64,000 bases of DNA, taken from contig DASXKU010000073.1 of assembly GCA_036496645.1 (NCBI GenBank), positions 539 through 64,538 on the forward strand. The letters run 5' to 3'. The notes beneath the pieces are model-generated. The model was given only the letters and a program-made list of their open reading frames with translations. It was not told the origin of the DNA and did not search any database. This document shows positions 1 to 64,000 of this stretch, piece after piece. A program made the translations under genes and the position numbers. This stretch comes from Gaiellaceae bacterium. GTDB taxonomy: Bacteria > Actinomycetota > Thermoleophilia > Gaiellales > Gaiellaceae. How positions within the stretch are numbered: the first letter of the stretch is position 1; every line of letters starts with the position of its first letter.

Positions 1-616
1 TGGCCCGGCCCTCGGGATGGCGATGGACGTCGTCGACGCGGAGGGCCGCTCGCTTGTCGGGAGCGGCGAGGTCGGCGAGCTCGTGTGCCGCAAACCGTTC
101 CCGGGCATGACGCGCGGCTTCTGGCGCGATCGGCAGAAATATCTCGACACGTACTGGTCGCGCATCCCCGGCGTCTGGGTGCACGGCGACTGGGCGTCCG
201 TCGACGCGGACGGCTTCTGGTTCCTGCACGGCCGCTCCGACGACACGCTCAACATTGCGGGCAAACGCGTCGGCCCAGCGGAGCTCGAGTCGGCCGCGGT
301 CGACCACCCCGCGGTGCGCGAAGCCGCGGCGATCGGCGTGCCGCATCCGGTGAAAGGCGAGACGGCGTGGATCTTCTGCTGCCTCGTTCCCGGCGCCGAG
401 GTGACGGCGGACGAGATTGCCGCTCACGTTGCGGCTGACCTTGGTAAGGCGTTCAAGCCGGGTCGCGTGCTGTTCGTCGACGCGCTCCCGAAGACTCGTT
501 CGGCAAAGATCGTGCGACGCGCAGTGCGCGCGACGGCGCTGGGCGAGGATCCCGGCGACCTTTCATCTCTCGAAAACCCGGAGGCGCTCGATGACATCGC
601 AGCAGCAGTCAGGTAA
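1..616 (+). CDS. AMP-dependent acyl-CoA synthetase/ligase, C-terminal fragment (5' end outside window)
   Basis: Frame is open to the window edge. Carries ANL-superfamily C-terminal motifs [18 protein letters not shown] and [12 protein letters not shown]. Same pattern as the full Acs at 12089-14056. Confidence 0.85.
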
Positions 617-1292
617 GGCAGTCGTCACCGGCGGCGGCCGCGGGATCGGCGCGAACATCGCGCGCGCGCTCGCGGGCGACGGCTGGGAGGTCGTCGTCAC
701 CGCACGCACTCGCGGCGAGATCGATGCCGTCGCGGCGGAGGTCGGCGGTGAGTCGATCGAGCTCGACGTCGTCGATGCGGATGCGATCGGGCGTGCCTTC
801 GACGAGATCGGAGCGTTCGAGCTGCTCGTCGCGAACGCCGGCGTCGCGGGCGACGACTTCGCACACGTGTTCGCCGTCAACGTGTGGGGCATGCACAACT
901 GCTGCCAGGCGGCGCTCGCGCGCGGCGTAAAGCGCATCGTGATCACCGGCAGTGGCTCCGCATATCTGCCGGGCTCGAGCGATCTCGCCTACGGCCCGTC
1001 GAAGGCGGCGGTGTGCCGCTACGCCGAGAATCTCAACAACGCTGTCGATATTCCGGTGTTCGTCTTCTCGCCGGGGCTCGTGCAGACGGAGATGACGTCA
1101 TCGTTCTCCCGCGACTTGCCGTGGACGCCGCCGGAGCTTGCGCCCGAGCTCGTGCGCAAGCTCGCAACCGGCAAGTACGACGTGCTCGCGGGCCGCTACA
1201 TCCACGCCGAGCATGACGACGTCGACGACCTGCTTGCACGCATTGACGACATCGTCGCGAACGACTTGAACTCGATTCGGCTCCGCCGTTGA
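591..1292 (+). CDS. short-chain dehydrogenase/reductase (SDR) family oxidoreductase
   Basis: ATG at 591 lies inside track ORF 417-1292. Has Rossmann motif TGGGRGIG right after the start, and the catalytic YxxxK (YGPSKAAV). Confidence 0.85.
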
Positions 1293-1861
1293 AGACTCTT
1301 GTCGCCTTCGGCGATTCGAATACGTGGGGTTACGTCGCCGGCACGGATCGCGAGCGCTATCCACGGGAGCAGCGCTGGCCGGTGCAGCTTGCAGCGCTGC
1401 TCGGCGACGAGTGGGATGTGATTGCAGAGGGACTGAACGGAAGGACGGCGACCGTGGAGCGGCCGGATCGCGAAGGCGGCAGTGCGTTGCCGTATCTCGT
1501 GCCGTGCCTGCGCTCGCATGCGCCGGTCGACGTCGTCGTCATCTACCTCGGCACGAACGACGTGAACTTCATGACCGAGTACATGGTCGCGCGCTCCGTC
1601 GAGCGGCTGCACAAGGTTGCGCGCAACTCGGAGGCGGGCGCGGGCTACGGCGCGCCGAACGTGCTCGTCGTGTGTCCGCCGCCGTTCGCGGGGTTTGCAC
1701 TCGGCCCGCATTTCGCCGCCGAAATGACGTGCCCGGTAGTCGACCTCGACGGCGTCACGTCGTATCCGATTGTCGGCGACGATGTCGAGCATCTCGACGC
1801 AGACGGACACGCAGCGGTCGCGCGTGCGGTTGCGGAACGCGTGCGCGCGCTCGGCTGGTGA
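1289..1861 (+). CDS. SGNH/GDSL family hydrolase
   Basis: N-terminal FGDSNTWG block with the catalytic Ser, LGTNDV block, and a C-terminal D..H (DADGH). The TTG start overlaps the SDR stop (TTGA). Confidence 0.85.
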   Translation: MKTLVAFGDSNTWGYVAGTDRERYPREQRWPVQLAALLGDEWDVIAEGLNGRTATVERPDREGGSALPYLVPCLRSHAPVDVVVIYLGTNDVNFMTEYMVARSVERLHKVARNSEAGAGYGAPNVLVVCPPPFAGFALGPHFAAEMTCPVVDLDGVTSYPIVGDDVEHLDADGHAAVARAVAERVRALGW

Positions 1862-2529
1862 GCGGACGCGTCTTTCGTTCGTCGCGGCGCATTCGTCTCT
1901 CGGAGACCGATGCGACGGGACGCCTGCGTCTCGACGCGATCGCCTGTTACTTGCAGGACGTCGCGTCCGACGACTGGAACGACGCCGGCTTTGAGTCGAG
2001 CGACAGCGTGTGGGTCGTGCGCAAGACATGGATCGACGTGCACGCACCGATCGCCGGCAGCACCGTAGATTTGGAAACGTGGTGCAGCGGCATCGCCGCC
2101 GCGGCTGCGTCGCGCCGCTATTCGTTGCGCAGCGACGACGGCGGGCGCGTCGAAGCGGAAAGCGTGTGGGTACATCTCGACCGCGAGTTGCAGCCGGTGC
2201 GGCTGCCGGCGAGCTTTCGCGAGACGTTCGGGCCGTCCGCCGACGGGCACGGCGTCGTTACGCGCTTCAACCTGCCTGCTCCGCCGCAGGTCGAGGGCGA
2301 GCGCTGGGCGCTACGCCCGACAGATGAGGACCGCCTGGGACACGTCAACAACGCCGTCTACTGGGTGGCGGTCGAGGGAGCCTGGGGCGCGGCTGTGAAG
2401 CGAGCCGAGCTCGAGTACCGCAAGCCGGTTGACGTGAGCGAGGAGGCGACCGTCGTGCGTCGCGACGGCGCCCTCTGGATCCTCGCAGGCGGCGAAGTGC
2501 GCGCAGCTGCAGCGATACTGCTCGCATGA
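1858..2529 (+). CDS. acyl-ACP thioesterase-like hotdog-fold protein
   Basis: GTG 1858 overlaps the upstream stop (GTGA). Only the C-terminal 223 aa of track ORF 1324-2529 look protein-like (RLDAIACYLQDVA..., DRLGHVNNAVYW). The upstream part is Arg-rich artefact. Confidence 0.7.
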   Translation: MSGRVFRSSRRIRLSETDATGRLRLDAIACYLQDVASDDWNDAGFESSDSVWVVRKTWIDVHAPIAGSTVDLETWCSGIAAAAASRRYSLRSDDGGRVEAESVWVHLDRELQPVRLPASFRETFGPSADGHGVVTRFNLPAPPQVEGERWALRPTDEDRLGHVNNAVYWVAVEGAWGAAVKRAELEYRKPVDVSEEATVVRRDGALWILAGGEVRAAAAILLA

Positions 2530-2765
2530 AGCGACCGGAGCAGATTCGCGCGGCGCTGATCGCGCTCCTCATCGTCGCGGCGGTGCTGAGCGTGGTCGGA
2601 AACAAGATGAACCAGCCGTGGATCGGCTGGATCTCGTTCGTCGCCTTCCTCTGTGCGGTCGCGCTGTACTTCGACTGGCGCCGGCGCCTGCGGGCGGGCC
2701 GCCGTGGTAAGGTTTTCGCCCAGGAGGCGAAAACCCGTAAAGCTCGCACTCGCTCAGACAAATAG
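2526..2765 (+). CDS. small membrane protein (2 predicted TM helices)
   Basis: ATG overlaps the thioesterase stop (ATGA). Two hydrophobic helices (ALIALLIVAAVLSVVG, IGWISFVAFLCAVALYF) are followed by a basic tail. Overlaps the nadE 5' end, so it is uncertain. Confidence 0.45.
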   Translation: MKRPEQIRAALIALLIVAAVLSVVGNKMNQPWIGWISFVAFLCAVALYFDWRRRLRAGRRGKVFAQEAKTRKARTRSDK

Positions 2766-4329
2766 CGTCGTCGGCGACCTCGACGGCAATGCCGCACGGG
2801 TCGCAGGACTGACCGCTGCCGCCCGAGACGCGGGCGCCGACCTCGTCCTCTTCCCCGAGCTCGTCGTCACCGGCTACCCGCCGGAAGACTTGCTCCTGCG
2901 GCCCGGCTTCCTGCGCGCGGCGCAGCGCACGGTCGAGGAGCTCGCACGCGGCACGCACGGCATCACCGCGCTCGTCGGCGCTCCATATTTTGATGGGAAG
3001 CTGTACAACGCGTGCTTCGTGTTGCGCGACGGCGTCGTCGCGGCGGTGTATCGGAAGCATCATCTTCCGAACTACGGCGTCTTCGATGAAGACCGCTACT
3101 TCGCGCCGGGCGACGACCAGACGCTGATCGACGTCGCAGGCACGCGCGTCGGCGTGACGGTGTGCGAGGACATCTGGATTCCCGGGCCCCCTGCATCCGA
3201 GCTAGGCGCTGCGGGCGCGCAGCTTGTCGCGAACATTTCCGCCTCGCCGTTTCACGTCGGCAAAGACCGCGAGCGCGAAGACATCGTGCGCGCGTGCGCT
3301 GCCGCGAACGGCGTTCCCGTCGCGCTCTGCAACGCGATCGGTGCACAGGATGAGCTCGTCTTCGACGGTCACTCGGTCGTTGTCGCAACCGACGGTGAAG
3401 TGCTCGCGCGCGCTGCGGGTTTCGAAGAAGAGTTGCTCGTCGTGACGCTCGGCGAACGGGGAAGCATTGCGCCCGAGCTCGGCGAGCTCGAGCAGATGCG
3501 GCTCGCATTGGAGCTCGGTCTGAAGGATTACGTCGAGAAGAACGGCTTCGGCGACGTGGTGATCGGCCTGTCCGGCGGCATCGACTCGGCTCTTGTGGCT
3601 GCACTCTGTGTTGAGGCGCTTGGGCCTGAGCGCGTGCACGGCGTGTCGATGCCGTCGCGCTATTCGTCGGAGGCCACACGGTCGGATGCGGCGCGACTTG
3701 CCGCGGCGCTCGGTGTCGACTTTCGCGAGCTGCCGATCGAACCGATGGTCGCCGCGTTCGACTCGGCGCTGGCCTCGACGTTTGCAGGGCGCGTTCCCGA
3801 CCTGACCGAGGAGAACCTGCAGGCGCGCATCCGCGGGACGATGTTGATGGCTCTGTCGAACAAGTTTGGCTGGCTCGTGATCGCAACCGGCAACAAGTCG
3901 GAGCTGTCGGTCGGCTACTCGACGTTGTACGGCGACCTCGCCGGCGGCTTCGCGCTGATCAAGGACGTCTTCAAGACCGACGTGTTCCGGCTGTGCCGCC
4001 ACCTGAACGAGCAGGCGGGCCGCGAGCTGATCCCGCAGTCGATCATCGAGCGCGCGCCGTCGGCGGAGCTGCGCGCCGATCAGCTCGACGAGGATTCGTT
4101 GCCGCCGTACCCGCAGCTCGACCAGGTGCTCGAGGCGTACGTCGAGCAGGACCTCTCGCGCGAGGAGCTCTCGCAGAACGGCTTCGACCCGGACATCGTC
4201 GCGCGTGCGCTTTCGACGATCGACCGCGCGGAGTACAAGCGCCGCCAGGCGCCGCCCGGTGTGAAGCTGCGCACAAAGGCGTTCGGCCGCGACCGCCGCA
4301 CGCCGATCACGAACCGCTGGCCCGGCTAA
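2704..4329 (+). CDS. nadE: glutamine-dependent NAD+ synthetase
   Basis: N-terminal CN-hydrolase domain (KLALAQTNSVVGDLDGN, VTVCEDIW) plus a C-terminal NAD synthetase with the PP-loop SGGIDS. Start is uncertain: GTG 2704 is the nearest canonical in-frame codon (see findings). Confidence 0.9.
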   Translation: MVRFSPRRRKPVKLALAQTNSVVGDLDGNAARVAGLTAAARDAGADLVLFPELVVTGYPPEDLLLRPGFLRAAQRTVEELARGTHGITALVGAPYFDGKLYNACFVLRDGVVAAVYRKHHLPNYGVFDEDRYFAPGDDQTLIDVAGTRVGVTVCEDIWIPGPPASELGAAGAQLVANISASPFHVGKDREREDIVRACAAANGVPVALCNAIGAQDELVFDGHSVVVATDGEVLARAAGFEEELLVVTLGERGSIAPELGELEQMRLALELGLKDYVEKNGFGDVVIGLSGGIDSALVAALCVEALGPERVHGVSMPSRYSSEATRSDAARLAAALGVDFRELPIEPMVAAFDSALASTFAGRVPDLTEENLQARIRGTMLMALSNKFGWLVIATGNKSELSVGYSTLYGDLAGGFALIKDVFKTDVFRLCRHLNEQAGRELIPQSIIERAPSAELRADQLDEDSLPPYPQLDQVLEAYVEQDLSREELSQNGFDPDIVARALSTIDRAEYKRRQAPPGVKLRTKAFGRDRRTPITNRWPG

Positions 4330-4360
4330 AGGAAACGCGGCCCGCCGCGCTCTCTTTCAC

Positions 4361-4816
4361 GTGGAGCCGCTCGAGCAGCTGTATCGCGACCGCTACGTCG
4401 GCTTTCGAAATGCGCTCGCTCCACTGGTCGGATCGCAGGATGCGGCAAGAGACGTCGTGCAGGAGGCATTCGCGGTAGCCCTGCGCGAGCAGCGAAAACT
4501 GCGCCGTCACTCGTCGCTCGCTGCGTGGGTATGGCGGATCGCGCTGCGGATCGCACTGCGCGAGCGAGGACGCTCGCGAGTCGACGAGCTACCCAATGAG
4601 CTGACGATTCTCGATCCGCACCGCGACCCAGTCTTAGCGGAGGCGATTCGCACGCTGCCGCCGCAACGGCGGCTCGTGATCTTCCTGCGCTACTTCGCGG
4701 ATTGCTCGTACGCCGAGATCGCGGAGATGCTCGAGATCAGCGAAGGGACGGTGGCGGCAACGCTCGCGCAAGCGCATGCAGCTCTCAAAGACAACCTGGC
4801 GGAGGTGGCAGGATGA
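4361..4816 (+). CDS. ECF-type RNA polymerase sigma factor (short, regions 2 and 4 only)
   Basis: Region 2 (DVVQEAFAVAL, AWVWRIAL) and the region 4 HTH (LPPQRRLVIFLRYFADCSYAEIAEMLEISEGTVAATL). Paralogue of 55047-55523. Confidence 0.85.
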   Translation: MEPLEQLYRDRYVGFRNALAPLVGSQDAARDVVQEAFAVALREQRKLRRHSSLAAWVWRIALRIALRERGRSRVDELPNELTILDPHRDPVLAEAIRTLPPQRRLVIFLRYFADCSYAEIAEMLEISEGTVAATLAQAHAALKDNLAEVAG

Positions 4817-5487
4817 CGGACGTCTTGGCTGAGCGCTTTGCTGCGCTCGCAGATCAACGTGACGACTCGAGCTGGCTCGATGTACGGCGGCGCGCGCGAG
4901 TTCGCCGCGGCCGGGCTACAGCGGCAGTGGTTGCCGTTGCGGCCGTCGTCTGCGTCGCGGGGGCATACGCCGCTGCGAGCACATGGCTGTTCCACCACGG
5001 TCCTGACTCGATCGATGCGACCACGCACGTGCAGTTCCACGGAGTGGACTGGAAGATCTATCTCAGCGTGACGCCGGATCGTGCGTTTTGCGCCGCGCTG
5101 ACAAGGCCAGGCCAGAAGGTGAAGCCAGGCGGTTGCAATCTCTGGGTGCAACCAATCCCGCTGTTTGTGCAAGGCGGGAAGAGCTTCAAGCTCGTTTTGT
5201 CGACTCCCCCCTTCGACGGCTTGCGGTACGTCGACGGCCGTGGCGAGCTCTGGTACGGCGTCGCGCAAGCGAACATCACGCACATCGCGATCACGGATAC
5301 GAGCGGACGCGTCCGGAGCACCGCGACTGCGGCGCCACCGCACGCCGGGACGTCGGCCCGCCGCTTCTGGGCGCTTCCGCTGCCGTCATCGCACGCGATG
5401 TTCATCTCGGGCTACGACGCGAAGGGCCAGCTCGTCAAGCGCACGAATGCGGACGGCAACAGCGTGAAGTTCTACACGCGGCCTTAG
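4813..5487 (+). CDS. sigma-coupled single-pass membrane protein (putative minimal anti-sigma factor)
   Basis: ATG 4813 overlaps the sigma stop (ATGA). Has a short cytoplasmic N-terminus, one TM helix (AAVVAVAAVVCVAGAYAAA) and a roughly 170-aa outside domain. The anti-sigma role is inferred from position only. Confidence 0.65.
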   Translation: MTDVLAERFAALADQRDDSSWLDVRRRARVRRGRATAAVVAVAAVVCVAGAYAAASTWLFHHGPDSIDATTHVQFHGVDWKIYLSVTPDRAFCAALTRPGQKVKPGGCNLWVQPIPLFVQGGKSFKLVLSTPPFDGLRYVDGRGELWYGVAQANITHIAITDTSGRVRSTATAAPPHAGTSARRFWALPLPSSHAMFISGYDAKGQLVKRTNADGNSVKFYTRP

Positions 5488-5936
5488 GACACGAGGCGCT
5501 GCAGCACAACGCCGAGGATCGGCAGCGCGACGGTCAAGCCGTAGCTCGTCCAACCGACGGCCACGAGCAGCGGCCGTGTCTTCTCCTCGCGACCCTCGCG
5601 AATCTCACCCTGCAGCCGCGGGCCGAGCACGAAGTTGTGCAAGTACGAGACAACGAGCAGCGCCAAGAACAGCACGACCTTCGTCCAGAGCACAACCTGG
5701 AACGACGTGCGGTGCTCCCAGTCGCGTGACGCCAGCGCGACGCCGGTCACGCCTGCGACGAGGAGCGCGCCGTAGCCGAGCGGGCGCCAGCGCAGGCCGA
5801 GCGCCTTCATCGCGCGACCGCGCGGCTCGCCCTCGAGCGTGCGAATCGCAGGCACGCCGACGAACACGAGTGCCGTCGAGCCGCCGAACCAGACGCCGGC
5901 GGCGAGCAGATGGATGGCGACGAGAACCGCAGTCAT
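5484..5936 (-). CDS. integral membrane protein, 4 TM (CopD-like)
   Basis: Four hydrophobic helices with a clean translation. The ATG overlaps the stop of the upstream Mug-NUDIX gene (ATGA). The family call is weak. Confidence 0.6.
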   Translation of the reverse strand: MTAVLVAIHLLAAGVWFGGSTALVFVGVPAIRTLEGEPRGRAMKALGLRWRPLGYGALLVAGVTGVALASRDWEHRTSFQVVLWTKVVLFLALLVVSYLHNFVLGPRLQGEIREGREEKTRPLLVAVGWTSYGLTVALPILGVVLQRLVS

Positions 5937-6991
5937 GCGACAAGCGTACGTATCCGGTCACCGAGGTCCGGCGGTGCGAACAGCTCGCCGGAGCGGTCGA
6001 TCTCGGCCAGCGTCCACCAGCGCACGTCGGCGATCCCTTCCGGCACGAGGTCGATCGTCGCGATCGGATCGTGCTGCTCGACGCGAACCAGGTACGTGTG
6101 GTTGTGCTGCTTGTAGAGGCGGCCGCTCCAGGCGAACTCGCCGACATGTTCGTAGAGCAGCGGCCCGAGCCTGAACTCGTGCAAGCCGACCTCCTCGCGC
6201 AACTCACGGCGCAACGCGAGCTCGTGCGACTCGCCGTCCTCGATGCCGCCACCCGGTGTCCCCCACCAGGTCTCGTCTCCCACCGGCCGCACAAAGCGCG
6301 TGAGCAAGACCCTTCCTTCGCCGTCGATGACGACCGCGCGAACGGCCTGCCGCTGGATCGGCTCGAGCCATGCATGCAGTTGGCGGAACCAGCCGAGTCG
6401 CTCGTCGTACGGAACGGCGGCATTCGCGGGCGACGTTGACGGCAGCACGAACAGTCCCGCGCGGCCGACAACGCGTACCTGTGGACCGAGCTCGGGTCGC
6501 TCGTTGAAGAGGCCGCGATACGCCTCCTTGCCGACGAACGCGACCGCTCTTGGCGCAACAGCGCGGATGCGCTCCTCGAACTGTGCGAGGTCGAAGTCGC
6601 CGCGCCGGAGATCGCCCGACCCGGGCGTCGTGCGCGCGGCGGCGTTCGTCACGCCGATGCCGAGTTCGAGCAAGGCGAACTGTTCTTGCGGATCGAACAG
6701 CCGCGGCGTGAAGCCGGCATCGTGCAGCAGGCGCCAGAAGTCGTTTCGTGGATTCGCGAAATGCGCGGCTTCTTCCGCGGACACACGCCCGGGGTTGATC
6801 CCGCAGAACACGCAAGCGAGGTCCGGCGCCAGGACGTCGGGAACAGCACTGCTGAACGGCGTGCTAATGAACTCGGCGGCCACGCGGTGCACAGCGTGGC
6901 ATGCGCTGCGTCCACGTCGCGGTGCACACCCACGAGCTCGGCAGCGGGGGCGCCGGCCGTCCCGTTGAGCGAATCGCCGGGCGGCGGCCAA
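5933..6991 (-). CDS. fusion protein: G/U mismatch-specific DNA glycosylase (Mug/TDG family) + NUDIX hydrolase
   Basis: The N-terminal half has FCGINPG and VLPSTSPAN, as in Mug. The C-terminal half has a complete NUDIX box, GGGIEDGESHELALRRELREEVGL. It is a single uninterrupted frame. Start is uncertain: TTG 6991, GTG 6892 or GTG 6883. Confidence 0.8.
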   Translation of the reverse strand: MAAARRFAQRDGRRPRCRARGCAPRRGRSACHAVHRVAAEFISTPFSSAVPDVLAPDLACVFCGINPGRVSAEEAAHFANPRNDFWRLLHDAGFTPRLFDPQEQFALLELGIGVTNAAARTTPGSGDLRRGDFDLAQFEERIRAVAPRAVAFVGKEAYRGLFNERPELGPQVRVVGRAGLFVLPSTSPANAAVPYDERLGWFRQLHAWLEPIQRQAVRAVVIDGEGRVLLTRFVRPVGDETWWGTPGGGIEDGESHELALRRELREEVGLHEFRLGPLLYEHVGEFAWSGRLYKQHNHTYLVRVEQHDPIATIDLVPEGIADVRWWTLAEIDRSGELFAPPDLGDRIRTLVA

Positions 6992-7015
6992 CAGACCAAG
7001 CGCGGCACACGCGAA

Positions 7016-7198
7016 TCACGCGGCTTCGGCCTCCGGGCCGTGCTTGTCGAGTCGGCGCTCGAACAGAACGCGCAGCTGCTCGCCCTTCGCGGAGCGCCGC
7101 TCATGCGGCGCAACACGGACAACGCTCACCGAGTCGTCACGGAGCCCGCCGTAGCAGCGGGCGTAGCACTCGGCTTCGGTCAGCGTCCTCAGCCTCAT
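7016..7198 (-). CDS. small hypothetical protein (60 aa)
   Basis: ATG start. Codon third positions are strongly G/C-biased, like neighbouring genes. Ends 22 nt before the Mug-NUDIX ORF on the same strand. No recognisable family. Confidence 0.35.
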   Translation of the reverse strand: MRLRTLTEAECYARCYGGLRDDSVSVVRVAPHERRSAKGEQLRVLFERRLDKHGPEAEAA

Positions 7199-7248
7199 CG
7201 CCCGGAACCCTAGGACCGGGGTCGGACGGACCTGTATACGGTTGCGCT

Positions 7249-7641
7249 GTGGTGACGCGCGCGAAGGTGTTCGAGTACGCAGTGGACGTGGACCGCAGCG
7301 GGCGGATGACGGTCCCCGGCGGCGCGGAGATCGCAGCGCCGGAAGGCTGGATGCCGGACCACTTGCTGCTCGCGGCGCTCGTCAACTGCTCGATCGAGAG
7401 CTTCCGCTTTCACGCGCGCCGCGCCGGGCATGAGGTGGTCGCGTCGGGTGAGGCGCAAGGCACCGTGACGAAGCGTGAGAGCGACGACCGCTACGCGTTC
7501 GTGAACATCGGCGTCCGAATCGATGTGCAGCTCTCGCCGCGCGCTGTTGACACGGATGACTTGATCTCGAAAGCAGAACGTGACTGCTTCGTCGGCGCGT
7601 CACTCACCATCAAGCCAAGTTACGAGTGGCACGTGTCATGA
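7249..7641 (+). CDS. OsmC family peroxiredoxin-like protein
   Basis: GTG 7249 lies within track ORF 6901-7641. OsmC-like pattern (PDHLLLAALVNCSIESF, ERDCFVGASL). Confidence 0.75.
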   Translation: MVTRAKVFEYAVDVDRSGRMTVPGGAEIAAPEGWMPDHLLLAALVNCSIESFRFHARRAGHEVVASGEAQGTVTKRESDDRYAFVNIGVRIDVQLSPRAVDTDDLISKAERDCFVGASLTIKPSYEWHVS

Positions 7642-8792
7642 CTGAGTTGTCTTCAAGAACGTCGGTCAAAGGAGTGCGCGCGCAGTTCTCTGCGCTGCAA
7701 CAGCCACTCGCATTCTTCGACGGCCCTGGCGGCACGCAAGTGCCCGACACGGTGATCGACGCGGTAGCGACGTACCTGCGCGAGGCAAACGCGAACACCG
7801 GCGGGCCGTTCGCCACATCGCACGCGACCGACGAGGTGCTGCACCGCGCGCACGAACTTGCGGGCGAGTTTCTCGGCGCGAGCGCGTCAGAAGTGTTCTT
7901 CGGCGCGAACATGACAACGCTGAACTTCTCGCTCACGCGCGCGGCGTCGCGCGACTGGCAGGAGGGCGACGAGATCGTCTGCACCGTGCTCGACCACGAT
8001 GCGAACGTCTCGCCGTGGCTGCAGCTGGCGCAGGATCGTGGCTTCGTCGTGAAGTTCGCCGACATCGACGAGCAGTGCCGTCTCGATCTCGACTCGGTGC
8101 GCTCGCAGCTCTCGGAGCGCACTCGCGTCGTCGCGTTCCCATGGGCTGCGAACTCGCTCGGCACCGTGACGCCCGTTGCGGAGGTGGTTGCGCTCGCGCA
8201 CGAGGCAGGAGCGCTCGCTTGGGTCGACGCCGTGCACTACGCGCCGCACGGGCCGATCGACGTGCGCGCCGTGGGCGCCGACGTGCTGCTCTGCTCGCCG
8301 TACAAGTATTACGGGCCGCATCTCGGCCTCGGCTACGGGCGCGCGGAAATCACTGATGCATGGCGCCCGTACAAGGTTCGCCCGGCGCACAGCCGCTTCG
8401 AGACGGGAACGCTCGCGCACGAATCGCTGGCGGGCTTCATCGCAGCAGTCGAATACCTCCGCGGCGTCGGCTGGGAGTTTGTGCAGGAGCACGAACGCGA
8501 GCTCGGCACCCAGTTTCTCGACGGACTGCCCGACAACTGGACACTGCACGGTGTGCCGACGATGGACGGTCGCACGCCGACGTTCGCGCTCACGCACGCG
8601 CGCATGTCAGCGGAAGAAGCGTCGACGCGCCTCGGCGAGCAGGGCTTCGCCACGTGGTGGGGCAACTACTACGCCGTCGAGATCATGCGACGCCTCGGAC
8701 TGGACGACGGCGCGCTGCGCATCGGCTTCGTCCACTACAACACCGCGGACGAAGTCGCCCGCTTGCTCGACGCATTAGCCGGGATAGGCTGA
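7638..8792 (+). CDS. aminotransferase class V / cysteine desulfurase-like PLP enzyme
   Basis: ATG 7638 overlaps the OsmC stop (ATGA). Class-V fold pattern with the PLP-lysine context LLCSPYKYYGPH. Confidence 0.85.
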   Translation: MTELSSRTSVKGVRAQFSALQQPLAFFDGPGGTQVPDTVIDAVATYLREANANTGGPFATSHATDEVLHRAHELAGEFLGASASEVFFGANMTTLNFSLTRAASRDWQEGDEIVCTVLDHDANVSPWLQLAQDRGFVVKFADIDEQCRLDLDSVRSQLSERTRVVAFPWAANSLGTVTPVAEVVALAHEAGALAWVDAVHYAPHGPIDVRAVGADVLLCSPYKYYGPHLGLGYGRAEITDAWRPYKVRPAHSRFETGTLAHESLAGFIAAVEYLRGVGWEFVQEHERELGTQFLDGLPDNWTLHGVPTMDGRTPTFALTHARMSAEEASTRLGEQGFATWWGNYYAVEIMRRLGLDDGALRIGFVHYNTADEVARLLDALAGIG

Positions 8793-9641
8793 CCCGGCAG
8801 CGCGCGCCCATGGCGAACCGGGCGTGCGGCGAATCGGATCGGGATCGACGCCGCGTGCTTCGGCGACCGCGAGCGTGAGCAGCTGGAAGAAGACGACGTC
8901 GGCGACGGGATGATGCGTCGGGACAAGCGTCGTCTCGCAGCCGATCGTTTCGAGTGCGGCGACGAGGTCGAGCGCACGCTCCTGCGCGCGGCCCCGCCCT
9001 TCGAGCACGTAGGCGCGCATCGAGTCGTCGACCGCCGCGAGGTAGCCGTGGAGCAGCTGCTCCGTTTCGTATGCCTCGGCCGCGACCCACGCACCTTCGC
9101 GCAACTTCAGCACCGCTTCTTGCGCGGTTGGCCAGTCGGCCCCGGCGCCGGCGACGAGCACACGCGGCTGGGAAAACGCCGGCGGCTCGTTCGCCAGCGC
9201 TGTCGTCACTGCATCCGGCAGCGGCGAAATGTCTTCTCCGTGGAGCGCGGCGATCGCGGCGACTGCGCACGTGTAACTCGCCGTATGGCACCACGACTGC
9301 TCGATCTCCGGTGTGCAGACAATCGTCTCCGCCGCCAGCGCGGCGAGCGGCGACTCTTGCTTGCCGGTGACGAGCCACACGTCGCCGCGGAAACCGCGCG
9401 CCGCTTCGAGCGTTAGCTCGGTCTCGCCTTCGTGCGAGACGCACACCATGATGTCGGCGTCCGGCGGCTGCAGCACCGCCTCGAGCGCCTGCACCGACGC
9501 GCCGCCGGTCTGCGACGCATGGAACGAGGTGCCGCAGCCGGTATGCACGACGCGCGCGCCGTCAGGCAACCTCTGCGGGACGTTCAAGGCCCGCAACCAG
9601 CCCGGCTGCGCGAAGACCGCTTCTCTCATCCGGCTTGGCAT
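8775..9641 (-). CDS. SIS-domain sugar phosphate isomerase/aminotransferase-like protein
   Basis: ATG 9641 (MPSRMREAVF). SIS pattern (VVHTGCGTSFHAS, VCVSHEGET). The upstream part of track ORF 8775-10271 is artefact. Confidence 0.75.
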   Translation of the reverse strand: MPSRMREAVFAQPGWLRALNVPQRLPDGARVVHTGCGTSFHASQTGGASVQALEAVLQPPDADIMVCVSHEGETELTLEAARGFRGDVWLVTGKQESPLAALAAETIVCTPEIEQSWCHTASYTCAVAAIAALHGEDISPLPDAVTTALANEPPAFSQPRVLVAGAGADWPTAQEAVLKLREGAWVAAEAYETEQLLHGYLAAVDDSMRAYVLEGRGRAQERALDLVAALETIGCETTLVPTHHPVADVVFFQLLTLAVAEARGVDPDPIRRTPGSPWARAAGSAYPG

Positions 9642-9671
9642 GCCTCGTCTATACCATCGCCCGCCGTGCCG

Positions 9672-10334
9672 GTGAAAGCTTTTCTCTTCGATTTCGACGG
9701 GCTGCTGGTCGAGACCGAGTCCGCTTCGCGTGCGGGCTGGGCCTGGCTGTACGAGCGCCACGGCCATGAATTGCCCCCGGAGAAGTGGGCGTTGCTCGTC
9801 GGCACGGTCGACGGCTGGGACATCTGGGGCCACCTCGAAGAGCTCGTCGGTGAGCCGCTCGACCGCGAGAGGCTGAACGACGAGCGCTACGCCCACGAGC
9901 TGACGTTGCTGGAGGCCGAGCAGCTGCGCCCCGGCATCGTCGAGTACCTCGACTACGCCCAGCAGCACGGGCTCAAGCGCGCGATCGTCTCGAGCGCCTC
10001 GCGGCCGTGGATCGACATGCATCTCGCTCGACTCGAGCGCACGGTCGGGTGGGACGCGATCGTCACCGCGGATCTGAAAAGCGAGCGCGCCAAGCCGCGG
10101 CCGACGCTCTACCTCGAAGCGCTCGAGCTGCTCGGCGTCGCGGCCGATGAGGCGATCGCGTTCGAGGACTCGCCCAACGGGATCCTCGCGGCGAACGCTG
10201 CGGGCATCTTCGTCGTCGGCGTGCCGAACGCGGTCACGCAGGATCTCTCGCTCGACCATGCCAACCTGCAACTCGCGTCTCTGGCCGACCTGCCTCCGGC
10301 GGAATTGGTCGCGCGACTAGCATCGGCGGCATGA
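9672..10334 (+). CDS. HAD-superfamily hydrolase (beta-phosphoglucomutase-like subfamily)
   Basis: Motif I FLFDFDG right after GTG 9672 (alternative GTG 9666). Motif IV FEDSPNG. Confidence 0.8.
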   Translation: MKAFLFDFDGLLVETESASRAGWAWLYERHGHELPPEKWALLVGTVDGWDIWGHLEELVGEPLDRERLNDERYAHELTLLEAEQLRPGIVEYLDYAQQHGLKRAIVSSASRPWIDMHLARLERTVGWDAIVTADLKSERAKPRPTLYLEALELLGVAADEAIAFEDSPNGILAANAAGIFVVGVPNAVTQDLSLDHANLQLASLADLPPAELVARLASAA

Positions 10335-11599
10335 GCGTCTTTCAGCGCACCACTCTGTCGAATGGCCTCCGCGTTCTCACGGCGCCGCTCGACCACGCAC
10401 AGTCGGTGGCCTGTTACATCATGCTCGCGGCGGGCTCGCGCTACGAGAACGCCGACAACCGTGGCATCGCGCACTTCGCGGAGCACATGTTCTTCAAGGG
10501 GACGGAGAAGCTCCCGACGTCGCGCGATATCTCGACGCTCGTCGACAGCATGGGCGGCGAGTTCAACGCGTTCACCTCGAAGGAGTACACGGGGTACTAC
10601 ATCCGCTGCGCGGGCGAGAAGCGCGACACGGCGCTCGACGTGCTCGTCGACATGGTTCGCCACTCGAAGTTCGACCCCGAGGAGCTCGAGCGCGAGAAGG
10701 GCGTGATTCTCGAGGAGATGAACATGTATTTCGACACGCCGCAGGATTACGTCTCGTCGGTGTACAACGCGCTGCTCTTCGGTGAGAATCCGCTCGGCTG
10801 GGAGACGCTCGGCACGCGCGAGACGATCAAAGCGACGACGCGCGAGACGTTCATCGACTACCTCGACCGCTGGTACGCGCCGCAGCGCATGGTCGTCGGC
10901 GTCGCAGGCATGGTCGGTGACGGTCTGACCGAACGGCTTGAGGAGCTGCTCGGGGACATGAGCGGTGACGGCCACGGCGGACCGCCGGCTGCAGCCGTCC
11001 AGCGCACGCCGACGCCGCAGGTGCGCGTGCACACCAAGGAGTCCGACCAGGCGCACATCTGTCTCGGCGTTCCGTCGTATCCCGTCGGTCATCCCGATCG
11101 CTACGCGCTGCAACTGCTCGCCACCGTGCTCGGCACTGGGATGTCGTCGCGCCTGTTCCTCGAGGTGCGCGAGCGACGTGGGCTCGCCTACTACACGTAC
11201 GGCGTCAACATGTCGTACACCGACACCGGCACGCTCGTCTCACAAAGCGGCGTCGACATCGCGCGCATCGATGAAGCCGTCAGCGTCGTCGTCGAGCAGT
11301 TCCGCCGCATGGCGGACGAGCGCGTTCCGGACGATGAGTTCGAGAAGGCGCGTTCGCTCGCGAAGGGGCGGTTCGTGCTGCAGACCGAGAGCCCGAACGG
11401 GTTGCTGCTCTTCGGCCTGCGCCGGGAGGTGCTCGAGGGCCGCGCCGCCGAGCCAGAGGAGCTGATCGCCGGCATCGACGCGGTGACGGTCGAAGACGTG
11501 CAGCGTGTTGCGCAGGACATCATCGCGGGCGAGGGCATCCGCCTCGCCGTGATCGGGCCGTTCGACGACGCAGCGCGGTTCGAGAAGCTGCTCGCTTAG
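10331..11599 (+). CDS. M16 family zinc peptidase (pitrilysin-like)
   Basis: Inverted zinc motif HFAEH with a downstream E. 422 aa. The start overlaps the HAD stop. Confidence 0.9.
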   Translation: MSVFQRTTLSNGLRVLTAPLDHAQSVACYIMLAAGSRYENADNRGIAHFAEHMFFKGTEKLPTSRDISTLVDSMGGEFNAFTSKEYTGYYIRCAGEKRDTALDVLVDMVRHSKFDPEELEREKGVILEEMNMYFDTPQDYVSSVYNALLFGENPLGWETLGTRETIKATTRETFIDYLDRWYAPQRMVVGVAGMVGDGLTERLEELLGDMSGDGHGGPPAAAVQRTPTPQVRVHTKESDQAHICLGVPSYPVGHPDRYALQLLATVLGTGMSSRLFLEVRERRGLAYYTYGVNMSYTDTGTLVSQSGVDIARIDEAVSVVVEQFRRMADERVPDDEFEKARSLAKGRFVLQTESPNGLLLFGLRREVLEGRAAEPEELIAGIDAVTVEDVQRVAQDIIAGEGIRLAVIGPFDDAARFEKLLA

Positions 11600-11621
11600 G
11601 GCAGGTCCGTTCGGGGCACGT

Positions 11622-11636
11622 CCCGACGCCAAACGA
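11622..11636. repeat. direct repeat copy A (CCCGACGCCAAACGA)
   Basis: Exact 15-mer, repeated at 11701-11715. Similarity extends to 19 of 21 nt. Lies in a convergent intergenic region. Confidence 0.6.
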
Positions 11637-11700
11637 TGTGACCGCGGGAGCACGGCACGGCGCCGAAATCGTGGCGTGAACGCGTCTGCGCGAGACGCGA

Positions 11701-11715
11701 CCCGACGCCAAACGA
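11701..11715. repeat. direct repeat copy B (CCCGACGCCAAACGA)
   Basis: Second copy, 79 bp after the first. Confidence 0.6.
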
Positions 11716-11735
11716 CGTAACAGAAGTGTCACGGA

Positions 11736-12092
11736 CTATCCACAGAGGAAGCGCGCCGAGCGTCGCGCGGCAAACGCGACCACGCCGATGAAGGCGAGCG
11801 CGACCAGCCAGAACGAGAGCTCGCCCCAGCGGTAGTGCGAGAGCACGACGGCGCGGATCGCGACGCCGAGCGTCACGCCCACCAGCCACGTCGGCACGAA
11901 GCGGCCACCGAACACCCAAAACGCGCCGAGCCACGCGCCGACGAATGGCAGTGCGTCCTCCGCGTATCCGCCCACGGACACGTGACCGTGATGCGACAGC
12001 TGACCGATCGTGACGAAGAGGAGGATCGCCGCGAGGTCGGCGAGAGCTAAAGAGCTGGTGCCAGGCACCGAGGTGCCTGGCACCGTTTTCAC
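11736..12092 (-). CDS. DUF3054-like membrane protein
   Basis: GTG 12092 overlaps the acs stop (GTGA). Has 3-4 hydrophobic helices and the pattern LLFVTIGQLSHHG. Confidence 0.65.
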   Translation of the reverse strand: MKTVPGTSVPGTSSLALADLAAILLFVTIGQLSHHGHVSVGGYAEDALPFVGAWLGAFWVFGGRFVPTWLVGVTLGVAIRAVVLSHYRWGELSFWLVALAFIGVVAFAARRSARFLCG

Positions 12093-14056
12093 TCTTCGTC
12101 TTTGGACGATTCCGCCGCGCCGCGCTCGCGGATCTCCTCCACGACCGTCGGATCAGCGAGCGTTGTCGTGTCGCCCAGCGGCCTGTTCTCTGCGACATCG
12201 CGCAGCAGGCGGCGCATGATCTTCCCCGAGCGCGTCTTCGGCAACTCGGGCGTGAACACGATGTTCGCCGGCTTTGCGATCGCCCCGATCTTCTTGGCGA
12301 CATGGTCGCGAAGCTCCTCGAGCTTCTCGACTGATCCTTCCGCGCCACCCTTGAGCGTGACGAACGCAACAATCGCCTGTCCGGTCGTTGCGTCCGCGCG
12401 CGCCGCGACGGCGGCTTCGGCAACTTCCTGGTGATCGACGAGCGCCGACTCGACCTCGATCGTCGAGATGCGATGGCCCGAGACATTCATCACGTCGTCG
12501 ACGCGACCGAGCAACCAGAAGTCTCCGTCCGCGTCGATGCGCGCACCGTCGCCGGCGAAGTACACGTCGCCGTACTTCGACCAGTACGTCTCCCGGTAGC
12601 GCTTGTCGTCGCCGTAGATCCCGCGCAACATCGCCGGCCACGGCTTCTTCAGCACGAGATAACCGCCGCCGCCAGGGCCGACTTCCTCGCCCTGCTCGTT
12701 GTAGATCGCAGCGGCAACGCCCGGGAACGGTTTGGTGGCCGAGCCCGGCTTCGTCGTCGTGATTCCGGGCAGCGGCGTGATCAGAATCATCCCGGTCTCC
12801 GTCTGCCACCAGGTATCGACGATCGGACACCTGCCGCCACCGACGTGCTCCTGATACCAAATCCACGCCTCGTGGTTGATCGGCTCACCAACGGAGCCGA
12901 GCAGGCGCAGTGACGACAGATCGTGCTTCTGCGCGTGCTCCGGTCCCCACTTCATGTGTGAGCGGATCGCGGTCGGCGCGGTGTAGAGAATCGTCACGCC
13001 GTACCGCTCGATGATCTCCCACCACCGTTCTTTGTTCGGGAAGTCAGGCGTGCCCTCGTACATCACGCTCGTGGCGCCGTTGCAGAGCGGGCCGTAGACG
13101 ATGTAGCTGTGGCCCGTGATCCAGCCGACGTCGGCCGCGCACCAGTACACGTCCGTGTCTGGCTTGAGGTCGAAGATGTAGTGGTGCGTCGTCGACACGC
13201 CGACGAGATAGCCGGCGGTCGTGTGTGCGATGCCCTTGGGCTTCGCGGTCGTTCCCGACGTGTACATCAGGAACAGCAAGTCTTCGCTGTCCATGTGCTC
13301 GGGCGGGCATGACGACGGATCGTCCGAGCCGCGCACGTCGTGATACCAGACGTCGCGACCGTCCTTCATGTTCACGTCGCCGCCCGTGCGGCGCACGACG
13401 AGGCACTTCTTCACACCGGGTGAGCTGTCCATCGCCTCGTCCGCGATCTTCTTCAGCGGCACCGGTGTGCCACGTCGCCACGCCTCGTCCATGGTGATGA
13501 TGACCTCGCAGCCCATGTCATTGACGCGGCCGGATAGCGAATCGGCCGAGAAGCCGCCGAACACGACCGTGTGCGGCGCGCCAAGTCGCGTGCACGCGAG
13601 CATCGCGATCGGCAACTCGGGAACCATGCCCATGTAGATGCCAACCGCCGTCCCCTTCTTCACCCCGAGGTCCTTCAGCGCGTTCGCGAACGCGACGACC
13701 TCCTTCTGCAGGTCGGCGTACGTGATGTCGCGCCGGTCGTTCTCGGGCTCGCCCTCCCAGTGGAAGGCGACCTTGCTGCCGCGACCCGCCTCGACGTGCC
13801 GGTCGACGCAGTTGTAGGACAGGTTGAGCTTGCCGCCCAGGTACCACTTGGCGTAGGGGAGCTCCCATTCGTAAAGCTTCGTGAAGGGCTCGAACCACGT
13901 AACGCGTTCGCGCCCCTCCCGCTCCCAGAAGGCCTCGAAGTCCTCCTCGTAGATCTGAGGCTGCGCGTTGGCCGCCTTCGCGAAGTCAGCCGGCGGTGGA
14001 TAGCGCCGTTCCTCGAGGAACATTGTTTCGATCGCATAGCCAGTCTCTGGAGCCAA
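12089..14056 (-). CDS. acs: acetyl-CoA synthetase
   Basis: 655 aa, colinear with Acs (YTSGTTAKPKG, WWQTETG, SGHRISTIEVESAL, LPKTRSGKIMRR). TTG start lies 8 nt after AGGAGG. Confidence 0.95.
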   Translation of the reverse strand: MAPETGYAIETMFLEERRYPPPADFAKAANAQPQIYEEDFEAFWEREGRERVTWFEPFTKLYEWELPYAKWYLGGKLNLSYNCVDRHVEAGRGSKVAFHWEGEPENDRRDITYADLQKEVVAFANALKDLGVKKGTAVGIYMGMVPELPIAMLACTRLGAPHTVVFGGFSADSLSGRVNDMGCEVIITMDEAWRRGTPVPLKKIADEAMDSSPGVKKCLVVRRTGGDVNMKDGRDVWYHDVRGSDDPSSCPPEHMDSEDLLFLMYTSGTTAKPKGIAHTTAGYLVGVSTTHHYIFDLKPDTDVYWCAADVGWITGHSYIVYGPLCNGATSVMYEGTPDFPNKERWWEIIERYGVTILYTAPTAIRSHMKWGPEHAQKHDLSSLRLLGSVGEPINHEAWIWYQEHVGGGRCPIVDTWWQTETGMILITPLPGITTTKPGSATKPFPGVAAAIYNEQGEEVGPGGGGYLVLKKPWPAMLRGIYGDDKRYRETYWSKYGDVYFAGDGARIDADGDFWLLGRVDDVMNVSGHRISTIEVESALVDHQEVAEAAVAARADATTGQAIVAFVTLKGGAEGSVEKLEELRDHVAKKIGAIAKPANIVFTPELPKTRSGKIMRRLLRDVAENRPLGDTTTLADPTVVEEIRERGAAESSKDEE

Positions 14057-14116
14057 GACGCCGGCCTCCTCTTAGGTGGGAAATCTCCGGGAGATTCTAA
14101 AGCCGTCGCAAACGTC

Positions 14117-14150
14117 GCGCGCCCGGGGCCGTCAAGCACCCCGGGCGCGC
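14117..14150 (-). terminator. stem-loop after the satP-like gene
   Basis: Perfect 12-bp arms (GCGCGCCCGGGG / CCCCGGGCGCGC) with a 10-nt loop, 20 nt past the stop. No clear U-tract. Confidence 0.5.
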
Positions 14151-14169
14151 AAACGACGAGCCAGCGCGG

Positions 14170-14802
14170 TTAGGCCATCATCGGCTTGCCGACAGGCAAC
14201 ACCGTCTTTCCGGCCTGGCCGTTCAATACGCCGGCTGCGGAGGCGTACCAGGCGACCGCCGCAGTGACGATGCCGAGCCAACCGCCCAGGTGTACCCACC
14301 ACTGGGTGCCACCGTGCGAGAGGTTGAAGTTCCCGATCACGAGCGCGATCTCGGTCAACTCCAGGGTCAGGAAGACCATGAAGACGGCCATGTTGACGCG
14401 CATTGCTCCGATCAGCATGTACGTGTTGAAGATCGCGAACGCAAACAGGAACCAGGCGGCAGCGTTCGTCCCGTCGCCTCCTGCGTAGCTCGCGGCGAGG
14501 TGCGTCGTGTTGGCGAGGATGATGAACAGACCAAACGCCATCCAGAACCCGCCGTATGTCGAGAACGCCGTCGCGCCGAACACGTTCCGGTTGCGGAACT
14601 CCCACATGCCCGCCGAGAACTGGGCAAGGCCGCCGTAGAAGATCGCCGGGCCGATCCAGATCAGATCCGGGATCCACGACGCATTGTGGCCGCTGAGCAG
14701 GAACGTCGTCAGAGCGAACCCCGCGAGACCAAGCGGTGCGGGATCGGCGGCCGGAGTGGCCTCGACGCGCGTCACCGCCGGTTCAGAGGTCATTGCGCTC
14801 AT
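14170..14802 (-). CDS. satP: GPR1/FUN34/YaaH family acetate (succinate) channel
   Basis: ATG 14802 lies 8 nt after AAGGAGG. Family pattern PAPLGLAGFALTTF, FYGGLAQFSAGMWEF, GATAFSTYGGFW. Confidence 0.85.
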   Translation of the reverse strand: MSAMTSEPAVTRVEATPAADPAPLGLAGFALTTFLLSGHNASWIPDLIWIGPAIFYGGLAQFSAGMWEFRNRNVFGATAFSTYGGFWMAFGLFIILANTTHLAASYAGGDGTNAAAWFLFAFAIFNTYMLIGAMRVNMAVFMVFLTLELTEIALVIGNFNLSHGGTQWWVHLGGWLGIVTAAVAWYASAAGVLNGQAGKTVLPVGKPMMA

Positions 14803-14920
14803 GCAGTTGCGCCTCCTTGTTGGTCCGGTGCGCCGTTCGGTCGCCAGACCGCGGCCGCGCCGAAGTGACAATCGCAACTTTGGCCGCCCGGCCGGACGGA
14901 GGTCAAGCCCCTGAGGGCTC

Positions 14921-16024
14921 TTACGGCTTCAAGTCGTACGGAAAACGCGTGAGGTTCTCGCAGCCGTCCTTGGTGACGAGGACGATGTCCTCGAGGCGCA
15001 CGCCGCCGTAGCCCTTTCGGTACGTGCCCGGCTCGACGGTGACGACGTCGCCGGCGCGCAGCTCCTTCGTCGAGATGAGGCCGAGCCCCGGCGCTTCGTG
15101 CACCTCGAGTCCGACGCCGTGGCCGAGGCCGTGGAAGAAGCCGTCCACCAGCATCTCGCCCTCTTTCTTCGTGCGCTGCGTCGGCTCACCGGCCGCTTCG
15201 AAGATCTCGCACGTGCCGTTGTAGATCTCGCGACCTTCGACGCCCTCTTTGATCTCAGAGAGCGCGCGGTCGAGCGCCTCCTTGCACAGCCGGTGCCACT
15301 CGCGCACGTCGTCGGCGACATCGCCGATCACAAACGTTCGCGTCATGTCCGTGTAGATGAAGCTCTCGTTGTCGCGCGGCCAGATGTCGATGATGATCGG
15401 TGTCCCCTCCGGAATCGGGCCGGAACCCATGTCGTGGCCCATCGCGCCTTGTGCGCCGGGGGCAACGATGAAGTCGTCGCACGTCGTTCCGTGCTCGGCA
15501 AAGACAACGCTCATTGCCGCCTTCACCTGCTCGACGGTGAGCGGCAACCCTTTGCGCAGCAGTTCGCGCGCCACGTCCATCGCCGCCTCGGCGGCCTTCT
15601 GCGCGCGGCGCATCCCGGCGATCTCCGCGTCGGACTTCACGCGGCGCCGGTCGTCGAAGAAGTCCGCGTCGACCGTCAGCTCGACCCCGTCGGCGCGCAG
15701 GCGGTCGGCCAGCCAAAGCGGGAACGTCTCAGGGACGACCGCGCTCGTGATGCCGAGCTCCTTCACCCCGCGCGACTGGATCTCCGCCCGGATCGCCGGC
15801 AGATCGAGCCCCTGCGCTCGGAGTGCGTCGATGCCGAAATCCTCCCAGGGGTGCAATTCGTAGAGGCCAAGCTCCTTGAGCCGCGGCAACTCGAGCGAGC
15901 CGACGACGATGTGCTTGACGCCGTCCTTCTCCGCATAGAGGAACGCGTCGGGCACGCCGAGCGGCACCTCGTGGCGCAGTTCAGCCGTGCGATATGTGTC
16001 GGCGTAGATGAGGACGTCGGTCAT
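14921..16024 (-). CDS. M24 family Xaa-Pro peptidase
   Basis: Creatinase-like N-domain plus M24 metal ligands (HGLGHGVGLEVHE, VEPG). Confidence 0.9.
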   Translation of the reverse strand: MTDVLIYADTYRTAELRHEVPLGVPDAFLYAEKDGVKHIVVGSLELPRLKELGLYELHPWEDFGIDALRAQGLDLPAIRAEIQSRGVKELGITSAVVPETFPLWLADRLRADGVELTVDADFFDDRRRVKSDAEIAGMRRAQKAAEAAMDVARELLRKGLPLTVEQVKAAMSVVFAEHGTTCDDFIVAPGAQGAMGHDMGSGPIPEGTPIIIDIWPRDNESFIYTDMTRTFVIGDVADDVREWHRLCKEALDRALSEIKEGVEGREIYNGTCEIFEAAGEPTQRTKKEGEMLVDGFFHGLGHGVGLEVHEAPGLGLISTKELRAGDVVTVEPGTYRKGYGGVRLEDIVLVTKDGCENLTRFPYDLKP

Positions 16025-16051
16025 GCGCGAGACAATATCTAGACTCAGAAT

Positions 16052-17197
16052 GTGGACCCGGAGGCACGCGCGGTGGAACTGCTACAGCGCTACGACCGCG
16101 AGCTGGAGAGCCTGCTGCCGGCCGGTGCGGAGATCTTCGACGCACACCTACACCTCGGCCACGACATCGACGGGATGATCGGCGACTACGACCAGCTGGA
16201 GCAGGTCATGGCGCGCTACGGCATCAGTCGCGCGTTCATGTTCTGCCTTGACGAGCCCGACCGTCACCCGGGCTTCAGCGCCGCGAACGACCGCACGCTC
16301 GAGTTCGCGCGCCGCAGCGACGGCCGTTTGATCCCGTTCGTGCGCCTCGACCTGAACGAGTCGCCGATCGAAGAGGCAAATCGCTGCCTCGATCTCGGCG
16401 CCCGCGGCATCAAGCTGCACCCGCGCGCACAGAAGTTCACGGCGACCGACGAGCGGCTCGGGCCGATCTTCGAGATCTCCGCCGAGCGCCGCGTGCCGAT
16501 CCTGATTCACGGCGGGCGCGGGCTGCCGCCGATCGCGGACGGTCTGCGCGCCCTCGTCGACCGCTACCCCGGGGCGACGTTGATCATCGCGCACGCCGGC
16601 ATCGCCGACCTTGCAGAGCTCACGCGCGTGATGGCCGGTCGCAAAGGCGTGCTCTTCGACACCTCCACCTGGAGCGCCGTCGACTTGCTGGACTTCTACC
16701 GGCACATCCCGGCCGAGCAAGTCGTGTACGCCAGCGACTTCCCGTATGGCCAGCAGCCGGGGTCGCTGCTGATTGCGGTCAAGACCGCGCTCTACGCGGG
16801 GTACTCCGAAGAGCACCTTCGCGGGATGCTCGGTCGCACCGCAAGCGCGCTCGCGGATGGCACCAGCCTGCCCGAGCCAACATCGCCGGTCGGCGGCGAC
16901 ACGTTCACACAGCCCATGCAACTCGCGCGCATCCACCAGTACCTCTCGATGACGATCCCGTTGCTCTGGACGCGGCAGCCCGACACGATCGGCGTGCTCG
17001 GCCTCGCCATCAACACGTGCGGCGAGAAGAACGGTCACGTCGACTCGGTCGAGAAGATCGAAGAGCTGCTGGTCGCTGCGCGTGACTTGTGGGCGACGGT
17101 TCCGGAGATCGAAGACGAGGTGCGCGCACGGCAGACGGCGCGCATCGCACACCGCCTTGTTCACATCGCCGACATCGAAGCGGTCACCGGTGCTTAA
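16052..17197 (+). CDS. amidohydrolase-2 family metal hydrolase with an extra C-terminal domain
   Basis: HxH at FDAHLHLG, plus KLHP and IIAHAG. About 140 additional C-terminal residues have no recognisable family. Confidence 0.75.
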   Translation: MDPEARAVELLQRYDRELESLLPAGAEIFDAHLHLGHDIDGMIGDYDQLEQVMARYGISRAFMFCLDEPDRHPGFSAANDRTLEFARRSDGRLIPFVRLDLNESPIEEANRCLDLGARGIKLHPRAQKFTATDERLGPIFEISAERRVPILIHGGRGLPPIADGLRALVDRYPGATLIIAHAGIADLAELTRVMAGRKGVLFDTSTWSAVDLLDFYRHIPAEQVVYASDFPYGQQPGSLLIAVKTALYAGYSEEHLRGMLGRTASALADGTSLPEPTSPVGGDTFTQPMQLARIHQYLSMTIPLLWTRQPDTIGVLGLAINTCGEKNGHVDSVEKIEELLVAARDLWATVPEIEDEVRARQTARIAHRLVHIADIEAVTGA

Positions 17198-17621
17198 CGT
17201 CAACGGCCATCAGTACGAGCTGAAGGCGAGCGTCGGGACGACACTCGCGGAAGCACTGCGAGACGAGTTGCGCCTCACCGGCACGAAGGTCGCGTGCGCG
17301 GAGGGACATTGCGGCGCCTGCACCGTTCTCGTCGACGGCGTGCCGACTCTGTCGTGCATCACGCTCGCTCACACGGTCGAAGGCGCGAAGGTGACAACGA
17401 TTGAAGGGTTGCGCGAGCATCCGATGGTCGATGCGTTTGTGCGCAGTGACGCGTTGCAGTGCGGCTTCTGTACGCCGGGCCAGATCGTCAGCGCCGTCGC
17501 GTTGGTCGAGTCGACGCCGAGCCCAAGCGACGAGCAGATCCGGCACGCGATGGCAGGGAACATCTGCCGTTGCGGCGCCTATCCAAGAATTGAGGAGGCG
17601 ATTCGAACGTGGCAAGGCTGA
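17190..17621 (+). CDS. molybdenum hydroxylase small subunit, 2x[2Fe-2S]
   Basis: GTG 17190. Cluster motifs CAEGHCGACTV and CGFCTPG...CRCGAY. Confidence 0.9.
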   Translation: MLNVNGHQYELKASVGTTLAEALRDELRLTGTKVACAEGHCGACTVLVDGVPTLSCITLAHTVEGAKVTTIEGLREHPMVDAFVRSDALQCGFCTPGQIVSAVALVESTPSPSDEQIRHAMAGNICRCGAYPRIEEAIRTWQG

Positions 17622-19807
17622 TTCGCACCGAGAAGGAGGTCGAGGGCCGGTACGAGGAGGTCTGGATCGTCGTCGAAGAGGACGCGCTCGACCAGTGGCC
17701 TGCGGGACCGCTCAAGATCGTGGGGCGCGACGCATTGCGCGTCGACGGGTACGAGCGCGCGCGCGGCGAAGCCGTCTACACCGCCGATCTCGAGCTGCCG
17801 GGAATGCTGCACACCGCTGTTCTCCGCTCACCACACGCGCACGCGCGCGTTCGCTCGATCGATCTATCGAAGGCGCTCGCAGCGCCGGGCGTGCATGCCG
17901 CGATCGGCCCGAGGGACATCCCGCAACTTGTCGACGAATGCGGCTACCAAGGCGTCGCCGTTGCAGCCGTGTGCGCCGACTCGTACGGGCATGCACGCGC
18001 TGCGCTGGCACTGATCGACTTCGACTGGGAAGTACGTGAGCCGCTGCTCGACCCCGACGAGGCCGTCGCGCGGAAGAGCACCATCGCCGACGCGCGCGTC
18101 CGCGAGCGTGGCGATGCGGACAAGGGGCTCGCCGAAGCCGATGTCGTGGTTGAGGGCGAGTTCCGCACGCAAGTTGTTCTGCACAACTCGATGGAGACAC
18201 ATCAGGCAGTCGTGCAATGGGTCGGCGACGGCATCGACGTCTACATCTCGACTCAGTACATCTGGGGCATTCGCGACGAGGTTGCGGAAGGACTCGGCCT
18301 GCCGGGCGACAAAGTGCGCGTCGTCTGCAACTACATGGGCGGCGGCTTCGGCTCGAAGAACGGCGCCGACGACTACACGTTCATCGCCGCCGAGCTTGCG
18401 AAGCGCACGGGCCGCCCAGTGAAGTGCGCACTGACGCGGCGCGAAGAGAACGTCGCCGTCGGCAATCGCAACGCAACGATCCAGCGGCTGAAAGTCGGCG
18501 CGAAGAGCGACGGAACGCTGACCGCGCTCGTCGGCGAATACGTGAATGCCGTCGGCTGGTCGGGCTGGAACGCGCCCACGGACGGCCCGCTGCACACGCT
18601 CTACGCATGCGCGAACGTCCGCTCGACGCTGCACGGCGCGAAGATCAACACGCCGCCGATGAAGGCGTTCCGCGCGCCCGGCTTCGTCGAGGGAACATTC
18701 GGCCTCGAGTCGCTGATCGATGAGCTCGCCGCAAAGCTCGACCTCGACCCGCTCGAACTGCGGCGCATCAATCACGCCGACCACGACGCATCCGACGACC
18801 GCCCGTTCTCGAGCAAGAACCTGCTGGAGTGCTACCGGCGCGCAGAGCCGCACTGGGAGCGGCGGCATGAAGTGCGCACGCGGTCGACCGAAACGGTGAA
18901 GCGCGGCGTCGGCATGGCGTCGCAGATTTGGTACGGCGGCGGTGGCCCGCCCAGCTATGCCTGGGTACGCGTTGGCTCTGACGGACGCGCGACCGTCGTC
19001 ACCGCGATGCAGGACATCGGCACCGGCACGAAGACAGCGATGGCGATGATCGCGGCCGAGGAGCTCGGCATTCCTCTGGATCACGTGACGGTGTCGCTCG
19101 GCGACTCCTCGCGCGGCCCGTACGCAGCGATCAGCGCCGGCTCGTCGACGACACCGTCGATGGGACCTGCTGTACGCGCTGCCGCCGCCGATGCACGGCG
19201 ACAGATCGAGGAGATCGCCGAGCAGCGCGGCACACCAGACGCACCGCTCGCGGAAGTCGTCGCGATGCTCGAAGACGCGCAGATCCTCGGCAAGGGCGCA
19301 CGCGGCCCGAATCCGACCGGCATGCAGGTGCTCACCTTCGGCGTGCAGGTCGCCGAAGTCGCCGTCGACATCGAGACCGGTGAGATCTGGGTCGAGCGCA
19401 TCGCCGCCGTCCACGACGTCGGCCGCGTCATCAACCCACTCGGCGCACGCAGCCAGATCGAGGGCGGGATCATCCAGGGCATCGGGCACACGCTCAGTGA
19501 GGAGCGCCTCCACGATCCACGCAGCGGGACGATCCTGACGACGACGCTCGACGCGTACCGGCTGCCGACGATCGCGGATGTGCCGGAGATTCACAGCGAG
19601 CTTGTCGACGAGCCCGACACACACCTGACGAACCTCGGTTCGAAGGGGCTCGGCGAGCCGCCGATCGTTCCTACCGCAGCCGCGATCGCAAATGCGATCC
19701 GCGACGCGACCGGCGCAGATGTGCGCCAACTGCCGATCTCGCGCGCAGAGATGCTGCGTGCGCTGAAGGAGGCGAGAGAACGCAGTGGAGCTAAAGCGAC
19801 CGTCTAG
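17609..19807 (+). CDS. molybdenum hydroxylase large (molybdopterin-binding) subunit, xanthine dehydrogenase/aldehyde oxidase family
   Basis: 732 aa with GGGFGSK and the typical a/b-hammerhead and MoCo domains. Lacks the form-I CODH signature. Confidence 0.9.
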   Translation: MARLIRTEKEVEGRYEEVWIVVEEDALDQWPAGPLKIVGRDALRVDGYERARGEAVYTADLELPGMLHTAVLRSPHAHARVRSIDLSKALAAPGVHAAIGPRDIPQLVDECGYQGVAVAAVCADSYGHARAALALIDFDWEVREPLLDPDEAVARKSTIADARVRERGDADKGLAEADVVVEGEFRTQVVLHNSMETHQAVVQWVGDGIDVYISTQYIWGIRDEVAEGLGLPGDKVRVVCNYMGGGFGSKNGADDYTFIAAELAKRTGRPVKCALTRREENVAVGNRNATIQRLKVGAKSDGTLTALVGEYVNAVGWSGWNAPTDGPLHTLYACANVRSTLHGAKINTPPMKAFRAPGFVEGTFGLESLIDELAAKLDLDPLELRRINHADHDASDDRPFSSKNLLECYRRAEPHWERRHEVRTRSTETVKRGVGMASQIWYGGGGPPSYAWVRVGSDGRATVVTAMQDIGTGTKTAMAMIAAEELGIPLDHVTVSLGDSSRGPYAAISAGSSTTPSMGPAVRAAAADARRQIEEIAEQRGTPDAPLAEVVAMLEDAQILGKGARGPNPTGMQVLTFGVQVAEVAVDIETGEIWVERIAAVHDVGRVINPLGARSQIEGGIIQGIGHTLSEERLHDPRSGTILTTTLDAYRLPTIADVPEIHSELVDEPDTHLTNLGSKGLGEPPIVPTAAAIANAIRDATGADVRQLPISRAEMLRALKEARERSGAKATV

Positions 19808-20591
19808 CCTCGCCGAGGTCGGTGACGGGCTCGCGCTCGCCGGCGGCACGGAGGTCGTGCCGTTGCTTCGCTCGGGGATTCTCAGTGCCGACACGCTCGT
19901 CGATGTACGCGGAGTCGTTCCGGCCGGCATCGACGGCACCACCATCGGCGCCGCTGCGACGCTCGCCGAGCTCGAAGTCGATCCGCAGATCCCCGGCGCG
20001 CTACGCGAGGCGTGCAGGCTCGCCGCGAGCCCGCAGCTGCGCAATATGGGCACGCTCGCAGGAAACCTCTTGCAATCGACGCGCTGCTGGTACTGGCGAC
20101 TCAAGTGGCCGTGCCGACTGCATGGGGGAGATGAGTGCTTCGCCATCGAGGGCGAGCATCGCGAGCACGCGATCTTCGCCAACGACTTCTGTGCGTCCGC
20201 GCATCCTTCCGACGTCGCTGCCGCGCTGCTCGCGCTCGACGCCACGGTGACGACGACATCGCGCACCTTTGGCATCGGTGAGCTCTACCGCTTGTCGACC
20301 GACGACGACCGCAACACCACCACGCTCGAAGACGGCGAGTTGATCCTCTCGGTCGATGTGCCGCCATGTGATGCGTCCGTCTATCTCAAGGCGATGGATC
20401 GCAAGCGCTGGTCGTTCCCGATCGTCGGTGTCGCCGCCGTGCGGCGAGGCAGCGAGACGCGCGTCGCTCTCGCGGGCGTCGCACCGGTGCCGTGGCTGTA
20501 CGACGGAAGCGAACCGACACCGCTGCCGGGCAACGCCTACAAGGTCGAGATCCTCGACGCGCTTGTCAGGCGCGCGAGGGCTGCTCTTTAA
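19785..20591 (+). CDS. molybdenum hydroxylase medium (FAD-binding) subunit
   Basis: AGGTEVVPLL and TLAGNL motifs of the CoxM/XdhB-like FAD domain. Confidence 0.85.
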   Translation: MELKRPSSLAEVGDGLALAGGTEVVPLLRSGILSADTLVDVRGVVPAGIDGTTIGAAATLAELEVDPQIPGALREACRLAASPQLRNMGTLAGNLLQSTRCWYWRLKWPCRLHGGDECFAIEGEHREHAIFANDFCASAHPSDVAAALLALDATVTTTSRTFGIGELYRLSTDDDRNTTTLEDGELILSVDVPPCDASVYLKAMDRKRWSFPIVGVAAVRRGSETRVALAGVAPVPWLYDGSEPTPLPGNAYKVEILDALVRRARAAL

Positions 20592-21423
20592 GCAGCCGCG
20601 CGCCCTCGGCGAGCCAACCGCGAGCACGCACGACGTTTGGCGTGTCCGGCGCGAGCTGCACGGTCTCCAGTTGCAGTTCCGTCATCGCGAGCAGGTCGCA
20701 CTGCATGAGCGCTGCTTCAATCCGTTCCGCCGTTCGCTCCGGTTTGATCGCGAGCGGTTCGAGCCGTGCTGCGAGCCGCTTCGTCGTCGGCGGCCACACG
20801 CGGTTCATCGCGTAGACGATCTTCAACACGCGTTGCGCGTCGTCGAGCATCCGCTCGAGCAGCGAAACCCGTTCTGTCGGCCGCGCGATCGTCAACAGTC
20901 CCGCGGCGGCGAAGCCGCCCCACGTCAGGGCCGCGCTGTCGATGCGTTGGCTCGCGAGTTCCTCGGGGTAGTCGGCAAGCCGCGCCTGCCAGCGCTCGAG
21001 CAGTCCGCACGTGCGCAGCGACATTCCGTGTGCGAGCGCATCGCCCGTGCCGGTTGGCTCTCCGGTGAACAGCGCATCGACTTGTTCCTCGGCGAAAGCG
21101 CGCGGCCACCAGATCAACTCGAGCGGCACATCGTCCACGTCGCCGGACACCTTGTGCGACGGCGTACCCTGCAGCCCCCACGTGCCGAGCCGCTCGAGCC
21201 CGGCCGCTGACGAGAGCCGGAAGCACTCATCGAGCGACAGCGGCTGCGGCGTGACGAGCAGCATCTCGATATCCGAGACGCCGTCGGCGACGCCGCGCGA
21301 GACGCTGCCGGTGAGAACGATCTCCTCCGCGACGTCCTCGGGCACGGCGTCGGCCACTCGCCGCGCAACCTCTGCGAGCCGCAGGCTCTGTTCGGTCGGT
21401 AGGGTCTCCGCCATGCGTCGCAT
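20566..21423 (-). CDS. nucleotidyltransferase-domain protein with a helical C-terminal domain
   Basis: Pol-beta NTase motif GSVSRGVADGVSDIEM. Start is taken as ATG 21423 or 21414, because the 21507 start would overlap the signal peptide of the divergent PPIase. Confidence 0.7.
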   Translation of the reverse strand: MRRMAETLPTEQSLRLAEVARRVADAVPEDVAEEIVLTGSVSRGVADGVSDIEMLLVTPQPLSLDECFRLSSAAGLERLGTWGLQGTPSHKVSGDVDDVPLELIWWPRAFAEEQVDALFTGEPTGTGDALAHGMSLRTCGLLERWQARLADYPEELASQRIDSAALTWGGFAAAGLLTIARPTERVSLLERMLDDAQRVLKIVYAMNRVWPPTTKRLAARLEPLAIKPERTAERIEAALMQCDLLAMTELQLETVQLAPDTPNVVRARGWLAEGARLLKEQPSRA

Positions 21424-22045
21424 TCTTGCTGCTTCGACGGTTGCGCTTGTCGCGATCTGCGTCGCCGCCACGGTTGCGTCGGCGCGCCCCGCGTCGACCG
21501 GCTGCACGAAAGTTGCACTGCCGAAGCTCGCCGCACGAAGCGCGCCGAAGCCGAAGACGGCGCTGAGCCCGAAGAAGACCTACTACGTCACATTCCAGAC
21601 CAACTGCGGCAGCTTCACCGTCCGCCTCGCAGTCAAGACGTCGCCGCACACGAGCGCGTCGTTCGCCAGCCTCGTGAAGCGCGGCTTCTTCGACAAGACG
21701 ATCTTCCATCGCATCGTTCCCGGATTCATCATCCAGGGCGGCGACCCGACGGGAACGGGCACGGGCGGTCCCGGCTACGAGACGCGCGACACGCCGCCGA
21801 AGACGCTGCGGTACACGCACGGCGTCGTCGCGATGGCGAAAACGCAGACCGAGGCGAACGGCACGAGCGGCAGCCAGTTCTTCGTCGTCACCGTTCCGAA
21901 CGCGCAACTGCCTCCGCAGTACGCGCTGCTCGGCATCGTGACGAAGGGCCTCACCGTCGTCGATCGGATCGGCAAACTCGGGAACGGCTCGGAGCAGCCG
22001 ACACAGGTCGTCGAGATCACGCACGCGTTCGTCACCGTCAAGTGA
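21413..22045 (+). CDS. secreted cyclophilin-type peptidyl-prolyl isomerase
   Basis: Signal peptide MRRILAASTVALVAICVAATVASA, then FHRIVPGFIIQGGDP and SQFFV. Confidence 0.9.
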   Translation: MRRILAASTVALVAICVAATVASARPASTGCTKVALPKLAARSAPKPKTALSPKKTYYVTFQTNCGSFTVRLAVKTSPHTSASFASLVKRGFFDKTIFHRIVPGFIIQGGDPTGTGTGGPGYETRDTPPKTLRYTHGVVAMAKTQTEANGTSGSQFFVVTVPNAQLPPQYALLGIVTKGLTVVDRIGKLGNGSEQPTQVVEITHAFVTVK

Positions 22046-22521
22046 CCGTTGCGGCCGTCGTGCTGGCGGCCGGTGCATCGACCCGCTACGGCCGGCCCAA
22101 GCAATACGAGTTGCTGCCCGCGGTGCTCGAGCAGCTATCGGGCGTTGATGAGGTCGTCGTCGTCGAGGGCGCACATCCGCTGACGGTCGATGCACGCGTT
22201 GTTCACGCGGCGGAATGGGAACGCGGACCTGGCGCGTCGCTTCGTGCCGGCCTGGCTGGGCTGAGTGACGAGGTCACGCATGCGTTGATCGTGCTCGGGG
22301 ACGGGCCTGCGCTCGACCCGCGCGCAGTGCAGCGGCTAATCGAGCACCGCGACGACGCAGCCGTGCTCGCAGCAAGCTACGACGGAACGCGGGATCACCC
22401 GGTGCTGCTCGCCCGCGACGTCTGGGACGCGGTTCCGGACGAAGGTGGCCGGGCACTTGAGCCCTTGCTCGTCGACTGCTCCGACCTGGAGCGGCCGGGG
22501 GACGTCGACTATTCGGACTAG
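22042..22521 (+). CDS. mocA: MobA/MocA-like molybdenum cofactor nucleotidyltransferase
   Basis: N-terminal VLAAGASTRYG motif. The GTG overlaps the PPIase stop (GTGA). Sits near the molybdenum hydroxylase genes. Confidence 0.7.
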   Translation: MTVAAVVLAAGASTRYGRPKQYELLPAVLEQLSGVDEVVVVEGAHPLTVDARVVHAAEWERGPGASLRAGLAGLSDEVTHALIVLGDGPALDPRAVQRLIEHRDDAAVLAASYDGTRDHPVLLARDVWDAVPDEGGRALEPLLVDCSDLERPGDVDYSD

Positions 22522-22982
22522 GGGTGGTACTGCTGCTGGAACGAGGTCACGGTGTCGATGCGCACGCGGATCCAGACACCGCTGTCGAGCGGCTCGAACA
22601 GCTTCATACCCTGCCCGGCGACAATGGCCGCGAGCTGCGCGACGGAGACGTGCGCACCGCTGAGGTTGGCGCCGCTCGTAAGCACGGTTCCGGTGACACC
22701 CGCGGGAACACGGAACACGTAGGTGCGGTTGCTCTCGTCGACAGAGTAGTTGTCGTTCGGAACCGGTTCGCACGAGGCGGGCGTGCAGGCGACGTGTGAG
22801 TCGGCGGCTGCCGCTGCGTTCGCCGTGATCCCAGTCAGGAACCACTCCGGATCGAAGGTCATCAGGTAGCTGCCATTCGCCTTCGTCAGCGAGACGATGT
22901 GTCCGTAGTACTGCTGCAGGCCCGGAGTGAGCGCGACACTCGAGGTAGAGGTGTGGCTCTTCGACCCGGTATGCACGTGCAC
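22518..22982 (-). CDS. hypothetical protein, probable lipoprotein (true start unresolved)
   Basis: Clean 154-aa frame. The in-frame sequence immediately upstream encodes LARLVLLALVALCLSGC (lipobox) but has no canonical start codon (see findings). Confidence 0.6.
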   Translation of the reverse strand: MHVHTGSKSHTSTSSVALTPGLQQYYGHIVSLTKANGSYLMTFDPEWFLTGITANAAAAADSHVACTPASCEPVPNDNYSVDESNRTYVFRVPAGVTGTVLTSGANLSGAHVSVAQLAAIVAGQGMKLFEPLDSGVWIRVRIDTVTSFQQQYHP

Positions 22983-23032
22983 GATGCACCCAGACAGGCA
23001 GAGCGCGACCAGCGCAAGTAGTACGAGTCGGG

Positions 23033-23266
23033 CTAGGTGAGAGGCGTGCGTAGTGCGGCGAGCTTAGCCTTGAGCTCGGGCGGCATCGGCTCCGAGACTG
23101 CAACGCGAACGTAGTGCCGCAGCCGCTCTTCGAACCGGTAACGCTTTGCGCACCAATTGCAGCCGGCCAGATGAGCTTCCGCCTCGAGTACGTCCTGCTC
23201 GGAGAGCGTGCCGTCGAGATACGGCTGCATCATCTCCTCACACTTGTCGCACGGGTCGTCCGTCAT
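23033..23266 (-). CDS. rsrA: zinc-binding anti-sigma factor (ZAS, RsrA-like)
   Basis: CDKC near the N-terminus and the HxxxCxxC motif (HLAGCNWC). 77 aa. The start overlaps the sigma stop. Confidence 0.85.
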   Translation of the reverse strand: MTDDPCDKCEEMMQPYLDGTLSEQDVLEAEAHLAGCNWCAKRYRFEERLRHYVRVAVSEPMPPELKAKLAALRTPLT

Positions 23267-23859
23267 GCAGTGACCGCCTTGTCGGCGAGGTTCTGTTTCA
23301 AGATACGCCTTCCACGATGCAAGCGGGACATGACCGTCCCAATCGGGATGTCGAGCACCTGCGCCGCATCAGCGTAGGAGAACTCCCCGATGTCGACGAG
23401 GAGAATCACGTCGCGGAAGTCGTGAGGCACATCGGCGAGCGCGTCGACGACGTTGTCCTGCGAGAGGCGCTCGAGCACGCGCTCCTCGTCGGGGTTTTCC
23501 TCTGCCGCCCCGGAGGACAGCTTGTTGTAGAGAAAGTAGTCGCCTTGCTCACCGTCGAGGCTCGTCGTTTGCGGAGTGCGCTGTTGGCGCCGGCCGCGGT
23601 CGATGTTCAGGTTCGTGAGGATGCGGAGCAGCCATGCGCGCAGGTTCGTTCCGGGCGTGTACTGGTGCCACGAGCGGAACGCGCGCTCGTACGTCTGTTG
23701 CACGAGATCTTCCGCTTCTTCGCGCGAACCGACCAGCCGCCGGGCTACCCGGTAAACCTGGTCGCTCAATTCAAGCGCCTCCTCCTCGAACCTGACTCGA
23801 TCGCGCGCTGTTTGCGCGAGCTTGCGGGATTCGGCAGCTGTTGGAGTGCTTTCGCTCAT
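23263..23859 (-). CDS. ECF sigma factor, SigR/SigH-like
   Basis: Regions 2 and 4 (DLVQQTYERAF, FSYADAAQVLDIPIGTVMSRLHRGR). Followed by a ZAS anti-sigma and preceded by GGAAT-N18-GTT. Confidence 0.9.
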   Translation of the reverse strand: MSESTPTAAESRKLAQTARDRVRFEEEALELSDQVYRVARRLVGSREEAEDLVQQTYERAFRSWHQYTPGTNLRAWLLRILTNLNIDRGRRQQRTPQTTSLDGEQGDYFLYNKLSSGAAEENPDEERVLERLSQDNVVDALADVPHDFRDVILLVDIGEFSYADAAQVLDIPIGTVMSRLHRGRRILKQNLADKAVTA

Positions 23860-23885
23860 CCTCGAGCCACCCTAGCAAGCGTAAA

Positions 23886-23911
23886 AACGACTTCTGACCG
23901 CATCCGATTCC
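23886..23911 (-). promoter_or_regulatory. SigR/SigH-type promoter GGAAT-N18-GTT
   Basis: The minus strand reads GGAAT cggatgcggtcagaagtc GTT, 26-52 nt upstream of the sigma ATG. This matches the known autoregulatory consensus. Confidence 0.7.
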
Positions 23912-23933
23912 CGGCTTCGGCCGTTTGCATCAC

Positions 23934-24299
23934 ATGGATATCCAGCTCACAGAGGGTCGGCGAATCGTCGGGAGCGACGACCGCAAAATCGGCCGGGTGG
24001 TTGGCGAGCGCAATGACTGCGTGCTCGTCGAGACCGGCCACGTGTTCAAGGCGACCAAGGCGTTGCCGAAGGAATTCGTGCACGAGATCGACGGGGAGTT
24101 GCGCGCGACGATCGCAAAGGAAATCGTCGACGGCTCACCCGACACGGCAGAAGAGTGGAACCCAGCTCACATCCTGAGTTACTACGGGATGGGCACCGGG
24201 CCATACGAGGTCGGGGACGAGGAGCCCGAGCTCGACGAGGCACGCATCGCCTACGGCAACGACGGCTCCTACGCGCCGGTCTTGCCGCGCAAGAACTAA
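23934..24299 (+). CDS. small conserved hypothetical protein (DUF2171/PRC-barrel-like pattern)
   Basis: ATG 23934 (the track starts at TTG 23925). Pattern VGSDDRKIGRVVGE...VLVETG. The family call is tentative. Confidence 0.55.
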   Translation: MDIQLTEGRRIVGSDDRKIGRVVGERNDCVLVETGHVFKATKALPKEFVHEIDGELRATIAKEIVDGSPDTAEEWNPAHILSYYGMGTGPYEVGDEEPELDEARIAYGNDGSYAPVLPRKN

Positions 24300-24511
24300 A
24301 TAGGGACTTCGCGGAAGCCGCCGCGAGCCATCGTGTCGACGAGCGCGTCCCTCGTGACGCGCTCGTCGTCGTACGCGAGCATCACCTGACCCATCAGGTT
24401 GGCGTTCGCAAACTCGAGACCATCGACGCCTTCGAGCGTGTGCGCGAGACGCATGACGCACTTCTCGCAGCGGATGCCGCTGACTTGCAGGGTCTCGTTG
24501 ACGACGGCCAC
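24296..24511 (-). CDS. heavy-metal-associated (HMA) domain protein
   Basis: 71 aa, ferredoxin-like HMA pattern with a CxxC in the metal loop (SGIRCEKC). Confidence 0.75.
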   Translation of the reverse strand: MAVVNETLQVSGIRCEKCVMRLAHTLEGVDGLEFANANLMGQVMLAYDDERVTRDALVDTMARGGFREVPI

Positions 24512-24513
24512 GC

Positions 24514-25617
24514 CTAGAGGATAGTGCGTCGCACCAGGTCGGCGGTCGCTTCCGCGGGCGAGTTGAACGCAGACTGCATATCGGCTTCACAGCGTTCCGG
24601 CGAAAGCGACGACAGCGCAGCCGCGCCGCCCAGCGCGTCGGCGTGCGGGCGCAGCAGCTCGAGCAGCTCGAGGCCGAGCTGCGCGGCGGTCTCGACGCGA
24701 CTGCCGTCGGGATGCAACAGCTGCGCACTCGGGCCGAAACGTGCAGCTGACCAGCGGTTCTGCACATAGTCCGCCCGGCCGCGATCGGCCAGAAGCGCCC
24801 CGCGCGCCGGTAGATCGTTTGCGAGTGCAGCGGCGCACAGCGCTTGCAGCAGCGCAGCGAACGCGGTCGACAGACGAACGTCGGTGGGCTGGTCGGGCAC
24901 GCGGACCTCGATCGTCCCGAGTTGCGGATGCGGCCTCACGTCCCACCAGATGCGCGTGTACTCCTGCACGAGGCCGAGACGCACAAGTCGTTCAACCCAC
25001 GACTCCCATTCGTCGTAACTCGCAAACGCAGGCGGTGTGCCCGCACGAGGGAGCTCGGCAAGAATGGGCGCGCGGTTCGACGCCATTCCCGTGAGCTCGC
25101 CTGCGAACCACGGCGAGTTCGCGGATAGTGCGAGTACGACGGGTAGCCACGGCACGATCTCGTCGAGGCACCGCCAGCACTCCGCAGCGCTCGGCATGCC
25201 GACGTGGACATGCAAGCCCTGCACGCCCTGCCGGCGCACGGAGATACCGCCGTAGCCGACGAACGTGACGTAACGCTCCTCTTTGACGATCGGCTGCGCT
25301 TCCGGCTTCGCGGATGGATGCGTCCCGCCGGCCGCGATCGCGAGACCCTCGCCTGCAGCTGCCTCCGCAGACGCGCGGCGGAGCGCAGCGAGCGCGGCAC
25401 CTGCCTCGTCCGCGCTCTCACAGATGTTCGTGTTCGTCTCGAACACCGATGCGAAGAGCTCGGTCTTCACGCGGCCCGGCAGCTCACGCCCTTCGAGCGC
25501 GCGCAGGATCTTGTCCACCGCGGGAAGCTGGTCGAGCGTTGCCGCGTCGAGGATCATCAGTTCCTCCTCAACACCGAGCGAAAAGGGCGGCGATTCGCCG
25601 AATCGTTGTTCGATCAC
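24514..25617 (-). CDS. carboxylate-amine ligase, YbdK / GCS2 family
   Basis: GTG 25617 overlaps the upstream stop (GTGA). GCS2 pattern (LGVEEELMILD, GLHVHVG, ALSANSPW, WWDVRPHP). Confidence 0.85.
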   Translation of the reverse strand: MIEQRFGESPPFSLGVEEELMILDAATLDQLPAVDKILRALEGRELPGRVKTELFASVFETNTNICESADEAGAALAALRRASAEAAAGEGLAIAAGGTHPSAKPEAQPIVKEERYVTFVGYGGISVRRQGVQGLHVHVGMPSAAECWRCLDEIVPWLPVVLALSANSPWFAGELTGMASNRAPILAELPRAGTPPAFASYDEWESWVERLVRLGLVQEYTRIWWDVRPHPQLGTIEVRVPDQPTDVRLSTAFAALLQALCAAALANDLPARGALLADRGRADYVQNRWSAARFGPSAQLLHPDGSRVETAAQLGLELLELLRPHADALGGAAALSSLSPERCEADMQSAFNSPAEATADLVRRTIL

Positions 25618-25952
25618 TGTCGAACGCCGTGCACGGGGCGGCCCGCCGCGACCCACGCGTAGTACGACGCGCACGGGCCGAAGTCACGCTCGTACGCGAC
25701 GACGTGCGGATTGCGTCCGACGTCGCGTGCGCGCGCCGCATGACGCAGCAGGTTGGGATCGTCCGACTCCTGCCAGAGCAGAATCAAGTGCGCGGCAGTC
25801 ATGAATTCAGCGACGAACGCGCAGCCCGCGGCCGGGCACGGAAACGGATTCGTGCTGACACAGAACCACCCGTCGTAATCAGCTTCGTCGTCGCTCCACA
25901 GCTCGACGTCCTCGGCCGTGTGCGTCGCGAGGACAATCTCGCCCCTCTGCAT
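25614..25952 (-). CDS. hypothetical Cys-containing protein (112 aa)
   Basis: Clean frame, first gene of a three-gene coupled unit. Contains CxxxxxxxCxxxxC (FCVSTNPFPCPAAGC). No family recognised. Confidence 0.55.
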   Translation of the reverse strand: MQRGEIVLATHTAEDVELWSDDEADYDGWFCVSTNPFPCPAAGCAFVAEFMTAAHLILLWQESDDPNLLRHAARARDVGRNPHVVAYERDFGPCASYYAWVAAGRPVHGVRQ

Positions 25953-26097
25953 GCGCGACAGGGTAGCCGCCTTATAACGAGAGACCGGCCGCGGCCCGGG
26001 CAGGCGAGCGGGACCACGACCGGCCGGTCTCGTCTAGCCGGTCGGCTCTTGGGGAAAGCCGACCGGTGCTTGCGTCCCTAGGCGGGACGAACCTTCC

Positions 26098-27288
26098 TCA
26101 CTTCGGTGCCTGTCCGAGCGTCACGTGAACGGTGAGCTTCGAGCCGTGCCGGTAGATGCCGAGCGCGACCTTCTCTCCGGGCTTCTTCAAATCGATGGCG
26201 TCGCGCAGCTGCTCGTAGTTCGCGACGGGCTTGCCGTCGACCGTGACGATGATGTCGCCGCCGAGGCGGTAGCTCGTGCCCGACACAATCACGCTCGTTG
26301 TTCCGGCTTTGACCCCGGCCTTCGCAGCGGAGGTGTTGGCATCGACGCTGTCGACAAGCAGTCCCGACTTCGCCGGCAGGTTGAACAGCTTTGCGAGTTG
26401 CGCCGTAATCGGCAGCACGCTGATACCGAGGAATGGGTGCTCGACTTTCCCCGTCTTGATCAGCTGCGCCGCAACGGTGCGCACAGTGTTGATCGGGATC
26501 GCGAAGCCGATGCCGAGGTTGCCCTGCTGGCCTGTGTTACCCGTCGAGATCTGCGAGGTCACGCCGATCACGCGTCCGGCCGTGTCGATCAGTGGGCCGC
26601 CGGAGTTGCCGTGATTGATCGCAGCATCCGTCTGGATCGCGTTGTCGATCGGCAGGCTGTTCGGCGCCGTGATCTGCCGCTGCACCGCGGAGACGAGACC
26701 GGCCGTCAGCGTGCGCGTGTAGCCGAAGGGATTGCCGATCGCGTAGACGGAGTCGCCGACGTTCACGTCGTCGCTGTTGCCGAGCGCAAGCGGCGTGAGC
26801 GCGCGCGCATGCGTATCGATCTTCAGCACCGCGATGTCCGTCGACGGATCGCTGCCGACGACGGTCGCTTGAATCTGGTCGTTACCCGAGAACGACACCT
26901 GAATCCTCCGCGCCCCCGCGATCACGTGCTCGTTCGTCACGAGATGACCCGCCTTGTCGAGGACGAAGCCGGAGCCCAGCGACTGTTCGGTCTGCGTCGT
27001 CGGAGGCGAGAACCCGAACGGGTCGGCCGGCGTGGTCGTCGTGCTGGTCGCGGTGACCTGAACGACGCCCGGCGCGTTGCGTTTGTAAATCTCCTCCGGC
27101 GTCAGCCCGGTGCGCGGCGGCGACTGCTGGAGCGACGCGTTCGTAGCGGGCGCGGCCTGCTGGTCGATGACTGTCGTGCGCGATCCGAGCCTGCCAAGGC
27201 CGCTCGCGATTGCCAGAGCGACGCCGGCACCGAGCGCCGCAACAACCACAAGCCCGACCGAGCGTGCAAAGATGGACCCGCGAACCAC
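26098..27288 (-). CDS. htrA: HtrA/DegP-family serine protease with PDZ domain
   Basis: N-terminal TM helix, trypsin-like catalytic motifs (TNEHV, GNSGGPL) and a C-terminal PDZ domain. Confidence 0.9.
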   Translation of the reverse strand: MVRGSIFARSVGLVVVAALGAGVALAIASGLGRLGSRTTVIDQQAAPATNASLQQSPPRTGLTPEEIYKRNAPGVVQVTATSTTTTPADPFGFSPPTTQTEQSLGSGFVLDKAGHLVTNEHVIAGARRIQVSFSGNDQIQATVVGSDPSTDIAVLKIDTHARALTPLALGNSDDVNVGDSVYAIGNPFGYTRTLTAGLVSAVQRQITAPNSLPIDNAIQTDAAINHGNSGGPLIDTAGRVIGVTSQISTGNTGQQGNLGIGFAIPINTVRTVAAQLIKTGKVEHPFLGISVLPITAQLAKLFNLPAKSGLLVDSVDANTSAAKAGVKAGTTSVIVSGTSYRLGGDIIVTVDGKPVANYEQLRDAIDLKKPGEKVALGIYRHGSKLTVHVTLGQAPK

Positions 27289-27330
27289 GGCGACTTTTAT
27301 AGCCTCGCCGCGGTTAACTCCCCATTAAGC

Positions 27331-28383
27331 GTGCGCGATCTCTTTCTCCTCGACCCGGACGTCGTCTATCTGAACCACGGTTCGTTCGGCGCCTGCCCGC
27401 GGCCGGTGTTCGACGTCTACCAGGCGTACCAGCGTGAGCTCGAGCGCCAGCCTGTGGAGTTCCTCGCACGCGAACGTGGCTTGGGCAAGTTGCTCGACGG
27501 CGCGCGCACGCGCCTTGCGGCGTATGTCGGTGCGAACGTCGCGAATCTCGTCTTCGTCCCGAACGCGACAACTGGCTTGAACTCCGTCATGCGCTCGCTC
27601 GAGTTGGCGCCGGGCGACGAAATCCTGTGCGGTGACATGGAGTACGGCGGCATGCAGATCCTCTTGGAGTTCGTTGCGAAGCGCACCGGGGCGACGGTCG
27701 CCGCGCAGCCATTCGCCGAGCTCGAGCCCGGGCCGCGCACGCGTGTCGTTTTCTGCTCGCACGTCGAGTGGATCAGCGGACGCGTGAACGACCTCGCGCC
27801 CGTCATCGACGCAGCGCATGCGGCGGACGCGATAGTGGTCGTCGACGGTGCGCACGCACCCGGTCAGATCCCGCTCGCACTCGACGAGCTCGGGGCAGAC
27901 GTGTACTCGGCGAACTGCCACAAATGGCTGTGCAGTCCGAAAGGTTCGGCGTTTCTCTACGCGCGGCCGGAAGTCCAGGACGGGCTGGTGCCGCCGATCG
28001 TGTCGTGGGACTGGTCGGAAGGTGGCGCGTTCGCGGAAACGCACGCGTGGCAGGGCACGCGCGACCCCGCGGCCTATTTGTCGGTTCCCGCGGCGATCGA
28101 CTTCCAGGCTGAGCACGACTGGCCGGCGGTTCGTATGCGCTGCCACGAGCTCCTCGCGGCGCTGGATCTGCCGTTCGCCCGCCTCACCGACACGTTTGTC
28201 CAGATGCTCGGATTCGCGTTGCCCGCTGGGACGGACGCGCTCGCGCTCAAGAACCGCCTGTACGACCGGCACCGCATCGAAGTGCCGATCGTCGAGTCAC
28301 CGACCGGCATAACGATGCGCGTTTCCGTGCAGGCGTACAACGATCAGAGCGATCTCGAGGCCCTTGTCGCCGCGTTTGCGTGA
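27331..28383 (+). CDS. aminotransferase class V (isopenicillin-N epimerase-like)
   Basis: GTG 27331. YLNHGSFGACP at the N-terminus and the PLP lysine in NCHKWL. The upstream part of the track ORF is antisense artefact over htrA. Confidence 0.85.
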   Translation: MRDLFLLDPDVVYLNHGSFGACPRPVFDVYQAYQRELERQPVEFLARERGLGKLLDGARTRLAAYVGANVANLVFVPNATTGLNSVMRSLELAPGDEILCGDMEYGGMQILLEFVAKRTGATVAAQPFAELEPGPRTRVVFCSHVEWISGRVNDLAPVIDAAHAADAIVVVDGAHAPGQIPLALDELGADVYSANCHKWLCSPKGSAFLYARPEVQDGLVPPIVSWDWSEGGAFAETHAWQGTRDPAAYLSVPAAIDFQAEHDWPAVRMRCHELLAALDLPFARLTDTFVQMLGFALPAGTDALALKNRLYDRHRIEVPIVESPTGITMRVSVQAYNDQSDLEALVAAFA

Positions 28384-28407
28384 TTTGACTATGGGAATGG
28401 GGCCTGC

Positions 28408-28788
28408 ATGGCTGCAAATCCCTACGAGCCCGCTGCCACCTTTCACTCGGCGTTGCGAAGCTTCCTGCATGAGAGCGAGGTCGCGGCTCGCTCCGAGTCG
28501 CTGACGCCGCGCCAATACGTCCTGCTGCTGCAAATCGGCGCGGCAGGACAGACGACCGTCTCGGAGCTGGTCGCGTTGCTCGCGCTGACGCAGAGCACCG
28601 TGACCGAGCTCGTTCAGCGCGCCGTGCGCGGCGGCCTCGTTACACGCACCCCGTCGCCGTCTGATGCGCGCGTCGTGCACCTCCGCCTCACCGGCGAGGG
28701 ACGTGAGCGCTTGCAACGCGTGTCGGACCGCCTCGGTGGCGAGCGTCATCGCCTTCGAGCCGTCATCGACGACCTCGGTCCTGGTTGA
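28408..28788 (+). CDS. MarR family transcriptional regulator
   Basis: Winged-HTH pattern (LTPRQYVLLLQI...TVSELVALLALTQSTVTELV...DARVVHLRLT). Confidence 0.8.
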   Translation: MAANPYEPAATFHSALRSFLHESEVAARSESLTPRQYVLLLQIGAAGQTTVSELVALLALTQSTVTELVQRAVRGGLVTRTPSPSDARVVHLRLTGEGRERLQRVSDRLGGERHRLRAVIDDLGPG

Positions 28789-28797
28789 ATCGAGGGC

Positions 28798-31503
<2,706 letters not shown>

Positions 31504-31526
31504 ACGCGCCACCGCTTCTCCTCGTC

Positions 31527-32036
31527 GTGACCGGCATGCCCGCGTCGGGCAAGACGACGCTTGCGCGGCTGCTCGGCAAGCGGCTCTCGTTGCCGGTCAT
31601 CGAGAAGGACACGATCAAAGAGACACTGTTCGACACACTCGGTGCTCCTGATGTCGAGGCGTCGCAGCGACTCGGCCGAGCGACCTACGCGCTGATCTTC
31701 GCAACCGCGGACGCGCTGCTCGCCGCAGGAACGTCGCTCGTCGCGGAGGCGAATTTCTTCCGCGGCGCCGACGAGCCGAGGTTCGCTGCACTGCCGCCGC
31801 ATCGGGTGGTGCAGGTGCACTGCCACGCGCCACTGGATGTGCTGGTCGATCGCTACACCAACCGCCCCGCGCGACATGCCGGCCATCACGATTCGACGCG
31901 CGTCGACGAGTTGCGCGCACGCTACGACAGTGGCTCGAACGGGCCGCTCGACCTAGACGGCGAGCTGATCGAGCTCGATACAACGACAGCGCCTGCCGCT
32001 CAACTCGCAGCCGAGGTTGCCGAACGGCTAGCGTGA
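31527..32036 (+). CDS. P-loop kinase (AAA_33-like)
   Basis: Walker A GMPASGKT. The strand preceding the P-loop (PPLLLVV) lies upstream of the first canonical start (GTG 31527); only CTG 31500 would include it. Confidence 0.65.
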   Translation: MTGMPASGKTTLARLLGKRLSLPVIEKDTIKETLFDTLGAPDVEASQRLGRATYALIFATADALLAAGTSLVAEANFFRGADEPRFAALPPHRVVQVHCHAPLDVLVDRYTNRPARHAGHHDSTRVDELRARYDSGSNGPLDLDGELIELDTTTAPAAQLAAEVAERLA

Positions 32037-32116
32037 GCGCACCGGGGTGCCCGGCACTGGGCTGAGATCACACCCGTCGAACCTGATCCGGATCATGCCG
32101 GCGAAGGGAGTGCACG
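32037..32116 (+). promoter_or_regulatory. TPP (THI-box) riboswitch
   Basis: Contains GGGGUGC...GGCUGAGA...ACCC...GAACCUGAUCCGGAUCAUGCCGGCGAAGGGA, with P1 closing GCAC/GUGC. Sits 35 nt upstream of the permease start. Confidence 0.9.
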
Positions 32117-32150
32117 ACTGAAAGACACACCGAACTGGGGCATCACGCCT

Positions 32151-33470
32151 GTGCCGGAGCGCTACCGGCTGCTGAGCGTCTTCGACGGGTTCCTCTTGTG
32201 GGGCGACCTTTCGGTATCGCTGCTCGTGATCGTCGCGGGCGCGTTCCTCACGCTTCCGGCTTCTGAGTACGGCCTCGGGCTGTCGCTTCCCGTCGCGATC
32301 GGCGCGATCGTTGCTGCTTCATTCGTCGGCAACCTCATGCTCGGCCTCGGTGGATTGATCGGCGCCGATGCACGCGTGCCGGCGATGGTGCTGTTGCGCG
32401 CGCCGCTTGGACGCCGCGGCTCGTACCTGCCGACGGCGCTCAACGTCATCCAGTGCTTCGGCTGGGCGATCTTCGAGATCGTCGTTATCGCAACCGCTGC
32501 CGCCGCCGTCACGCGCCGCGAGTTCGACTTCGGCGGCACGTTCTTCTGGAAGCTCGTCTTCGGCGGCGTCGCAACCGTGCTGGCGTTCATGGGTCCTGTC
32601 GGGTTCGTGCACCGCTACGTGCGCAAGTTCGCCGTCTGGATCGTGCTCGCATCGCTGATCTATCTCTGTTGGTGGGGACTGCACGGACAACACGTCGGCA
32701 GGCTCTGGCACCGCGGTGGCACGCACGAATTCTGGCCCGGCTTCGATCTCGCGCTTGCTTCGATCATCAGCTGGACGCCCCTCGTCGCGGACTACTCACG
32801 CTTCGCGCGCACGCGCAGCGGCGCGTTCTGGGGCACGGGCGTCGGCTACTTCGTGCCGCAGATCCCGTTGCTCGGGCTCGGCGCAGTAATCGCGCTGTCG
32901 CGCCACTTGAGCGACGCCCCGGGCCTACTCACCGCGATCGCCGCCGGCGGTATCGGCACTCTCGCGGCACTCGTCGCGGTCACCGTGGACGAGAGCAAGG
33001 AGGCGTTTGCCAACGTCTACTCCGCCGCCGTCAGCCTGCAGAACATCCTGCCCGGCGTACCGCAGCGCGTGCTCGTCGCCGTTGCCGCTGTCGTTTCGAC
33101 GGTCGGCGCGCTACTGATCACACTGAGCAACTTCCAGCCGTTCCTCTATCTGCTCGGCTCGTTCTTCGTACCGCTGTTCGGTGTCTTGCTCGCCGACTGG
33201 CTTCTGAACGGACGCCGCTATCGCGAAGAGGACGTATTCGCACCTGTGGCGGTGCGTGTGGAGATGGTCGTCGCGTGGCTCACAGGCTTCGCGCTCTACC
33301 AATGGCTCTACCCGGAAGGGCCGGCCTGGTGGACGAGGCTCGTCGCGCACGCGCACCCGCACGCTCTGCCCTGGGGCGGCGCGTCGCTGCCCAGCTTTGC
33401 CGCGGCGTTCGTCCTCGCCGCTTGCGCCCGCGCGGCCACGCGAGGCGTGGTCATACTCGCGCGGGCGTGA
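32151..33470 (+). CDS. cytX: NCS1-family permease, CytX-like (putative hydroxymethylpyrimidine transporter)
   Basis: 439 aa, about 12 TM helices, purine-cytosine permease-like. Directly downstream of the TPP riboswitch. Confidence 0.8.
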   Translation: MPERYRLLSVFDGFLLWGDLSVSLLVIVAGAFLTLPASEYGLGLSLPVAIGAIVAASFVGNLMLGLGGLIGADARVPAMVLLRAPLGRRGSYLPTALNVIQCFGWAIFEIVVIATAAAAVTRREFDFGGTFFWKLVFGGVATVLAFMGPVGFVHRYVRKFAVWIVLASLIYLCWWGLHGQHVGRLWHRGGTHEFWPGFDLALASIISWTPLVADYSRFARTRSGAFWGTGVGYFVPQIPLLGLGAVIALSRHLSDAPGLLTAIAAGGIGTLAALVAVTVDESKEAFANVYSAAVSLQNILPGVPQRVLVAVAAVVSTVGALLITLSNFQPFLYLLGSFFVPLFGVLLADWLLNGRRYREEDVFAPVAVRVEMVVAWLTGFALYQWLYPEGPAWWTRLVAHAHPHALPWGGASLPSFAAAFVLAACARAATRGVVILARA

Positions 33471-34231
33471 TCGCGCTCATCGGCAACCTCTCCCGCGACC
33501 ATCTTCCCGGGCGCCCACCGCGCGCGGGCGGTGGGCCGTATCACGGTGCGCGAGCGCTGCAGCGATTGCGCGTCCCGGCCAGAGTCGTGGTGCGTTGCGC
33601 CGAGGGCGACCGCGCCGACCTCGTCAAGCCGGTGATCCGTCTCGGCTCGACGGTGCGTTACGTCCCGGGAACGTCGACCGCGACGTTTTCGATCTCGTAC
33701 GACGGCGACGTCCGCACAATGACGGTGGACGCACTCGGCGACACCTGGCACACGTCCGACCTGCCGCAGTTGCCGCCGTCGGTCCGCTGGATTCACGTTG
33801 CACCGCTCGCCCGCTCCGACTTTCCAGCGCGCACTCTCGCGGCGCTCGCGCGGCGTCATCGCATCTCATACGACGGGCAAGGTCTCGTGCGCGTGCCGGA
33901 GACAGGCCCGCTGCGCCTCGACGACAATTTCGATCCGGACGTTCTGAAACATGTGTGGGCACTGAAGCTCGCCGACGAGGAAGCGGCCGTGATCGGAGAC
34001 ATCGCGCGCCTCCCGGTGCGCGAACTGCTCGTCACCCACGGCTCGGAGGGCGCGACTCTCTATCTCGGCGGCCAACGGCAGGAGATTCCAGCGCATGCGA
34101 TTGCCGGGGACCCAACCGGTGCGGGCGACGCATTCATGACGGCGTACGTCGTCGCGCGCAGCACAGGCTTCTCGCCGGGTAGCGCCGCACGCCGTGCGAC
34201 CTCAGTCGTGGCCTCGCTGCTGCGCACATGA
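33467..34231 (+). CDS. PfkB/ribokinase-family kinase
   Basis: GTG 33467 overlaps the cytX stop (GTGA). N-terminal GG motif (GGGPYHGA) and anion-hole motif DPTGAGDAF. Confidence 0.8.
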   Translation: MIALIGNLSRDHLPGRPPRAGGGPYHGARALQRLRVPARVVVRCAEGDRADLVKPVIRLGSTVRYVPGTSTATFSISYDGDVRTMTVDALGDTWHTSDLPQLPPSVRWIHVAPLARSDFPARTLAALARRHRISYDGQGLVRVPETGPLRLDDNFDPDVLKHVWALKLADEEAAVIGDIARLPVRELLVTHGSEGATLYLGGQRQEIPAHAIAGDPTGAGDAFMTAYVVARSTGFSPGSAARRATSVVASLLRT

Positions 34232-34617
34232 TCGCCATCGTCGACACCGAGCTCGGCCGGTTCGCAATCGATCTCGAAACGGAGGAAGTCGAACCGTGGA
34301 GCGGTGAGCTCGACGAGCCTGCGGCACCTACGCTTTCTCTGCCGCGCGTCGTCGCAGCCGCACAGTCTGGGTCGACGATCGTCGCGGTCGTCGATGCGAA
34401 GCCGTCGCTCCTCGTCTCGCACGACGCGGGCGTGACATGGCGCGAGTCGGGGCGCGGGTTGCCGACGGGTGTTGCAGTTGCGATCGGCGACGACCCCGAC
34501 GTTGTGGTGTACGCGACGGCGAACCGTCTCTACGTGTCGCGCGACGGCGCGATGTTCTGGACCGCAGTCGCGGGTGAACTGCCACGAATCAGCACAATTT
34601 GTGTGACGAATTCGTGA
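34228..34617 (+). CDS. small BNR/Asp-box repeat protein
   Basis: ATG overlaps the kinase stop (ATGA). Two SxDxGxxW boxes (SHDAGVTW, SRDGAMFW). Confidence 0.6.
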   Translation: MIAIVDTELGRFAIDLETEEVEPWSGELDEPAAPTLSLPRVVAAAQSGSTIVAVVDAKPSLLVSHDAGVTWRESGRGLPTGVAVAIGDDPDVVVYATANRLYVSRDGAMFWTAVAGELPRISTICVTNS

Positions 34618-34677
34618 AAGTCACTTGCGGAGCGAAGGCTATTTTCTTTATGGTGCAATCTCCGTTCGAGGAGACTC

Positions 34678-34773
34678 ATGATGAAACCGACCAACACCAA
34701 CACCAACGTGTCTGAAATCAACATCGTGTTTGAAATCAACACAGCCGTCTTCGCAGGAGGGCTCTCGGCCTAG
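34678..34773 (+). CDS. mini-ORF, 31 codons (MMKPTNTNTNVSEINIVFEINTAVFAGGLSA); coding status uncertain
   Basis: GAGGAG lies 4 nt before a double ATG. The ORF is built from (ACCAAC)x3 and an 18-bp tandem repeat, and lies in an AT-rich islet. Confidence 0.3.
   Translation: MMKPTNTNTNVSEINIVFEINTAVFAGGLSA
34690..34707 (+). repeat. hexanucleotide tandem repeat (ACCAAC)x3
   Basis: Read directly from the sequence. Confidence 0.9.
34708..34743 (+). repeat. 18-bp tandem direct repeat (GTGTcTGAAATCAACAtc / GTGTtTGAAATCAACAca)
   Basis: 15 of 18 positions are identical between adjacent units. Confidence 0.9.
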
Positions 34774-34797
34774 TCACGTAGGCATGTTCGGCCCTTG

Positions 34798-34832
34798 CGA
34801 AGGCGACCGTCATGGTCGCTTTCGTCGTTTCT
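34798..34832 (+). terminator. intrinsic terminator-like hairpin
   Basis: 11-bp stem CGAAGGCGACC / GGTCGCTTTCG (one G-U pair), 5-nt loop, then TCGTTTCT. Confidence 0.6.
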
Positions 34833-34859
34833 GGAACGGTTTTTCGCTGACGTCCAATG

Positions 34860-34885
34860 GGCGGGCTTTTGCCTGCCGTTTTTCC
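34860..34885 (+). terminator. intrinsic terminator
   Basis: Stem GGCGGGC / GCCTGCC (one G-U pair), TTTT loop, followed by GTTTTTCC. Confidence 0.65.
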
Positions 34886-34915
34886 GCAAACCAACTCACG
34901 TTGAAGGAGGGAAGC

Positions 34916-35050
34916 ATGTATCCGCATCTCGTGCGGATCGCTCCGCGCCCGGCTGCCGGCCGGCCCGCGAAGGTGATTCAGCTCGATGCGCGCCGCAAGG
35001 CACGTCTCGACAAGACACGGCCCGCCACACGCCCTCCCAAGGCTGCGTGA
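34916..35050 (+). CDS. small basic protein, 44 aa (MYPHLVRIAPRPAAGRPAKVIQLDARRKARLDKTRPATRPPKAA)
   Basis: AAGGAGGG lies 5 nt before the ATG. GC-rich third positions. A hairpin terminator follows at 35062-35078. No family recognised. Confidence 0.4.
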   Translation: MYPHLVRIAPRPAAGRPAKVIQLDARRKARLDKTRPATRPPKAA

Positions 35051-35067
35051 CGGGTGGCGAGAGGCCC

Positions 35068-35697
35068 CTAGCGGGCCTTTCGTCGTTGAGCGTCAGGTTT
35101 GATCAGCAATGCATCGATCTGCACCGGATAACCGGCGCGCAACACGCCGAGAGTTGAGGGCGGCGTGATCGCCTCGGCCGTCCCGCTTCGCGGACGTGCA
35201 CGGCTCTCGCCGTAGCCGCCTATCGACCACTCGACAACCTCGTCGCCAAGTACAAGCGTCGGCGCGCCATCGAGACGCACGAATGCCCCGTCTGGCAGCT
35301 CGCGCCACGGGACGCGGTGAAAGCGCCGCTGATGCGTGCCGCGCACGATGCGCTCGGAGTGCAGCTGCTTGTTCATGTCGGTCGAGCTTGGATTGCCGCC
35401 GAAGGCATCGCGATACGCGTTGTACGACGCGCGTCGGCACTCACCGCACGGCCGGTGCCCAGCCGCGAAGGCGACGGCTTCGTCGTGGAAGTACAGCCAG
35501 GTGAAGCCGCGCGGCTTCCACTGCTCGTGCCAGCGGTCGTTGAACGCGAGCGCGCAGACGATCCAGAGGTTGCCCGCGTGGAAGCGAACGATCTCGTGAC
35601 CTTCATGCAAGCGTCCGCGATTGCCCGTCCACGCACCGCGCAATGGAATCGCGACAACGTCGCCGAGGGGTGTGACGCGGTTCTGTGCCGGGCTCAC
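35068..35697 (-). CDS. conserved hypothetical protein (209 aa) with HRPCGECRR motif
   Basis: GTG 35697 overlaps the stop of the upstream permease (GTGA). Only the C-terminal 209 aa of track ORF 35068-36279 look protein-like. Confidence 0.65.
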   Translation of the reverse strand: MSPAQNRVTPLGDVVAIPLRGAWTGNRGRLHEGHEIVRFHAGNLWIVCALAFNDRWHEQWKPRGFTWLYFHDEAVAFAAGHRPCGECRRASYNAYRDAFGGNPSSTDMNKQLHSERIVRGTHQRRFHRVPWRELPDGAFVRLDGAPTLVLGDEVVEWSIGGYGESRARPRSGTAEAITPPSTLGVLRAGYPVQIDALLIKPDAQRRKAR

Positions 35698-36806
35698 ACG
35701 ACGACCGGCTCGATGCCGGCCGTGCTGCGAGTCCGAGTCACCGAGCCGACGCGCGGATCGATGATCGCGTAGAGCACGTCGACGAGGAGATTTCCGACGA
35801 TCACGATCAGCGTGATCATCGTCACGATGCCGAGGACGACGGGTAGGTCGAGGACACTGCTGCCTGCGAAGGTGAAGACCGCGTCGGTCGCGAGCCCGTG
35901 CAGACCGAAGGCTGCCTCGATGTACACCGCGATGCCAATCGCCGTGCCGATCTCCATGCCGATCATCGTCAGGATGCGTAGCCCTGCGTATGGCAGTACG
36001 TGACGTCCGATCACGCGCGGCTCGCCGGCGCCCTTCGAGCGCGCAGTGCGAACGAAGTCGTCGTGCATCACTTCGAGCACGCTCGCGCGTGCCATGCGTG
36101 TGTAGAGCGCGAGGAATAGCAATGCGAACGAGACCCAGGGCAGGATCAGATGCTCGAACCACGGCCACGGCCCTCCGGCGCAGGCGCTGGGGCTGGCTGA
36201 CGAAAAGAAGGGGTTGAAGCTGCTGCTGATGGGAACCGCGTGGTGTCCGAAGGTGCAGTAGCCGCCGTCGGGGAGCCACTTGTGCTGGTCGCCAAAGAAC
36301 GTGCGGAGGATCAGGCCGATCACCATCGGGTGCGTACAGATTGCGATCAGCGTCAGGAAGCCAATCAGCCTGTCGCCGATCGACCCTGCGTAGCGCGCGG
36401 CAAACGCGCCGAGCGGCAACGCTAGTAACAACACGAGCGCGGCCCCGCCGAGGAGCAAGGAAAGCGTGATTCGCGTCTCGCGGATGATGCGGTCGTTGAT
36501 CGGCACCTGCGTCACCGACTGGTCGGCGTTGATGTGCGTGCCGTTCCAGTCTTTGCCGAAGTCACCTTCTGCGAGGTGCTCGACGTACTTCGCCCATTGC
36601 ACGTACTTCGGCTTGTCGAGCCCGAAGACGTGATTGCCGCGCTGAATCTGGTAATTCGAAAGGTGTTGCGCAAACGGATAGAGGTACTGCGCCGGTGGCG
36701 TCGCCGGGATCGCCCAGAAGAGCACGAACGTCAGCGTGATCACGAGGAGCAGCGTGAACACGCTCGCGACGAGCCTGCGCGTAAGGAAATACGCGAGACG
36801 CCTCAT
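35694..36806 (-). CDS. ABC transporter permease, DppB/OppB-like
   Basis: BPD_transp_1 pattern, including the EAA-loop region (DFVRTARSKGAGEPRVIGRHVLP). Paralogue of 58338-59396. Confidence 0.85.
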   Translation of the reverse strand: MRRLAYFLTRRLVASVFTLLLVITLTFVLFWAIPATPPAQYLYPFAQHLSNYQIQRGNHVFGLDKPKYVQWAKYVEHLAEGDFGKDWNGTHINADQSVTQVPINDRIIRETRITLSLLLGGAALVLLLALPLGAFAARYAGSIGDRLIGFLTLIAICTHPMVIGLILRTFFGDQHKWLPDGGYCTFGHHAVPISSSFNPFFSSASPSACAGGPWPWFEHLILPWVSFALLFLALYTRMARASVLEVMHDDFVRTARSKGAGEPRVIGRHVLPYAGLRILTMIGMEIGTAIGIAVYIEAAFGLHGLATDAVFTFAGSSVLDLPVVLGIVTMITLIVIVGNLLVDVLYAIIDPRVGSVTRTRSTAGIEPVVV

Positions 36807-37810
36807 AGCTCGCGTGGCGCCAGCGCGCGCCGCGCCCCTTCACTCACGCGGTTGAGCGACACGACGGCGATGAGGATCGCCAGCGTCGGGAAGATGGTGA
36901 GCCACACCGTGAATGCCTGCGCGTTGTAGGTATGCGGCGAGTAAATCGTCCCCCATGTCGTCACGAGCATCGAGCCCCACGTCGTCGTCGTCAGCGGAAC
37001 GCCGGCGCCGATAAAGCTCAGGCCGACCTCGAGCAGAATGTTCGTGCCTACGGCAACCGCACCCCACACGAGCAATGTCGGCAGGAGGTGCGGCACCAGA
37101 TGACGCCAGATGATCCGGCGGTTGGACGCGCCGATCATCCGCTCGGCTTCGACAAACTCGGCATGGCGGAGCGTCAGCATCTGCGCGCGAATGAGTCGCA
37201 GTGGATAGAACGACGTGAAGATTCCGATCGTGAGCGCTACCTCGAGCACACCCGGCGGCAGCACGTGTTTGATCGAGATCGGCTCGAGCGTCGGCCGGAG
37301 GCGCACGCTGACGAGGACCAGGAGCAGAATCAGCGGGAACGCCATGACGAGCTCCGTGATACGGCTGATGATCGCGTCGAGCCAACGCCCGTAGAAGCCC
37401 GCCAGCACACCAAGCGGAAGTCCAACGGCAAGTGCGACAAGCACGCCGCCGAGGCCGATCTCGAGCGACGCCTTACCGCCGTCGAGCAACCGGATGAACT
37501 CGTCGCGACCAACCTCGCTATCCGCGCCGAGAACGAAAAGCGTGCGCTTCGCGTGCTTCGGCGGCGGCGCTATCGAGTTGTCGGGCAGGCTCAACGCTTG
37601 GTTGACAGCCGGGACGTGCGACCACGGCCCGACCGGCCTCAGGTTCTCGTTCACGGAGTACGGGAATAGATCCGACCCGTCGTGGTTAAGCAGCGTGCTC
37701 GCAATCGGGCCGCCCGCGAGGGACGCGACGACCACGATCAGCAGCACAAGGCCGGCGACGACCGACCCGCGATCGCGCAGAAACCGCCGCAGAGTTGGAC
37801 GATTCCTCAC
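36803..37810 (-). CDS. ABC transporter permease, DppC/OppC-like
   Basis: GTG 37810 overlaps the PhzF-like stop (GTGA). EAA region (EFVEAERMIGASNRRIIWRHLVP). Paralogue of 57316-58341. Confidence 0.85.
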   Translation of the reverse strand: MRNRPTLRRFLRDRGSVVAGLVLLIVVVASLAGGPIASTLLNHDGSDLFPYSVNENLRPVGPWSHVPAVNQALSLPDNSIAPPPKHAKRTLFVLGADSEVGRDEFIRLLDGGKASLEIGLGGVLVALAVGLPLGVLAGFYGRWLDAIISRITELVMAFPLILLLVLVSVRLRPTLEPISIKHVLPPGVLEVALTIGIFTSFYPLRLIRAQMLTLRHAEFVEAERMIGASNRRIIWRHLVPHLLPTLLVWGAVAVGTNILLEVGLSFIGAGVPLTTTTWGSMLVTTWGTIYSPHTYNAQAFTVWLTIFPTLAILIAVVSLNRVSEGARRALAPREL

Positions 37811-38655
37811 GGGAGCGTGAATTCGCCTCGCGCAACGATGACGGCGGACCCACCGACGCGGACGCGCTCGAGGTTGTCCGCTGTTCCCTCGGCTACGGCG
37901 TACAGCGTCGACGGCCGGCCGATCTCGGTGCCCTGCGAGATCTCGATCTCTTCCCCGAACGCGATCCGGCCGTGCCGCGCAAGGTGCACGGCGAGCGGCC
38001 CCGCAGCCGAACCGGTCGCCGGATCCTCGTTCACGCCGTCGCCGGGCGCGAACATTCGCGTCTTCCAATGCTTCGCGTCGCGGGCGAACGTGTTGACGCC
38101 GTCTGCGCTCGCGCGCTGGAGCGCGTTGAAGTCCGGCCGGAGAGCAGCGACCGCCTCGGCCGATTCGAGCTCGACGTACGTGTGGCCCGGCCCGAGGTCA
38201 TAGCTCTCAACCGGCAGCGAAGATCCCTTGACTCCAAGCGCCGCCACGATCTCATCGACGTTGGAAACAGGTTTCCAGTTAGGGAGCGGCTGCTCCATCC
38301 ACCCGAAGACGATGCGCGGACCTTCGCGCTCAAGCTCGACCGGGACGACACCGGCACCAGTTTCGAGGCGAATCACGATCTTGGAAAGCGGGCCGCCGAG
38401 CACGAAAGCGCTGCCGAGTGTCGGGTGCCCGGCGAACGGGAGCTCCACCGCCGGCGTGAAGATACGGATGCGGACGTCGGCGTCGTCCACGGTTGCGGGC
38501 AGCACGAAGACGGTCTCCGAGAGGTTCGTCTCCCGCGCCAGCGACTGCATCTCCTCGCCGGTCAGATCGCGGCCGTCCGTGAAGACGGCCAGCTGGTTCC
38601 CGGCGAGAGGGACACTTGTGAAGACGTCGCAGACCGTGTACCGGAATTTGCGCAT
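37807..38655 (-). CDS. PhzF-family isomerase
   Basis: 282 aa. DVFT near the N-terminus, SETVFV, FAGHPTLG and EDPATGSAAGPL. Confidence 0.9.
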   Translation of the reverse strand: MRKFRYTVCDVFTSVPLAGNQLAVFTDGRDLTGEEMQSLARETNLSETVFVLPATVDDADVRIRIFTPAVELPFAGHPTLGSAFVLGGPLSKIVIRLETGAGVVPVELEREGPRIVFGWMEQPLPNWKPVSNVDEIVAALGVKGSSLPVESYDLGPGHTYVELESAEAVAALRPDFNALQRASADGVNTFARDAKHWKTRMFAPGDGVNEDPATGSAAGPLAVHLARHGRIAFGEEIEISQGTEIGRPSTLYAVAEGTADNLERVRVGGSAVIVARGEFTLP

Positions 38656-38767
38656 GTTCCAGAACCTATCCGAGGTTGTTTGCCGACCGACTGATGCCCG
38701 AGAATCGGCGACGCGGTCTACCTCTCTCGCTGCTTCACAAACTCGGCTACGCCCAGGTTCTGTACCG

Positions 38768-38875
38768 CGAGATGGGTGGCTTTTCGAACTCGCTTCCGAC
38801 GAGGCGTCCTACGTGACAGGCGCAACGTTCCTCGTCGACGGCGGCCTCACCGCCTCCTACGTCACGCCGCTGTAA
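38768..38875 (+). pseudogene. remnant of an SDR gene (last ~35 codons only)
   Basis: Translation ...LFELASDEASYVTGATFLVDGGLTASYVTPL* is a typical SDR C-terminus. No Rossmann or catalytic region lies upstream in any frame. Confidence 0.5.
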
Positions 38876-38888
38876 ATACGCTAGGCGC

Positions 38889-39272
38889 ATGCGGATCTTT
38901 CTCGTGCGCCACGCCGAAGCCGCGCCCGGCGACCCCGACGAGCTGCGCCCATTGACGCCGGAAGGGCGCGCGACCGCGCGCGAGGTCGGCGAACGATTGG
39001 CGGCGCAGCACATCGACGCCGTCGTCAGCAGCCCGCTGCTGCGCGCACGCGAGACCGCCGACGCGATCGCAAAGGCGGCGAACCTTGAAGCCGAGACCGA
39101 CGAACGCCTCGCGCCCGGCGCAGAGATGACCGACTTGAGCGCCGCCGTTTCGGAGCGCGGCGACAGGATCGTCGTCGTCGGCCATCAGCCCGACTGCAGC
39201 GAGATCGTGCTCGCGCTCACCGGGCAGGAAGTGTCGTTCGCACCGGGCGGCGTGCGCGAGCTCGACCTATGA
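38889..39272 (+). CDS. histidine phosphatase, SixA-like
   Basis: LVRHAEA catalytic motif at the N-terminus and VVGHQP later. 127 aa. Confidence 0.8.
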   Translation: MRIFLVRHAEAAPGDPDELRPLTPEGRATAREVGERLAAQHIDAVVSSPLLRARETADAIAKAANLEAETDERLAPGAEMTDLSAAVSERGDRIVVVGHQPDCSEIVLALTGQEVSFAPGGVRELDL

Positions 39273-40111
39273 GCGTCGCGGTCGCGGTTCACGGACTGAC
39301 GAAATCGTACGGTGAGCACCAAGCGCTACGCGGCATCGACTTCGAGATCGCCGCAGGCGAAGTGTTCGGCTTGCTCGGCCCGAACGGCGCGGGGAAGACG
39401 ACAACCGTCGAGATCCTCGAGGGCTACCGCAAGCGCGACGCCGGCACGGTGACGGTGCTCGGAGAGGACCCGCTCAAAGCCGGACGCGCGTGGCGCGAGC
39501 ATGTCGGCGTCGTGCTGCAGTCGTCGTCGCTGTACCCGAACCTGACGGTGCGCGAGAGCCTCAAGACATTCGCGGGCTATTACGCAAAGCCGCGCGACGC
39601 CGAAGAGGTCTGCACGATTGTCGGGCTCGACGAGAAGAAGGACGCGCGCGTGCGCACCTTGTCGGGGGGCCAAAAGCGCCGCCTCGATCTCGGTCTCGCG
39701 CTGATCGGCGACCCTCAGCTGATCTTCCTCGATGAACCGACCACCGGGTTCGACCCCGGCGCCCGCCGCGCGGCCTGGGACACGATCCGCAACCTGCGCG
39801 CGCTCGGCAAAACGGTGCTGCTGACGACCCACTACCTGGACGAGGCCGAGCAACTCGCCGACCGCGTGGCCGTGCTTCGCGACGGTGTGATCGTGCGCGA
39901 GGGGACACCCGCCGAGCTGACCGGCGGCAGTACGGAAACGGAGATCCGCTACACGCGAGGCGGCGAAAACATCATCGAGCGCACGACCGACCCGACGCGC
40001 CGTCTCAACGAGCTGACGGCCGACTGCCTCGCAAAGAACGAGACGCTCGACGAGCTCGAGGTGCGACGGCCGAGCCTCGAAGACGTCTACCTGGAGTTGA
40101 CGAGCGAATGA
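39269..40111 (+). CDS. ABC transporter ATP-binding protein (ABC-2/DrrA-like)
   Basis: Walker A GPNGAGKTT, signature LSGGQKRR, Walker B LIFLDEP. Confidence 0.9.
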   Translation: MSVAVAVHGLTKSYGEHQALRGIDFEIAAGEVFGLLGPNGAGKTTTVEILEGYRKRDAGTVTVLGEDPLKAGRAWREHVGVVLQSSSLYPNLTVRESLKTFAGYYAKPRDAEEVCTIVGLDEKKDARVRTLSGGQKRRLDLGLALIGDPQLIFLDEPTTGFDPGARRAAWDTIRNLRALGKTVLLTTHYLDEAEQLADRVAVLRDGVIVREGTPAELTGGSTETEIRYTRGGENIIERTTDPTRRLNELTADCLAKNETLDELEVRRPSLEDVYLELTSE

Positions 40112-40857
40112 AACTGTTCCTGCGCGAGCTGCGCACTGAGCAAGTGCTCTTCTGGCGGAATCGCGAGGCCGCGTTCTTCACGTTCTTTCTCCCCGTCATC
40201 TTCTTCCTGATCTTCGGTTCGATCTACGGCAGCGACACGATCGACGGAATCAAAGGGTCGCGCTTCCTCGAGGCGGGGATGATCGGCTACGGCGTCGCGT
40301 CGACCGCATTCGCGGGGCTTGCGATCACGATGGTGATTCGCCGCGAGTCGGGTGTGCTCAAACGGATCCGCTCGACACCGCTGCCACCGCAGACGTACAT
40401 CGCCGCCGTGCTTGCATCGACATTCCTCGTGTTCGCGATCGAAGCGCTGCTGATCATCGGCATCGGACGCGTGCTGTTCCACGTCGCCGTCCCCGACCGC
40501 CCCGGCTCGCTGATCGTCGCCCTCGTGATCGGCGCCGCCGCGTTCGCGGCGATCGGGCTCGGCATCACCGGCTTCGTGCATTCGGCGGAGGGCTCGTCGG
40601 CCGTCGTGAACGCCGTGTATCTGCCGATGGCGATCATTTCGGGGACGTTCTTCAACCCGCAGCACTATCCCGGCTTCCTCCGCGTGATCGCCGACGTCCT
40701 GCCACTTACCTACTTCACCAGACTGACTCGCGACGTGATGATCCGCAACCATCACGTGTGGTCGGAAACCGGTTCGCTCGCAATCGTCATCGCCTGGGGC
40801 CTTGTTGGCCTGATTGGCGCAATCTGGGGTTTTCGCTGGCAGCCACGTGATGCGTGA
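40108..40857 (+). CDS. ABC-2 type transporter permease
   Basis: Six hydrophobic segments. Coupled to the upstream ATPase (ATGA). Confidence 0.85.
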   Translation: MKLFLRELRTEQVLFWRNREAAFFTFFLPVIFFLIFGSIYGSDTIDGIKGSRFLEAGMIGYGVASTAFAGLAITMVIRRESGVLKRIRSTPLPPQTYIAAVLASTFLVFAIEALLIIGIGRVLFHVAVPDRPGSLIVALVIGAAAFAAIGLGITGFVHSAEGSSAVVNAVYLPMAIISGTFFNPQHYPGFLRVIADVLPLTYFTRLTRDVMIRNHHVWSETGSLAIVIAWGLVGLIGAIWGFRWQPRDA

Positions 40858-40887
40858 CTCACAGGCAGACTTTCACGTTGAACAGAT

Positions 40888-41223
40888 ATGACCGACGATT
40901 TTCCAATTGCGTTCGCCGTACGCCGGCACGACCCGCCGGGCCTCGAAGTACGCGTGAACTTCGGCGTATACGCAAGCCGCGGTGCGACGCCCGCTGAGAT
41001 CGACAAGCTCGCCGAGTGGCTGCTCGACGAGATCGGCGACGTGACGATCGTGGCCGAGGATCGGCACGAGATCGGCGCTCACAGCGAGGCGTCGGTGCAC
41101 CAGGTGCGTATCGAGGTGCAGGCGCCGGCGGATGAAGCGCTCGAGCAGCGGCTAGTCGCACGCGCCGAGCATTGGGCGCGCCTGTGTGCGGCCGACCGGC
41201 ATCTCGAAGTCACCGACGTGTGA
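40888..41223 (+). CDS. hypothetical protein (111 aa)
   Basis: Clean acidic frame. The stop overlaps the next gene's start. No family recognised. Confidence 0.5.
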   Translation: MTDDFPIAFAVRRHDPPGLEVRVNFGVYASRGATPAEIDKLAEWLLDEIGDVTIVAEDRHEIGAHSEASVHQVRIEVQAPADEALEQRLVARAEHWARLCAADRHLEVTDV

Positions 41224-41642
41224 CGCACATCCAAGGGGAGCGACGCTTCGACGCGGAGCCCGAGCGCGTGTTCGCAATGCTCACCGACCCGGCCGTGATC
41301 GCGTCGGCAATGCCGTTGATGAGCGGGCATCGCGTGATCGACGCCGACCACTGGGACGCGTCGGTGAAGCCACCGTTTCGTTTTGCACCCGCACTGACGA
41401 TCCGCTTCGAGGTGCTTGACCGCAGGCCGCCGACGCACGCCGCACTGCACGCGCACGGCGGCGGAGCAGACGTCACGTCGACGTTCGACCTCGCTGTCGA
41501 CAAAGGCGCGACGACGATGCACTGGCAGACGCATGTCGAGCTACGCGGCGTCCTCTCGCGCTTCGCCGGTCACGGGCTCGACGCGATTGCGCGACGCCAA
41601 GCCGAGCGCACGCTCGACGCGATCGCTCGCGCGCTGCTTTAA
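41220..41642 (+). CDS. SRPBCC / CoxG-like protein
   Basis: GTG 41220. Pattern FDAEPERVFAMLTDP...GHGLDAIARRQAERTL, typical of CoxG-like SRPBCC proteins. Confidence 0.65.
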   Translation: MTHIQGERRFDAEPERVFAMLTDPAVIASAMPLMSGHRVIDADHWDASVKPPFRFAPALTIRFEVLDRRPPTHAALHAHGGGADVTSTFDLAVDKGATTMHWQTHVELRGVLSRFAGHGLDAIARRQAERTLDAIARALL

Positions 41643-42658
41643 CGGGTCAGTGTGACTTTGGAGAGCCCGCCCGGGCGGTCGATGTCGGCCCCGCGGAGCT
41701 CGGCAATCCTCTTGGCGAGCAGCTGTCCTGGGATGACCGCCGTCAGCGGCGACAGCCACTCGGGCACGCCCGGCACCAGCGGCAGCGCCGCGCCGGGAGC
41801 CTCGCCGATCACGTAGAGGCGCGCTCCGCGCGCCGAGAGCGCGTCGATCGCGTCCTGCATGCTCGCGTGCGCCGGCCCGGAAGGCGCAATTGCAACGACC
41901 GGCCAATTCGGCGTGATCGCCGCGACCGGCCCGTGCATCAGGTCGGCAGACGAATAGGCCTCGAAAAGCAAACCCGACAGCTCGCGCACCTTCAACGCGA
42001 TTTCGTACGCGGTGCCGAACGTGATCCCGCGCGCCACGACCGTGCCTCCCGTGATCGCGTCGAGGCCGTCGAGCGCATCGACGTCCGCCTGCGAGCGCTC
42101 AAGTTGCGCAGCGACCTGAGACGGCATCCCTTCCAACTCCACCAGCGCGTGGTCGTCCTTTGTCGCCGTCGCAAACAGCAACGCGAGCGCACCGAGCGAG
42201 TTGAGATACGTCTTCGTCGCCGCCACGGACTGCTCCTCGCCCGCCTCCAGCGGAAGTACTGCGTCCGCTGCACGCGCGAGCGGCGAGCCTGGCATGTTGG
42301 TGAGCGCAATCGTCGGCCGGCCCTGCCGTCGCGCCTCTTCCACGACGGAGCGCACATCGGGCGACTCACCCGACTGTGAGATGCCGATCACCAGCGCGCC
42401 CTTCAATCGCGGCGGCTGCTCGTACAGCGTGTACAGCGACGGCGTGGCGAACGCGACCGGAACACGATGCGCGCGACCAAGCAGGTACTGGCCATACCGG
42501 GCGGCGTTCGACGAACTGCCGCGCGACGCGATCAGCACGTAGTCCACGTCGTCGCGCTGGAACAGCGCACTTACCTCTCGCGCAGAGTCTGCTTGGCGCT
42601 CGAGCAAGCGCGCGAGCGCCGCGGGCTGTTCGCGCAGCTCGTTGTCGAGGAACGTCAC
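41639..42658 (-). CDS. double-SIS-domain sugar isomerase/deaminase (GlmS C-terminal-like, NagB-II candidate)
   Basis: Two SIS repeats (IASRGSSSNAA, GISQSGESPD). Last gene of the GlcNAc operon. Confidence 0.8.
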   Translation of the reverse strand: MTFLDNELREQPAALARLLERQADSAREVSALFQRDDVDYVLIASRGSSSNAARYGQYLLGRAHRVPVAFATPSLYTLYEQPPRLKGALVIGISQSGESPDVRSVVEEARRQGRPTIALTNMPGSPLARAADAVLPLEAGEEQSVAATKTYLNSLGALALLFATATKDDHALVELEGMPSQVAAQLERSQADVDALDGLDAITGGTVVARGITFGTAYEIALKVRELSGLLFEAYSSADLMHGPVAAITPNWPVVAIAPSGPAHASMQDAIDALSARGARLYVIGEAPGAALPLVPGVPEWLSPLTAVIPGQLLAKRIAELRGADIDRPGGLSKVTLTR

Positions 42659-43017
42659 AGGCCGAGCCTTTCACGCGCGGCGGCGAGCGACACACGACTG
42701 CGTCCGTACGTAGCCAGATAGCCACGAGAACGCGACGGCTTCCACACAGGGAGACCGACTTCGACGACGACCGCGCCTTCGCGGTCGGCGGCATCGCGCA
42801 TCCACGCGTGGCGGTGTGCGTCACGGACGATGTAGACGTCGGCCGCGGGGACGTCCTCCCCCTCGCGCACGAGTCGCGCGCCGTCGAAACCGTGCTCGTG
42901 CTCGCCGGCAGCGATGTTCGCCACGGGAGCCAGCTCGACGACGCTCGCACCCGGCGCAACACGCACGTCGCCCGTCACTTCGAGCGCGCGGCGTGCAGCG
43001 TCAAGTCCGACTGACAC
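42655..43017 (-). CDS. hypothetical protein resembling the C-terminal extension of long actinobacterial GH3 enzymes
   Basis: GTG 43017 (or TTG 43023), overlapping the nagZ end by 17-23 nt. Pattern VVELAPVANIAAGE...YIVRDAHRHAW...VVVEVGLP. Confidence 0.5.
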   Translation of the reverse strand: MSVGLDAARRALEVTGDVRVAPGASVVELAPVANIAAGEHEHGFDGARLVREGEDVPAADVYIVRDAHRHAWMRDAADREGAVVVEVGLPVWKPSRSRGYLATYGRSRVSLAAARERLGL

Positions 43018-43951
43018 GCCCAACCCTTCCCGCAGCCTCTGCGACGCGCTCCTCCGCCAGCCGTCCCGAGCGCAGCGCGTCGAGCACCGCCTCCTCGATC
43101 GCCGCCACCGCTTCCTCGTGCAGATCGTGACCGATGCACAGCGAGTCGCACCCCGCCGCAAGCGCGCGCACCGCGCCCTCTTCCACGCCGACGCTGTCGC
43201 TCAGTCCTTTCATCTCCAGCGCGTCCGCCATCACCACACCGTCGAAGCCGAGCTCCTCCCGCAGCAGCGAGATCAACGCGGGATTGACGGTCGCCGGGTC
43301 GTCGCCGTAGCCCGGCACGCGAATGTGCGCAGTCATGATCGATGCCACGCCGGCCGCAATGGCAGAGCGAAACGGCTCGAGACCCGCTTCGACGTCTCCG
43401 ACCAGCGTCGGCAGTTCGAGGTGAGAGTCTTGCTCGGTCGAGCCGTGACCCGGAAAGTGCTTCGCACACGCCGCGACACCCTCGGATTGCATACCGCGCA
43501 CGTATGCGCCGACATGGCGCGCGACCAGCTCAGGATCGTCGCCGAACGAGCGCACGCCGATCACGGGATTGGCAGGGACGTTCACATCGGCGACGGGCGC
43601 GAGGTTCCAGTTCACGCCGACGGCGGCAAGTTCGAGCCCGATCGCACGCGCCACCGCTTCCGTCAGCGCCAGATCATCGACGTGCCCGAGCGCAGCGTTC
43701 CCGGGCGTCGAGCCGCCTTCTCCCGCGTCGATGCGTGTTACGTCGCCGCCCTCTTCGTCGATCGCCAGCAACACGTCCCCCCGCTCCGACTGCAGCTCCG
43801 AGGTCAGCCGCGTCAGCTGCGCGCGATCGCGCACGTTGTAGGAGAAGAGCATGATCGCGCCGCCACCTTCTGCGAGGAAGCGGCGAATCCAGTCCGGCAC
43901 GTCGGTGCCGGGGAAGCTCGGCGCCAGGCAGGCGCGCACGAGCTCTCTCAC
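43001..43951 (-). CDS. nagZ: beta-N-acetylhexosaminidase, GH3 (NagZ-like)
   Basis: GTG 43951 overlaps the permease stop (GTGA). GH3 motifs AIDEEGG, NLAPVADV, KHFPGHG. Confidence 0.85.
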   Translation of the reverse strand: MRELVRACLAPSFPGTDVPDWIRRFLAEGGGAIMLFSYNVRDRAQLTRLTSELQSERGDVLLAIDEEGGDVTRIDAGEGGSTPGNAALGHVDDLALTEAVARAIGLELAAVGVNWNLAPVADVNVPANPVIGVRSFGDDPELVARHVGAYVRGMQSEGVAACAKHFPGHGSTEQDSHLELPTLVGDVEAGLEPFRSAIAAGVASIMTAHIRVPGYGDDPATVNPALISLLREELGFDGVVMADALEMKGLSDSVGVEEGAVRALAAGCDSLCIGHDLHEEAVAAIEEAVLDALRSGRLAEERVAEAAGRVGRVSRT

Positions 43952-44772
43952 CCCTTCACAGCTCCCGCGGTGAGACCAAACGCAATCCGCCGTTGCACGA
44001 GCAGGAAGAAGATGACAACCGGGATCGCGGTGAGCGTCGATGCGGCCATCAGCGCGCCCCAGTCGGTGTTGCGGCTCGTGCCGAGAAAATAGGAGAGCCA
44101 CACGGTGACGGTCTGCTTCGACTGGTCGTTGAGCAGCACGCGCGCGAAGATGTACTCGTTCCAGCTCGTGATGAACGCGAACACCGAGGTTGCAACAAGA
44201 CCGGGCCCCATCAGCGGCAGCAAAATCTTCACGAACACGCCGACGCGCGTGGAGCCGTCGACCATCGCGGCCTCCTCGAGCTCCTTCGGAATGCCGACGA
44301 GAAACCCGCGCAGAGTCCACACTGAGAATGGCAGCACGAACGTGAGGTACGTGATGATCACGCCGGTCAGCGCATTCGTGAGGTGGTACCGCGCAAGCAC
44401 GACGTACAGCGGAATGACCATGCCCGCCGGCGGCAGCATCTGGATGCCGATCATCAGCACGATGAAAATCTTGCGGCCCGTGAAGCGATAACGAGCAAGC
44501 GCGATCGCCGCGAAGAACGCGAGCACGATCGCGATTGCCACGGTGACGGTCACGATGATCACGCTGTTCTTGACGTCGACCCAGAAGTAGGGCTTGTGAA
44601 TCGCGTCGCGGAAGTGCTGCAGCGTCGGGTGCGTCGGGAACCACGTCGGGTTGAGCGCAACGATCTGCGAATCCGACTTGAACGCGGTGGAGATCATCCA
44701 AAAGACGGGGAACACCATCACGACGAAGAGCGCGAGACCGACGACGTTCCACCCCATGCGCTTCGCGTTCAC
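43948..44772 (-). CDS. carbohydrate ABC transporter permease (MalG-like)
   Basis: Six TM helices. EAA region (LEEAAMVDGSTRVGVFVKILLP). Confidence 0.9.
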   Translation of the reverse strand: MNAKRMGWNVVGLALFVVMVFPVFWMISTAFKSDSQIVALNPTWFPTHPTLQHFRDAIHKPYFWVDVKNSVIIVTVTVAIAIVLAFFAAIALARYRFTGRKIFIVLMIGIQMLPPAGMVIPLYVVLARYHLTNALTGVIITYLTFVLPFSVWTLRGFLVGIPKELEEAAMVDGSTRVGVFVKILLPLMGPGLVATSVFAFITSWNEYIFARVLLNDQSKQTVTVWLSYFLGTSRNTDWGALMAASTLTAIPVVIFFLLVQRRIAFGLTAGAVKG

Positions 44773-45731
44773 AGGTTCTCCTCGCCGATCCGCACCATGC
44801 GTCGCACGTAGACGACGCTAAGCGCCGCGACCATGACGAGCATCAGGATCGAGATGGTCGCTCCGATCCCGAACTGGTTCTGGAAGTAGCCGCGCTCGAA
44901 GAGGTAGATGCTCATCAACTCGTTCCCCGGCCCGATCTTCGACTGGCCGATCAGCAGGTACGGCTGCGTGAAGACACCGAAGTCCCAGATGATCGACAGG
45001 CTCGTGAGGATGAGCAGGATCGGCTTGAGGATCGGCAGCGTGATGTCGAAGAACACGCGAAACGGCCGCGCACCGTCGACCTCGGCCGCTTCGACGAGAT
45101 CGCTAGGCACCTGCGCCAAGCCGGCGTAGAGCGTGATCACCACGAACGGCAGCGCGCCCCACACGATCAGTGTCGTGACGAGCGCGAGCTGCGAGAAGGT
45201 CGACGCGTACCAGTCGTGCTGGGTGTAGTTGCCGAGGTGCAGCTCCGTCAACGCATAGTTGACGACTCCGTTCTCGAAGTTCGTCATCCAGTACCAGATC
45301 TCAACCGCGACAACCGCCGGCATCGACCAGACGAGCACCAGCCCGGACGTGAGTAGCACGCGCACCCACCTGCTGACCTGCACGAGCAGCAGCGCGATCG
45401 ACATCCCGATCACGATCGTGAAGCCGACGTTCGCCGCCGTGAAGACCGCGGTGCGCAGCAGCGCGTGCCAGAACACCTGGTCGTGCAACACGGTGCCGTA
45501 GTTCTTGAGCCCGATGTACGGCCCCGCATGCCGGATCAGCTCGAACAGGCCGTACTGCTCGAACGACAAGCGCACGAGCCAGTAGAGCGGGTAGCCGAGA
45601 ACGAGCGCGATCGCCGCCAGGACGGGAACGATCAGCCAGTACGGAACGGATTGCGCCCAGAAACGGCGAAGCCGCCGGGACCGGAAGGGCTGGGTCCCGG
45701 CGGCGGTCGCCATCGCTTGCGCGTCGCGCAC
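44769..45731 (-). CDS. carbohydrate ABC transporter permease (MalF-like)
   Basis: EAA region (LVEAAEVDGARPFRVFFDITLP). Confidence 0.9.
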   Translation of the reverse strand: MRDAQAMATAAGTQPFRSRRLRRFWAQSVPYWLIVPVLAAIALVLGYPLYWLVRLSFEQYGLFELIRHAGPYIGLKNYGTVLHDQVFWHALLRTAVFTAANVGFTIVIGMSIALLLVQVSRWVRVLLTSGLVLVWSMPAVVAVEIWYWMTNFENGVVNYALTELHLGNYTQHDWYASTFSQLALVTTLIVWGALPFVVITLYAGLAQVPSDLVEAAEVDGARPFRVFFDITLPILKPILLILTSLSIIWDFGVFTQPYLLIGQSKIGPGNELMSIYLFERGYFQNQFGIGATISILMLVMVAALSVVYVRRMVRIGEENL

Positions 45732-45733
45732 GC

Positions 45734-46975
45734 CTACGGCTGGTTGAGCACCGAGGCGATGTTGTCGTCAGCGGAGCCGGCGGCCTGCTTGACCGTCAGC
45801 TTGCCGGTGAGGATCTGCTGAAGCATGTTGCGGAGGATGTTGCCGTTCTCGACGTCAACCCAGTGCTTCGCCTGCGGAACGAACCAGCTCCGCGCAGCCG
45901 CGCGCTCGTTGACGCTGTTGCCGAGCAGGTTGGTCGCGTTGGGGATGTTCCCCTTCGCCTGTAGCGCCTTCTCCGCCGACGTGCCGGTGAAGTCCTCGAT
46001 CCATGCGGTTGCCATCGCCGTGTTGGCGCTGGTCACCGGCACGGCGAGGTCGCTACCGCCGAGGAAGCCCGGCATCGAGGTGCCGGCCACGTGACCCGGC
46101 ATCACGAACTGAGCTGTGACGCCCTTGTAGTTCCCGACGCAGCAGCTGAACCAGCTCGGGCCGATCATCGACGCCGCCTGGCCCTGTGCGTACACGTCGT
46201 ACGGGTTCGGGTGCGCTTCGTCGGTCGTCTTGCTGGCCTTCGAGGTGCCGAGCCAGAAGTTCTTCCACGCGGTCAGACCCGCGATCGACTTCTTCGACTC
46301 GAGCAACCCCTTCCACTGGCCGCTGACCTGCGTCGCGATTCCGCCGCCGTAGTCGAACACGAAGCCCATGGCGACGTACCAATCGGTTCCCGCCATGTAG
46401 AAGGGCGAGAAGCCCTTCTTCGTGTTCTTCGTCGACAACTTCTTCGCGTCGGCCATGTACGCCGCCAGGCTGTTCGGCAGCTTCGTGATTCCGGCCTTCT
46501 TGAAGAGGTCGGTGCGATAGGTCACGACACGCGACCCGGCGTAGTACGGGATGCCGTAGGTCTTGCCGCCATAGACGCCGGACTTCGCAAGGCCCGAGAG
46601 CCAGCTGCCGGAGTTCTGGAACGAGCCCTTCGACGCCGAGAGGTTGGAGAACGCACCGGCCGCCATGTACGCGGTCATCTCGGTGTTCCCCATCTCGACG
46701 ACGTCCGGCCCACCGCTGCCGCCCGCCAGGTCGGCGTTCAGCTTCTGCAGGTGGTCGCCCCACGTCTGGTACTGCACGTTGACCGTCCAACCGGGATGGT
46801 CGGACTGGAACTGGTTCGTCGCCGATGCGACGACATCCGGCCAGCCGGACTGTGCGTCCGTCTGGAGCCAGACCGTAATGCTGCCCCCTGCCGCCTTCGC
46901 AGACGTCGAAACTGCAGCGATCGCTGCGATCGAAACTGCGATGAGACAGAGCGCGACGAGACTGCGTCTCTTCAT
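45734..46975 (-). CDS. sugar ABC transporter substrate-binding protein (GlcNAc/chitobiose candidate)
   Basis: Signal peptide plus family-1 SBP pattern. Sits in a nag/chitobiose context. Confidence 0.85.
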   Translation of the reverse strand: MKRRSLVALCLIAVSIAAIAAVSTSAKAAGGSITVWLQTDAQSGWPDVVASATNQFQSDHPGWTVNVQYQTWGDHLQKLNADLAGGSGGPDVVEMGNTEMTAYMAAGAFSNLSASKGSFQNSGSWLSGLAKSGVYGGKTYGIPYYAGSRVVTYRTDLFKKAGITKLPNSLAAYMADAKKLSTKNTKKGFSPFYMAGTDWYVAMGFVFDYGGGIATQVSGQWKGLLESKKSIAGLTAWKNFWLGTSKASKTTDEAHPNPYDVYAQGQAASMIGPSWFSCCVGNYKGVTAQFVMPGHVAGTSMPGFLGGSDLAVPVTSANTAMATAWIEDFTGTSAEKALQAKGNIPNATNLLGNSVNERAAARSWFVPQAKHWVDVENGNILRNMLQQILTGKLTVKQAAGSADDNIASVLNQP

Positions 46976-47050
46976 CTGGATGCCTCCAGCGTCAGGCGGG
47001 CCATTTGCTCGCTTCGCGTCGTGGCAAGCTCGCGAAGGGTTCGGCGCCGC

Positions 47051-47827
47051 TCAAGTTGGTATAGACCAATTGCCACTGAACCCAGATGCTTGCACAGTGG
47101 TTACCAAGTTGTCAATACCAGCTAGACCACCGGCCCCCAGCTCGGAGACCAGCCGGTAGCGGTCGCCGCGATAGGTGGAGCTGGTGAATTCGACGATGTC
47201 GCCGGCCGCAGCACGGGTGACCCGCTCAAAAAGGAGCGCCGGGGAATGGAGCGGCACGGTGAGCGCCGCCGACTCCTCGTCGTTGGTCACGGTGGGCTCG
47301 ACGGTCTGCGTGCCACCGACGATCTCGACGCCCCAACGGCTCGCGAGCAGGTCGTAAAACGAGTTCGTCTCGAGGTCGGCCGCGATCAGCCCGGGCACCA
47401 GCGACTCGCGTACATGCAGGAGCTCGATCGCCATCGGCTCACCATCGGCGAGACGCAAGCGCTTCACCGACACGACCCGCTCGGACGGCGAGACGTGCAG
47501 GATGCGCCCAAGCCGCGCGCCGGCCGGAACGACGTCGAGGGCAAGCGTGCGGCTGCCCGGGCGCATGCCGCGCTCGCGCATGTCGTCGCTGAACGACGCG
47601 ACGATCGTCATCCCCTTCGCGACCTTCGGCTCGCTGACGAACGTGCCCGCACCCTGACGGCGCGTGAGATAGCCCTCGCGCACGAGGTCGTCGAGCGCGG
47701 CGCGAACGGTCAACCGTGAGACGGCGAAGTCGACGCTCAGCTGCCGCTCAGACGGAATCGCGTCGCCAGGACTAAGCGCTTCGGTCAGCTCGAGCACGCG
47801 CTCGCGCGTCTCGCGCTGCTTCGTCAT
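47051..47827 (-). CDS. GntR/HutC-family regulator with UTRA domain (DasR/NagR-like)
   Basis: HTH PSERQLSVDFAVSRLTVRAALDDL and the UTRA domain ending YRGDRYRL. Embedded in the GlcNAc operon. Confidence 0.85.
   Translation of the reverse strand: MTKQRETRERVLELTEALSPGDAIPSERQLSVDFAVSRLTVRAALDDLVREGYLTRRQGAGTFVSEPKVAKGMTIVASFSDDMRERGMRPGSRTLALDVVPAGARLGRILHVSPSERVVSVKRLRLADGEPMAIELLHVRESLVPGLIAADLETNSFYDLLASRWGVEIVGGTQTVEPTVTNDEESAALTVPLHSPALLFERVTRAAAGDIVEFTSSTYRGDRYRLVSELGAGGLAGIDNLVTTVQASGFSGNWSIPT
47057..47068. promoter_or_regulatory. dre-like operator TGGTATAGACCA
   Basis: 11 of 12 match to the core TGGTCTAGACCA of the Streptomyces DasR consensus. Identical 12-mer at 48981. Confidence 0.6.
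47109..47120. promoter_or_regulatory. dre-like operator (TTGTCAATACCA)
   Basis: Inverse orientation of the 49026 site, with one mismatch. Confidence 0.4.
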
Positions 47828-48966
47828 GCGGGTTGCAATTCGCGCGCGCCCGCCCCGAGCCGCTCGCCGGTGGCCGGGTCGAAGTAATGGAAGCGAGCCG
47901 CGTCGACGGCCAGCTCGAGCGTGCCGCCGACCCGCGCCGACGTGCGGGCGTCAACCCGCGCGGTGAAGAGCGCGCGGTCGGCCGGCAGCAGGTCATCTCC
48001 GCTTGCTTCCAGGATTTCCGCGGTCATCGGTGGCGCATCGACATGGAAGAAAACGTGAGCGTCAGAGCCAAGTTCTTCGACGACCTCGACCTTGACGGAG
48101 ACCGTCGGCAGCCCCGGCGCGAAGGCCGCGTCCTCGAAGGCTTCGGGCCGGATGCCGAGCACCGTTCGGCCGGCGGCGACACCCGAGACGGGCACTTTGA
48201 ACTGGCCGAAAGCCACCGATCCGCCTTCGACCGTCGCGTCGACGAGGTTCATCGCGGGCGAGCCGATGAACGCGGCGACGAACAGGTTGCGCGGGTTCGC
48301 GTAGAGCGCTTGCGGCCGGTCGACCTGCAGCATGTGGCCGTCGCGCATCACCGCCACTCTTTCGCCCAAAGTCATCGCTTCGGTCTGGTCGTGCGTCACG
48401 TAGACGGTGGTCGTGCGCAGGCGCTGGTGAAGTTGCGCGAGGCTGGCGCGCATGCCGACGCGGAGTTTCGCGTCGAGGTTCGAGAGTGGCTCGTCGAGCA
48501 GGAACGCCTGCGGGTGGCGAACGATTGCGCGGCCCATCGCGACGCGCTGGCGCTGGCCACCGGAGAGCTGGGACGGGCGGCGATTCAGCAGTTTTTCGAG
48601 CCCGAGCAGCTCCGCGACCTCGGCCACTCGCTGCTCGACCTCCGGCTTCGGAGTGCGGCGCGCGCGGAGCCCGTAGCCGAGGTTCTGACGCACGGTCATA
48701 TGCGGGTAGAGCGCGTAGCTTTGGAAGACCATGGCGACGTCGCGGCTCCGCGGCGGCAGGTCGCTGACATCCTGGCCCCCGATCTCGATCGCGCCGCCGC
48801 TGATCTCCTCCAGCCCGGCGATCATCCGCAGCAGCGTCGACTTGCCGCACCCGGACGGCCCAACCAGCACGAGGAACTCCCCGTCCGCGATCTCGAGCGA
48901 GATGTCGTCCACGGCCACGACGTCCCCAAATCGCTTCGTCACGTGTTCGAGCTTGATCTCGCCCAT
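47824..48966 (-). CDS. msiK: sugar ABC transporter ATP-binding protein (MsiK/MalK-like)
   Basis: ATG 48966 (MGEIKLEHV). Walker A GPSGCGKST, signature LSGGQRQR, and a C-terminal TOBE-like domain. Confidence 0.9.
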   Translation of the reverse strand: MGEIKLEHVTKRFGDVVAVDDISLEIADGEFLVLVGPSGCGKSTLLRMIAGLEEISGGAIEIGGQDVSDLPPRSRDVAMVFQSYALYPHMTVRQNLGYGLRARRTPKPEVEQRVAEVAELLGLEKLLNRRPSQLSGGQRQRVAMGRAIVRHPQAFLLDEPLSNLDAKLRVGMRASLAQLHQRLRTTTVYVTHDQTEAMTLGERVAVMRDGHMLQVDRPQALYANPRNLFVAAFIGSPAMNLVDATVEGGSVAFGQFKVPVSGVAAGRTVLGIRPEAFEDAAFAPGLPTVSVKVEVVEELGSDAHVFFHVDAPPMTAEILEASGDDLLPADRALFTARVDARTSARVGGTLELAVDAARFHYFDPATGERLGAGARELQPA

Positions 48967-48980
48967 CGTCTGGCCGTCGA

Positions 48981-48992
48981 TGGTATAGACCA
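48981..48992. promoter_or_regulatory. dre-like operator TGGTATAGACCA
   Basis: Lies in the divergent msiK-nagA intergenic region. Identical to the 47057 site. Confidence 0.6.
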
Positions 48993-49025
48993 AAGCGGTC
49001 GAAAACAAGCGGCGTCCGGGAAAAC

Positions 49026-49037
49026 TGGTATTGACCA
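49026..49037. promoter_or_regulatory. dre-like operator TGGTATTGACCA
   Basis: Second site in the same intergenic region, 31 nt before the nagA ATG. Confidence 0.55.
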
Positions 49038-49067
49038 CACTGGGGTCAGAGCCCTACACTCCTCGCG

Positions 49068-50165
49068 ATGAAGCTCGGTGTCGCAGGCGCAGTTGTGGAC
49101 GGGACCTTTGTCCGCGGCGACGTCGAGATCTCGGAAGGCCGTATCGCCGGCGTTGGGCTCGCAACGCCCGGCGGCGGCTCCGGGATCGCTGTGCCGGGCT
49201 TCGTCGACCTTCAGGTGAACGGCTTCGGGGGCGTCGACTTTCTCGACGCCGACGCGGACGGCTACCGGCGCGCCGGCACGGCGCTGCTCGAGACGGGCGT
49301 CACCGCGTATGTCCCGACGCTGATCACCAGCCCCGAGGAGCAGCTGCTCGCGGCGATGCGCGAGGTCCCGTACAACGGTGCGTACCCGCGCGTGCTCGGC
49401 GTGCACCTCGAGGGGCCGTTCCTGTCACCGAACCGCATGGGCACGCACACCGCGGCGGCGCGCCGCGATCCGGACGAAGCGCTGCTGGCGCGGCTGCTCG
49501 ACGGCGGCCCGGTCGTACTGATGACACTCGCTCCGGAGCTTCCGGGCGCGGACGAATTGATTCGCGCACTCGTCGCGCGCGGCGTGCGCGTGTCACTCGG
49601 TCACACCGACGCGACTGCCGAGCAGGCGAACCATGCGTTCGATCTCGGCGCCGTCGCGGTCACACATCTCTTCAATGCAATGCGTCCGTTCCGGCATCGC
49701 GACCCCGGAGTCGTCGGCGCAGCGCTCGTGCGGGACGGCGTGATCGTGCAGATCATCATCGACGGCATCCATCTCGCGCCGGAGACGGTGAAGCTGGTGT
49801 GGCGTTCCGCCGCCGGCCGCGTGTCGCTCGTCACCGACGCGATGACGGCGACCGGCGTGAGCGACGACGGCTCGTGGAGCTTCGGCGACTTCGACGTCGA
49901 CATCCACGACGGCGAAGTGCGAAACCCGGCCGGGGTTCTCGCCGGCACGACGCTGACGATGGTGGAAGCGGTGCGGAACTTGCACCGGCTCGGCGTGCCG
50001 ATCGAGGAAGCAGTCGCAGCTGCGACCTCGGTTCCCGCATCGGTGTTGGGGCTACCCGAGATCGGGCGGCTCGCCCCCGGCCTGCCCGCCGACGTTGTCG
50101 TACTGAGCGACGACGTGCACGTCGAGCGCGTGCTCGTCGGCGGCGAAGTGCTCGTGGCCGCTTAG
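49068..50165 (+). CDS. nagA: N-acetylglucosamine-6-phosphate deacetylase
   Basis: 365 aa with motifs [22 protein letters not shown] and THLFNAM. Confidence 0.9.
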
Positions 50166-50752
50166 GCCACACGCACGACGAAGAACGCGATCGCCGTGTA
50201 CTGACACGCGAGCGCGACGATCGTCAGCGCATGAAAGAGCTCGTGGTAGCCGAACACTGCGGGCACCGGATCAGGCTTACGCCGCGCGTAGACGATCGCA
50301 CCGGCGGTATACGCGAGCCCACCGGCGAGGAGCAGTGCAACGGCAGCCCAGCCTTCGTGCTGCTCGAGCTGCGGCATGGCCGCGACGCCGACCCACCCGA
50401 GCGAAATGGCGAGCACCACCGACACCCACTTCGGCGCGCGAACCCAGAGGAACTTCAGCAGCGTCGCGGCCGCCGCGCCGCCCCACACGACACCCAGCAC
50501 CACGTGCTGGAGAGTCCCGTGCAGGCTGATCAGCCCGACGGGTGTGAACGTCCCCGCGATCAAGAAGTAGATCCCGGCATGGTCGAGCCGTCGCATCCAG
50601 AGGCGCGCACGCGGGCCCCAGGTGATGAGGTGGTAAAGCGCGCTGACCAGCAGCATTGTCGTCACCGAGGCGGCGAAAACGGCTGCCCCAACAGTCTCAC
50701 GGGCGCCCGTCGCGTAGGTCACGAAGACCACTCCGACGGCGCAAGAGACCAC
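50162..50752 (-). CDS. hemolysin III / PAQR family channel protein (N-terminus probably longer)
   Basis: [16 protein letters not shown] and HELFH motifs. The conserved [13 protein letters not shown] segment lies in frame upstream of the first canonical start (see findings). Confidence 0.8.
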
Positions 50753-50941
50753 GAAAGCCGCCGCATGGAGGGTTCCCCGAAGCCGCGGGCGCTCGGTTCT
50801 GACCGGATGGACGGTCGAAGTCGTACCGGCAGTGTTCCACAGGGGCTGCTACCGTGCCCGGCGGTAACCAGAGCGAGTCCGGTTTGCGCCAAGCGCCATT
50901 CCCTACTTGTTCGTTTGAAGTGCAGGGGAGGTGTTTTTAAT

Positions 50942-51154
50942 ATGGCTAGCGGAACCGTGAAGTGGTTCAACGATGCAAAGGGGTATGGCTTCATCACCCC
51001 CGACGAAGGTTCGAAAGACCTTTTCGTCCATCACTCCAACATTGCCGGCGACGGATTCAAGTCGCTGACTGAGGGCGCGCGCGTTGAGTACGAGGCGCGC
51101 GAAGGCGCGAAGGGCCCGGAGGCGACCAACGTCTCCCCCCTCGTCACCGCCTAG
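50942..51154 (+). CDS. cspA: cold-shock protein (CspA family)
   Basis: [15 protein letters not shown] (RNP1) and DLFVHHS (RNP2). 70 aa. Confidence 0.95.
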
Positions 51155-51166
51155 ATCTCGTGTTAC

Positions 51167-51192
51167 GGCCCGCGCCGGTTTCGGCGCGGGCC
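51167..51192 (+). terminator. stem-loop after csp
   Basis: Perfect 11-bp arms (GGCCCGCGCCG / CGGCGCGGGCC) with a GTTT loop. No U-tract. Confidence 0.5.
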
Positions 51193-51216
51193 TAACCTCA
51201 ATCGATCGGACGCCTT

Positions 51217-51459
51217 ATGGCTGAGAAGGAAGAGAAGATCGAGTTCGAGGGCGAAGTCCTCGAGGCGCTGCGGAACCGCATGTTCCGAGTGTTGCTCGAC
51301 AACGGGCACGAGACGCTCGGCTACACGTCGGGGCGTCTGAAGAAGTTCCGCATCAGAATTCTTGCGGGCGACCGTGTGCGGATCGAGCTGTCGCCGTATG
51401 ACTTGAATCGCGGCCGGATCGTGTACCGGCTGTCGGGCTCGTCGCCGAACCCGAACTAA
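51217..51459 (+). CDS. infA: translation initiation factor IF-1
   Basis: S1-like pattern ([22 protein letters not shown]...[27 protein letters not shown]). Confidence 0.95.
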
Positions 51460-51473
51460 CGCGGCTCTAGTAA

Positions 51474-52130
51474 CTAACGAGGCTGGGGCACGATGCGAAT
51501 GTAGGGCTTCGGCTCTTCCCATTCGCCGAAGATCTCTTTCGCCTCGTCGTTCGAGACCGAGCCAGAGATGATCACGTTGTCGCCTTGCTGCCACTGCGCA
51601 GGCGTTGCGACCTTGTGCTTCGCGGTGAGCTGCAGCGAGTCGATCACGCGCAACACCTCGTCGAAGTTGCGGCCGGTCGTCATCGGATAGATGAGGATCA
51701 GCTTGACCTTCTTATCCGGGCCGATCACAAACACGTTGCGAACGGTCTGGTTGTCGGCCGGCGTGCGCTGCAGCGGATCGCCTGTCGTCGACGCGGGCAG
51801 CATCCCGTAAAGCATCGCGACGTTGAAGTCGGAGTCGGCGATGATCGGGAAGTTGACCGCTGAGCCCTGCGTCTCCTCGATGTCCTTCACCCAATCGGCG
51901 TGCCTCTCGGTGGGATCGACGCTGAGGCCGATCACCTTCACGCCGCGCTTGTCGAACTCCGGCTTGATCGACGCCATGTAGCCGAGCTCGGTGGTGCAGA
52001 TCGGAGTGAAGTCCTTGGGGTGCGAAAAGAGGACGCCCCACGAGTCGCCAAGCCAGTCGTGGAAGCTGATCCGGCCCTCAGTGGTCTCGGCCTCGAAGTC
52101 AGGCGCGGTGTCGCCAAGTTGCAGTGCCAT
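51474..52130 (-). CDS. peroxiredoxin (1-Cys Prx / Prx6-like)
   Basis: PKDFTPICTTEL peroxidatic Cys context. 218 aa. Confidence 0.9.
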   Translation of the reverse strand: MALQLGDTAPDFEAETTEGRISFHDWLGDSWGVLFSHPKDFTPICTTELGYMASIKPEFDKRGVKVIGLSVDPTERHADWVKDIEETQGSAVNFPIIADSDFNVAMLYGMLPASTTGDPLQRTPADNQTVRNVFVIGPDKKVKLILIYPMTTGRNFDEVLRVIDSLQLTAKHKVATPAQWQQGDNVIISGSVSNDEAKEIFGEWEEPKPYIRIVPQPR

Positions 52131-52221
52131 CCGATCCTCCCGTCCGTTCGCTGGTAATCCGGCAGTATTCCTACGATTTCACCAGGACCTGCCGATCCCA
52201 CCGAATCGAAGAGGAGAACTC

Positions 52222-52551
52222 TTGGCTCTGACCCAGACCCAACTTGCCGCTGAAATCGCTGAGCGCGCCGACCTGACCAAGGCACAGGCGAAGGACGCAC
52301 TTGCAGCGCTCGAGGAAATTGTGCTCGAGGAGATCGGCGAAGCCGAGAAGGTGAAGATCGGCGGACTCGTGCAGTTCAACGTGCGGATGAGGCCGGCCAC
52401 CAAGGCGCGCCCCGGCCGCAACCCCGCAACGGGCGAGGAGATCACGATCTCCGCGAAGCCGGCGTCGGTGACCGTCCGCGCTCGTCCGCTCGCGAAGACG
52501 AAGGCCGCGCTGCCGTCAGTGGCGAAGGCCAAGAAGGCGCTCGGCGTCTAA
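52222..52551 (+). CDS. hup: DNA-binding protein HU with a short basic tail
   Basis: TTG 52222 lies 5 nt after GAGGAG. HU pattern (LTKAQAKDALAALEE, RPGRNPATGEEI). Confidence 0.85.
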   Translation: MALTQTQLAAEIAERADLTKAQAKDALAALEEIVLEEIGEAEKVKIGGLVQFNVRMRPATKARPGRNPATGEEITISAKPASVTVRARPLAKTKAALPSVAKAKKALGV

Positions 52552-52595
52552 CACACTGAACTGAGCGGGGGCCGCGGGGCCTACGATTCCCGCGA

Positions 52596-52667
52596 GCCCC
52601 CGTAGCTCAGTGGATAGAGCAGCGGTTTCCTAAACCGCGTGCGCGTGTTCGACTCACGCCGGGGGCA
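52596..52667 (+). tRNA. tRNA-Arg (anticodon CCT)
   Basis: Hand-folded cloverleaf. Acceptor GCCCCCG/CGGGGGC, D arm GCTC/GAGC, anticodon stem GCGGT/ACCGC with loop TTCCTAA, T arm GCGTG-TTCGACT-CACGC, discriminator A. No encoded CCA. Confidence 0.9.
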
Positions 52668-52671
52668 TCGT
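52625..52671 (+). repeat. 47-bp direct repeat, copy 1 (tRNA-Arg anticodon loop to 3' end plus 4 nt); attL-like
   Basis: Identical base for base to 54461-54507. Confidence 0.9.
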
Positions 52672-52759
52672 CGTTGCAGCATCACCGGCCTCTACAACTT
52701 CGCATGCACGCACGTCGCTGATGAAGACGGCTTTCTGGATTTAGCGCACGACTATCCTT

Positions 52760-53686
52760 GTGCAGGTGATGCCTAACTCGACCGCGCCGGATGTTGCGGT
52801 TGTTCGCGCCGATTCGCTAGTGAAGCGCTTCGGCAGCGTTGTCGCGGTCGACCACTTGTCGTTCGCGCTCGCGCCGGGAACGATCACCGGCTTCCTCGGC
52901 CCGAACGGGGCGGGGAAGACAACCACGTTGCGCATGCTGCTGGGACTTGCCATGCCTAACAGCGGAAATGCGCTTGTCTTCGGACAACCGTACGCGGAGA
53001 TCGAACAGCCGGCGCGGCGGATCGGCGCGGTGCTCGAAGCAACCGACTTTCACCCGGGCCGATCTGGGCGCGACCACCTCAACACGCTCGCCGCGGCAGC
53101 CGAGATGCCGCGCTCTCGCGTCGAAGAAGTGTTGCAGCTGGTCGAACTCGCGAGCGCCGCCAGTCGGCGCGTCAAGGGCTACTCGCTCGGCATGCGTCAG
53201 CGGCTTGGTCTCGCCGCGGCGCTGCTCGGCGACCCCGAACTGCTGATCCTCGACGAGCCGGCAAATGGTCTCGACCCCGAAGGAGTGCGCTGGCTGCGCG
53301 ACTTCCTCCGCGCCTTCGCCGCCGAGCAGCGCACAGTGCTTATCTCGAGCCACGTACTCGCCGAGGTCGCGCAGACTGTCGACCAGGTCCTGATCGTCAA
53401 CCGCGGCAAGCTCGTCGTCGAGTCCTCACTGGCACAACTGACCGCCCATGTCGGCGGCTCCATCCGCGTCCGCACCCCCGAGCCGGATAAGCTCGCGACA
53501 GCGCTGGCACAGGCGGGAATCAACGCGACAGCGAGCAACGACCATGGCTTGCTCGTGCACGGAACGACGAGCGAGCGCGTCGGCGATGTCGCCTTCGCCG
53601 CCCTCGTACCCATCCATGAGTTGGTGGCCGAGGGCTCCTCGCTCGAACAGGTCTTCCTCGAACTGACCGCGGAGCCCGACGCGTGA
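52760..53686 (+). CDS. ABC transporter ATP-binding protein (ABC-2 type)
   Basis: Walker A GPNGAGKTT, signature YSLGMRQR, Walker B LLILDEP. Start may be GTG 52760, GTG 52766 or ATG 52769. Confidence 0.9.
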   Translation: MQVMPNSTAPDVAVVRADSLVKRFGSVVAVDHLSFALAPGTITGFLGPNGAGKTTTLRMLLGLAMPNSGNALVFGQPYAEIEQPARRIGAVLEATDFHPGRSGRDHLNTLAAAAEMPRSRVEEVLQLVELASAASRRVKGYSLGMRQRLGLAAALLGDPELLILDEPANGLDPEGVRWLRDFLRAFAAEQRTVLISSHVLAEVAQTVDQVLIVNRGKLVVESSLAQLTAHVGGSIRVRTPEPDKLATALAQAGINATASNDHGLLVHGTTSERVGDVAFAALVPIHELVAEGSSLEQVFLELTAEPDA

Positions 53687-54417
53687 TCGCGCAGCTCAAA
53701 GCCGAACTACTGAAGATCCGCTCGACACGCACGACCGTTGGGATCGTGCTCGGCATGATCGCCCTCATCGTTCTCTTCTCACTGCTCTCTGGATTGCTGA
53801 CGAAGGCAGCGGGCCTCGGGAGCACCGAAGACCAGCGCGGCCTGCTCAGTGTGGGTAGCCTCGCCGGCGTCTTCTCTGCGCTCGCGGGGATCATGCTCGT
53901 GACCAGCGAGTACCGCTTCGGCACGATCCGTCCCACCTTTCTCTTCACACCCAAACGCTCGCGCGTGATCGGCGCCAAGCTCGCCGCAGGCCTGCTCGCC
54001 GGAGTCCTCTTCGGCGTCGCCGGCGAGGGGCTCGGCTTCGCAATCGGCTACGCAGCCCTCGCCGGCCGGGGCATCGACTACGCCCTCAACGCCGACCAGA
54101 CGATGCTGCTCCTACTCGGAACAACGGCCGGGGTCGCACTCTGGGGCGCAATCGGAGTGGGCGTCGGCGTCATCGTCCGCAACCAGGTCGGAGCGATCAT
54201 CGGCCTGCTCGCCTGGGGCTTCGTCGCCGAAAACCTTCTCTTTGCTTTTGTCCCAACCGTCGGCCGCTTCGCGCCGTCGCACGACTCTGACGCCCTCATG
54301 GGACTCACCACCAAACACCTCCTTCCCGCCGCCGCAGGCGGCGCCGTCCTGCTCGCCTGGACGGTCGCACTCGCACTCATTGCCATCGCACTAGCCGCAC
54401 GCCGCGACGTCACCTAA
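53683..54417 (+). CDS. ABC-2 family transporter permease
   Basis: Six hydrophobic helices. The start overlaps the ATPase stop. Confidence 0.85.
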   Translation: MIAQLKAELLKIRSTRTTVGIVLGMIALIVLFSLLSGLLTKAAGLGSTEDQRGLLSVGSLAGVFSALAGIMLVTSEYRFGTIRPTFLFTPKRSRVIGAKLAAGLLAGVLFGVAGEGLGFAIGYAALAGRGIDYALNADQTMLLLLGTTAGVALWGAIGVGVGVIVRNQVGAIIGLLAWGFVAENLLFAFVPTVGRFAPSHDSDALMGLTTKHLLPAAAGGAVLLAWTVALALIAIALAARRDVT

Positions 54418-54460
54418 CGAAGTCGATGCCCGGTAGTCGCGTTCCACCCGGGCACACCGC

Positions 54461-54507
54461 GTTTCCTAAACCGCGTGCGCGTGTTCGACTCACGCCGGGG
54501 GCATCGT
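54461..54507 (+). repeat. 47-bp direct repeat, copy 2 (tRNA-Arg 3' fragment); attR-like
   Basis: Identical to 52625-52671. No 5' half of a tRNA precedes it. Confidence 0.9.
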
Positions 54508-54521
54508 TCGACGACCGCCAG

Positions 54522-54920
54522 CTAGCCGGGCAGCGTGATCCTGGTTGGCGGATCTCCCCAGTGGCCATTCAGCCAGAAGTGTTCGATCGAGTAATGCCCC
54601 TCGTAGAAGCACAGCCGGTCGGCCGTAATGAACTTCTTTCCCCTTGGCCCGTTGACGACGTAGAGCGGGTACTGCCAGCAGCTGCCAACGACTTTCACCG
54701 GCTTGCCAACCAGCTGCCGCACCTGTTTGGGCGTCATCCCGAAGATAACTTTGGAAGCGTTCTCCGCGTAGCGGATCGACGCGGGGCTCGCGACGACCGC
54801 GGGCGACGGCCCACCGTGGTGTGAAGGCCAAGTCAGCAGTACGCCTGCCACCGCGAGTATCGCCAGCAGCATGACCGCAATGCCGATGCCTCCAAGTCGA
54901 CGACTGGCGCGGGGACCCAC
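54522..54920 (-). CDS. membrane-anchored small protein with SmpA/OmlA (BamE)-like motif
   Basis: N-terminal TM helix (IGIAVMLLAILAVAGVLL), then GMTPKQVRQLVGKP...GSCWQY. Paralogue of 56847-57305. Confidence 0.65.
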   Translation of the reverse strand: MGPRASRRLGGIGIAVMLLAILAVAGVLLTWPSHHGGPSPAVVASPASIRYAENASKVIFGMTPKQVRQLVGKPVKVVGSCWQYPLYVVNGPRGKKFITADRLCFYEGHYSIEHFWLNGHWGDPPTRITLPG

Positions 54921-54945
54921 CTAGAAGGGAGCCTTGCCGGCGTCG

Positions 54946-54976
54946 AAACCTTTATCGAGCGTGCGAGTAAAGGTTT
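54946..54976. promoter_or_regulatory. AT-rich inverted repeat AAACCTTTA-N13-TAAAGGTTT
   Basis: Perfect 9-bp arms in the divergent region between 54920 and 55047. Confidence 0.4.
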
Positions 54977-55046
54977 GCAGCGGATTTGGACTCTCTCTTC
55001 CAATCGCTCGATAATCCTCTCGTCGTAACTGGGGGTCGGTAAGCGA

Positions 55047-55523
55047 ATGTCGGTGTCAAAGGCAGCGCTCGAGAAGCTCTATCGCGAGCGATACGCAGGA
55101 TTTCGGCGTGCACTGACACCCGTCGCGGGAAGCTACGACGCAGCGCACGATGTTGTGCAGGAGTCATTCGCCCGCGCACTGACAAACAGACGGCAATGCC
55201 GCGACGAGGCGACGATCGCAGGTTGGGTGTGGCGCATCGCCTGGAACGTCGCGTTGGAACGTCGCAGCCCTGGACATGAGGTTCCGTTCGAAGAGGCGTT
55301 CGTCGCAACGTTGGTCGAGCCAGCCGACGACCCCGAGCTCGAGCGCGCGCTCACCGCGCTGCCACCACGCAGGCGCCTGATCTTTTTCCTTCGCTACTTC
55401 GCCGACTTCAGCTACGCGGAGATTGCGACGGCATGCGAGATCAGCGAGGGGACAGTGGCGGCTGCACTCGCGCGTGCGCGCGCCGAGCTCGGAGCGGCAA
55501 TCGAATCGAGGGCGAATCGATGA
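55047..55523 (+). CDS. ECF-type RNA polymerase sigma factor (short)
   Basis: Paralogue of 4361-4816 (AGWVWRIAWNVAL; LPPRRRLIFFLRYFADFSYAEIATACEISEGTVAAAL). Confidence 0.85.
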   Translation: MSVSKAALEKLYRERYAGFRRALTPVAGSYDAAHDVVQESFARALTNRRQCRDEATIAGWVWRIAWNVALERRSPGHEVPFEEAFVATLVEPADDPELERALTALPPRRRLIFFLRYFADFSYAEIATACEISEGTVAAALARARAELGAAIESRANR

Positions 55524-56269
55524 GCGCACGTCCGTCGGCCCACGAGCTCGACCCCGACCTGCGCGATCGTCTGCTCGCTCTCGACGAACCCGTAGCGCAT
55601 CCCAACTGGCAGGACGTCGTGTCGCGGTCGGGTGCAGAGCGGCCGCGGCGAACAGCCGTCCGAGCAACACTCGTCCTTGTCGTCGCATGCGCCGCAGCGA
55701 TTGCGGTCGCGCCTGCGATGGGCCTTCGACTCGGCCCCCTCAACATCAACTTCTGGAGTTCTCCGCACGCGCCGCCGTCGGCTCAGTCGGCGTTCACCGA
55801 AGCTAAGTCGTGGCTCGGCGACGCGAACCTTCGAGGGCTCGATTTCTCGCAGAGCCGCCGTATCTTCGTCGAGGTGTTCCGCGGCGATACCGAGCGCCTA
55901 TTCGTGGCACCGCGCACCGCCGGCGGATTCTGTTACGTCTGGGCGACCCAGCCGGGGAATCCGGGTGTCTGGGCGGACGAGCTCGGCGGCTGCGCGGTGC
56001 ACGCCCAGGCGCTCTATCTGGGGTACGACGACACCCGAATCAGCATCGTCGCGAACCGACGCCTTGTCGACCACGTCGACGTGGAACTCGACAACGGCAA
56101 GACGGTAGAGGCGAACCTGCGCTGGGTTTCGGCTCCGGTCAACGCCGGGTTCGTTCTCTATCAGGCGCCAAGCCACACGCACGCGCTCGCGGTGGTGGCG
56201 ATCGGCCCGAACGGCGTCGTCCAATCGGATCCAATCGCTCAGCAGATCTACGCGGTTCCGACGCGATGA
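55520..56269 (+). CDS. sigma-coupled single-pass membrane protein (putative minimal anti-sigma factor)
   Basis: ATGA overlap with the sigma gene. About 45 cytoplasmic residues, a TM helix (ATLVLVVACAAAIAVAPA), and an outside domain shared with 56266-56850. Confidence 0.65.
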   Translation: MSARPSAHELDPDLRDRLLALDEPVAHPNWQDVVSRSGAERPRRTAVRATLVLVVACAAAIAVAPAMGLRLGPLNINFWSSPHAPPSAQSAFTEAKSWLGDANLRGLDFSQSRRIFVEVFRGDTERLFVAPRTAGGFCYVWATQPGNPGVWADELGGCAVHAQALYLGYDDTRISIVANRRLVDHVDVELDNGKTVEANLRWVSAPVNAGFVLYQAPSHTHALAVVAIGPNGVVQSDPIAQQIYAVPTR

Positions 56270-56850
56270 CGCGCGCACCGGTCTTGATCGTGCTCGTCGG
56301 ATTCCTCGCGCTCGCAGGAGTGGGCTTCCGCGCCGCACCGTCGAGCGGCATCATCAATTTCGCGTCTGCTCCGCGCGCGCCGCAGTCTGCTCGATCGACG
56401 TTTACGCGCAACACGCTCTTGCCGAAGTCGATCGTGCGCCGGCTGAAGCTGAGTCAGACGCGCCGCGTTGCGACCGAGGTCTTTCCCGGCATGAGCGAGC
56501 GGCTGTTCGTGGCCCCGGCTACCCGCGGCGACTACTGCTACGAGTGGGTCTCGGCGCTCGGCAGCACCTGGCTGGCCGAGTTCAGCGCCTGCGACGTTCG
56601 TACCCGGCCGATGGTCGTGGGATACGACGACACGCGGATCAGCATCATGGCCAACAAGGCGCTCGTCGAAGTCGTTCGCGCGAAATTGAGTAATGGAAGC
56701 GAAGCGCAGCTCGCGCTTCACTGGGTGTCGGCTCCGATCAGCGCCGGCTTCCTTCTCTACCAGCCGCCAAAGGGACTTCAAGTCACTCAGATCGAGGCGC
56801 TCAAAGGCACAAGCGTCGTCGAGACCGATCCGATCACCGCAATCCCGTGA
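56266..56850 (+). CDS. secreted/membrane-anchored paralogue of the 55520 outside domain
   Basis: ATGA overlap. N-terminal hydrophobic helix. Shared blocks ERLFVAP.T.G.(F/Y)CY.W, GYDDTRISI.AN and L.WVSAP...GF.LYQ.P. Confidence 0.65.
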   Translation: MTRAPVLIVLVGFLALAGVGFRAAPSSGIINFASAPRAPQSARSTFTRNTLLPKSIVRRLKLSQTRRVATEVFPGMSERLFVAPATRGDYCYEWVSALGSTWLAEFSACDVRTRPMVVGYDDTRISIMANKALVEVVRAKLSNGSEAQLALHWVSAPISAGFLLYQPPKGLQVTQIEALKGTSVVETDPITAIP

Positions 56851-57305
56851 CTCGAGCGCCGTCCTTCATCAGGAACATGGGCCCGCGTGCCAGAAGGCGG
56901 TTCGCCTGGTTGAGCGTCGTCGTCCTGGCGGCGATCGGCATCGGCGGCTACTACGCCGCAACGTCGGGCGGGAACGCACCGAAACATGACGCGCTCCCGA
57001 ATCCCACGATGAACCTGGGAATCTCCTACGGCTGGACACCGCAGCAAGTCGTTCATCAAATCGGGCAGCCGACAAGCAAGAAAGGGAGCTGCTGGATCTA
57101 CGACTCGCCGACTCGTCACGTTGCCGGCATCTACGCAGGTTCGTACACCGACAAGGTCAGGTTCTGCTTCCTGGCTGGCGTCGTCTCTGACGAAAAGGAC
57201 CACGAGATCGCGTACACATGGCACAACGTCCGCCACCCCGCGCAGTGGATCGTCCCGCTGACGTTCAGGCCGTCGTACGAGACGATCCCCGGGCTGAAGT
57301 TCTAG
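56847..57305 (+). CDS. membrane-anchored small protein with SmpA/OmlA (BamE)-like motif
   Basis: GTGA overlap. TM helix (FAWLSVVVLAAIGIGGYYA), then GWTPQQVVHQIGQP...GSCWIY and RFCF. Confidence 0.65.
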   Translation: MTRAPSFIRNMGPRARRRFAWLSVVVLAAIGIGGYYAATSGGNAPKHDALPNPTMNLGISYGWTPQQVVHQIGQPTSKKGSCWIYDSPTRHVAGIYAGSYTDKVRFCFLAGVVSDEKDHEIAYTWHNVRHPAQWIVPLTFRPSYETIPGLKF

Positions 57306-57315
57306 GCCCAGTCGG

Positions 57316-58341
57316 TTGCAGACCCGCTCTCCCTGGAAGCTTGCCTTCAGCCGCTTCCGCCGCGACCGGTTGTCGTTTGCCGCAGGCTGCGTCTTCGCCT
57401 TCATCGTGATCGTGTCGTTCGCCGGTGGTGCAACGGCGAGCGCGCTGCTGCATCACAACGGCACCGACATTTTCCCGTACGCAGCCAACGACAACCAGAA
57501 GCCGGTCGGACCGTGGACACGCGTCCCGGCAAAACATGGTTCCTACGGCTACTCGAACGGCGACCTCACGCCGCCGCCGAAAGGCGCCCCCACGACGCTG
57601 CTCATCTTTGGCGCCGACGGCGCGCTCGGCCGAGACGAGTTCATCCGGGTCGTCGACGGCGGTAAGGCCTCGCTCGAGATCGCGATCGGCGGAGTTCTGA
57701 TCGCGCTGTTGATCGGACTACCACTCGGCGCCATCTCCGGTTACTTCGGAGGAGTCACAGACACGCTCGTCTCGCGAGTCACGGAAACGGTGATGTCGTT
57801 CCCGCTGTTGCTCTTTCTCGTGTTCGCGAGCGTCAACCTCGACTACACCCTGAAACCGATCGGCGCGTGGGGATCGATCATTCCGGAAGGCGTGGTCGCC
57901 GAAGCGGTGCTGATCGGGGTCTTCACATCTTTCTATCCGACGCGTCTCGTACGAGCGCGGCTGCTGACGCTCCGGCGCGAAGAGTTCGTCGAAGCAGCGG
58001 AGATGGTCGGCGCTTCACACTGGCGGATCCTCCGCCACCACCTGCTGCCACATCTGCGACCAACGCTTCTCGTGTGGGCGGCAGTCGCGACCGCTACGAA
58101 CATCCTGCTCGAGGTCGGGCTCAGCTTCATCGGCGCAGGCGTACAACCGGAGACGCCGACGTGGGGCTCGCTGCTCTCGACGACGTGGGGAACGATCTAT
58201 CAGCCTCAGCTCTTCACGAGCGTGAGCTTCACGGTCTGGCAGACCATCTTCCCGACGGCTGCGATCTTGCTCTGCGTCCTCTCCCTCAACCAGCTGTCCG
58301 AGGGACTCCGCCACGCCCTCGAACCGCAGGCTGACCGATGA
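57316..58341 (+). CDS. ABC transporter permease, DppC/OppC-like
   Basis: TTG start 10 nt after the upstream stop. EAA region (EFVEAAEMVGASHWRILRHHLLP). Confidence 0.85.
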   Translation: MQTRSPWKLAFSRFRRDRLSFAAGCVFAFIVIVSFAGGATASALLHHNGTDIFPYAANDNQKPVGPWTRVPAKHGSYGYSNGDLTPPPKGAPTTLLIFGADGALGRDEFIRVVDGGKASLEIAIGGVLIALLIGLPLGAISGYFGGVTDTLVSRVTETVMSFPLLLFLVFASVNLDYTLKPIGAWGSIIPEGVVAEAVLIGVFTSFYPTRLVRARLLTLRREEFVEAAEMVGASHWRILRHHLLPHLRPTLLVWAAVATATNILLEVGLSFIGAGVQPETPTWGSLLSTTWGTIYQPQLFTSVSFTVWQTIFPTAAILLCVLSLNQLSEGLRHALEPQADR

Positions 58342-59396
58342 GCAGAATCGTCTCCTTCCTGATTCGTCGCGCCATCGCCGGAGTGTTCACCGTCTGGGTG
58401 ATGTTCACCTTCGCGTTCGTCGTCTTCTGGTCGATCCCGAGCCAGCCCGCGAATTTCGTCTACCCCGGCCGCCAGCACCTCACCGACTACCAAATCCAAC
58501 AAGCCGATCACATCCTCGGCATCGACCGGCCCAAGCTCACGCAGTACTACGACTACGTGTGGCACGTCCTGCATTGGAAGTTCGGCCGGTCATGGGGGGA
58601 TTACGCCTTCAATCCGGGCTTGCCGAGCGGAATCCACTACCCGGACGTCTCGAGCGAACTGTCGCGGGAGATCGGCGTCACGCTTTCGATCACGCTTGGT
58701 GGTGCGCTGTTCGTGCTGTTGCTTTCCGTTCCGCTCGGCGCCATTGCGGGCAGCCATCTGCGCTCACTCAGCGACCGCACGATCTCGTTGGTCGCGCTGA
58801 TCGGTGTCTGCACACACCCGATGGTGATCGCGCTCATCCTGCGCGGCATCTTCGGCGAGCACCTGCACTGGGTGCCGCCAACCGGCTACTGCCCGCTTCG
58901 GCAAAGCGGATACCCGGGTTGCGACGGCGTTCGCGATTGGGCGAGCCACCTCATCCTGCCGTGGACCACGTTCACATTGCTTTTTCTCGCGCTCTACATC
59001 CGCATGATCAGAGCGAGCGTCGCGGAAACGCTCCCGGAGGACTTCGTGCGCACCGCGCGTTCCAAAGGCGCTAGCGAGCTGCGCGTGATGGCCCGCCACG
59101 TTCTGCCCAACGCGTCACTGCGCGTGTTGACGATGGTCGGCATGGAAATCGGAACCGCAATCGCCGTCTGCGCATACATCGAAACCGCGTTCGGCATGCA
59201 AGGTCTCGGACTGGCCGGCATCCAGGCGATGCTCGGCCTCGACTTGCCGGAGATCCTCGGCGTCGTCACGGCGATCACGCTGATCGTCGTCCTCGGCAAC
59301 CTGATCGTCGACGGCCTCTACGCGTTCATCGACCCGCGCGTTCGCTTCACTGTCGACAACAATCGGACAAAGAGTCTCGCCGGCGGCGTCATATGA
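58338..59396 (+). CDS. ABC transporter permease, DppB/OppB-like
   Basis: ATGA overlap. EAA region (DFVRTARSKGASELRVMARHVLP). Confidence 0.85.
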   Translation: MSRIVSFLIRRAIAGVFTVWVMFTFAFVVFWSIPSQPANFVYPGRQHLTDYQIQQADHILGIDRPKLTQYYDYVWHVLHWKFGRSWGDYAFNPGLPSGIHYPDVSSELSREIGVTLSITLGGALFVLLLSVPLGAIAGSHLRSLSDRTISLVALIGVCTHPMVIALILRGIFGEHLHWVPPTGYCPLRQSGYPGCDGVRDWASHLILPWTTFTLLFLALYIRMIRASVAETLPEDFVRTARSKGASELRVMARHVLPNASLRVLTMVGMEIGTAIAVCAYIETAFGMQGLGLAGIQAMLGLDLPEILGVVTAITLIVVLGNLIVDGLYAFIDPRVRFTVDNNRTKSLAGGVI

Positions 59397-59437
59397 CCGC
59401 TGGCCTGCTCGAGCGGGTCACCGCGGCACCGAGTGCG

Positions 59438-59466
59438 TTGACAGTAGTTTTGCGATAGCGGATAGT
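59438..59466 (+). promoter_or_regulatory. sigma-70-like promoter TTGACA-N17-GATAGT, placed for a leaderless mRNA
   Basis: -35 at 59438-59443 and -10 at 59461-59466. The GTG start codon is at 59473, 7 nt after the -10. Confidence 0.5.
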
Positions 59467-59472
59467 CGGGGC

Positions 59473-60525
59473 GTGACCATCGTGATGGAAGAGTTCACCA
59501 CCGGTGAGCCCTCCTCTGATCAGCAGATCGCCGAGGCGTTTGGCGAGAACACGCCCCGCTCTGCCTGGCGCATCCTGGGACGAAACAAGGCGCGCGTCGT
59601 CTATGGCCTGCTTCGAGAAGCTGAGAACGGTGACCTCGGGACGAAGCGGCTACTTGAAGCAACACTGATTCGCGAGTGTGTGTATCGCGCCGTTTCAGCT
59701 GCGTCCAACAAATATCGCGACCCGCGACAGCGACTGATGGACTGGTTCTCGGGAGCTGCAATCGAGACGACGTGGTCGGAGCTGCATCAGGCCGAGCAGC
59801 GGCTGTTGCTCGTGCAGCCGGTGGCCGCGGTTCAGAGCCGAGTCGACGACATCCTTGCCGCACTCAAGAGCAACCTCAAAGCCGATGATGCGCGACTGGC
59901 CCCGGCAACAACGCGCCTGACCGCGCTGCGGGGAGCAACGCACGACAAGATCGACGAAGCGCGCGAAGAGCTGCGCACGTATCAACAATGGGCCGACGAC
60001 GCCGGCGACGAAGCGCACGCGAACGTTCGCAGCTTGCGCAACCTGCTGATCGCGATCGGCGGCTGCGTCGTGGTCGTGCTCGTCGTGCTCGGAACGTTGA
60101 ACTGGGTGAGCTCGGGCTTCCTCAATCTCAGCGGACCTACGACCTCGAGCAAACACAGCATCGGCGTCTGGGAGATCGAAGCAATCGCGGCGCTCGGCGG
60201 CATGATCGCCGCGATCTTCACGATCGCGAAGCTCGGTGGCTTCGGCGGCCCGTACCGCTTGCCTGTCTACCAGGCGCTCATTCGCGTTCCGGCCGGCGCC
60301 GCCGTTGGGCTCGCCGCAGTGACACTGACTCAGAGCGGATTGATCACAGCGCTTAAGCCAGAGAGCGGCCTCGGTGTGCTGGCCGTCGCACTGATCTTCG
60401 GCTACTCGCCAGACGTATTCCTTCGCTTCATCGATCAGAAAGCAGCGACCCTGCTCGGGCAAGCGCAGTCCAAAGACGACCCAAGCGCGACCTCGCCGGT
60501 TGCTTCGACATCCGCCGGCAGCTGA
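59473..60525 (+). CDS. hypothetical membrane protein: ~190-aa helical cytoplasmic domain + 4 TM helices
   Basis: Clean 350-aa frame. TM segments LLIAIGGCVVVVLVVLGTL, IEAIAALGGMIAAIFTIAKL, VPAGAAVGLAAVTLTQSGLI and GVLAVALIFGYSP. No family recognised. Confidence 0.7.
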   Translation: MTIVMEEFTTGEPSSDQQIAEAFGENTPRSAWRILGRNKARVVYGLLREAENGDLGTKRLLEATLIRECVYRAVSAASNKYRDPRQRLMDWFSGAAIETTWSELHQAEQRLLLVQPVAAVQSRVDDILAALKSNLKADDARLAPATTRLTALRGATHDKIDEAREELRTYQQWADDAGDEAHANVRSLRNLLIAIGGCVVVVLVVLGTLNWVSSGFLNLSGPTTSSKHSIGVWEIEAIAALGGMIAAIFTIAKLGGFGGPYRLPVYQALIRVPAGAAVGLAAVTLTQSGLITALKPESGLGVLAVALIFGYSPDVFLRFIDQKAATLLGQAQSKDDPSATSPVASTSAGS

Positions 60526-60591
60526 CGTCCGGGCGCGCCGTTGCACGACCGGGCCAAGAGCACGTGAAGGCGGCGATCCGCCGCGCGGTGG

Positions 60592-63500
60592 TCACCTACT
60601 GATGAGCGTTATCCGCCGTGTGAAGGTGGTGCTGTCGGCGGTGCTCACGGTCAACGTCGCAAGGATCGACTTGTGTCCCTTGAGCAGGTTCTCGCCCTTC
60701 TTCGTCAGGTGCAGCGTGACGACCGAAGCGTGCCCGGTCGAGAGCAGAGCGGTGCCGAGCGCGACGCGAACCGGACCGTGAGCGCCGCGCACATCCAGAT
60801 CGAGGACTGAGCGACAGCGTCCGCCGCCGCAGCGGACGGGAATGCTCACGTCGCCCTTGCGCGTCACGGTGAGTCGAATCGAGCGCAACGTCAGCTGCGG
60901 ACCGCCAAGCAGCGTCGCGTGTTGTGCCGGTCCGGCCACCAGCGCCCCGCTGGTGGGGCGCACCGTGACCACACCGCCGAAGTCGTGAGCGACCCGCGTG
61001 AACGTCGCTTGCTTCTTCGTCGTGCGCACCCGGAGATTCAGACCGGCGCTCGTGGTGAGCTGAACGTCGTAGCTCGCGCGCGGCCCGCTGCTCGCCCATG
61101 TGACCTTGACGGTGCTGCCCTGCCGGCGCACGCGCAGGTTGCGCACCAGCGGCCGTTGCGGCTTCGGCGCCTGGAACGTCGCGGCGTGGACGATCTGCCG
61201 CTGCACACCGTGCTCGAGCACAACCACGATCAGGTTGCGCTTGCCGGCGCGTCCGTCGACGGGACTGAAGCTCAGGCGACCGGACGTCTTTGCCGTGCGC
61301 AGGATCACGTGCTCGCCGCCGGCGCCCGACTCCTCGAACACGAGGCTCTGTCCGGCGACCTTGGCAGCGCCCCAAGAAAGGATGCGCGTTCGGCCCGTGC
61401 CGGTCACGCGCGCCTGGACGTTCGGCATCGGCAGGCCCGAGGCACTCTCGACGGAACGGAGCGGTGGCGAGCCGGCTTCGAGCGTGACGTGGTACGCACC
61501 GGTTCCAGGCTTGGCGATCGACACCGTTGTCACGTTGGTGCGGGCGTCAGGCAGCACGAGGAAGCCATGCTTCGCGTCGACGGTTGGCTTGCCCGCCTGC
61601 GTCGACACGCTCCGGCCATCCGGCCCGGAGATGCTGACGAGCGGCGGGCCGCCCGTCCCGACGAACTTGACGACGGCGAACTGCTTACCGGCCGGGAAGG
61701 TGAGGTCCGGGACCGCTACGGCGGACGCGGCTTCTCTGCGTGGGGCTGCCAAGTCGAACTTGTGCTCGTAGTCGGAGACCGAGCAGGCGCCGTTGTCCGC
61801 ACCGACGCCGTAGAAGGTCAGGTTCTTGCCGATGCTGTCCGTCGAGATGCTCGTTCCTGCAGAGCCCCACTTCTCGCCGGCGCCGACGGAGAGCGCACCG
61901 AACGGCGTGGTCAGTGAGCCGCAGAACGCGATGCCGTCGCTCGAGATCGCCGTGTCCGCCTCGGCCCCGAACACGGTGAGGCACGCGAACCGCAGCTTGA
62001 CGCCGAGGTCGCCTTCGAGGTTGAAGTCGTTGCCTTGGAATGCACCGGCGATCGTCCCACCCGCGGTGACGCCGAACGCCCGGTCGCTCTGACCGGGGCA
62101 ATCACCAACGGTGAGGTCGGCGTTGATGCCGGCCTTGAACGCGACGAACGGCTGCGAGAGACCGTAGTAGTCGACATCGGCGTCTGCGATCGGAATCAGG
62201 CCGAGCAGCGACGCTTCACCATGCACCTTCAACGTGAACGGGGACTGAATCTCCTTGCCGGCCGTCACTCCCGGAATACCGCTCGGCAGCTCCTCCTGGC
62301 TGTTGATCGCGAGATAGACACTGGCTTCGACATCAAGAGCGGAGAACTTGCCGATCTCCGGGCCGACGTCCATGCCGATGTCGCCCTGCAGATGGAAAGG
62401 TTTGTCGCCGAGCTCGGCGCCGATCGAGTTGATGACGACACCGGACGCGCCAAGAGGGATCTCGATGCCGTGCACTGCGACCCCGAGCCCGGTCAACTCG
62501 TCGCCGGTGATCTCGATCGAAGCGTCGATCCCCTTGTCGCCTGCGAAGACGCCCGCTCCGGGAAGCTTGAGCTCCGCCTCGCCCTCCCACTTCGTGCCCT
62601 CCTCGTGGGTCAGCGAGAGACTCGGCATCTCGATCGGCCCGAGATTGAAGGCGGTGCTCGCCTTCAACGTCGGTTCCTCGACCGTCCCGTCTTTGTCGAC
62701 GTCGAGGATGGTCTGCAGACCGGCGTCCGATCCGAAGATCGCCGGCATCCCGATCAGCGTCGTCACCTCGGTGCCGCCGTCGTCCTGCGGCGAAACGACG
62801 GTCGCGCCGGCGATCGGGAATCCGAACACGGCGGCGTCCGCGCTGACTTGATTCGCTGCGAGGATGAAGTGACTGTCACTCCCATCGAAGACGACGCTCA
62901 GCGGAGCTTCGTTCGTGGAGTAGAGCGAGGTCGTGCCGACCGCGATGTTCTCGGCCCCGCTCGTCGAGAGCGTGTTGGTGTGAATGTTGATCGACACCGT
63001 GCCGGTGCTTGACGCGGGCGTGAACGCCATGCCGTTGATCGAGAGCGTGCCGATGCCCTTGTACGTCGAGGTTCCGTCGGGGAGGTCGCCGGCCGGCGTT
63101 GCGCCCAGCCAGCAGCCGCTGACGGTGAACTGCGTGTTCGGGATCGTCTGCTCGTCGACTTGCTCCGCACCGGCCGGGCACTTCCCGCCGAGCGTGTCCA
63201 CGTCGACGGGAGTTCCCTGCCGGTCGCTGCCGACGAGGTTGAACACGTAGCGCGTGCCCGGATCGAGGCCGTCCACTGCCGCCGTGTAGTCCTCGTGCGT
63301 GAGCTCGTCGGCACCCGGATACGACTCGACGGTTTTGATCGTGGTCGTGTTGTCCGGATGATCGACCGGGTAGTAGATGAAGTGGTACGGCCCAGCGCCG
63401 GACGCGATGCCGTGCAGCGTCGCCGAAATTCGGGTGATTTCGGTCGCCGGCTCGGTCGAGACGAAACCGCCGGTCGTGAACGACACGATCCCCGTCTGCA

Positions 63501-64000
63501 GCCAGTTCTGGGCGCCGGAGCCGACAGTCTGTTGGAACCGCACCACCGCGTAGTACGTCGTGCCCGGCTGCAGGTTGCGCAAGTTCACGGTGTACTGCGA
63601 AACGAGCTGGTCGGAGGGCACCGGCTGGAACGCCGTCGTCGTCTTCGACTGAAACGCCTGGTCGAACTCGTTCTGCGCGAACTGTGCCTGCGTCACCGCA
63701 TCGACGCGAAACTCGGCGCCCTTCTCGAGGCCAACGTTCTCAACGTCGACCTGGAGCGTGGCTCCGACCGCCGCCGCCAATTGAACGTCGATCGATCCGT
63801 CCGGCCTCGTCGTCGTGAAGGTCTGATCGCCGCCGTAGACGACCGTGCCGTCCGCGTACTCGGCCCCCGCCCGGTAGTGGTACGTCGTGTTGGCGTTGAG
63901 GCCCGTCGCCTGGAGATCGACCGGGGTCGGATCAGACGTCGCAGCGACCTGATCGGTCGAGTCGACCTGGTTGCCGTAGGCGCTCGTGAGCCCGTACTGG
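60592..64000 (-). CDS. very large secreted/surface protein with FN3-like and Ig-like repeats (5' end outside window)
   Basis: The frame stays open from 63780 to the window edge (hand translation ...YHYRAGAEYADGTVVYGGDQTFTTT...). Has repeated FN3-like blocks (PGTTYYAVVRF, PGTRYVFNLV) and beta-rich Ig-like C-terminal modules. Confidence 0.8.
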   Translation of the reverse strand, partial: QYGLTSAYGNQVDSTDQVAATSDPTPVDLQATGLNANTTYHYRAGAEYADGTVVYGGDQTFTTTRPDGSIDVQLAAAVGATLQVDVENVGLEKGAEFRVDAVTQAQFAQNEFDQAFQSKTTTAFQPVPSDQLVSQYTVNLRNLQPGTTYYAVVRFQQTVGSGAQNWLQTGIVSFTTGGFVSTEPATEITRISATLHGIASGAGPYHFIYYPVDHPDNTTTIKTVESYPGADELTHEDYTAAVDGLDPGTRYVFNLVGSDRQGTPVDVDTLGGKCPAGAEQVDEQTIPNTQFTVSGCWLGATPAGDLPDGTSTYKGIGTLSINGMAFTPASSTGTVSINIHTNTLSTSGAENIAVGTTSLYSTNEAPLSVVFDGSDSHFILAANQVSADAAVFGFPIAGATVVSPQDDGGTEVTTLIGMPAIFGSDAGLQTILDVDKDGTVEEPTLKASTAFNLGPIEMPSLSLTHEEGTKWEGEAELKLPGAGVFAGDKGIDASIEITGDELTGLGVAVHGIEIPLGASGVVINSIGAELGDKPFHLQGDIGMDVGPEIGKFSALDVEASVYLAINSQEELPSGIPGVTAGKEIQSPFTLKVHGEASLLGLIPIADADVDYYGLSQPFVAFKAGINADLTVGDCPGQSDRAFGVTAGGTIAGAFQGNDFNLEGDLGVKLRFACLTVFGAEADTAISSDGIAFCGSLTTPFGALSVGAGEKWGSAGTSISTDSIGKNLTFYGVGADNGACSVSDYEHKFDLAAPRREAASAVAVPDLTFPAGKQFAVVKFVGTGGPPLVSISGPDGRSVSTQAGKPTVDAKHGFLVLPDARTNVTTVSIAKPGTGAYHVTLEAGSPPLRSVESASGLPMPNVQARVTGTGRTRILSWGAAKVAGQSLVFEESGAGGEHVILRTAKTSGRLSFSPVDGRAGKRNLIVVVLEHGVQRQIVHAATFQAPKPQRPLVRNLRVRRQGSTVKVTWASSGPRASYDVQLTTSAGLNLRVRTTKKQATFTRVAHDFGGVVTVRPTSGALVAGPAQHATLLGGPQLTLRSIRLTVTRKGDVSIPVRCGGGRCRSVLDLDVRGAHGPVRVALGTALLSTGHASVVTLHLTKKGENLLKGHKSILATLTVSTADSTTFTRRITLISR

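Follow-up and report, generated by a model that had tools for sequence, protein, structure and literature searches.

An ECF sigma factor operon in a window of Gaiellaceae DNA (the whole stretch analyzed, 64 kb) carries a pair of orphan PepT-type permease genes together with genes for BamE/BLIP-like proteins. The arrangement of sigma factor, partner, envelope proteins, and orphan permeases is real. Its parts are of known kinds; what is new is the combination, and no sigma/anti-sigma/orphan-permease system of such composition was found in the literature searched, in keeping with the sequence-only reading that preceded this work, which knew of none. Most likely, the permeases are a sigma-controlled payload and not a new kind of sensor. 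In the form that we favor, with a probability of about 0.5, an envelope-stress ECF sigma factor regulates its own operon, and this operon carries the permease pair as a fixed payload, energized by ATPases encoded elsewhere.

The source is a soil actinobacterium (Gaiellaceae) from a metagenome assembly. The locus (54522-59396) consists of one divergent gene, A, and of six genes, B to G, that share one direction and in most cases overlap:

54522..54920, minus strand: gene A, 132 aa, N-terminal membrane anchor plus BamE/BLIP-like domain (open reading frame, GC3 0.77)
55047..55523, plus strand: gene B, ECF sigma factor, 158 aa, regions 2 and 4 (Pfam, NCBIfam)
55520..56269, plus strand: gene C, single-pass membrane protein, presumed anti-sigma, 249 aa (ATGA overlap with B)
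56266..56850, plus strand: gene D, paralogue of the outside domain of C, 194 aa (43-45% identity to C)
56847..57305, plus strand: gene E, anchored BamE/BLIP-like protein, 152 aa (from GTG 56847) or 142 aa (from ATG 56877)
57316..58341, plus strand: gene F, DppC/OppC-like ABC membrane subunit, 341 aa (Pfam OppC_N and BPD_transp_1)
58338..59396, plus strand: gene G, DppB-like ABC membrane subunit, 352 aa (Pfam BPD_transp_1_N and BPD_transp_1)

All seven open reading frames lie where the sequence-only reading had placed them, have coding-type GC3 values (0.71-0.84), and agree in domain searches with the composition it had proposed. The JGI annotation of the source contig, made independently, predicts these genes too but starts A and E further in. 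The chaining of the genes was also confirmed by reading the sequence directly: B/C, C/D, and F/G meet in ATGA at 55520, 56266, and 58338, D/E meet in GTGA at 56847, and a 10-nt gap separates E from TTG 57316, the start of F. One caveat concerns E, which more likely starts at ATG 56877 than at GTG 56847, because the family-conserved N-terminus MGPRxRRR and the JGI call favor the former; the D/E overlap would then become a 26-nt gap. Terminator-like matches inside the operon show no excess (5 found versus 4.1 expected by shuffling). This tight chaining hard-wires the permeases to the sigma genes.

Conservation of the linkage, on which the sequence-only reading had staked its proposal, was found: sigma factor, anti-sigma factor, and DppC/DppB-like pair occur in one operon on six independent contigs (the window, L094, L003, L004, where it is the first of the permease pairs, L091, and L092). 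The searches that led to L091 and L092 started with the small BamE/BLIP-like proteins and not with the permeases or sigma factor. A BamE/BLIP-like gene is present in five of the six, L003 being the exception, and the flanking genes are otherwise different. Among the sigma-linked clusters, identity falls to about 61-66% for the permeases and about 35% for the sigma factor. It is therefore very improbable that sigma/anti-sigma pair and permeases are neighbors by chance or through an assembly artefact. The sequence is indeed a metagenome-assembled contig, but the same gene order recurs across different sequencing projects and samples, the sequence itself shows the 4-nt overlaps, and all seven genes are kept in the orthologous cluster of L094.

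The regulatory half of the operon has a recognizable layout. In Pfam, B matches Sigma70_r2 (1.7e-6) and Sigma70_r4_2 (5.5e-18), and region 3 is absent; its best NCBIfam match, the SigE-fam_strep subfamily, falls under the cut-off, and it is 85% identical to its L094 ortholog. C consists of a cytoplasmic N-terminus of about 43 aa, a transmembrane segment (44-72), and an outside domain in which two cysteines are conserved. The Pfam search assigned it no family and found no FecR domain; NCBIfam gives a weak “antisigma” match (E=0.0032). The C family, with 374 representative clusters, shares the N-terminal motif LR-RLLALDEPV--DW-DVV. D matches C over about 180 aa (tblastn) and lacks the first ~45 cytoplasmic residues of C, with the presumed sigma-binding segment; judging from its sequence, its N-terminal hydrophobic segment is compatible with either a signal peptide or an anchor. 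D is kept in L094 (66% identity). Its AlphaFold model is all-beta (pLDDT 64), and a structure search with it gave no specific match.

A and E form a second paralogous pair (31-32% identity, tblastn), so that both proposed duplications, C/D and A/E, hold. A has a single hydrophobic segment (residues 5-34) and matches Pfam BamE at E=0.0064, under the family cut-off; in the PDB, its family profile finds almost exclusively BLIP and BamE chains. For E, the AlphaFold model has a pLDDT of 70, with blocks covering residues 61-80 above 90, and Foldseek ranks BamE, OsmE, and BLIP-like proteins highest (probability 0.99-0.8, E 0.01-0.3). Nearly all profile matches and all top fold matches are thus to these three groups, and A and E resemble them in the GMTxxQVxxxLGxP start and in a core of a helix and three strands. 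They differ in having an N-terminal membrane anchor instead of a lipobox, in two invariant cysteines, and in scores under the Pfam cut-off, and a role in outer-membrane protein assembly cannot be assumed for them. In L094, the A-like gene lies directly downstream of the DppB-like gene, unlike its divergent placement in the window.

Control by the sigma factor is suggested by the region between A and B and by a related module elsewhere in the window:

54926..54954, minus strand: promoter-like motif TAAAGG-N17-CTCCCT, ending 5 nt before the GTG of gene A (pattern search)
54946..54976, no strand: perfect 9-bp inverted repeat AAACCTTTA / TAAAGGTTT, 13 nt between arms (repeat search)
54968..54996, plus strand: promoter-like motif TAAAGG-N17-CTCTCT upstream of the sigma gene (pattern search)
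54987..55015, plus strand: sigma-70-like promoter candidate TGGACT-17-GATAAT (consensus scan, 9/12 matches)
4327..5487, plus strand: paralogous module of motif (4327-4355), sigma paralogue (4361-4816), and single-pass partner (4813-5487)

The motif TAAAGG-N17-CTCYCT has three matches in 64 kb versus 0.05 expected, an enrichment counted on the very sites from which the motif was derived. The sites lie just upstream of B, of the sigma paralogue, and of A, in two of the three cases exactly 5 nt before a GTG start, and A is probably leaderless. A motif common to the sigma gene's own upstream region is the usual signature of ECF autoregulation, and 54968..54996 is our candidate for such a promoter; its position upstream of B would place the permeases within the sigma factor's transcription unit. 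The palindrome noted by the sequence-only reading exists, and its arms (54946-54954 and 54968-54976) are the upstream boxes of the two divergent motifs. In L094, TAAAGA-N17-GTCTCT is kept amid otherwise diverged sequence; L004 has GAAACG-N16-CTCTCG upstream of sigma, and L091 and L092 have a different pattern. The common ECF promoter consensus, with AAC at -35 and CGT at -10, is not resembled by TAAAGG-N17-CTCYCT, which could instead be the operator of another regulator. The consensus match TGGACT-17-GATAAT is a possible basal promoter, and L094 has an ATAATC box at the corresponding place.

The permeases themselves look like parts of a working importer. F scores 4.5e-59 against NCBIfam Opp4C, still under the family cut-off, is 89% identical to its L094 ortholog, and has an intact EAA coupling loop, FVEAAEMVGASHWRILRHHLLP. 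The coupling loop of G is likewise intact, with invariant RTAR-KG...HVLP, and the protein ends in a clade-specific C-terminal tail (...TKSLAGGVI). Across the clade of related orphan pairs, the EAA loops are kept in both subunits, as is the OppC motif GxDxxGRD. The locus had been described as lacking both ATPase and binding protein, and this is correct: the 64-kb window contains no family-5 binding protein and no Dpp-type ATPase, and its three ABC ATPases, DrrA-like or MalK-like, each adjoin other transporter genes. The term “ATPase-less” fits the locus and probably not the machine. Because both permeases have canonical EAA loops, the complex is probably only unlinked from its ATPase partner.

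Orphan status is a property of a large Gaiellaceae permease clade (13 pairs in 254 kb, sampled non-randomly from long metagenomic contigs). Around these pairs, family-5 binding-protein queries gave no match, and Dpp ATPase queries matched only at 20-38% identity, in ATPase genes adjoining the genes of other transporters. One member is a second pair in the window:

35694..37810, minus strand: second orphan DppC-like/DppB-like pair, overlapping the end of a PhzF-family gene (37807-38655), with no sigma factor, binding protein, or ATPase

The resemblance to canonical DppABCDF/OppABCDF lies in the membrane-subunit families (OppC_N/BPD_transp_1_N plus BPD_transp_1), the EAA loops, and the C-then-B or B-then-C gene pairing. 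The canonical Gaiellaceae Dpp operon (L008), however, has SBP_bac_5 and two oligo_HPY ATPases adjacent, neither of which accompanies the orphan clade in the 13 loci; the NCBIfam scores of the orphan permeases are far under every equivalog cut-off; and the orphan DppB-like subunit bears the extra conserved tail, which is found in 11 of 13 pairs (degenerate in L089, missing in the second window pair) and is missing from canonical Gaiellaceae DppB proteins.

Such divergence raises the possibility of a re-purposed membrane module, which would have ceased to act as a binding-protein-dependent importer and, with the BamE/BLIP-like proteins, would have another envelope role, for example export, flipping, or scaffolding, perhaps using a non-Dpp ATPase or none. 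In a neighbor-joining tree of DppC plus DppB, computed without bootstrap support, the clade is monophyletic and separated from canonical Dpp by a long branch, with all sigma-linked pairs in one subclade. None of its 13 sampled pairs is linked to SBP_bac_5 or oligo_HPY ATPases, and the clade has gained the invariant tail and conserved loop cysteines and has several paralogous pairs per genome (two in the 64-kb window, two in the 40-kb L004 contig). Re-purposing nevertheless seems unlikely because canonical EAA loops and GxDxxGRD are kept, as expected for a working type I importer core. Moreover, an M19 dipeptidase gene adjoins the pair in L089 and lies near it in L006, which hints at a peptide cargo and suits peptide import.

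A third alternative, raised by the sequence-only reading, is that the permeases, with the anchored BamE/BLIP-like proteins, are a co-sensor as well as a target and would report substrate flux or occupancy to the anti-sigma factor inside the membrane. Sensor-type and transporter genes are translationally coupled, with neither binding protein nor ATPase linked, and the clade-specific cytoplasmic tail is available for a further interaction. The linkage also outlasts module swaps: L003 has orthologous permeases with a different sigma lineage, and three unrelated types of anti-sigma outside domain accompany one permease subclade. A sister pair, L004b, is preceded by a two-component system and accompanied by two E-like genes. 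But because the outside domains are unrelated between clusters, any contact would have to run via the transmembrane helix or the short N-terminus. Elsewhere in the clade, pairs follow cytoplasmic GntR or HTH regulators or no regulator at all. The placement of pairs after GntR, HTH-TPR, or two-component regulators fits an inducible transporter under different controls. A payload role, finally, fully accounts for co-transcription with an autoregulated sigma factor. The transporter-as-sensor reading is thus somewhat disfavored, and we regard it as a tentative possibility.

For the sigma-controlled payload, we infer sigma–C binding, signal, promoter use, trans-encoded partners, and substrate as follows. 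The short cytoplasmic N-terminus of C would hold the sigma factor at the membrane until its outside domain reads an envelope-side cue and the sigma factor is released, a step that the decoy-like copy D may modulate. Freed sigma would activate TAAAGG-N17-CTCYCT promoters at its own operon and at the divergent gene A, yielding more permeases, A, and E. The permeases, not being autonomous, would join Dpp-type ATPases, and probably a binding protein, supplied by genes at other places in the genome. The cargo is likely peptides; that these derive from the cell wall is speculation. Two features are left unexplained by a plain importer: the tail ...KSLAGGVI and the small anchored envelope proteins that constantly accompany the sigma-linked subclade.

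The ATPase step, proposed because the canonical docking loops are kept, is modeled on actinobacterial systems in which MsiK serves sugar permeases and MceG/Mkl serves Mce/YrbE permeases in trans. There too, operons encode membrane subunits without their ATPase, one ATPase serving many paralogous systems, and by analogy these are the best model for energizing the orphan pairs. They differ in still encoding substrate-binding components, whereas the orphan clade lacks binding protein and ATPase, and in that the clade belongs to the PepT (Dpp/Opp) family, for which we know of no described shared-ATPase arrangement. For Mce, the “shared ATPase” appears in PMC13492129.

Among transporters that signal, BceAB, the model invoked by the sequence-only reading, acts as both sensor and target and reports to BceS. 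As here, regulator and ABC transporter are encoded together, but a Bce module works through a two-component system, and its FtsX-type permease comes with a dedicated ATPase, BceA. The present locus has an ECF sigma factor as output, subunits of the BPD_transp_1 importer type, and no linked ATPase. The established precedent for a transporter as sensor with ECF output is FecI–FecR–FecA, in which an ECF sigma factor and an anti-sigma factor work with a transporter, FecA, that signals to FecR and is a target as well. In both systems, an ECF sigma factor and single-pass anti-sigma factor are genetically tied to a transport component, control of the permeases here being inferred. FecA, however, is a TonB-dependent outer-membrane receptor with a signaling extension and not a cytoplasmic-membrane ABC heterodimer, and FecR has a FecR domain, whereas C has no Pfam match; a signaling role of the permeases here would be putative. 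FecR-clade ECF groups are listed in PMC7826278. The same ECF re-classification describes two ABC-transporter-associated groups from Firmicutes, ECF258, with DUF4179 anti-sigma factors, and ECF234, with none (PMC7826278). Both have ABC transporter genes conserved near the sigma factor, as here; the present sigma factor is from Gaiellaceae and is set beside these Firmicutes groups by description.

The claim that each component has a paralogue elsewhere in the window stands for the sigma factor (58% identity to 4361-4816) and permeases (F versus 36803-37810, 58%; G versus 35694-36806, 49%; tblastn) and fails for the partner. The protein at 4813-5487 has a different outside domain and no BLAST similarity to C, their short N-terminal motifs being alike by eye only, and no permeases follow that module. 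Downstream of G lies one further gene:

59473..60525, plus strand: gene H, 350-aa membrane protein of no known family, with its own sigma-70-like promoter TTGACA-17-GATAGT (59438-59466)

H is probably a neighbor outside the unit. No H-like gene follows the pair in L003, L004, L091, L092, or L094; in L002, which has an identical DppB-like protein, the gene after the permease pair matches H by size and position only.

All open reading frames that the sequence-only reading had named in the window, which comes from a 64.6-kb JGI metagenome contig, exist, with third-position GC of a coding type (0.71–0.84). Those of the sigma–permease cluster are as follows:

54522–54920, minus strand: gene A, BamE/BLIP-like protein, 31–32% identical to E
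55047–55523, plus strand: gene B, ECF sigma factor with regions 2 and 4 only
55520–56269, plus strand: gene C, single-pass partner of the sigma factor, with ~43 residues in the cytoplasm, a single transmembrane segment and an outside domain
56266–56850, plus strand: gene D, 43–45% identical to the outside part of C, cytoplasmic segment absent
56847 or 56877 to 57305, plus strand: gene E, BamE/BLIP-like protein, its start depending on a family-conserved MGPR
57316–58341, plus strand: gene F, DppC-like permease (OppC_N and BPD_transp_1)
58338–59396, plus strand: gene G, DppB-like permease (BPD_transp_1_N and BPD_transp_1)

From B to G the junctions are, in order, ATGA, ATGA, GTGA, a 10-nt gap and ATGA; if E begins at the MGPR, the D/E junction becomes a 26-nt gap instead of GTGA. 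Terminator-like sites within the operon show no excess over chance. The next gene, H (59473–60525, a membrane protein), has its own sigma-70-like promoter; it matches no Pfam family, and no counterpart adjoins the permease pair at the comparison loci L003, L004, L091, L092 and L094. Past H, a minus-strand open reading frame of more than 1,060 residues (60592–63999; 1,170 residues on the source contig) converges on the cluster and leaves the window at its end, with no Pfam hit on record.

The linkage of sigma factor and permeases is conserved on six independent contigs, and chance adjacency is therefore excluded. The gene orders, with comparison loci taken from metagenomic contigs, are the following:

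Window: A (divergent), then sigma, C, D, E, DppC, DppB
L094, the ortholog cluster: sigma 85% identical, C 69%, D 66%, E 60%, F 89%, G 82%; A-like gene (54%) directly 3' of DppB
L003: sigma, 209-residue partner, DppC, DppB
L004, first pair: A-like (divergent), then sigma, partner, A/E-like, DppC, DppB
L091 and L092, reached from the A/E family: sigma, partner, A/E-like, DppC, DppB

At L094 the A-like gene (4547–4945) overlaps the DppB-like gene by 1 nt, while its window counterpart is divergent and upstream, which shows that rearrangement has not parted the small A-like protein from the operon. A metagenome search with the A/E sub-alignment gave one locus, L093, whose cluster genes have BLAST results identical to those of L092. 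In a neighbour-joining tree (no bootstrap), the sigma-linked pairs form one subclade together with the second pair of L004, which has two E-like genes flanking it and a two-component system ahead of it. Six further pairs fall outside this subclade:

L087 and L088: pair follows GntR
L090: pair follows an HTH-TPR regulator
L006: pair follows SfLAP
Window pair 2 (35694–37810, minus strand): pair follows PhzF
L089: M19 dipeptidase after the pair

At L087, a Cas1 gene lies less than 500 bp downstream of the permease pair on the opposite strand, beside several unannotated genes (11527–13083). Window pair 2 overlaps the end of its PhzF-family gene by 4 nt (35694–38655, minus strand); for peptide-type permeases, such a gene, encoding a phenazine-biosynthesis-like isomerase, is unusual company.

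In the sigma-linked operons the modules are shuffled. Three types of anti-sigma outside domain, unrelated to one another, occur: that of C and D, that of the gene at 4813–5487, found also at L004, and that of L003, L091 and L092. At L003 (7792–8927), the outside domain is 43% identical to those of L091 (8905–9997) and L092, the sigma factor is of another lineage, sharing ~30% identity with the others, and the permeases are orthologous to those of the window and the closest to them after L094. These disparate affinities of sigma lineage, outside domain and permeases are evidence that modules have been swapped within the cluster. Within the window, the sequence-only reading had also pointed to paralogues of the components. 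These were borne out for the sigma factor (58% identical to the other copy) and the permeases (58 and 49%), but the supposed second partner, at 4813–5487, has no detectable similarity to C.

That the linkage persists through module swaps keeps alive the earlier proposal that the transporter is itself a sensor. The anti-sigma sensor domains are mutually unrelated, however, and members of the permease clade also stand behind cytoplasmic regulators or none, both of which speak against that proposal.

The permeases carry BPD_transp_1 matches above the Pfam cut-off and conserved EAA loops, which places F and G among the membrane subunits of the PepT (Dpp/Opp/Nik) family. None of the NCBIfam equivalogs (DppB/C, OppB/C, NikB/C, GsiC/D) passes, the best being Opp4C at 200 bits and Opp2B at 183 bits versus 350 for each. 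In the protein collection G has ~1,800 relatives, of which the closest with a name all come from Gaiellaceae. PepT transporters are normally encoded as a complete five-gene unit, and the canonical Gaiellaceae operon that served as a control (L008) consecutively encodes SBP_bac_5, DppB, DppC and a pair of oligo_HPY ATPases.

The claim that no Dpp ATPase or binding protein is linked to the permeases holds across 13 pairs on 11 contigs (254 kb in total), all metagenomic contigs picked as long ones and thus a non-random sample; window pair 2 is likewise an orphan. A tblastn search with three Gaiellaceae SBP_bac_5 proteins found no family-5 binding protein in the 254 kb around the 13 pairs, and SBP_bac_5 is absent from the Pfam tables of the surveyed loci. 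Nor is an oligo_HPY ATPase pair encoded with any of these orphan pairs. DppD and DppF queries over the same 254 kb gave matches of 20–38% identity only, to ATPase genes adjoining the genes of other transporters and, where labelled by Pfam or NCBIfam, of DrrA, MalK or TOBE_2 type. The other ABC operons at these loci are complete, so scattered ABC genes are not a general feature of the lineage; it is this permease clade that is orphan. In a neighbour-joining tree of DppC plus DppB (no bootstrap), the orphan pairs are monophyletic versus the canonical ones. A genome-contig search with the DppB-like alignment (D[FY][VI]RTAR[AS]KG) was dominated by generic DppB and had no clade members among the matches listed, the best of which reached 42% identity; it yielded the controls L008 and L010.

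Two features of the subunits bear on what the pairs do. First, the EAA coupling loop is kept in both subunits, so an ATPase partner is expected, and this too speaks against the sensor proposal. Second, the DppB-like subunit carries ~15 extra, clade-specific residues that finish in a near-invariant motif, ...TKSLAGGVI. This tail is present in 11 of the 13 pairs (at G, L003, L004, L006, L087, L088, L090–L092 and L094), degenerate in one more (L089), and absent from window pair 2 and from canonical proteins; canonical Gaiellaceae DppB proteins end in ...DPRxR. In MalG, it is the C-terminal tail that inserts at the interface of the MalK dimer, and by analogy the TKSLAGGVI tail could be an ATPase-recruiting peptide. 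The tail is otherwise unexplained and, with the persistent linkage, keeps the sensor proposal alive.

Several neighbours were considered as the missing partners and rejected. The DrrA-like ATPase at 52760–53686 is paired with an ABC-2 permease of its own, and L004, L091 and L092 lack an ATPase gene of this kind next to the cluster. A and E do not serve as a general substitute for the binding protein, as 6 of the 13 orphan pairs (window pair 2, L006 and L087–L090) have no A/E-type gene nearby, and for D the C/D-type relatives were found only in the window and L094. The DrrA-like/ABC-2 pair (52760–54417) has a tRNA gene just 5' of it (52596–52667, plus strand; Rfam, 67 bits) and also adjoins the orthologous permease cluster in L003, at 81–84% identity.

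The simplest model that fits all of these observations is an autoregulated ECF sigma/anti-sigma operon of which the permease pair and the BamE/BLIP-like proteins would be the fixed payload. The permeases would be made complete by ATPases, with a binding protein probably as well, whose genes lie elsewhere. Operons of permeases without their ATPase are known, and MsiK and MceG are actinobacterial precedents for ATPases supplied in trans. A more far-reaching account, to which we give roughly one chance in five, is that a Gaiellaceae-specific clade of Dpp/Opp-type heterodimers became unlinked from binding protein and ATPase and gained the invariant ...KSLAGGVI tail, and that one subclade, fixed to an ECF sigma/anti-sigma and a BamE/BLIP-like partner, is a membrane co-sensor gating the anti-sigma via flux or occupancy. 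If the co-sensor account were true, the locus would represent a new class of ABC-coupled ECF signalling, a cytoplasmic-membrane counterpart of FecA–FecR. Under the plain payload model, the result would be a useful annotation and no new principle.

B is an ECF (group IV) sigma factor of 158 residues, with Sigma70_r2 (28.2 bits) and Sigma70_r4_2 (64.8 bits) above cut-off and region 3 not matched. It scores 63.1 bits against TIGR02937, sigma70-ECF (cut-off 42.9); its best NCBIfam subfamily, SigE-fam_strep, gives 85.7 bits, below the cut-off of 141.55. Class I anti-sigmas (ASDI/ZAS) have a cytoplasmic four-helix domain of ~80–90 residues, often with an HxxxCxxC zinc motif, whereas C has only ~43 residues before its transmembrane segment, no HxxxCxxC in its sequence and no RsiW or zf-HC2 Pfam match. 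C is presumed to be the anti-sigma from its position, its topology, a weak NCBIfam match (E = 0.0032) and a conserved N-terminal family motif. This family of uncharacterised single-pass proteins, in which the N-terminal motif is conserved, comprises 374 representative clusters at E ≤ 1e-3 and corresponds to no Pfam family. None of the three outside-domain types has a Pfam family, and a PDB profile search with C/D was empty. An AlphaFold model of D, built from C and D alone, is mediocre (pLDDT 64), and Foldseek returned only generic beta-sandwich matches with TM-scores of 0.2–0.3; the model points to an all-beta domain without a specific structural match, and we conclude nothing beyond "all-beta".

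For A and E, a BamE/BLIP-like fold is a reasonable, tentative label. The family has at least 33 proteins, anchored at the N terminus and sharing a GMTxxQVxxxLGxP start along with an invariant pair of cysteines (CWxY ... RxCF). Starting from E alone, a search gave 2 relatives; a 7-sequence profile was required for the 33. Against PDB, 29 of 31 matches of the family profile are BLIP or BamE (best E-values 0.0025 for BLIP and 0.03 for BamE). E was modelled with AlphaFold as a helix plus three strands at pLDDT 70 (above 90 in the blocks covering residues 61–80), and with this model Foldseek ranks BamE, OsmE and BLIP-like structures at the top (probability 0.99–0.8), at target TM-scores of only 0.40–0.45. 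Against Pfam BamE (PF04355), A reaches 16.7 bits versus a gathering score of 23.2, E has no match, and 2 of the 33 family members have a precomputed match. We keep the fold label as a tentative one and regard membership in BamE as not established. The N terminus is a hydrophobic anchor in which no lipobox is seen by eye, and a role in the BAM complex should not be assumed. One A-type family member, at L095, stands alone.

Transporter-coupled ECF signalling is itself known, from FecIRA, which combines a FecR-domain anti-sigma with a TonB-dependent transducer; C, D, A, E and H have no FecR, Plug or TonB_dep_Rec Pfam match. Bce modules comprise an FtsX-type permease with a large extracellular domain, the BceA ATPase and the BceRS two-component system, whereas the present operon has BPD_transp_1 permeases, no ATPase, and an ECF sigma factor as regulator. 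Among Firmicutes ECF groups, ECF258 and ECF234 have ABC transporters nearby (PMC7826278). In the literature searched, we found no description of a PepT-type membrane pair lacking both partners within an ECF sigma/anti-sigma operon.

That a large PepT clade systematically lacks both binding protein and ATPase at its loci implies either that peptide-type importers share ATPases, and so would extend the MsiK/MceG principle, or that the membrane core has a new use. The wiring of that core behind ECF sigma/anti-sigma pairs stays fixed through swaps of sigma lineage and sensor domain, and makes a clean case in which to test whether an ABC importer passes information to an anti-sigma. Gaiellaceae are abundant soil actinobacteria and almost unstudied, which makes it worthwhile to put a conserved signalling operon of theirs on record.

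The locus also offers a candidate promoter motif, a leaderless geometry and the uncharacterised presumed anti-sigma family (~374 sequence clusters). The palindrome noticed earlier, AAACCTTTA-N13-TAAAGGTTT, proved to be two divergent copies of TAAAGG-N17-CTCYCT. This motif, derived from the very sites counted, occurs 3 times in the window versus 0.05 expected by chance:

Site 1: upstream of sigma B
Site 2 (54918–54954), opposite strand: 5 nt before GTG 54920 of gene A
Site 3 (4327–4363): 5 nt before GTG 4361 of the sigma paralogue

L094 retains TAAAGA-N17-GTCTCT amid otherwise diverged sequence, and at L004 GAAACG-N16-CTCTCG precedes the sigma gene. Relaxing the pattern added no site anywhere in the window, including the regions before window pair 2, E, F and H. 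The motif differs from the common ECF consensus; we read it as a candidate autoregulated ECF promoter. The GTG starts of A and of the sigma paralogue lie exactly 5 nt after the CTCYCT box, which suggests leaderless transcripts from an ECF-type promoter for both genes.

Elsewhere in the window, a TPP riboswitch (32033–32126, plus strand; 72 bits, which exceeds the Rfam gathering score) is found immediately 5' of a 439-residue open reading frame (32151–33470), whose strongly hydrophobic-looking translation may be a transporter of thiamine or a thiamine precursor.
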